Sequence record: DRR723986_1372
Strand: one strand, 5' to 3'
Length of the DNA: 20,000 nt
How positions within the stretch are numbered: the stretch's first letter is position 1; every line of letters begins with the position of its first letter. The notes under the pieces were generated by a model, which worked only from the letters and a program-made list of their open reading frames with translations, was not told where the DNA came from and searched no databases. Below, one piece after another: positions 1-20,000 of this stretch. The position numbers were made by a program, and so were the translations under genes.

Positions 1-711
1 ATTGAGCAGGCGCGCAATTTCCCGGCTTAACGTGACCTGATCAATTTGTCGGTTCGCTGCTTTGTTCACAAGGGTCATGAATTGCTGCTGCCGCTCAAGC
101 CGTTTGTCATATCGCGATTGGGACCAGTGAATTTCGCTTTGTGCCCATGCTTCGATTTGCTTCACTTGTACCGGGTTCAATGAGCCTAACCAACGCTCGA
201 AACGTTCCTTCATGCGTTCGGCGGATTCGCGCACTCGTTCATCGGTGTTTTGCATCAAGCGTTCTTCACGATATTCGGTGTTGGATTTCTCCAGCGCTTT
301 TTGAATGTCGGACACCTGGTTGGGCCACAGGCCCAACATGTTTTTTGCAATTAAAGGAGCTGCTTCCTCGGCGGTGCGCTTGAGCGAGGCTCTAATCGCC
401 ATGTTCAGTTGTTGTACCTCGTCTGCATTCACTGGCCTGATTACGCCATTGCGCGCCGCCAGAGCTTGCCGGGCATTTTGCAGTTCATTGGCGAGTACTG
501 GAAGTTCGGCGCTTCGATGCCACGCTACGATTTTGTTCAAACTGGTTTTTAACAAAGCCGACTGCTCGGAATCGAAGTCGACTTTGCTGGTGAGGTAAGT
601 GTGGGCAAAGCTGGCCGAGTTGTTGTATCCCAGTTTAATGGCGCTGCATGCGCCCAACAGGGATAAAAACGCCATGAGCAAATAGGTTCGGGTTCGAATC
701 ACCGCTTTCAT
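1..711 (-). CDS. Lipoprotein, DUF6279-like; 3' end lies outside the window
   Basis: Manual translation from ATG at 711 is open to position 1 (MKAVIRTRTYLLMAFLSLLGACSAIKLGYNNSASFAHTYLTSKVDFDSEQ...WHRSAELP...RFERWLGSL...). Lipobox LGAC follows a basic then hydrophobic signal. The CS-x-KLGYNN, WHR-x-ELP and WLG motifs recall DUF6279 lipoproteins. Absent from the ORF track, presumably because there is no stop in the window. Confidence 0.8.
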   Translation of the reverse strand, partial: MKAVIRTRTYLLMAFLSLLGACSAIKLGYNNSASFAHTYLTSKVDFDSEQSALLKTSLNKIVAWHRSAELPVLANELQNARQALAARNGVIRPVNADEVQQLNMAIRASLKRTAEEAAPLIAKNMLGLWPNQVSDIQKALEKSNTEYREERLMQNTDERVRESAERMKERFERWLGSLNPVQVKQIEAWAQSEIHWSQSRYDKRLERQQQFMTLVNKAANRQIDQVTLSREIARLLN

Positions 712-772
712 CGCAAATTACGCTATCTGGGAAATTGCCACAGTGAGTGTGACCCTAGTCTGGTTCATTCGT

Positions 773-1342
773 TCACTGTGTCTTGAAGTCCAAAGCCCAG
801 TTTGGCAGGGGATGAACAAATTGTTGAAAGGTACCACCTTGAATCCGAAGAACTTTTTGATAGGGTTGCTGTGCGCTTGAATTGTCGAGCACCCACACAT
901 CGTCGCACAGGGCCAGGGCCGCCAATACATTGTCAATTGTTCTCGGAATTCGAGATTCAATTTTTTCGTCAGGCACGGCATGCCCTCCTTTTTCAATGCG
1001 TTGAAGTACGCGGGCTTTGTTCAGCCCGTGATGTTCCAGGTGGATAAAGACCATCACGACTTGATAGTCGAGTGCTTTGGCTTTAGCCACAAAGTCAATT
1101 TTGGAGGGATGGGAAAACACGGTTTCAAAGCAAAAATTCTTGCCTTGTTCAAGCAAATTATTGCGCAGGTTTTCGGCAATTTTTGCAGCTTCGTAACTGT
1201 GTTGCTCGGGTGCATGGGGAAATACATCACGGGCAATGTCGTCTGCATTGACAAACGGCATACCCAAAGGCTTTAACTGGGTGCGGTAAAAAGTCGATTT
1301 TCCAGCGCCATTGCCGCCCACCAGCAGCCACAGTTGCTTCAT
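773..1342 (-). CDS. Zeta toxin-like / AAA_33 P-loop kinase, putative type II toxin
   Basis: Walker A GGNGAGKST, VNADDIA, FETVFS and R-x3-R-x3-GGH-x-VP motifs. The start overlaps the upstream stop (ATGA at 1339-1342). Confidence 0.85.
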   Translation of the reverse strand: MKQLWLLVGGNGAGKSTFYRTQLKPLGMPFVNADDIARDVFPHAPEQHSYEAAKIAENLRNNLLEQGKNFCFETVFSHPSKIDFVAKAKALDYQVVMVFIHLEHHGLNKARVLQRIEKGGHAVPDEKIESRIPRTIDNVLAALALCDDVWVLDNSSAQQPYQKVLRIQGGTFQQFVHPLPNWALDFKTQ

Positions 1343-1749
1343 GCCAGCTTGACAGGCTTGAACTGACCATTTTCAAATTGACCGATCTTGATTGTGCCCT
1401 TGGGGCCAATTTGCTCGAGCAGGCCGGGGTGGGTAACACTGGCTTGATAGCGAACCTTGTTGTGGCTCACTTCGTTTATCAACTCACCGGTGGTGCGCTT
1501 CATGTCCAAATTACCAAATACCCAGTCGGCGCTGACTGGTGGCGCATTGACCTGTTCCAGTTTGACGCGCAACAGTCCTGCTTTAATTTGCAGCAACGTC
1601 TCCGGGTCTAGCAAACTCTCCACTTTTTGTCCGATGCTGGCCCAATATTCGATTTGCTCGGCCGCGCTGCGGTGATGGAGCTTGCCTAATACCGCAGCAT
1701 TGCTCATCAAATCAGACTGGATCCGAATGGGTGAAGAGGCTTTGGCCAT
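1339..1749 (-). CDS. ParD-like (ribbon-helix-helix) type II antitoxin
   Basis: N-terminus MAKASSPIRIQSDLM...HRSAAEQIEYWASIG matches the RS-x-x-x-QIE-x-WA-x-IG pattern of ParD-like antitoxins. ATG at 1749 has an AGGA Shine-Dalgarno. The track's start at 1794 falls inside the promoter. Confidence 0.8.
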   Translation of the reverse strand: MAKASSPIRIQSDLMSNAAVLGKLHHRSAAEQIEYWASIGQKVESLLDPETLLQIKAGLLRVKLEQVNAPPVSADWVFGNLDMKRTTGELINEVSHNKVRYQASVTHPGLLEQIGPKGTIKIGQFENGQFKPVKLA

Positions 1750-1782
1750 GATGTACTTCCTGATCAGCGCATTAAATAAGTC

Positions 1783-1813
1783 AAATTGTAGCATTCTGCT
1801 ACAATTTAGACAA
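1783..1813 (-). promoter_or_regulatory. Sigma70 promoter of the TA operon with overlapping palindromic operator
   Basis: On the minus strand: -35 TTGTCT (1813-1808), 17 bp spacer, -10 TACAAT (1790-1785) with a TGn extension. A perfect 11-bp inverted repeat AAATTGTAGCA-TTC-TGCTACAATTT (1783-1807) covers the spacer and -10. Confidence 0.75.
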
Positions 1814-1824
1814 TTGGCTGGAGC

Positions 1825-2838
1825 TTACAGGTTTCTGAAGACAAACTCCTTGATGGCTTGGGCACAGGGATAGGGGGTTTCGATCATTGGAAGATGGCCG
1901 ACACCGTCAAACAGGCACATTTCTGCGCGCTTGATCAGGCGTTCGAATTCGTATGCACAACTAATGTGTAGCACATCGTCTTGCTTGCCCCACATCACCA
2001 GCGTGGGCGCCGAAATATCTTCAAAAGTGGCTTTGGTGTAGTCGGGGCGGCGGCTGAGCATCTCCTGAAAGAGAAAGCCGTTTACATCGCGGCGATGGAT
2101 GAGTTCAGTGGCTGAGAAAAAAGCCGCTGATGCTGCCAAGGCCCGGTTGTGAAATACAAGGTCAGTCAATTTGATGACATCCATGGGGGCACGTGGAACC
2201 AGCCGGTTTTTTCCGCGAAGTACCTCACGAATGAAGTCGGTCTCCTCGGTGCCGGGCAGGCCCAATGCATCCATCAATACCAGGCTGGTGACCATTTCAG
2301 GAAAGCGGGCGGCCAACAGGCCTGCCAAGGCACCCCCCATGGAGTTACCCACCACGTTCACCTTGTGAACACCAATTTCAGTGAGCCAGTCGTGAAGGCG
2401 TTCGGTTTGATCCTCAAGGCCGTAGTGGCGATCCGGGTTGAAGCCACTTTCACCCCAACCTGGAAGGTCCGGAATCAAAATACGAAATTGACCCGCAAAA
2501 AAAGGCAGCAGCGGCAGCCAGTGTTCTTTGGCGGCTGCGAAGCCATGCATCAACAACAGGGCAGGGCTACTTTCACTGCCGATTTCGAGCCACACCAATT
2601 TGTCTTTGCCCACGCCGATACGCTTTCGGTGCACTCCAACCAAGCCCCCGTACCACGGGTTTAAGCGGGTGAAACTAAACAATTTGGGGCGCCAATCCCG
2701 CAGTTTTTCGGGGTTAATCTCAGGGGCATGGCGCAAGAATGCTTCACCCACATGGTCGAAATACTGATCGACCAGTTTTGCGCCTTCGCTAATTGGAGTG
2801 ACTTCTTTGCCTTTGGACTTGCGGACAGGTTTGGCCAA
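1825..2838 (-). CDS. Alpha/beta fold hydrolase (lipase/esterase family)
   Basis: HGF oxyanion motif, PDLPGWG, nucleophile elbow GNSMGG, WGKQD acid region and GHLP catalytic His. TTG start preceded by GAAGG. Confidence 0.9.
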   Translation of the reverse strand: MAKPVRKSKGKEVTPISEGAKLVDQYFDHVGEAFLRHAPEINPEKLRDWRPKLFSFTRLNPWYGGLVGVHRKRIGVGKDKLVWLEIGSESSPALLLMHGFAAAKEHWLPLLPFFAGQFRILIPDLPGWGESGFNPDRHYGLEDQTERLHDWLTEIGVHKVNVVGNSMGGALAGLLAARFPEMVTSLVLMDALGLPGTEETDFIREVLRGKNRLVPRAPMDVIKLTDLVFHNRALAASAAFFSATELIHRRDVNGFLFQEMLSRRPDYTKATFEDISAPTLVMWGKQDDVLHISCAYEFERLIKRAEMCLFDGVGHLPMIETPYPCAQAIKEFVFRNL

Positions 2839-2916
2839 GATGGACCTTCTATTTTTAGTATTGATACATGATTAGCAAAGCATACTTCGAATAATTACAA
2901 AGATATTTCTACAACA

Positions 2917-2950
2917 CAAAACCGGATAATCTTTGTATCGGTATTTTTTG
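2917..2950. terminator. Possible weak hairpin terminator
   Basis: Imperfect inverted repeat CAAAAACCGGATA...TATCGGTATTTTTTG with A/T tracts on both sides. It lies downstream of the minus-strand remnant that ends at 3023. Confidence 0.3.
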
Positions 2951-3022
2951 CATCATTCGGGGCTCGGCTTACACTGTCCTTGCAAGCCAACCCCATATTT
3001 TTGAGTGTTCCCTCAGATTGTG

Positions 3023-3136
3023 TCAGGTGGGCGACACAGTGGAATCTATTGCGGTGCGGAATTCCTCCGGTATCAGCAATTCATAGGTGGCCCCAGTGCC
3101 TGGCAAGTTGGGCAGGCCGGGCAAGGCTGGCAGGTT
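3023..3136 (-). pseudogene. Putative C-terminal remnant of a lost minus-strand gene (NLPALPGLPNLPGTGATYELLIPEEFRTAIDSTVSPT*)
   Basis: The minus frame reads as a natural Pro/Leu linker plus C-terminus. The plus frame over the same bases (WQVGQAGQGWQV) reads like antisense and has no PhoD motifs. Confidence 0.4.
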
Positions 3137-4231
3137 GCACGCGCTTTTTGGGAATGGACTCCCTCGCGCCCTGTGAAAGCCGATGGCAGCGGTGAATTCA
3201 TTTTTTACCCAGACATCGAATACCCCGTGCCCGTCGATCCTTTGTTGGTGTACCGCAGTTTGAACTTTGGCCCACTGGCCAGCATTCGAGCGCTGGATAC
3301 GCAAAGTTATCTGCCCGGCTATGGTTTGCAAGCCGATGCATCGCATTTGCCGGAAGGTTCACTGAGCCTCTTCGGCAAAACACAGTTCGATTGGCTACTT
3401 TCACAACTTCGCAAAGATGAAGCGGAAGGTGTGGTGTGGAAGGTGCTGAACAACCAAACCTGGATTGCGCCGTGGGTCGTGCCCAATGTAGTGGGCTCAC
3501 CGGTTGTGCCGTTGCCTGTGCGCTGGAACGACTACAACACCGAGCGCAATTTGTTGATTTCGCAATTGCGCGGCACAGCCGATGTGCCTTTCGTAAATGG
3601 CACTGTGTTTGTCTCGGGCGACATGCACGGTAACTGGATTGCTGATGTTGTGGAAGATGATCAAACGGGATTGCTGAATCAATATCAAGTGGCACCACCT
3701 GTGCCCACCTTGCGCCAAGGCACGACACCAGAAAATCTTGCAGCCGGTTTTCAGCGGGCAGCCACTGCCAATTTGCCCGGTGTGAATTTGCGCGCGGCTT
3801 CAGCCGCTGTTGAATTTGCACCTTCGTCCATGGGGCGGGGTGGGGCCGATGAACTTGTAGCCAATGCTTTACCCGGGAGCCCATTTGCCGTGCATGTTGC
3901 AGCCAGCAGGGCGATCGAGGCCGCCACCATGCTGGGCAACAAGCACGTGCAGTTCATGGAATGGGTTGAACACGGTTACGGCATTGTGCAACTGGAGCAA
4001 GACAAAGCCATATTTGAATGCTGGTGGCAAAACAAATTGCAGGAAAATGCACCTGATGTGTTGGGTGTACAAATGGTGAGTTTTGCAAATGATGAGCCCA
4101 CACGTTTGCCCACGCCGCGATTCAAAAACCAGGTTGATTCGGTCATCCTGCACGGCATGTCTGTTCAACCCAGCAGCAGCTCTCGGGCAGCGCCTTTGGC
4201 ACCCATACCCGCCCAGGTATTAGCGCGTTAG
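3134..4231 (+). pseudogene. phoD: 5'-truncated alkaline phosphatase D (PhoD) family gene
   Basis: C-terminal PhoD motifs are present: AFWEWTP, YRSLNFG, LDTQ, QFDWL, WNDY-x-x-ER, SGDMH, EF-x-x-SS, HGY. The export signal, PhoD_N domain and the GD-x-x-Y and WDDHE metal-binding motifs are missing. The open frame extends to GTG at 3005, but that part is not PhoD-like. Confidence 0.7.
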
Positions 4232-4287
4232 TTGGCAAATTAGTTGACGACTTGGTTGGCGAATGAGTTGGCCAATTAGTTGATCAA
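4228..4287. repeat. Five imperfect 12-bp tandem repeats
   Basis: TTAGTTGGCAAA / TTAGTTGACGAC / TTGGTTGGCGAA / TGAGTTGGCCAA / TTAGTTGATCAA. They fill the whole gap between the convergent phoD and kinase stop codons. Confidence 0.8.
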
Positions 4288-5994
4288 CAGCTGTATCAAA
4301 TTCATCACCAGCAAAATTGCCGCCAGCACTTGCCACAGCAACACCGGGTTTTTTTCAATCAGGGGTTGCTTGGCCACACTGGCTTCCAGCATGGTGTTAG
4401 GCACGGTCAGGTCTTGCAAAAATTCACTGAGCGCATCGTAGCGATACCGTGGGTTGGGTTGAAGCGCTTTGCGCAAGCAGGCCTCTACCCACAGCGGCAA
4501 ATCACGGCGCGGGTGGTTGGCTGGAATGTAGCGCAAATCGCTGTAGCTTTTCAGTTCAACCTGCTTCACCGACTTTTCCGCAAAGGGCAGGGAACCAGTC
4601 AGCATTTCATACACCACCACGGCCAGTGAAAACAAATCTGATTTGAATGTTCCCACTTCACCCATCAGGTACTCTGGGGCCACATAATTGACGCTCCCTT
4701 GCGGTACCGATTTGTCCAGTGGTGAAATCAGTTCATCGGCACCTGCGATCAGTACGGTGCCGAAGTCGAGAATTTTCACGCAGCCGTTCGAGTCGATCAT
4801 GATGTTCTCGGGTTTGATGTCCTGGTGCACCATGTCGGCACGCTGAAACGCACGCAGCCCGGCCACCACCTGCTTCACAATGCGTCGCACCGCATCCATG
4901 CCGGGTTTGGGGTTGTCATACATCCATTCCCGCAGGTTGATGCCTTCAATGTATTCACCAAGATAATACAAAAACTGCTTCGGGCGTTTGGGCACATGGG
5001 TGCGCATCACATTCACATGTTGCACGCTTTGTCCCACCCATTCTTCGCGAACAAAACCGCTTAGGTACATCGCGTCTTCCGCGAAATTCAGTGAGGGTGT
5101 TTTCAATGTGAATTGTTCACCGGTTTCCATGTCGCGCACGCGGTACATGTGGCTGCGGGTTCCGCTGAAAATAATTTCAAGTACTTCATAGCCATCTATT
5201 TTGTTGCCCACCTGAAGCACAGGCGGTATGGGCAATTGTGTCAACTTGCGGTGCACCTCATCCAGCGTTTCATGGGGCAGGGCATCGACCGCCATCAGCA
5301 ACACGGTCAGGTTGTCATCGCTGCCTGCATTTAGCGCGGCCTGTACCATGTGCCTGGCGAGTTGCTCCAGGTGGCCTGTGCCGTGCTGTGCAATCAGGGC
5401 CAGCAGCTCAGGGCGCTTCAAAACGCCGTGAACGCCGTCGGTGCTCAGCAATACCAGGTCACCCACCTGCAATTCATGCGTGCTGTAGTCCAGTTCCAGG
5501 TGGCGGTCGGCGCCCAGTGCACGCGACAAATATTCCTGCCCGCGTTCTGTGCGCACGTGGTCTTGGGTCAGGCGTTCAATGGCATCACCGCGCACGTGAT
5601 ATACCCGTGAATCGCCCACATGAAAACAGTGCAGGGTATTGGATTTCAATACCACCACGCTGAAAGTGGTCAAAAGGCTGTCGTTGTGGCTGGCCCGGTT
5701 GGTATTCTGTTGATAAATCCACGCATTCAGACCGGAAATGATTTGTCGGGCTGACTTGTGAACGCTCCACGTGTAGGGAGTGGCGGCATAGTCATCGAGA
5801 AAACTGGTTACCGCCGTTTGGCTGGCCACATGAGAGTCAGCACAACTGCTCACGCCATCGGCAATGGCGGCAGCTGCACCTTTCAGCAAGTTGGATTCGG
5901 CTTGCCCGCACCATGCAGCAAAGGCATCCTGATTCACAGGTTTTTGGCCTGCGATGGAATAACCACCAAACCGAACTTGCAGAGTGCTGCTCAT
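4276..5994 (-). CDS. Bifunctional PP2C phosphatase / Hanks-type Ser/Thr protein kinase with C-terminal TM helix
   Basis: PP2C motifs NQD, IADG, HVGDSR, STDG, DDNLT. Kinase motifs LKT, HQDIKPEN, DFG, APE, SDLFS. Hydrophobic C-terminus. ATG at 5994 (AAGG upstream) is preferred over TTG at 6027. Confidence 0.9.
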   Translation of the reverse strand: MSSTLQVRFGGYSIAGQKPVNQDAFAAWCGQAESNLLKGAAAAIADGVSSCADSHVASQTAVTSFLDDYAATPYTWSVHKSARQIISGLNAWIYQQNTNRASHNDSLLTTFSVVVLKSNTLHCFHVGDSRVYHVRGDAIERLTQDHVRTERGQEYLSRALGADRHLELDYSTHELQVGDLVLLSTDGVHGVLKRPELLALIAQHGTGHLEQLARHMVQAALNAGSDDNLTVLLMAVDALPHETLDEVHRKLTQLPIPPVLQVGNKIDGYEVLEIIFSGTRSHMYRVRDMETGEQFTLKTPSLNFAEDAMYLSGFVREEWVGQSVQHVNVMRTHVPKRPKQFLYYLGEYIEGINLREWMYDNPKPGMDAVRRIVKQVVAGLRAFQRADMVHQDIKPENIMIDSNGCVKILDFGTVLIAGADELISPLDKSVPQGSVNYVAPEYLMGEVGTFKSDLFSLAVVVYEMLTGSLPFAEKSVKQVELKSYSDLRYIPANHPRRDLPLWVEACLRKALQPNPRYRYDALSEFLQDLTVPNTMLEASVAKQPLIEKNPVLLWQVLAAILLVMNLIQLLIN

Positions 5995-6019
5995 GGTGCC
6001 TTTGCTGGTCGTTGTCTGT

Positions 6020-7489
6020 TTATCCAACCCGAATCAATTCAACTGTGCCATCTTCTTTCACTTCGGCCATGTGGCCTTGAGGTTCTTCCATGAACAACAG
6101 TGTAATAAAGCCCACCACGGCTGTTAAAGCAATCACGAAGAAAAATGCCTGATAGCTGACAAACGACAACACTGTGAGGTAAACCACAGCACCTACATTG
6201 CCGTACGCACCTGTCATGCCCGCAATTTGACCAGTCAAGCGGCGCTTGATCAAAGGCACCGCTGCAAATACAGCGCCTTCACCGGCCTGCACAAAAAATG
6301 AACAGGCCATGGTGGTGATCACGGCCAACCACAATGGCCAGCTTGATTCAGTCAAACCCATCAGGGCATAGCCCACAGCCAGCCCAGCAGTCAAAATTAG
6401 CAAAGTACGCTTGCGACCAAATTTGTCGCTGATCCAGCCTCCACCGGGGCGCGACATCAGGTTCATGAAAGCGTACATGGAGGCGACAAGACCTGCGTAC
6501 ACGGGGCTGAGTGAAAAGGTTTCCGAGTAGAACAATGGCAACATCGAAACTACAGCCAATTCAGAACCAAATGTGGCGAAATAAAGTACGTTCAACACAG
6601 CCACTTGTTTGAATTTGTAGCGGTGCAATTCAGGTACAGGGGTTTTGAAAATATCGCTGTTCACCTTGTAGGCGCTGTAGCAGTCGTAAACCAGTATCAA
6701 TACCAAAATGCCGTAGAGGATATTGGCCGCTGAACTGCTCAGCATGCTGACCCCCTCGGGCGACAATTTCCAGATCAACAACGCCAATGCGGCGTACATG
6801 GGCAGTTTCATCAGCAGCATGAAGTAGAAATCGCTGACGCTGGTGACTTCCATGCCACCGCTTTTCTTGGGTTTGAAGTAGGTAGAGCCCTTTGGGGTGT
6901 CGCTGACATTGAAATACCAGACTGCACTGAATACCAGACAGATTGCACCGGTCATCGCAATTGCGTAGCGCCAGCCATCTGGCCCGCCAAATACCAAGGC
7001 AAGAGTGGGAAGCACCATGGCTGCTCCGGCTGAGCCGAAGTTGCCCCAACCACCGTAAATGCCCTCGGCAGTGCCCAATTGGTGAGCTGGAAACCATTCA
7101 CTGACCATGCGAATACCGATGACAAACCCCGCACCGATGAAGCCCAGCAGAAATCTGGAAATGGCGGCCTGTGCGAAGTCGGTTGAAAAAGCGAACATGA
7201 AACAGGGAATCGCAGAAACAAACAGCAAGGCTGCATAAACAATTCTGGGACCAAACTTGTCGGTCAACATGCCGATCAGGATTCGGGCTGGAATGGTCAG
7301 CGCCACATTCAGAATCAGCAGGGTTTTGACCTGTTCCTTGCTGAGGTTCAGCGATTCAGCAATGGCGCCAAGCATGGGTGCATGGTTGAACCAAACAAAG
7401 AAGGTAATAAAAAATGCAATCCAGCTCATATGGAGGATTTTCATTTTTCCTGCAAAAGAAAACAGATTTAGCTTGGCATGGTCGTTCAT
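6020..7489 (-). CDS. NarK/NasA-family nitrate/nitrite MFS transporter
   Basis: Multi-TM MFS protein with nitrate-signature-like segments ([28 protein letters not shown]), TFGSEL and [13 protein letters not shown] at 7489 (MNDHAKL) is likely because the longer start lies inside the leader terminator. Confidence 0.92.
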
Positions 7490-7513
7490 GACGAATGGCT
7501 CTTTTTTGAAATC

Positions 7514-7571
7514 AAAATAAAAAGCGCCCACCGTTTGAAAAAATCAGTAGATTCATTCAAATGGTGAGCGC
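7514..7571 (-). terminator. Intrinsic terminator (attenuator) in the nitrate transporter leader
   Basis: Minus strand GCGCTCACCATTTGAA...TTCAAACGGTGGGCGC forms a 16-position stem with one mismatch and one G-U pair. It is followed by TTTTTATTTT and ends about 25 nt before the start codon. Confidence 0.85.
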
Positions 7572-7664
7572 CTTTGCCCGTTTTTGCTGCAAATGAAAGC
7601 CTTGCGCACTCAAAAGGTGCGATTGACCCTCCCACGCAGTCTCGATCTCCGGCTTTGGACTCGA
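7566..7664 (-). promoter_or_regulatory. ANTAR (NasT/NasR-type) dual-hairpin RNA target
   Basis: Two hexaloop hairpins with A1/G4 loops: UCC-AAAGCC-GGA (7659-7648) and GGGC-AAAGGC-GCUC (7579-7566). The second overlaps the 5' arm of the terminator. Confidence 0.75.
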
Positions 7665-7688
7665 AAACAGCATGTATGAATGCTGCAA

Positions 7689-7705
7689 TGCAGAAACTGT
7701 GCCAG
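7689..7705 (-). promoter_or_regulatory. Sigma54 (-24/-12) promoter
   Basis: CTGGCACAGTTTCTGCA matches YTGGCAC-N5-TTGCW with correct GG/GC spacing. It lies directly upstream of the ANTAR leader and the nitrate transporter. Confidence 0.8.
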
Positions 7706-7820
7706 CCCGCAAAACGTGAACCAAGAATGTCGATCACGGTCTATGCAATATGGATAAAATAAGTAGGCCTTACAAGGCAGTAGTTTGTGCGGTAACTCCA
7801 GTAGCAAAAGGGTGATTCAA

Positions 7821-8483
7821 ATGCGTATGTTCAGCTTTTCAACAGGTGTGGTTCTTGGGGCTTCTTTGCTTTTGAGTGCATGTGCTTCCATGTACAGCGT
7901 TCGACCCGTGATTGCAGAGAATCAGGTACCTGTTCAAAACCAGGGGTTTGAATCTCTGAGCTCCAGCAAGAAACACATGGTGCAGGTGGGCTCGGTCTAC
8001 AACTCAATGCGCCAGTTCGATAATCCGCGCTTCAACGTCACCTTTGTGAACCAAGGCAAGTTTCCTGTCGAGTTTTCAACAGAGAATATTACGGTTACTT
8101 TGAATGGCGAGCCGGCCACAGTGGTCAGCTATGAGGCACAGATTCAGGACGTACAAAACCGGCTTTCTTTCTACGGTTTCAGGGCCCCGATTTTTTACAG
8201 CCCGTTTTATCACCCACCGTTTTACAGAGGTTTTCATGGCAGCGGTTTTCTGTTTCAAACCGATTTCAATGACAGGCTTGATGTACAACAAGCGTTTGCG
8301 GACTTCGACCGAATTCAGAAGTACAGTTTGAAACCGAAAGTGGTGCGACCCGGTGAACAAACACAGGGTGAAATTATCGTGGCTAAAAAGTTATCTGCCA
8401 GCAGTGCGCAAGACATTACCGTGACTGTGCGAGTGGATGACGACACGCACAAATTTGATTTTGGTTACCTGCAAACCAATTAA
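7821..8483 (+). CDS. Hypothetical lipoprotein
   Basis: MRMFSFSTGVVLGASLLLSAC carries lipobox LSAC. The body is beta-rich with an aromatic/Pro/Gly insert. ATG at 7821 is preferred over GTG at 7785. Confidence 0.75.
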   Translation: MRMFSFSTGVVLGASLLLSACASMYSVRPVIAENQVPVQNQGFESLSSSKKHMVQVGSVYNSMRQFDNPRFNVTFVNQGKFPVEFSTENITVTLNGEPATVVSYEAQIQDVQNRLSFYGFRAPIFYSPFYHPPFYRGFHGSGFLFQTDFNDRLDVQQAFADFDRIQKYSLKPKVVRPGEQTQGEIIVAKKLSASSAQDITVTVRVDDDTHKFDFGYLQTN

Positions 8484-8494
8484 TCAGGTGCTGC

Positions 8495-8740
8495 TTACTG
8501 GAGTTCAGCGATTTTCCTGAACTCCTGGAGTTTTGCACGTAAAAATAAAATCATCGCCTCACGGTCGTGGAGTTCCGCACTGAGGTACTCCACCACCGTG
8601 GTCAATTGCTCCACCTCCGCTGATCGCTTCTGAATCAATTCACTGGCGCGTTCCTGCAGTTTGGCCAGTTGTCTGCACAATGCGTCGTTTTCAATCAGCA
8701 AGGTATCCATCGATTTGTTCATACATACACTGGCTTTCAT
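8495..8740 (-). CDS. Small coiled-coil protein
   Basis: Heptad-like L/E/Q-rich sequence (LLIENDALCRQLAKLQERASEL...). AGGA RBS upstream. It starts 20 bp after the upstream ORF's stop. Confidence 0.65.
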   Translation of the reverse strand: MKASVCMNKSMDTLLIENDALCRQLAKLQERASELIQKRSAEVEQLTTVVEYLSAELHDREAMILFLRAKLQEFRKIAELQ

Positions 8741-8760
8741 GGGGCTATTTCCTGCATGAA

Positions 8761-9021
8761 TCAGTGAAGTGCGCCACCAGCATGTCGCCTGTTCCGGCTT
8801 TGCGGGGTGGGGTGCTCCAAAGCTTGTTTGATCCGTTGAATTTCGGCTTGCGCAAAGCCCATCATTCCGAGCAAATCCCGGAATGCAGTAGCTTCAAAGC
8901 GCATGGTCATGTAATGAAGGCACAGAGAGACCACCTCGGTTTCCTGACAATAATAGACTGAGCCGTTTTCGCTGCCTGCCAGCCATTGACCCAGTTGAGC
9001 TGTACAGTTTTCCTGCTGCAT
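8761..9021 (-). CDS. Small hypothetical Cys/His-containing protein, putatively Fur-regulated
   Basis: 86 aa with GGGAG RBS, three Cys and a His-containing C-terminus. It sits directly downstream of a Fur-boxed promoter. Confidence 0.7.
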   Translation of the reverse strand: MQQENCTAQLGQWLAGSENGSVYYCQETEVVSLCLHYMTMRFEATAFRDLLGMMGFAQAEIQRIKQALEHPTPQSRNRRHAGGALH

Positions 9022-9053
9022 GAAGAACTCCCAATTCGTTCAAATGAGAATTC

Positions 9054-9082
9054 ATCGTAAATGATAATAATTATCAATACAA
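9054..9082 (-). promoter_or_regulatory. Sigma70 promoter with Fur box in the spacer
   Basis: Perfect 7-1-7 TGATAAT-A-ATTATCA (9062-9076). Positions 9057-9075 match GATAATGATAATCATTATC at 16/19. Minus-strand -35 TTGTAT (9082-9077), 17 bp spacer, -10 TACGAT (9059-9054). Confidence 0.85.
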
Positions 9083-9114
9083 GTGTTTTTTGCAGTTCTG
9101 CACGTGAGAGGTCT

Positions 9115-10122
9115 CTAGTTGTTATTTGTCTTCCGCACTACAGTCAATTTATTGCCTATGGGGCTACTTTGCTCGCCCAGAATTCCTTTTTCAGTTACCA
9201 GCAGGTCAGTGGTGGAAAATAGTGGTGGACGACCCTGCATAACCTGTGAGGTGCCTGTCGAAAAAGTCAGTGGGTTAAAGCCGTCTACTTGCTCACCTTG
9301 AAAATTCAGCTTGATTACTTGCCCTGTAAAAAAGTAGGTGACGGCAAAACCATCGGGAAGAATTGAAAAGTCGTCAGGCAGGTTTTCCAGCGTGGCCAGC
9401 ACCAAAGGCATACCTGCCGATCCATCATTTTGGATGGGCACCACATTCAAACGACCCAGGTTTGGTATTTCAGAATCCGTGAAATAAAGCAGATTTCCCC
9501 GACGTTGAATTCCGTTTGGAAAGCGACCCGCCAAGTCTAACCATGTTGTTTGATTCTCAACTTGAAGCGGGTTATTGGCAGCAATCTTCAGCTTCACAAT
9601 TTTGGGCGAGGGCAGGGAGTTCGTAGCGACAGGTCCATCCACTGCATACAATGTTTGACCGTCTGCGCTGCTGGTTAATCCATTGGGCAGTGCCATGCCC
9701 TCATAGTTAAATACTGGAGAAATGGTCATAGGCGATTTGTTCATTGCCCCTGCCCACAGGGTACCGTCACCACAATTGGCATAGAGGGTGTTTCTTGCAA
9801 TCGCCAAACCAGTGAAGTTACACACACCGCTGGACAGTGTTCGAGCCGCGAAGTCATCGTTATTTTTTAGCACCTCAATCACGGATTGCCCGCCAGACAC
9901 AAACAACCTGCCTTCAGCCGAGAAAATCATGTTTTCTGCATCGGGGATCGTCAACAATTCCTGCAGGCTCGCGCAAGAGTTGTTAAAGCAGGGACTCCTC
10001 TGTTCGAATGTTGACGGATTCGTTCGCGTGGTGGGAAAAGCCGTAGGTTCCTCACCCGTACATGCAAACACAAACGGCGAAAAAACAAAGAGTGACCAGC
10101 CAAAACGTGTTCCAGATTGCAT
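9115..10122 (-). CDS. SMP-30/gluconolactonase-like beta-propeller protein, probable lipoprotein
   Basis: Repeated blade motifs AENM, FTGL, PNGL, PNGI...LYFTDS, PDDF. Start at ATG 10122 gives MQSGTRFGWSLFVFSPFVFAC, a lipobox-like signal. Confidence 0.7.
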   Translation of the reverse strand: MQSGTRFGWSLFVFSPFVFACTGEEPTAFPTTRTNPSTFEQRSPCFNNSCASLQELLTIPDAENMIFSAEGRLFVSGGQSVIEVLKNNDDFAARTLSSGVCNFTGLAIARNTLYANCGDGTLWAGAMNKSPMTISPVFNYEGMALPNGLTSSADGQTLYAVDGPVATNSLPSPKIVKLKIAANNPLQVENQTTWLDLAGRFPNGIQRRGNLLYFTDSEIPNLGRLNVVPIQNDGSAGMPLVLATLENLPDDFSILPDGFAVTYFFTGQVIKLNFQGEQVDGFNPLTFSTGTSQVMQGRPPLFSTTDLLVTEKGILGEQSSPIGNKLTVVRKTNNN

Positions 10123-10214
10123 GTAACAAACCCCCATGAGATGAAGCTTGTACTTTGAGTGCAAATGTTTGGATGTAATAATCACGGATGCACAACTTCG
10201 CTGGAGCAATTCCC

Positions 10215-11264
10215 ATGTTCGAGAAACTCTTTGCGGGTACCTTGATGGCCCTTGTGATTTGGCAGCCTGGTGCAGCGAATGCAACGACTGCGGTACCAGT
10301 ACCCTTGCCCCAGTTGCCTGCCACTTTTTCAGGTACTTTGCCTTGCGCCAGTTGTGAGGGAATTGAAACAAGTATTACCTTGCAGTCCGATGGTACTTTC
10401 TTTTCCCGCCAGCGCTACGCGGGGCAAGTTCCTCCCAATCAAGCCAGCGACTTGGGACGTTGGGTGATGTCGCATTACGGCAATATCGTGGTGATGCAGG
10501 GGCAAAACTCAAATCTGCGTTATTTCCGGGTGAATTCAACGGATTCTATTGAAATGCTGGATCTGGAAGCGCGCACCATTTTGTCAAACCTGAATTACCA
10601 TCTGAATCGTACCCAGACGGCTGACTCACTTGACCTGAAGTTGTTTCCGCTTCGCGGACAGTATGTGTACCTCGCGGATGCTGGTCTTTTTTCAGAATGC
10701 GTCTCTGGTTTGAGTTTTCCAGTGTTGGCACAGGGTGACAATATCAAGTTGGAACGCGAATATCTGGAACGTCGAAATGAGCCTGGGCAGGCTCTGCTGG
10801 CCACAGTGTATGGTCACTTGAAGCTTGCACCCTCCATGGAGGGTGGTCGATTGGTACCTAGTTTGCTTCCGCTGCGTTATGAACATATTGCGCTTGGGAA
10901 TTGCGCTACACGTTTGCATTCCGCAAATTTGAAAGACCAGTTCTGGACGCTGGTTCAACTCAATGGCAAGCCAGTGGTATTACCCGAATCTGGGAGAGCA
11001 CCGGGTTTGATGCTTCATTCCGAAAATAGTCGTTTGAGTGGCTCGGGTGGGTGTAACCAGTTGTTGGGTACGTATACTCTCGACGGCCGTTTCGTTCAAT
11101 TGAACCTAGTCGCTGCCACACGCATGGCCTGTTTGAACGAGGGTAATGTTGATGGTGAACTAATCAGCACACTGGCCCAGGTTAGAAGCTGGAATATTCT
11201 GGGCCAGCGTATGGAGCTGTATGACCAGCTTGGACGTTTGCTGGCCAGGTTTGAAGTGTCTTAG
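10215..11264 (+). CDS. Exported NlpE(CutF)-N + NlpE-C + META (HslJ-like) domain protein
   Basis: FSGTLPCASCEGI...L-x-x-DGTF (NlpE N-domain CxxC), RGQYVYLADAGLFSEC (NlpE C-domain) and W-x-L...SGSGGCN...ATRMAC (META). ATG at 10215 has a GGAG RBS. Confidence 0.85.
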   Translation: MFEKLFAGTLMALVIWQPGAANATTAVPVPLPQLPATFSGTLPCASCEGIETSITLQSDGTFFSRQRYAGQVPPNQASDLGRWVMSHYGNIVVMQGQNSNLRYFRVNSTDSIEMLDLEARTILSNLNYHLNRTQTADSLDLKLFPLRGQYVYLADAGLFSECVSGLSFPVLAQGDNIKLEREYLERRNEPGQALLATVYGHLKLAPSMEGGRLVPSLLPLRYEHIALGNCATRLHSANLKDQFWTLVQLNGKPVVLPESGRAPGLMLHSENSRLSGSGGCNQLLGTYTLDGRFVQLNLVAATRMACLNEGNVDGELISTLAQVRSWNILGQRMELYDQLGRLLARFEVS

Positions 11265-11268
11265 TGGT

Positions 11269-12492
11269 TCAATCTTGCAACAGTTCGAAGGTGAGCCCAG
11301 CGTGTTGCTGCAAGCGGCTCATCAATTGCTCTCCCATCAACGAGGCAGGGGTCCAGAATCCGCCTGCGTGCTTTTGAATGTCCAGCGCCAGGCACACCGC
11401 TGCCTCACCCAGCATTTTTCCGGTTGAACCATAACCAGGGTCCATGTCACCTGTGACTTTGGCGGTCAGGGTATTGCCTTTGCTGGTGGTGCCATAAAAG
11501 CGCAGGTCATAAGAGCCTCGCTGCTGCGAAGTCTCGCTCGGTCCTTCACCAGGTTTGGGAACCACGAATTTTTCGAGTGCCCAACGGGTTGGTGGAAGTG
11601 CAGCACCAATCAAGAAACCAGCCATGCCGCTGGCCAGTCCCATCGCAGTGATTCGGCCTTTGAGCCCGTTGCCTGTCATCATGGCTTCGTCGTATTTGAA
11701 TTCTTTACCGTATCCGTAATTTTGCAGAGCGTTGCTGCGATGAACCACACGGGTGTTGATACCTGCCATGACAAAGGGAGCCAGCCAGCTCTTGGCCACT
11801 GGATCAAATTCTGCGAAGCTGACATTGGGTTGACGTGCAGCCAGGCGGGCAGGTGAAATCAAATATGGGTTAGCCAACTTTTTGGCCAGTGACCGGTCTG
11901 CAGCCACTTCGCGCGTTACGTTGATCATGCTGGCCACGGTACCGCCTGAAAATTCTCCTTTCAGTTTTCTAACCCGCATCCGGATTTGTTGGCAAGGTTC
12001 GCCATATTGAACACTGGCGGCCTTTTGTAGAAACAGCACTCCCAGATCAGAGGGAATGGAATCGAAACCGCAGCAATGCACGATACGAGCACCACTTTGC
12101 TTTGCAGTCTCTTCATGGGCTTCAATCATTCGCGCAATCCATTGCACTTCACCGGTGAGATCACAGTAATCTGTGCCGGTTTCAGCGCAAACTTTGACAA
12201 GGCCAGATCCGTACAAGGCATACGGCCCAACTGTTGAAACCACCACCTTGGTTTTTGAACACAGGTTTTGCAGGTCGGTTTCTTGGCTGGCATTGGCCAA
12301 AATCGTTGGCAATTCTCGAGCCTGTTCACCCAGTCTGTTTTTCAGCACCGCGAGCTTGTCAGCATCCCGTCCGGCAATGGCCCAGTTGATTTCGCCGTTC
12401 ATGCCATGTCGCCTCCACAAATACTGCACCAGGATCTGACCTACAAAACTGGTCGCACCAAAGACGATCAAGTCAAACTCTTTCTTTTTCAT
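11269..12492 (-). CDS. Saccharopine dehydrogenase-like oxidoreductase (trans-acting enoyl reductase family)
   Basis: Rossmann motif GATSFVG, plus AGR, TVGPY, YCDLTGE, CGFDSIPSDLG, SGGT and DPGYGST. Confidence 0.9.
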   Translation of the reverse strand: MKKKEFDLIVFGATSFVGQILVQYLWRRHGMNGEINWAIAGRDADKLAVLKNRLGEQARELPTILANASQETDLQNLCSKTKVVVSTVGPYALYGSGLVKVCAETGTDYCDLTGEVQWIARMIEAHEETAKQSGARIVHCCGFDSIPSDLGVLFLQKAASVQYGEPCQQIRMRVRKLKGEFSGGTVASMINVTREVAADRSLAKKLANPYLISPARLAARQPNVSFAEFDPVAKSWLAPFVMAGINTRVVHRSNALQNYGYGKEFKYDEAMMTGNGLKGRITAMGLASGMAGFLIGAALPPTRWALEKFVVPKPGEGPSETSQQRGSYDLRFYGTTSKGNTLTAKVTGDMDPGYGSTGKMLGEAAVCLALDIQKHAGGFWTPASLMGEQLMSRLQQHAGLTFELLQD

Positions 12493-12684
12493 TCTGCTTT
12501 ATCTCCTGAATTTATTGTGTTTTACCAGATTCTCTCACACTCAATAAACCTTGTATTGATATTCGGAATACCGATTATTTCTAGGCCCTCAGGGTGATAG
12601 GGGGTGACCGGAGCTTTAACCCGAACGGGGGGACGCAAATTGGATGTGGAATATTTAATGTGAATCCATTCTCCGGAGAATCCC

Positions 12685-13398
12685 ATGTCCAGTGTTTCAG
12701 AAGTCAACTTTCTGTTCGATTCCACCTCGCAGTTGTTACCGTTCTGGATCGCGATTGCGAAAACCGAGCATGAGCTGGAGTTGGCTGCCAAAGCCCGGCA
12801 ACTTGCCTACGGAAGGCATCTTCCGTCGCTCGGTGAAATGCTGGCCAAACCCGATGCTGATGATGCTCATCCTGACTCCGCGGTACTGCTGGCGTTCTCA
12901 AAGCTGGATGGAAGTTGTATTGGTACGGTGCGGGTACAGATTGCCAATCAGCGGCAGCTTCGTCTCGAGGAGTCGTATGTATTGCCCAAGGCCCTGAGTA
13001 CCGGTCGAGTTGCCGAGGTGTCAAGGCTGGCCATCCCTGCTCGGTCCAATGGTTTGACGTTGAGGTTGATGCTGATCAAGGCAGCGTATTGGTACATCAG
13101 GGCCAAGCTGGTGGACCGCTGTTTTCTGTGTGTGCGTTATCCGGTGGACAGGCAATACCGACGATTCGAACTTGATGATGTGCTACAGCCCAATGAGTTT
13201 GTAGAGATGAAACACATCGGCATGATTCCCCATCGAGTTCTCTGGTTTGATGTATTTCACATTGAAGCACGTTGGTTGCTCAGTGCAAATCCGCTCCATT
13301 CAGTTTATTTCGCAAGTTCGCATCCTGATTTGCTGCAAAACATTCAGATGCGTACCTTGCAACTGGAAACCCAACAACAAGTGCGGTCCATTGGATGA
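12685..13398 (+). CDS. N-acyl amino acid synthase (FeeM-like) / LuxI-fold GNAT acyltransferase
   Basis: R-x-x-AY, DADD, GTVRV and AEVSRL are core motifs shared by the FeeM/LuxI superfamily. It lacks the LuxI F-x-x-x-LGW segment. GGAG RBS upstream. Confidence 0.7.
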   Translation: MSSVSEVNFLFDSTSQLLPFWIAIAKTEHELELAAKARQLAYGRHLPSLGEMLAKPDADDAHPDSAVLLAFSKLDGSCIGTVRVQIANQRQLRLEESYVLPKALSTGRVAEVSRLAIPARSNGLTLRLMLIKAAYWYIRAKLVDRCFLCVRYPVDRQYRRFELDDVLQPNEFVEMKHIGMIPHRVLWFDVFHIEARWLLSANPLHSVYFASSHPDLLQNIQMRTLQLETQQQVRSIG

Positions 13399-16295
13399 TT
13401 GTCATGCCTGTAGCTGTCGCCGACTCTTTTCAGAGAATATCCTGGGTGCCATTCCTCTCGGTGGTTTTGTTGAGTTTTTTTCTGATTGTGTCTTTTGTGA
13501 ATTTATCGGTTCTGGAGGAGAACAGCCCCGACGAGGTGCCGCTGGCATTCTCAAGTCTCTCGGACAATGAGGTACACGGCAGCTTGTTCAGTGTGATTGA
13601 ACAACTCAAAAATCAACCCGAGCTGCCTGTATTGCGCACTCATCTGAACGAGACACCTTTTTGGGTTTACTCAAGTGTGTCGCAAACCATGGCACAACAG
13701 CACGAGAAAATCTTCTTCAGGTCGCGGCATCTTGTGCAGTCTTCGTGTTGGTTGGCCATGCAAAGCGGCAGCTTGCAGGAAATTCAACTGGAGGCCAATC
13801 AGGGGCGGGCGGTATCAGCGCATCTTGTAAATAGCACTGGCTTGCAAGGTGTGCTTTGTCAGTTCAAGTTCATTGGGCCAGCAAGTCTCGAAATTGGTTT
13901 ACAGACTGCCGGAAACTTCAATGCAGCGACTGTCATTTCTGAACGTCGGCAAAGTTTTCTGGAGGGTGTGCTTTATCTGATGATTGGCATGGTAGCAGTC
14001 GCTGCATTCATGACCCGCAGCGCCCTGTTTGTCATTTATGGATTCTGGCTGTTTGCCAGTCTTCGATTGGTGGCTTTGTCCGAAGGTTGGGACCATTCAA
14101 TCTTTGGTTTTGACCTTGAATCTGAGCCGCTCATGCGGGCTCGAATGTTGGCCTTGGCCATGTACTTTACTTCGACAGTGCTCATTGTGTGGCATCTGTT
14201 TGAGAACATTCGACGCGATTCTTGGTTGGGAGTTCTGAGAGCCTTGCAATGCGCCAGTGCTCTTTTGATGGTGTTGGCGCTTTTTTCCCCTTACCGGACT
14301 TTTCTCGAACTGTTCTGGCCCATCAGTTTGGTGGCGGCCTCGGCTGTAGCGTGGGTCGTGATTCAAAATTTTCTCGAAAAACGTGACCGAGTAGCGATTT
14401 ATTATCTCGCTGCCATGCTGATATCACTCACTGGTGCTGTGGCAGAAGTATTGTCGGCCTGGTTTGATCAACGCTTCTTGTTACAGTATTTCAACAGTGC
14501 TTCAGTCACGGTACTGGCCAGTGTGATGACTGCTGTGGCTTTGGCTGAGTTTTTAAGGAAAACACAACGGCAGCAACAGTTGGCAGCGCAGGCAGTCAAG
14601 CAGGCCCACGAGCGCCTTGAGAGTGTTTTCGATATTGCACCCTCGGCGATGTTCACTTGCACGCGTCACGGTCAACTGATTCACTTCAACAAACAGTTTA
14701 CCGACCTTTTTCTGAACCGTGACGGAAGGCCTACACTCGACTTTCTGCAGCCGCAGCGACTTGCTGCCCTGTTTAACTTGCTAGAACATCCAGGGAAATC
14801 ATCCAGGCGGGAAATGCCTGTGTTGGGTAGCGAAGGAGAAACTCGTTGGTATGAATTGGTGGTGAGTCGCGATCACCAGGAACTTGTGGGGGTCGTGTGC
14901 GATTTCACAGCCAGAAAAGACCGCGAACTGGCTTTGCAGTACCAGGCCACACACGATGAATTGACTGGTGCATTAAACCGCCGGGGTTTGCAAAACACGA
15001 TCCACAACAAGCTGAGCAGACGCACCGCCAGTTTCACTTTCTTTTGTGTCGATATTCAGCAGTTTTCACGTTTGATCAGCGCCTATGGTCTTGCAGTTTC
15101 GGATCAGTTGTTGCAGGCGTTTTATACAGAGTTATATCGGCACATGAATGCCCACGGCGATATAGCACGGCTGCATGTTGATCAGTTCTCAATCATGATT
15201 CACCAGAGCGACCTTGAGCAAGCGGAACAGGCCTTCAATGCATTTTTACATCGGCTTGATTCGGTGCCTTTTCAACTGGATGGCCGCAGCATTCAAACGG
15301 CCGTGCTCGCCACGGTGGTATTTCAGGGTCTGGTGGACAATGTGCTCGATGTGATGGAGACCGTTGAGATGTCCATGCGGGAGTCGAAGCTGAAAGCGAA
15401 ACGCAACAGCAAGGTGGAGAGGATTGTTTTTGAGCAGAATCAGACCCGTAGGTTGCTGGACCAATCCAGAACCATACGCCGACTGGATGATCAACAATTG
15501 CCCGCTGGCTTGACTTTGGCGTGGCAACCCATACTGGCCATCAACGAGTCCAATGGTTCTCTCTACGCTGAGGCCTTGTTAAGGATCAAGGATGACAATG
15601 GGAAGCTTGCATCGGCAGGATTCTTGATTGAGGCCTGCGAGCGAGGAGGGTACACGGCATTTTTGGACAATTGGGTGTTAAGCCGATCACTTGATTTTCT
15701 CGCTCAACATGCAAAGCAATTGAACAAGTTGAGCGTCCTGAGCATTAATGTATCGCCGGGTTCCTTGAATGATGAAACATTTCTTCAGGATACATTGGCG
15801 TTGATTCAGGCGCATCAACAGCATGCGTCCAAACTGTGTCTGGAGATTACCGAGGTAGGTTCGGTGATCAATCTACAGGCCGTGCAGAGCTTCATTGAGC
15901 AAGTCAGAGGTATGGGCGTGCGTATCGCGCTGGATGACTTTGGTGCGGGGTACAGCAATTTCAGGTACGCGATGGACCTGCATGCAGACGTGATCAAGAT
16001 TGACGGGTCTATCGTGAAGAATATTTGCCACAGCACCGAAAGCCATGCTGTGATTACCGCCATTGTGGGCTTGGCCCATGACCTGGGTTGCAAGTGTGTA
16101 GCCGAGTGGGTAGAGGATCTACACACCTTGCGAGAAGTGAAAGAACTTGGTGTGGATTATGTACAGGGTTACCTGGTATCGCCTGCAGTGGAGTGTTCAC
16201 GTTTTCTGAATTTGACCGACCCGCTTGATTTGATTGATGACAAAAAGCGGGCCACATTAATTCAAGACGTGGTATTGGCCATTGAAGACTGCTGA
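13395..16295 (+). CDS. 7TM-DISM-type membrane sensor with PAS-like, degenerate GGDEF and intact EAL domains; probable c-di-GMP phosphodiesterase
   Basis: N-terminal TM, about 150-aa extracytoplasmic domain, about 7 TM helices, coiled linker and PAS-like region. HDELTG precedes a GGDEF domain whose signature reads HVDQF. EAL motifs AEALLR, SINVS, LEITE, DDFGAGYS, IKIDG, VAEWVE and QGY are all present. Confidence 0.9.
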   Translation: MIVMPVAVADSFQRISWVPFLSVVLLSFFLIVSFVNLSVLEENSPDEVPLAFSSLSDNEVHGSLFSVIEQLKNQPELPVLRTHLNETPFWVYSSVSQTMAQQHEKIFFRSRHLVQSSCWLAMQSGSLQEIQLEANQGRAVSAHLVNSTGLQGVLCQFKFIGPASLEIGLQTAGNFNAATVISERRQSFLEGVLYLMIGMVAVAAFMTRSALFVIYGFWLFASLRLVALSEGWDHSIFGFDLESEPLMRARMLALAMYFTSTVLIVWHLFENIRRDSWLGVLRALQCASALLMVLALFSPYRTFLELFWPISLVAASAVAWVVIQNFLEKRDRVAIYYLAAMLISLTGAVAEVLSAWFDQRFLLQYFNSASVTVLASVMTAVALAEFLRKTQRQQQLAAQAVKQAHERLESVFDIAPSAMFTCTRHGQLIHFNKQFTDLFLNRDGRPTLDFLQPQRLAALFNLLEHPGKSSRREMPVLGSEGETRWYELVVSRDHQELVGVVCDFTARKDRELALQYQATHDELTGALNRRGLQNTIHNKLSRRTASFTFFCVDIQQFSRLISAYGLAVSDQLLQAFYTELYRHMNAHGDIARLHVDQFSIMIHQSDLEQAEQAFNAFLHRLDSVPFQLDGRSIQTAVLATVVFQGLVDNVLDVMETVEMSMRESKLKAKRNSKVERIVFEQNQTRRLLDQSRTIRRLDDQQLPAGLTLAWQPILAINESNGSLYAEALLRIKDDNGKLASAGFLIEACERGGYTAFLDNWVLSRSLDFLAQHAKQLNKLSVLSINVSPGSLNDETFLQDTLALIQAHQQHASKLCLEITEVGSVINLQAVQSFIEQVRGMGVRIALDDFGAGYSNFRYAMDLHADVIKIDGSIVKNICHSTESHAVITAIVGLAHDLGCKCVAEWVEDLHTLREVKELGVDYVQGYLVSPAVECSRFLNLTDPLDLIDDKKRATLIQDVVLAIEDC

Positions 16296-17191
16296 GTATT
16301 CTGCTGACTCTGTGCAGGCATGTGAGGTGCCATTTCCGAGTATTCAACCCAGAATCGTTTCACGATAGATTTTTCAAGCTGCCCGCGTTTGTTCAATGGA
16401 CAGGCAAAGCGCAAGGTCATGCGCAAACATTTTTCGTCTACGCTTGCCCAGAAGACTTCAGGCCTTGCCTTGGGCAAGTCCACGAAATTGTCGCGTTCTA
16501 CAGCAGAGAAATGGCGCTCGGCCTCATCGATCCAGTGTTTGCCTGCCTCGTTGGCCAGTTTCAGCGCAAGCGATTCAGCGGCCTGAATTTTCACCGATTT
16601 GTCGAAGTTAAAGTCAATCAGGTGTATGCCATATGAGCCGTACACCGACAAGTTTTTCATGGCCTGCGTGAATACCAAACTGTTGGGTAGAGAAAGCAGA
16701 CGACCAGTCTGTTTTTTCGACGGTCCAATTTCAGCCAGTTCGAATGTGACAAAACCGGTGTTGACCAGCTGCCCGGTGAATTGGCCCACTTCAATGGTGC
16801 TACCGATCCGCAGGCTTTTGTTCAATGAAATCACCAAAGCACCCCAGAGGCAGAGAATGAACTCTTTGCTGACAATCAACAATGCGCCACCGATTGCAGC
16901 CAAAGAAATCAGAAAACCTGTGATTTGTCCCGACCATAAAGCCAGCACCAACAATAGCGCTGTGACCCAAACAATGTTTTTACGCCGAACCCATGTAGCC
17001 CGTACATTGCCGGTTTGGGGTGGTGTGGTTTTTGTCTCTCGTAGGAGTCGCCAGTGCATCAAGCGGTTGATGGTGGTAGCCAACATCAAAATGGCGATGG
17101 ACAATATCAGCTTGCCCAGACGGCCTTCAAGAAAACTGAAAACCTGTTCCACCGACGGTTCGAGGTCTCTGAAAAATTGAATAATTTCCAT
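16262..17191 (-). CDS. Small-conductance mechanosensitive channel (MscS family)
   Basis: Three TM segments, then IGSTIEVG-x-x-x-G-x-L and LPNS motifs. ATG at 17191 (MEIIQFF) is separated from the kef stop by 1 nt. Confidence 0.85.
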   Translation of the reverse strand: MEIIQFFRDLEPSVEQVFSFLEGRLGKLILSIAILMLATTINRLMHWRLLRETKTTPPQTGNVRATWVRRKNIVWVTALLLVLALWSGQITGFLISLAAIGGALLIVSKEFILCLWGALVISLNKSLRIGSTIEVGQFTGQLVNTGFVTFELAEIGPSKKQTGRLLSLPNSLVFTQAMKNLSVYGSYGIHLIDFNFDKSVKIQAAESLALKLANEAGKHWIDEAERHFSAVERDNFVDLPKARPEVFWASVDEKCLRMTLRFACPLNKRGQLEKSIVKRFWVEYSEMAPHMPAQSQQNTQQSSMANTTS

Positions 17192-17192
17192 G

Positions 17193-18956
17193 TTAGCTTC
17201 TAGTTGCTGCCCGTTGATCTTGCTGGAAGATGGCTTCGAGTTCCTCGCGTCCCTGTCGACCAATCTCAATGACTTTCTCGCTGTCGCCCAGTACCTTGGC
17301 CTGCTTGTTGAGCAGGCTTTCATCGTGTTGTTTGAATGTTTCGGCTTTTTGCATCGCTTGGCCGTCGCTGTAACCCAGGGCATGAAGTGCCTCGGTGGCT
17401 GCTTCCAGTGCGCCTGCGAATAATTCACGAACCACCGAATGTGCACCCGCCGCTTTCAAGGCAAGATAGTCATTGCGGTTGTGGGCGCGGGCGATGATGG
17501 TGATTTTCGGGTAGTGATGAACAATAAACTCGACGATCGCTTGAGTCATTTTTGGGTCGTCGATCGCAACAATGGCGGTACGTACCTTGGAAATCCCTGC
17601 CGCTTCCAGTACTTCAGCCCGAGACGCGTCACCGTAATAGACTTGATTGCCGAATTTTTTTACGAACTCAATGTGTTCGGCGTTTTTGTCCAGTGCGGTG
17701 AAGTGAATTTGGTTGGCTGCCAGAATGCGACCAGTCACCTGGCCAAAACGTCCGAAACCGAGAATCAATGCTTCCGATTCGCTGCTGTCAAACTTCTCGA
17801 TGTTTTCCGGGGCTTTGGCGATCTGTTTGTCGGTGAATTTCTCAAACCACAACACTGCGGGTACAGTCAGTGCCATTGAGATGCCAATCATCAAATTGAC
17901 CATACCTGCTGTACCTTCGCCCAGCAAGCGCAAGTCCATGGCTTGGGCCATAATCACGAAACCGAATTCACCACCCTGGCACAGCATCAAGCCCAGCATC
18001 AGGCCACGAGGGAAGGGAACGCCTGCCAGCATAACCAGCCCAATGATGACTCCTGCTTTCAATGCCATCAGTCCCAGGGTGCCAAACATCACAGTCAGGG
18101 GCGATTCAATCAGCAAGCCGAAATTCAAGGTCATGCCAATCGAGATAAAAAACAGACCCAGGCTTAAGCCCTTGAAGGGCTCTACGTCGGCCTCGAGTTG
18201 ATGACGAAAGGAAGAGTTGGCCAGCATCATGCCAGCCATAAAGGCACCCAGACCCATGGACAGGTTGGCATGTTCCATGACCACCGCAGCGCCCAAGACA
18301 ATCAACAAGGCCACCACCGTCATGATTTCACGTCCGCCGTAGCGGGACAAAAATTGCAGCGCCGGGTTGATGAGATAGCGAGCGAATACAATCAAACCAA
18401 GGATGGCTGCAGGTGCAAGCCACCATTGACCAGGATCGGTATCGGGCTCTATGGGCGCCAGGGCTTGTACAGCAAACAGGATGGGCACCACTGCCAGGTC
18501 CTGAAACAGCAGCATTGAAAAACCACGCCGGCCATCCTCATTGCCCAAGATGCCTTTGTCAGCCATCAACTGAATGGCGAATGCGGTGGAGGAGAGGCCC
18601 AGTGCCAGAGCGATCACCAGCGCAGCATTGCCATTCATTTCGAACAGAAAAGCCAACACACCGTAGATCATGCCTGCTGTAATCAGCAATTGACCCGAGC
18701 CTAACAGCAGCACCTGGGCACGCATGGCCCAAAGCTTGGCGGGTTCCAGTTCCAGCCCAATGACAAACAGCAGCAAGATGACGCCAATTTCAGAGAAGTG
18801 CAGCGCCTTTTCCGGGTCATCGATCAGCCCTAGCACTTGGGGGCCAATGACCACGCCGGCAGCCAGATAACCCAAAATTGCGCCCAAACCCAATTTCTTG
18901 AACAGGGGCACCGCCAGGGCGGCAGCCAGCAAAAAGTAAACAACACTTTCCATCAT
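17193..18956 (-). CDS. Glutathione-regulated K+ efflux protein, KefB/KefC family (CPA2 + KTN/TrkA-N)
   Basis: LGYL-x-AG-x-x-IGP, LLFQDL, regulatory loop RHQLEADVEPFKG (compare KefC HALESDIEPFKG), QGGEFGFV, and KTN motifs GFGRFGQ and YGDA. Confidence 0.92.
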   Translation of the reverse strand: MMESVVYFLLAAALAVPLFKKLGLGAILGYLAAGVVIGPQVLGLIDDPEKALHFSEIGVILLLFVIGLELEPAKLWAMRAQVLLLGSGQLLITAGMIYGVLAFLFEMNGNAALVIALALGLSSTAFAIQLMADKGILGNEDGRRGFSMLLFQDLAVVPILFAVQALAPIEPDTDPGQWWLAPAAILGLIVFARYLINPALQFLSRYGGREIMTVVALLIVLGAAVVMEHANLSMGLGAFMAGMMLANSSFRHQLEADVEPFKGLSLGLFFISIGMTLNFGLLIESPLTVMFGTLGLMALKAGVIIGLVMLAGVPFPRGLMLGLMLCQGGEFGFVIMAQAMDLRLLGEGTAGMVNLMIGISMALTVPAVLWFEKFTDKQIAKAPENIEKFDSSESEALILGFGRFGQVTGRILAANQIHFTALDKNAEHIEFVKKFGNQVYYGDASRAEVLEAAGISKVRTAIVAIDDPKMTQAIVEFIVHHYPKITIIARAHNRNDYLALKAAGAHSVVRELFAGALEAATEALHALGYSDGQAMQKAETFKQHDESLLNKQAKVLGDSEKVIEIGRQGREELEAIFQQDQRAATRS

Positions 18957-18974
18957 TTTTGTCTCTCGATCTTT

Positions 18975-20000
18975 TTAGATCAGTTCGATCGCCAGTGCCG
19001 TGGCTTCGCCACCGCCAATGCACAAACTGGCCACGCCGATTTTTCCGTTTGTCTTTTTCAATGCACCGATCAAGGTACATACAATTCGGGCTCCGCTGGC
19101 ACCAATGGGGTGACCCAAAGCACACGCGCCGCCGTGAATATTCACTTTGTCTGCAGGCAGGTTCAAGTCAGCCATTGCAGCCATGGTCACCACAGCAAAT
19201 GCTTCGTTGATTTCAAACAAATCAACCTGTGCGGCGTTCAGGCCGATTTTTTCAAACAGCCCTTGTAACGCACCAACCGGCGCGGTGGTAAACAAACTTG
19301 GCTTTTGTGCATGGGTGCTGTGCCCCAGTATGCGCGCCAAGGGCTTGATTCCCAGCTTTTCTGCGTGGCTTTGTTTCATCATCACCACTGCGGCCGCGCC
19401 ATCGGAAATGGATGAACTGTTGGCAGCAGTGACTGTGCCGCCATCACGTCGAAAGGCAGGTTTCAACGTGGGGATCTTGGCCGGGTCTGCTTTCAGGGGC
19501 TGTTCATCGGTGCTGACGACTTCCGTGCCTTTGCGGCTGGCCACTTCGATTGGAGCAATTTCCCACTGAAAACTCCCGTCTTCCGTGGCTTGTTTGGCCC
19601 GGGTCAGTGAACGAATCGCGAACTCGTCTTGCGCCTGGCGTGTAAAGCGATACTGATCGGCACATTCTTCGGCAAAACTGCCCATCAGTCTGCCTTTGTC
19701 GTAGGCGTCCTCCAGGCCATCAAGAAACATGTGGTCCATCACTTGCCCATGGCCCATGCGCATACCGCCGCGCGCTTTGGGCAGCAGGTAGGGTGCATTG
19801 CTCATGCTTTCCATGCCGCCAGCCACTGCCACTTCGGCACTACCGGCAAGCAGGCTGTCATGCGCCATCATAATGGCCTTCATGCCCGAGCCACACATTT
19901 TGTTGATGGTGGTGCAGGCGCTGCTCAATGGCAAACCTGCAGTAAGCGCGGCCTGACGGGCAGGGGCCTGGCCTTGGCCTGCGGGCAATACGCAGCCCAT
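18975..20000 (-). CDS. Acetyl-CoA C-acyltransferase (thiolase); 5' end lies outside the window
   Basis: NKMCGSG active-site Cys, plus NEAF, GHPIGASG and CIGGG motifs. Confidence 0.95.
   Translation of the reverse strand: MGCVLPAGQGQAPARQAALTAGLPLSSACTTINKMCGSGMKAIMMAHDSLLAGSAEVAVAGGMESMSNAPYLLPKARGGMRMGHGQVMDHMFLDGLEDAYDKGRLMGSFAEECADQYRFTRQAQDEFAIRSLTRAKQATEDGSFQWEIAPIEVASRKGTEVVSTDEQPLKADPAKIPTLKPAFRRDGGTVTAANSSSISDGAAAVVMMKQSHAEKLGIKPLARILGHSTHAQKPSLFTTAPVGALQGLFEKIGLNAAQVDLFEINEAFAVVTMAAMADLNLPADKVNIHGGACALGHPIGASGARIVCTLIGALKKTNGKIGVASLCIGGGEATALAIELI

Follow-up and report, generated by a model that had tools for sequence, protein, structure and literature searches.

Described systems nearest to the locus

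The closest precedents for the locus reported here are RpfF/RpfR, the fusions of N-acyl amino acid synthases (NAS) to PilZ domains, and RgsP. RpfF/RpfR, as the passages of PMC6361424 on the BDSF systems of Burkholderia and Cronobacter describe it, pairs the gene of a lipid-signal synthase with that of a PAS-GGDEF-EAL receptor that alters c-di-GMP turnover when its PAS domain binds the signal. [quoted passage not shown] RgsP of Sinorhizobium meliloti has a DISMED2, 7TM, PAS, degenerate GGDEF (GGDQF) and active EAL phosphodiesterase architecture; it is essential, localised to the growth zone and partnered by the peptidoglycan peptidase RgsM, and the part of PMC6107284 devoted to it describes neither a synthase partner nor a ligand.

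The present locus resembles RpfF/RpfR in setting the gene of a synthase beside that of a GGDEF-EAL receptor, in the conservation of that pair, in operating without LuxR, and in its betaproteobacterial hosts. It differs in that the RpfF product is a cis-2 fatty acid of the DSF family, not an acyl amide, and in the periplasmic domain and 7TM bundle of its own receptor. It shares with RgsP the receptor architecture, and departs from the Nas343/Nas354 arrangement in that the making or breaking down of c-di-GMP falls to a membrane receptor distinct from the enzyme. Our literature search found no published description of this synthase-receptor pairing.

Organisation of the locus and its two proteins

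The window, the whole 20,000-nucleotide stretch analysed (record DRR723986_1372), contains the following features at the locus:

11269-12492, minus strand: saccharopine-dehydrogenase-like gene, flanking the pair
12493-12684: divergent intergenic region 5' of the synthase, between the end of the minus-strand gene (12492) and the synthase ATG; presumed promoter region
12685-13398, plus strand: synthase, a cytoplasmic 237-aa N-acyltransferase of FeeM type and candidate N-acyl amide synthase
13395-13398, plus strand: stop/start overlap ATGA, read in the sequence
13395-16295, plus strand: receptor, 966 aa, with 7TMR-DISM, PAS, degenerate GGDEF and EAL parts
16262-17446, minus strand: MscS-like gene, flanking the pair

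Both open reading frames and their ATGA overlap are as the original prediction had them, and with both neighbours on the minus strand the pair is, as proposed, a self-contained bicistron. The receptor may in fact start at 13404, where there is a second in-frame ATG. The -4 overlap is the earliest possible receptor start in eight Limnobacter-type loci (L019-L025 and the window) and the two genes are separated by 10-270 nt in other genera, translational coupling being confined to the near-Limnobacter loci. No sigma-70 consensus site was found in 12493-12684. Two seawater cDNA runs from one study cover the locus, and RNA-library contigs span the synthase/receptor junction in X6 and X13; an X6 contig begins at 12671, with 12490-12670 uncovered, which is a weak hint as to the presumed promoter region.

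The first protein, predicted to be an acyltransferase of the FeeM/LuxI fold, scores 38.8 bits against Pfam FeeM (PF21926, cut-off 27), a model matched by 15 of 18 relatives at E <= 0.01. FeeM (2g0b_C) is the solved structure nearest to its AF2 model (pLDDT 89.2), with Z 18.5 and rmsd 2.5 Å over 172 of 184 residues, the second-best match having Z 14.9; it is also the best Foldseek match (E 3.3e-9). Comparison with FeeM, LuxI and GNAT models, as had been proposed, therefore upholds the FeeM assignment by both profile and fold, and the LuxI part by fold alone: LasI (Z 14.1), RpaI (13.9), TofI (13.5) and BjaI (13.2) share the acyltransferase fold, but Autoind_synth (PF00765, the LuxI-type AHL synthase model) gave no match at E <= 1. 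The enzyme is nonetheless distinct from FeeM, as the family profile does not detect the FeeM chain, the two are only 13% identical when aligned by structure, a C-terminal extension bears the invariant residues H213 and D215, and the enzyme has a fixed receptor partner, which our searches did not find reported for FeeM-type enzymes. E111, the candidate catalytic glutamate, is invariant in all 18 sequences and lies at the position of FeeM Glu95 by the end offsets of the alignment (model 17-202, chain 2-185), not residue by residue; the catalytic glutamate is Glu95 in FeeM and Glu103 in Nas354.

Two other synthase classes were considered and rejected. RpfF belongs to the crotonase family rather than to the GNATs, and the window enzyme has the GNAT/FeeM fold. 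Those N-acyl amino acid synthases that are associated with PEP-CTERM/exosortase systems (TIGR03694), reportedly the subject of Craig et al. 2011, offer a parallel in that a FeeM-like enzyme is genetically linked to a biofilm- or exopolysaccharide-related system in Gram-negatives, but the window synthase reaches only 11.7 bits against a cut-off of 111.95 and the conserved neighbourhood holds no exosortase genes.

The second gene encodes a multidomain receptor with the following parts, all on the plus strand:

13443-13508, plus strand: helix anchoring the N-terminus in the membrane, residues 17-38 (from the AF2 model built for residues 1-400, with pLDDT 84.8)
13536-13904, plus strand: periplasmic beta-sandwich, DISMED2/RetS-like, residues 48-170 (model and RetS structure match)
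13908-14591, plus strand: seven-helix bundle, 7TMR-DISM_7TM, residues 172-399 (Pfam and model)
14610-14870, plus strand: PAS domain, residues 406-492 (weak match)
14946-15398, plus strand: GGDEF domain with degenerate active site, HVDQF (DIQQFSRLISAYG where DLDRFKLINDLFG is expected)
15507-16184, plus strand: EAL phosphodiesterase domain, all motif residues checked present

Its predicted 7TM-DISM membership is borne out by the 7TMR-DISM_7TM match (35.9 bits for the full protein, 38.4 for residues 1-400, cut-off 29), found in all 22 relatives, and by the modelled helix, beta-sandwich and seven-helix bundle. The bundle carries the conserved motif W218, L219 .. R224 .. G231, W232, D233, and its model is class C GPCR-like at Z 13-14, a range typical of common helical arrangements. 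The periplasmic domain aligns with that of RetS (3jyb) with Z 11.7 and rmsd 2.8 Å over 126 of 138 residues (Foldseek TM-score 0.65-0.67 relative to the target). The window's receptor does not reach the Pfam DISMED2 model, which is reached by one of the 22 relatives and by the receptor of L099 (22.7 bits, cut-off 22). E86, P88, W90, S110, R111, H112, C118, W119, C155, G161 and P162 are invariant in 22 sequences, and this polar and aromatic set with its Cys pair persists although sequences outside Limnobacter are only 22-29% identical to that of the window, a pattern that would fit one conserved ligand class.

The PAS domain is matched weakly (PAS_8 and PAS_9, E about 1e-3, under their cut-offs) and is absent from the paired receptors of two loci (L033 and L037), which excludes it as the sensor common to the whole family. 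As it is dispensable for pairing, the periplasmic or the 7TM part is indicated as the conserved sensor, in contrast to signal binding by the PAS domain in RpfR (PMC6361424, in its passages on RpfR). The 7TM bundle is a candidate sensing site at least as good as the periplasmic domain; synthase distances correlate best with 7TM distances (r 0.965; partial r 0.66-0.79), a weak hint as to the sensor part.

On the output side, the window's receptor scores 60.7 bits with Pfam GGDEF and 199.1 bits with Pfam EAL (E 9.5e-59). Measured against the residues that we take to mark active EAL enzymes, E726, R730, N785, E817, E820, D847, D848, K868, E904, E907 and Q924 are unchanged in every receptor with a residue there (73 receptors; 72 rows from K868 on, one row being cut). 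What stays constant in the receptor is the RetS-like periplasmic domain, the 7TM bundle and the EAL domain, the last with every motif residue that was checked. The GGDEF motif is degenerate in all 14 Limnobacter-clade receptors but intact in 57 of 59 from other genera. The predicted response, degradation of c-di-GMP, accordingly agrees with the Limnobacter receptors and fails to extend to the other genera, where an intact GGDEF would make the output c-di-GMP turnover, not degradation alone. By sequence, the ancestral receptor output was probably two-way turnover.

Inheritance of the pair

The original prediction was made to depend on the two genes being kept together in other genomes, and co-phylogeny was proposed as a check. 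The pair withstands this test: wherever a related locus extends far enough past the synthase, the receptor follows (75 of 75). In all, 78 loci on genome contigs were compared: 71 have a full-length receptor directly downstream, two a PAS-less one, one a fragmented one and one a receptor cut by the contig end, and the remaining three have too little downstream DNA to be informative. Among the genus loci the receptor lies downstream in 17 of 18, the 18th ending at a contig edge. The pair is found in Limnobacter, Massilia, Pigmentiphaga, Rhodoferax, Sulfuritalea and others; its carriers include many water and soil betaproteobacteria. There is no third conserved gene, every other cluster of open reading frames occurring in at most 14 loci. 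Chance is far from accounting for a pairing that is repeated in all related loci for which downstream DNA exists.

A survey of 401 genomes drawn evenly over the order gives the same picture from both sides. The synthase occurs in 18, all of which also have a strong sensor match, and in 16 of them synthase and sensor genes are neighbours; beyond these genomes there are two strong sensor matches, of which one lies on a contig of 2141 nt and the other is a genuine orphan. One genome (G346) encodes a full-length receptor with no synthase at E <= 1e-10. Among Limnobacter genomes, 17 have both genes and seven have neither; in one more the synthase sits at the edge of a contig.

The phylogenies of the two genes likewise agree, as paralogous pairs form matching clades in the synthase and receptor trees and were duplicated as a unit. 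In either tree, SulfA (4 rows) and SulfB (10 rows) are each recovered as a single clade at 100*, and both pairs are present in tandem in one MAG. In four Limnobacter genomes without the synthase (G002, G024, G025 and G007) the syntenic position is occupied by shortened descendants of the receptor, which retain the EAL part (50-53% identity) and fall inside the Limnobacter receptor clade at 100/100*; synthase and DISMED2-7TM sensor have both been lost, in at least two separate events. The acyltransferase gene is therefore co-inherited, co-duplicated and co-lost with the membrane receptor gene. As the synthase directly adjoins the 5' part of the receptor gene, one deletion could take away both with no selective cause, and because operon genes share a history, matching trees and co-occurrence establish a functional link and leave its kind undefined. 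Taken with the conservation of the pair and the joint loss of synthase and sensor, they make the two genes one conserved functional signalling module.

LuxR was said to be absent from the window, and no LuxR-type domain was found among its 14 other large open reading frames. Autoind_bind was likewise absent from three of three near-complete Limnobacter genomes, an E. coli control giving a match. The locus resembles LuxI/LuxR in having a synthase gene beside a receptor gene, but its receptor is not of LuxR type and its output is a second messenger, not transcription.

A possible signalling circuit and its alternatives

This conserved organisation points to an undescribed circuit built on a self-made signal, of which from acyl-amide synthesis onward we infer the steps. 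The synthase would join acyl-ACP to an amino acid or amine, giving an amphiphilic N-acyl amide that would leave the cytoplasm or partition into the membrane; the receptor would perceive it through its extracytoplasmic or intramembrane sensor and alter c-di-GMP turnover, by phosphodiesterase activity only in Limnobacter and by the balance of cyclase and phosphodiesterase in other genera. The outcome would be an autocrine or quorum-like circuit without LuxR. We rate the chance that the synthase product is the receptor's ligand as roughly even, and consider the entire circuit, from enzyme product to c-di-GMP response, evenly balanced between right and wrong. That it is a LuxR-independent autoinducer system, in which a self-made N-acyl amide lipid is perceived at or within the membrane by a GPCR-like bacterial 7TM receptor and translated directly into c-di-GMP turnover, is plausible but somewhat short of an even chance. 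Diverged synthase-receptor pairs such as the tandem pairs of L074 would then be separate channels, and receptors without a synthase, as in G346, would be eavesdroppers. The synthase-less full-length receptor of G346 counts against the proposed circuit, and so do two published points: DISMED domains are predicted to bind carbohydrates, not lipids (PMC6107284, where it treats these domains), and in Nas343/Nas354 the c-di-GMP link runs in the opposite direction, via the PilZ fused to the enzyme (PMC4897644, in the section on the fusions).

The two genes might instead be co-expressed outputs of a dispersal or swarming programme, the receptor sensing an unrelated external cue and the acyl amide being a surfactant or antibiotic made while c-di-GMP falls, so that the product is not the ligand. 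NAS-made N-acyltyrosines are indeed biosurfactants and antibiotics (PMC4897644, in its remarks on these products), and operon-level coupling by itself accounts for conservation and matching trees. We nevertheless think this unlikely, as the synthase subfamily is never alone or with another partner in the 75 informative loci, the receptor side is near-obligate too (18 of 20 strong sensor matches), diverged paralogous pairs are retained in tandem in one genome, and the sensor was lost along with the synthase while the EAL output was retained. This last observation is also left unexplained if control runs in reverse, with the receptor, acting through local c-di-GMP or by contact, governing the synthase and the acyl amide an output rather than an input. 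[quoted passage not shown] It appears quite unlikely here, domain profile searches having found no PilZ or other known c-di-GMP-binding domain in the 237-aa synthase.

The remaining explanations concern what the enzyme acylates. If it made a membrane aminolipid or envelope acyl amide, and the 7TM receptor monitored membrane composition, the system would serve cell-autonomous envelope-lipid homeostasis. The 7TM bundle is the part best tracked by synthase distances, which would suit such a role, and the synthase weakly matches Acetyltransf_5 (E 0.06; 2 of 18 relatives match), a family that we take to hold aminolipid N-acyltransferases. However, conservation in the locus extends to neither another acyltransferase gene nor one for lipid handling, and a patchy spread (18 of 401 genomes) suits an accessory signalling module over a core lipid pathway, which makes this distinctly improbable. 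Acylation of the receptor or another protein in place of a small amine is barely credible: protein N-acyltransferases are numerous in the GNAT superfamily, and the fold list contains several of them (Z 12-15), but FeeM stands 3.6 Z units above all the protein acetyltransferases there, and the Pfam match is specifically to FeeM in 15 of the 18 relatives.

The locus bears on two questions, the second of which is what 7TMR-DISM receptors sense. Few of these receptors have been functionally studied, by the account given in PMC6107284, and what N-acyl amino acid synthases do physiologically is called 'still not clear' in PMC4897644, in its discussion of these enzymes. A near-obligate two-gene module is a candidate ligand-receptor pair, here with a measurable output in c-di-GMP level, biofilm and motility. 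It is present in harmless genera that can be cultured, for example Limnobacter, Massilia and Pigmentiphaga, and the EAL-only descendants, PAS-less receptors, tandem paralogous pairs and intact versus degenerate cyclase motifs provide a natural comparison set. If the proposed circuit is true, it would join DSF/RpfR as a second way for lipid signals to feed into c-di-GMP, and its signal would be a new chemical class of bacterial autoinducer.

The locus and the conservation of the pair

The gene for a 237-aa FeeM-type acyltransferase (the synthase) lies directly upstream of that for a 966-aa 7TMR-DISM/PAS/GGDEF/EAL protein (the receptor), in the following arrangement:

11269-12492, minus strand: saccharopine-dehydrogenase-like gene, neighbour on the synthase side
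12685-13398, plus strand: synthase ORF, 237 aa
13395-16295, plus strand: receptor ORF, 966 aa
16262-17446, minus strand: MscS-like gene, neighbour on the receptor side

The sequence agrees with the original prediction that the two genes overlap by ATGA, are flanked on both sides by opposite-strand genes and have no LuxR gene in the window, a scan of the 14 other large ORFs having revealed no LuxR-type domain. The receptor might instead begin at a second in-frame ATG, at 13404. Elsewhere in the window a Zeta-toxin/AAA_33-like ORF (189 aa) directly follows a ParD-like antitoxin ORF (151 aa), which it overlaps by 4 bases (773-1794, minus strand), and these probably form a type II toxin-antitoxin pair. 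A single 583-aa ORF (4276-6027, minus strand) has an N-terminal PP2C phosphatase and a C-terminal Ser/Thr protein kinase domain and overlaps the upstream MFS transporter ORF (6020-7531) by 8 bases, and a 358-aa ORF (10188-11264, plus strand) carries NlpE N-terminal, NlpE C-terminal and META domains.

The names of homologues assign the window to Limnobacter, and the nearest genome compared, G001, has 83% of the window's sampled words in common. The synthase is present in 18 of 25 Limnobacter genomes, and the receptor lies directly downstream in 17 of these loci, the eighteenth stopping at a contig end. The sensor, i.e. the receptor's N-terminal DISMED2/RetS-like periplasmic domain and 7TM bundle, is strongly matched in these 17 genomes and in none of the seven lacking the synthase, two of which give weak matches (20-24% identity) and five none. 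Autoind_synth searches of three Limnobacter genomes gave no match, but the control was silent in every genome, so this is no proof of absence.

Conservation of the pair, put forward with the original prediction as a check on it, was borne out in a survey of public genomes, in which the best 80 of 283 synthase relatives (the 203 weaker ones lying outside the counts) fall into 78 loci from Limnobacter, Massilia, Herbaspirillum, Noviherbaspirillum, Pigmentiphaga, Verticiella, Rhodoferax, Sulfuritalea, Sterolibacterium, Uliginosibacterium and many MAGs. A full-length receptor homologue is directly downstream in 71 of the 78, and is 27-33% identical where the synthase is 36-42%. In the others the receptor lacks the PAS domain (two loci, L033 and L037), is in several frames (L053), is cut by the contig end (L060), or the downstream DNA is too short (L032, L048, L084); thus among these best 80 relatives the receptor follows the synthase at every locus with enough DNA. 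At L053 (Massilia sp. H-1, 6857-10306) the synthase ORF is intact and the receptor is in at least four reading-frame pieces, reflecting either a pseudogene or assembly errors. One paired locus (L059) carries the label Rhodospirillales and one homologue of the synthase (P0119) that of Pseudomonas sp., all others being betaproteobacterial; these two could represent transfer or mis-binning. When flanking ORFs were clustered, synthase and receptor alone were conserved, any other cluster reaching at most 14 loci, and no ACP, transporter, LuxR or second acyltransferase gene travelled with the pair.

Of 401 genomes sampled evenly across the order, 18, from 10 of 167 genera, contain the synthase, and strong sensor matches occur in these 18 and in G313 (on a 2141-nt contig) and G346. 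In 16 of the 18 synthase genomes the two genes adjoin each other. They lie at two contig ends in G273, and in G421 are separated by an opposite-strand ORF for a PEMT/ICMT-like membrane methyltransferase (L099 3666-4400, plus strand; 244 aa; Pfam PEMT E 3e-9); one might speculate that a carboxyl methyltransferase at this site could convert an N-acyl amino acid to its methyl ester. G346 has a true orphan receptor, a full-length homologue of 980 aa (L097 1631-4573, minus strand) preceded by a lysA-like decarboxylase gene; at E <= 1e-10 G346 contains no synthase, either beside this receptor or at any other place. Among 400 genomes sampled evenly across the class, all but one of which were scored, only G001 matched the synthase profile.

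Structure of the synthase and receptor

The synthase matches Pfam FeeM (38.8 bits, cut-off 27) and, weakly, Acetyltransf_5; Pfam Autoind_synth gives nothing at E <= 1, and the NCBIfam exosortase-associated acyltransferase model scores 11.7 bits, far under its cut-off of 111.95. A PDB sequence search with a profile of 18 diverse relatives retrieved chance matches only, with neither FeeM nor LuxI chains among them at E <= 10, and a fold search was therefore needed. The AF2 model is confident (pLDDT 89.2, pTM 0.87) and its top Foldseek match is FeeM (2g0b, E 3.3e-9), with which VIA-align gives Z 18.5 and an rmsd of 2.5 Å over 172 aligned residues. Generic GNATs follow from Z 14.9, and the AHL synthases LasI, RpaI, TofI and BjaI rank below these (Z 13.1-14.1). 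The proposed FeeM/LuxI fold therefore stands, FeeM being best by both Pfam and fold and the AHL synthases sharing the fold at lower similarity. The model has no membrane segment, and the synthase is therefore taken to be cytoplasmic.

Invariant residues among the 18 relatives include R38, Y42, H45, D60, R83, E95, E111, R114, K132, R151, D155, Y158, H183, H213 and D215. The spacing of R38, Y42, D60, R83, E111 and R114 appears to resemble that of the residues conserved in the LuxI family. Judged from the offsets at the two ends of the structural alignment, not residue by residue, E111 falls at the place expected for FeeM Glu95, to which Glu103 corresponds in Nas354. Mutation of Glu103 abolished Nas354 activity (PMC4897644).

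The receptor shows the following domain order, from Pfam and from an AF2 model of residues 1-400 (pLDDT 84.8):

residues 17-38: anchor helix (AF2 model)
residues 48-170: beta-sandwich (AF2 model)
residues 172-399: seven helices (AF2 model)
residues 187-384: 7TMR-DISM_7TM (Pfam)
residues 406-492: PAS (Pfam, weak)
residues 518-668: GGDEF (Pfam)
residues 705-930: EAL (Pfam)

The beta-sandwich resembles the RetS periplasmic domain (Z 11.7, rmsd 2.8 Å, 126/138 residues; Foldseek TM-score 0.65-0.67 relative to the target), the Pfam DISMED2 threshold being reached in relatives only and not by the window's receptor. The similarity of the 7TM bundle to class C GPCR bundles (Z 13-14) is within the range of common helical arrangements. 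Human Wntless (E 2.9e-7) is likewise built of an anchor helix, a beta-sandwich and a 7TM bundle, and with a TM-score of 0.37 relative to the query and an rmsd of 13.7 Å this likeness was set aside as architectural analogy only. Across 22 aligned sensor parts, which outside Limnobacter are 22-29% identical to the window's, E86, P88, W90, S110, R111, H112, C118, W119, C155, G161 and P162 are invariant in the periplasmic domain, as are W218, L219, G231 and D233 in the 7TM bundle, where R224 and W232 are nearly so. The Cys pair would be compatible with a periplasmic disulfide.

The EAL motif residues checked are unchanged in every aligned row (73 receptors). The GGDEF signature is degenerate (HVDQF and similar) in all 14 receptors of the Limnobacter clade, whereas it is intact in 57 of 59 outside it. 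The view that the receptor answers by degrading c-di-GMP consequently fits Limnobacter only, and the ancestral output was probably c-di-GMP turnover in both directions.

Joint duplication and loss

Quick maximum-likelihood trees were built from 75 synthases and from 73 receptors. Both give the Limnobacter clade a support of 100, and likewise SulfA (4 rows) and SulfB (10 rows), two clades of paralogues; minor splits inside Rhodoferax and Noviherbaspirillum also appear in both. A Rhodocyclaceae MAG (L074, 2007-9754) carries pair B and pair A in tandem, and a Rhodocyclaceae/Sulfuritalea MAG (L044, 1540-8136) has the same arrangement, its second pair cut by the contig end. Pairs A and B are 51% identical in the synthase, 33% in the periplasmic domain, 45% in the 7TM bundle, 36% in PAS, 46% in GGDEF and 55% in EAL. 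These matching clades and tandem pairs indicate that the two genes are duplicated or moved together. In Pigmentiphaga litoralis two tandem synthase genes, belonging to separate clades of the synthase tree, lie upstream of one receptor gene (L065 6001-7513, L082 5177-6690). Pairwise synthase distances track those of the 7TM bundle best (r 0.965; partial r 0.66-0.79 given any other region, against 0.29-0.40 for the other receptor regions given 7TM), but this is only a hint, given the saturation of p-distances and the dependence among the pairs.

Four Limnobacter genomes (G002, G024, G025 and G007) lack the synthase, and in them the two genes that flank the pair still adjoin the slot. In G002, G024 and G025 (L103, L104, L105) it holds a stand-alone EAL protein in the receptor's orientation (324 aa in G002, 299 aa in G024), 51-53% identical to receptor residues 694-947. 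In G007 (L102) it holds a 592-aa PAS-GGDEF-EAL protein that begins in the last membrane helix, is 50% identical to receptor residues 373-938 and shares the degenerate motif (here LHIDQF). The position of synthase and sensor, ahead of this protein, is occupied by a hybrid histidine kinase, which suggests that the input module has been swapped. A careful EAL-domain tree (77 rows) unites the 14 full-length Limnobacter receptors and the four truncated forms in one clade (100/100), with the G007 form nested among the full-length receptors (99/90) and the three EAL-only forms in a clade of their own (100/97). As the outgroup receptors are all full-length and paired, the simplest reading is that at least two events each removed both the synthase and the DISMED2-7TM sensor and spared the catalytic output, with the caveat that synthase and sensor are contiguous, so that one deletion suffices for joint loss.

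Expression and the nature of the coupling

A consensus promoter scan around the locus gave no promoter-like site, and a terminator scan of the region gave three terminator-like sites against 5.5 expected by chance. A hairpin with a T-run at 14251-14280 (plus strand), inside the coding region for the receptor's membrane domain, was on this count taken as chance. The locus was found in two seawater cDNA runs from one study, X6 and X13, in contigs that span the synthase-receptor junction (12671-13747 and 12300-13798, respectively). X6 leaves the intergenic positions 12490-12670 without coverage, and the contig start at 12671 is only a hint of a transcript start, as the contigs give no start, strand or level; nor do they prove a single transcript, DNA carry-over being possible.

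That the synthase and receptor genes are functionally coupled is well supported. In the reading we prefer, to which we give about an even chance, the receptor would bind the acyl-amide product of the synthase as its ligand, through the periplasmic domain or the 7TM bundle of its sensor. The paired receptors without a PAS domain (L033, L037) argue against a cytoplasmic PAS sensor of the RpfR type as the common mechanism. It seems rather unlikely that the two proteins are merely co-expressed outputs and the product not the ligand. Control in the other direction, of the synthase by the receptor, is more doubtful, a role in envelope-lipid homeostasis is more doubtful again, and protein acylation by the synthase is highly improbable.

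A literature search reaching few subscription journals found no 7TMR-DISM or GGDEF-EAL protein described as the partner of a FeeM-type or N-acyl amino acid synthase, and among the papers listed nothing that ties N-acyl amino acids to the genera with the pair. The closest known systems are RpfF/RpfR (PMC6361424), the NAS-PilZ fusions (PMC4897644) and RgsP (PMC6107284). LuxI/LuxR and the exosortase-linked NAS are also among the closest. With acyl-amide sensing by the receptor as the preferred reading, we class the pair as a lipid-signal synthase with a c-di-GMP receptor, a known scheme built here from different families.
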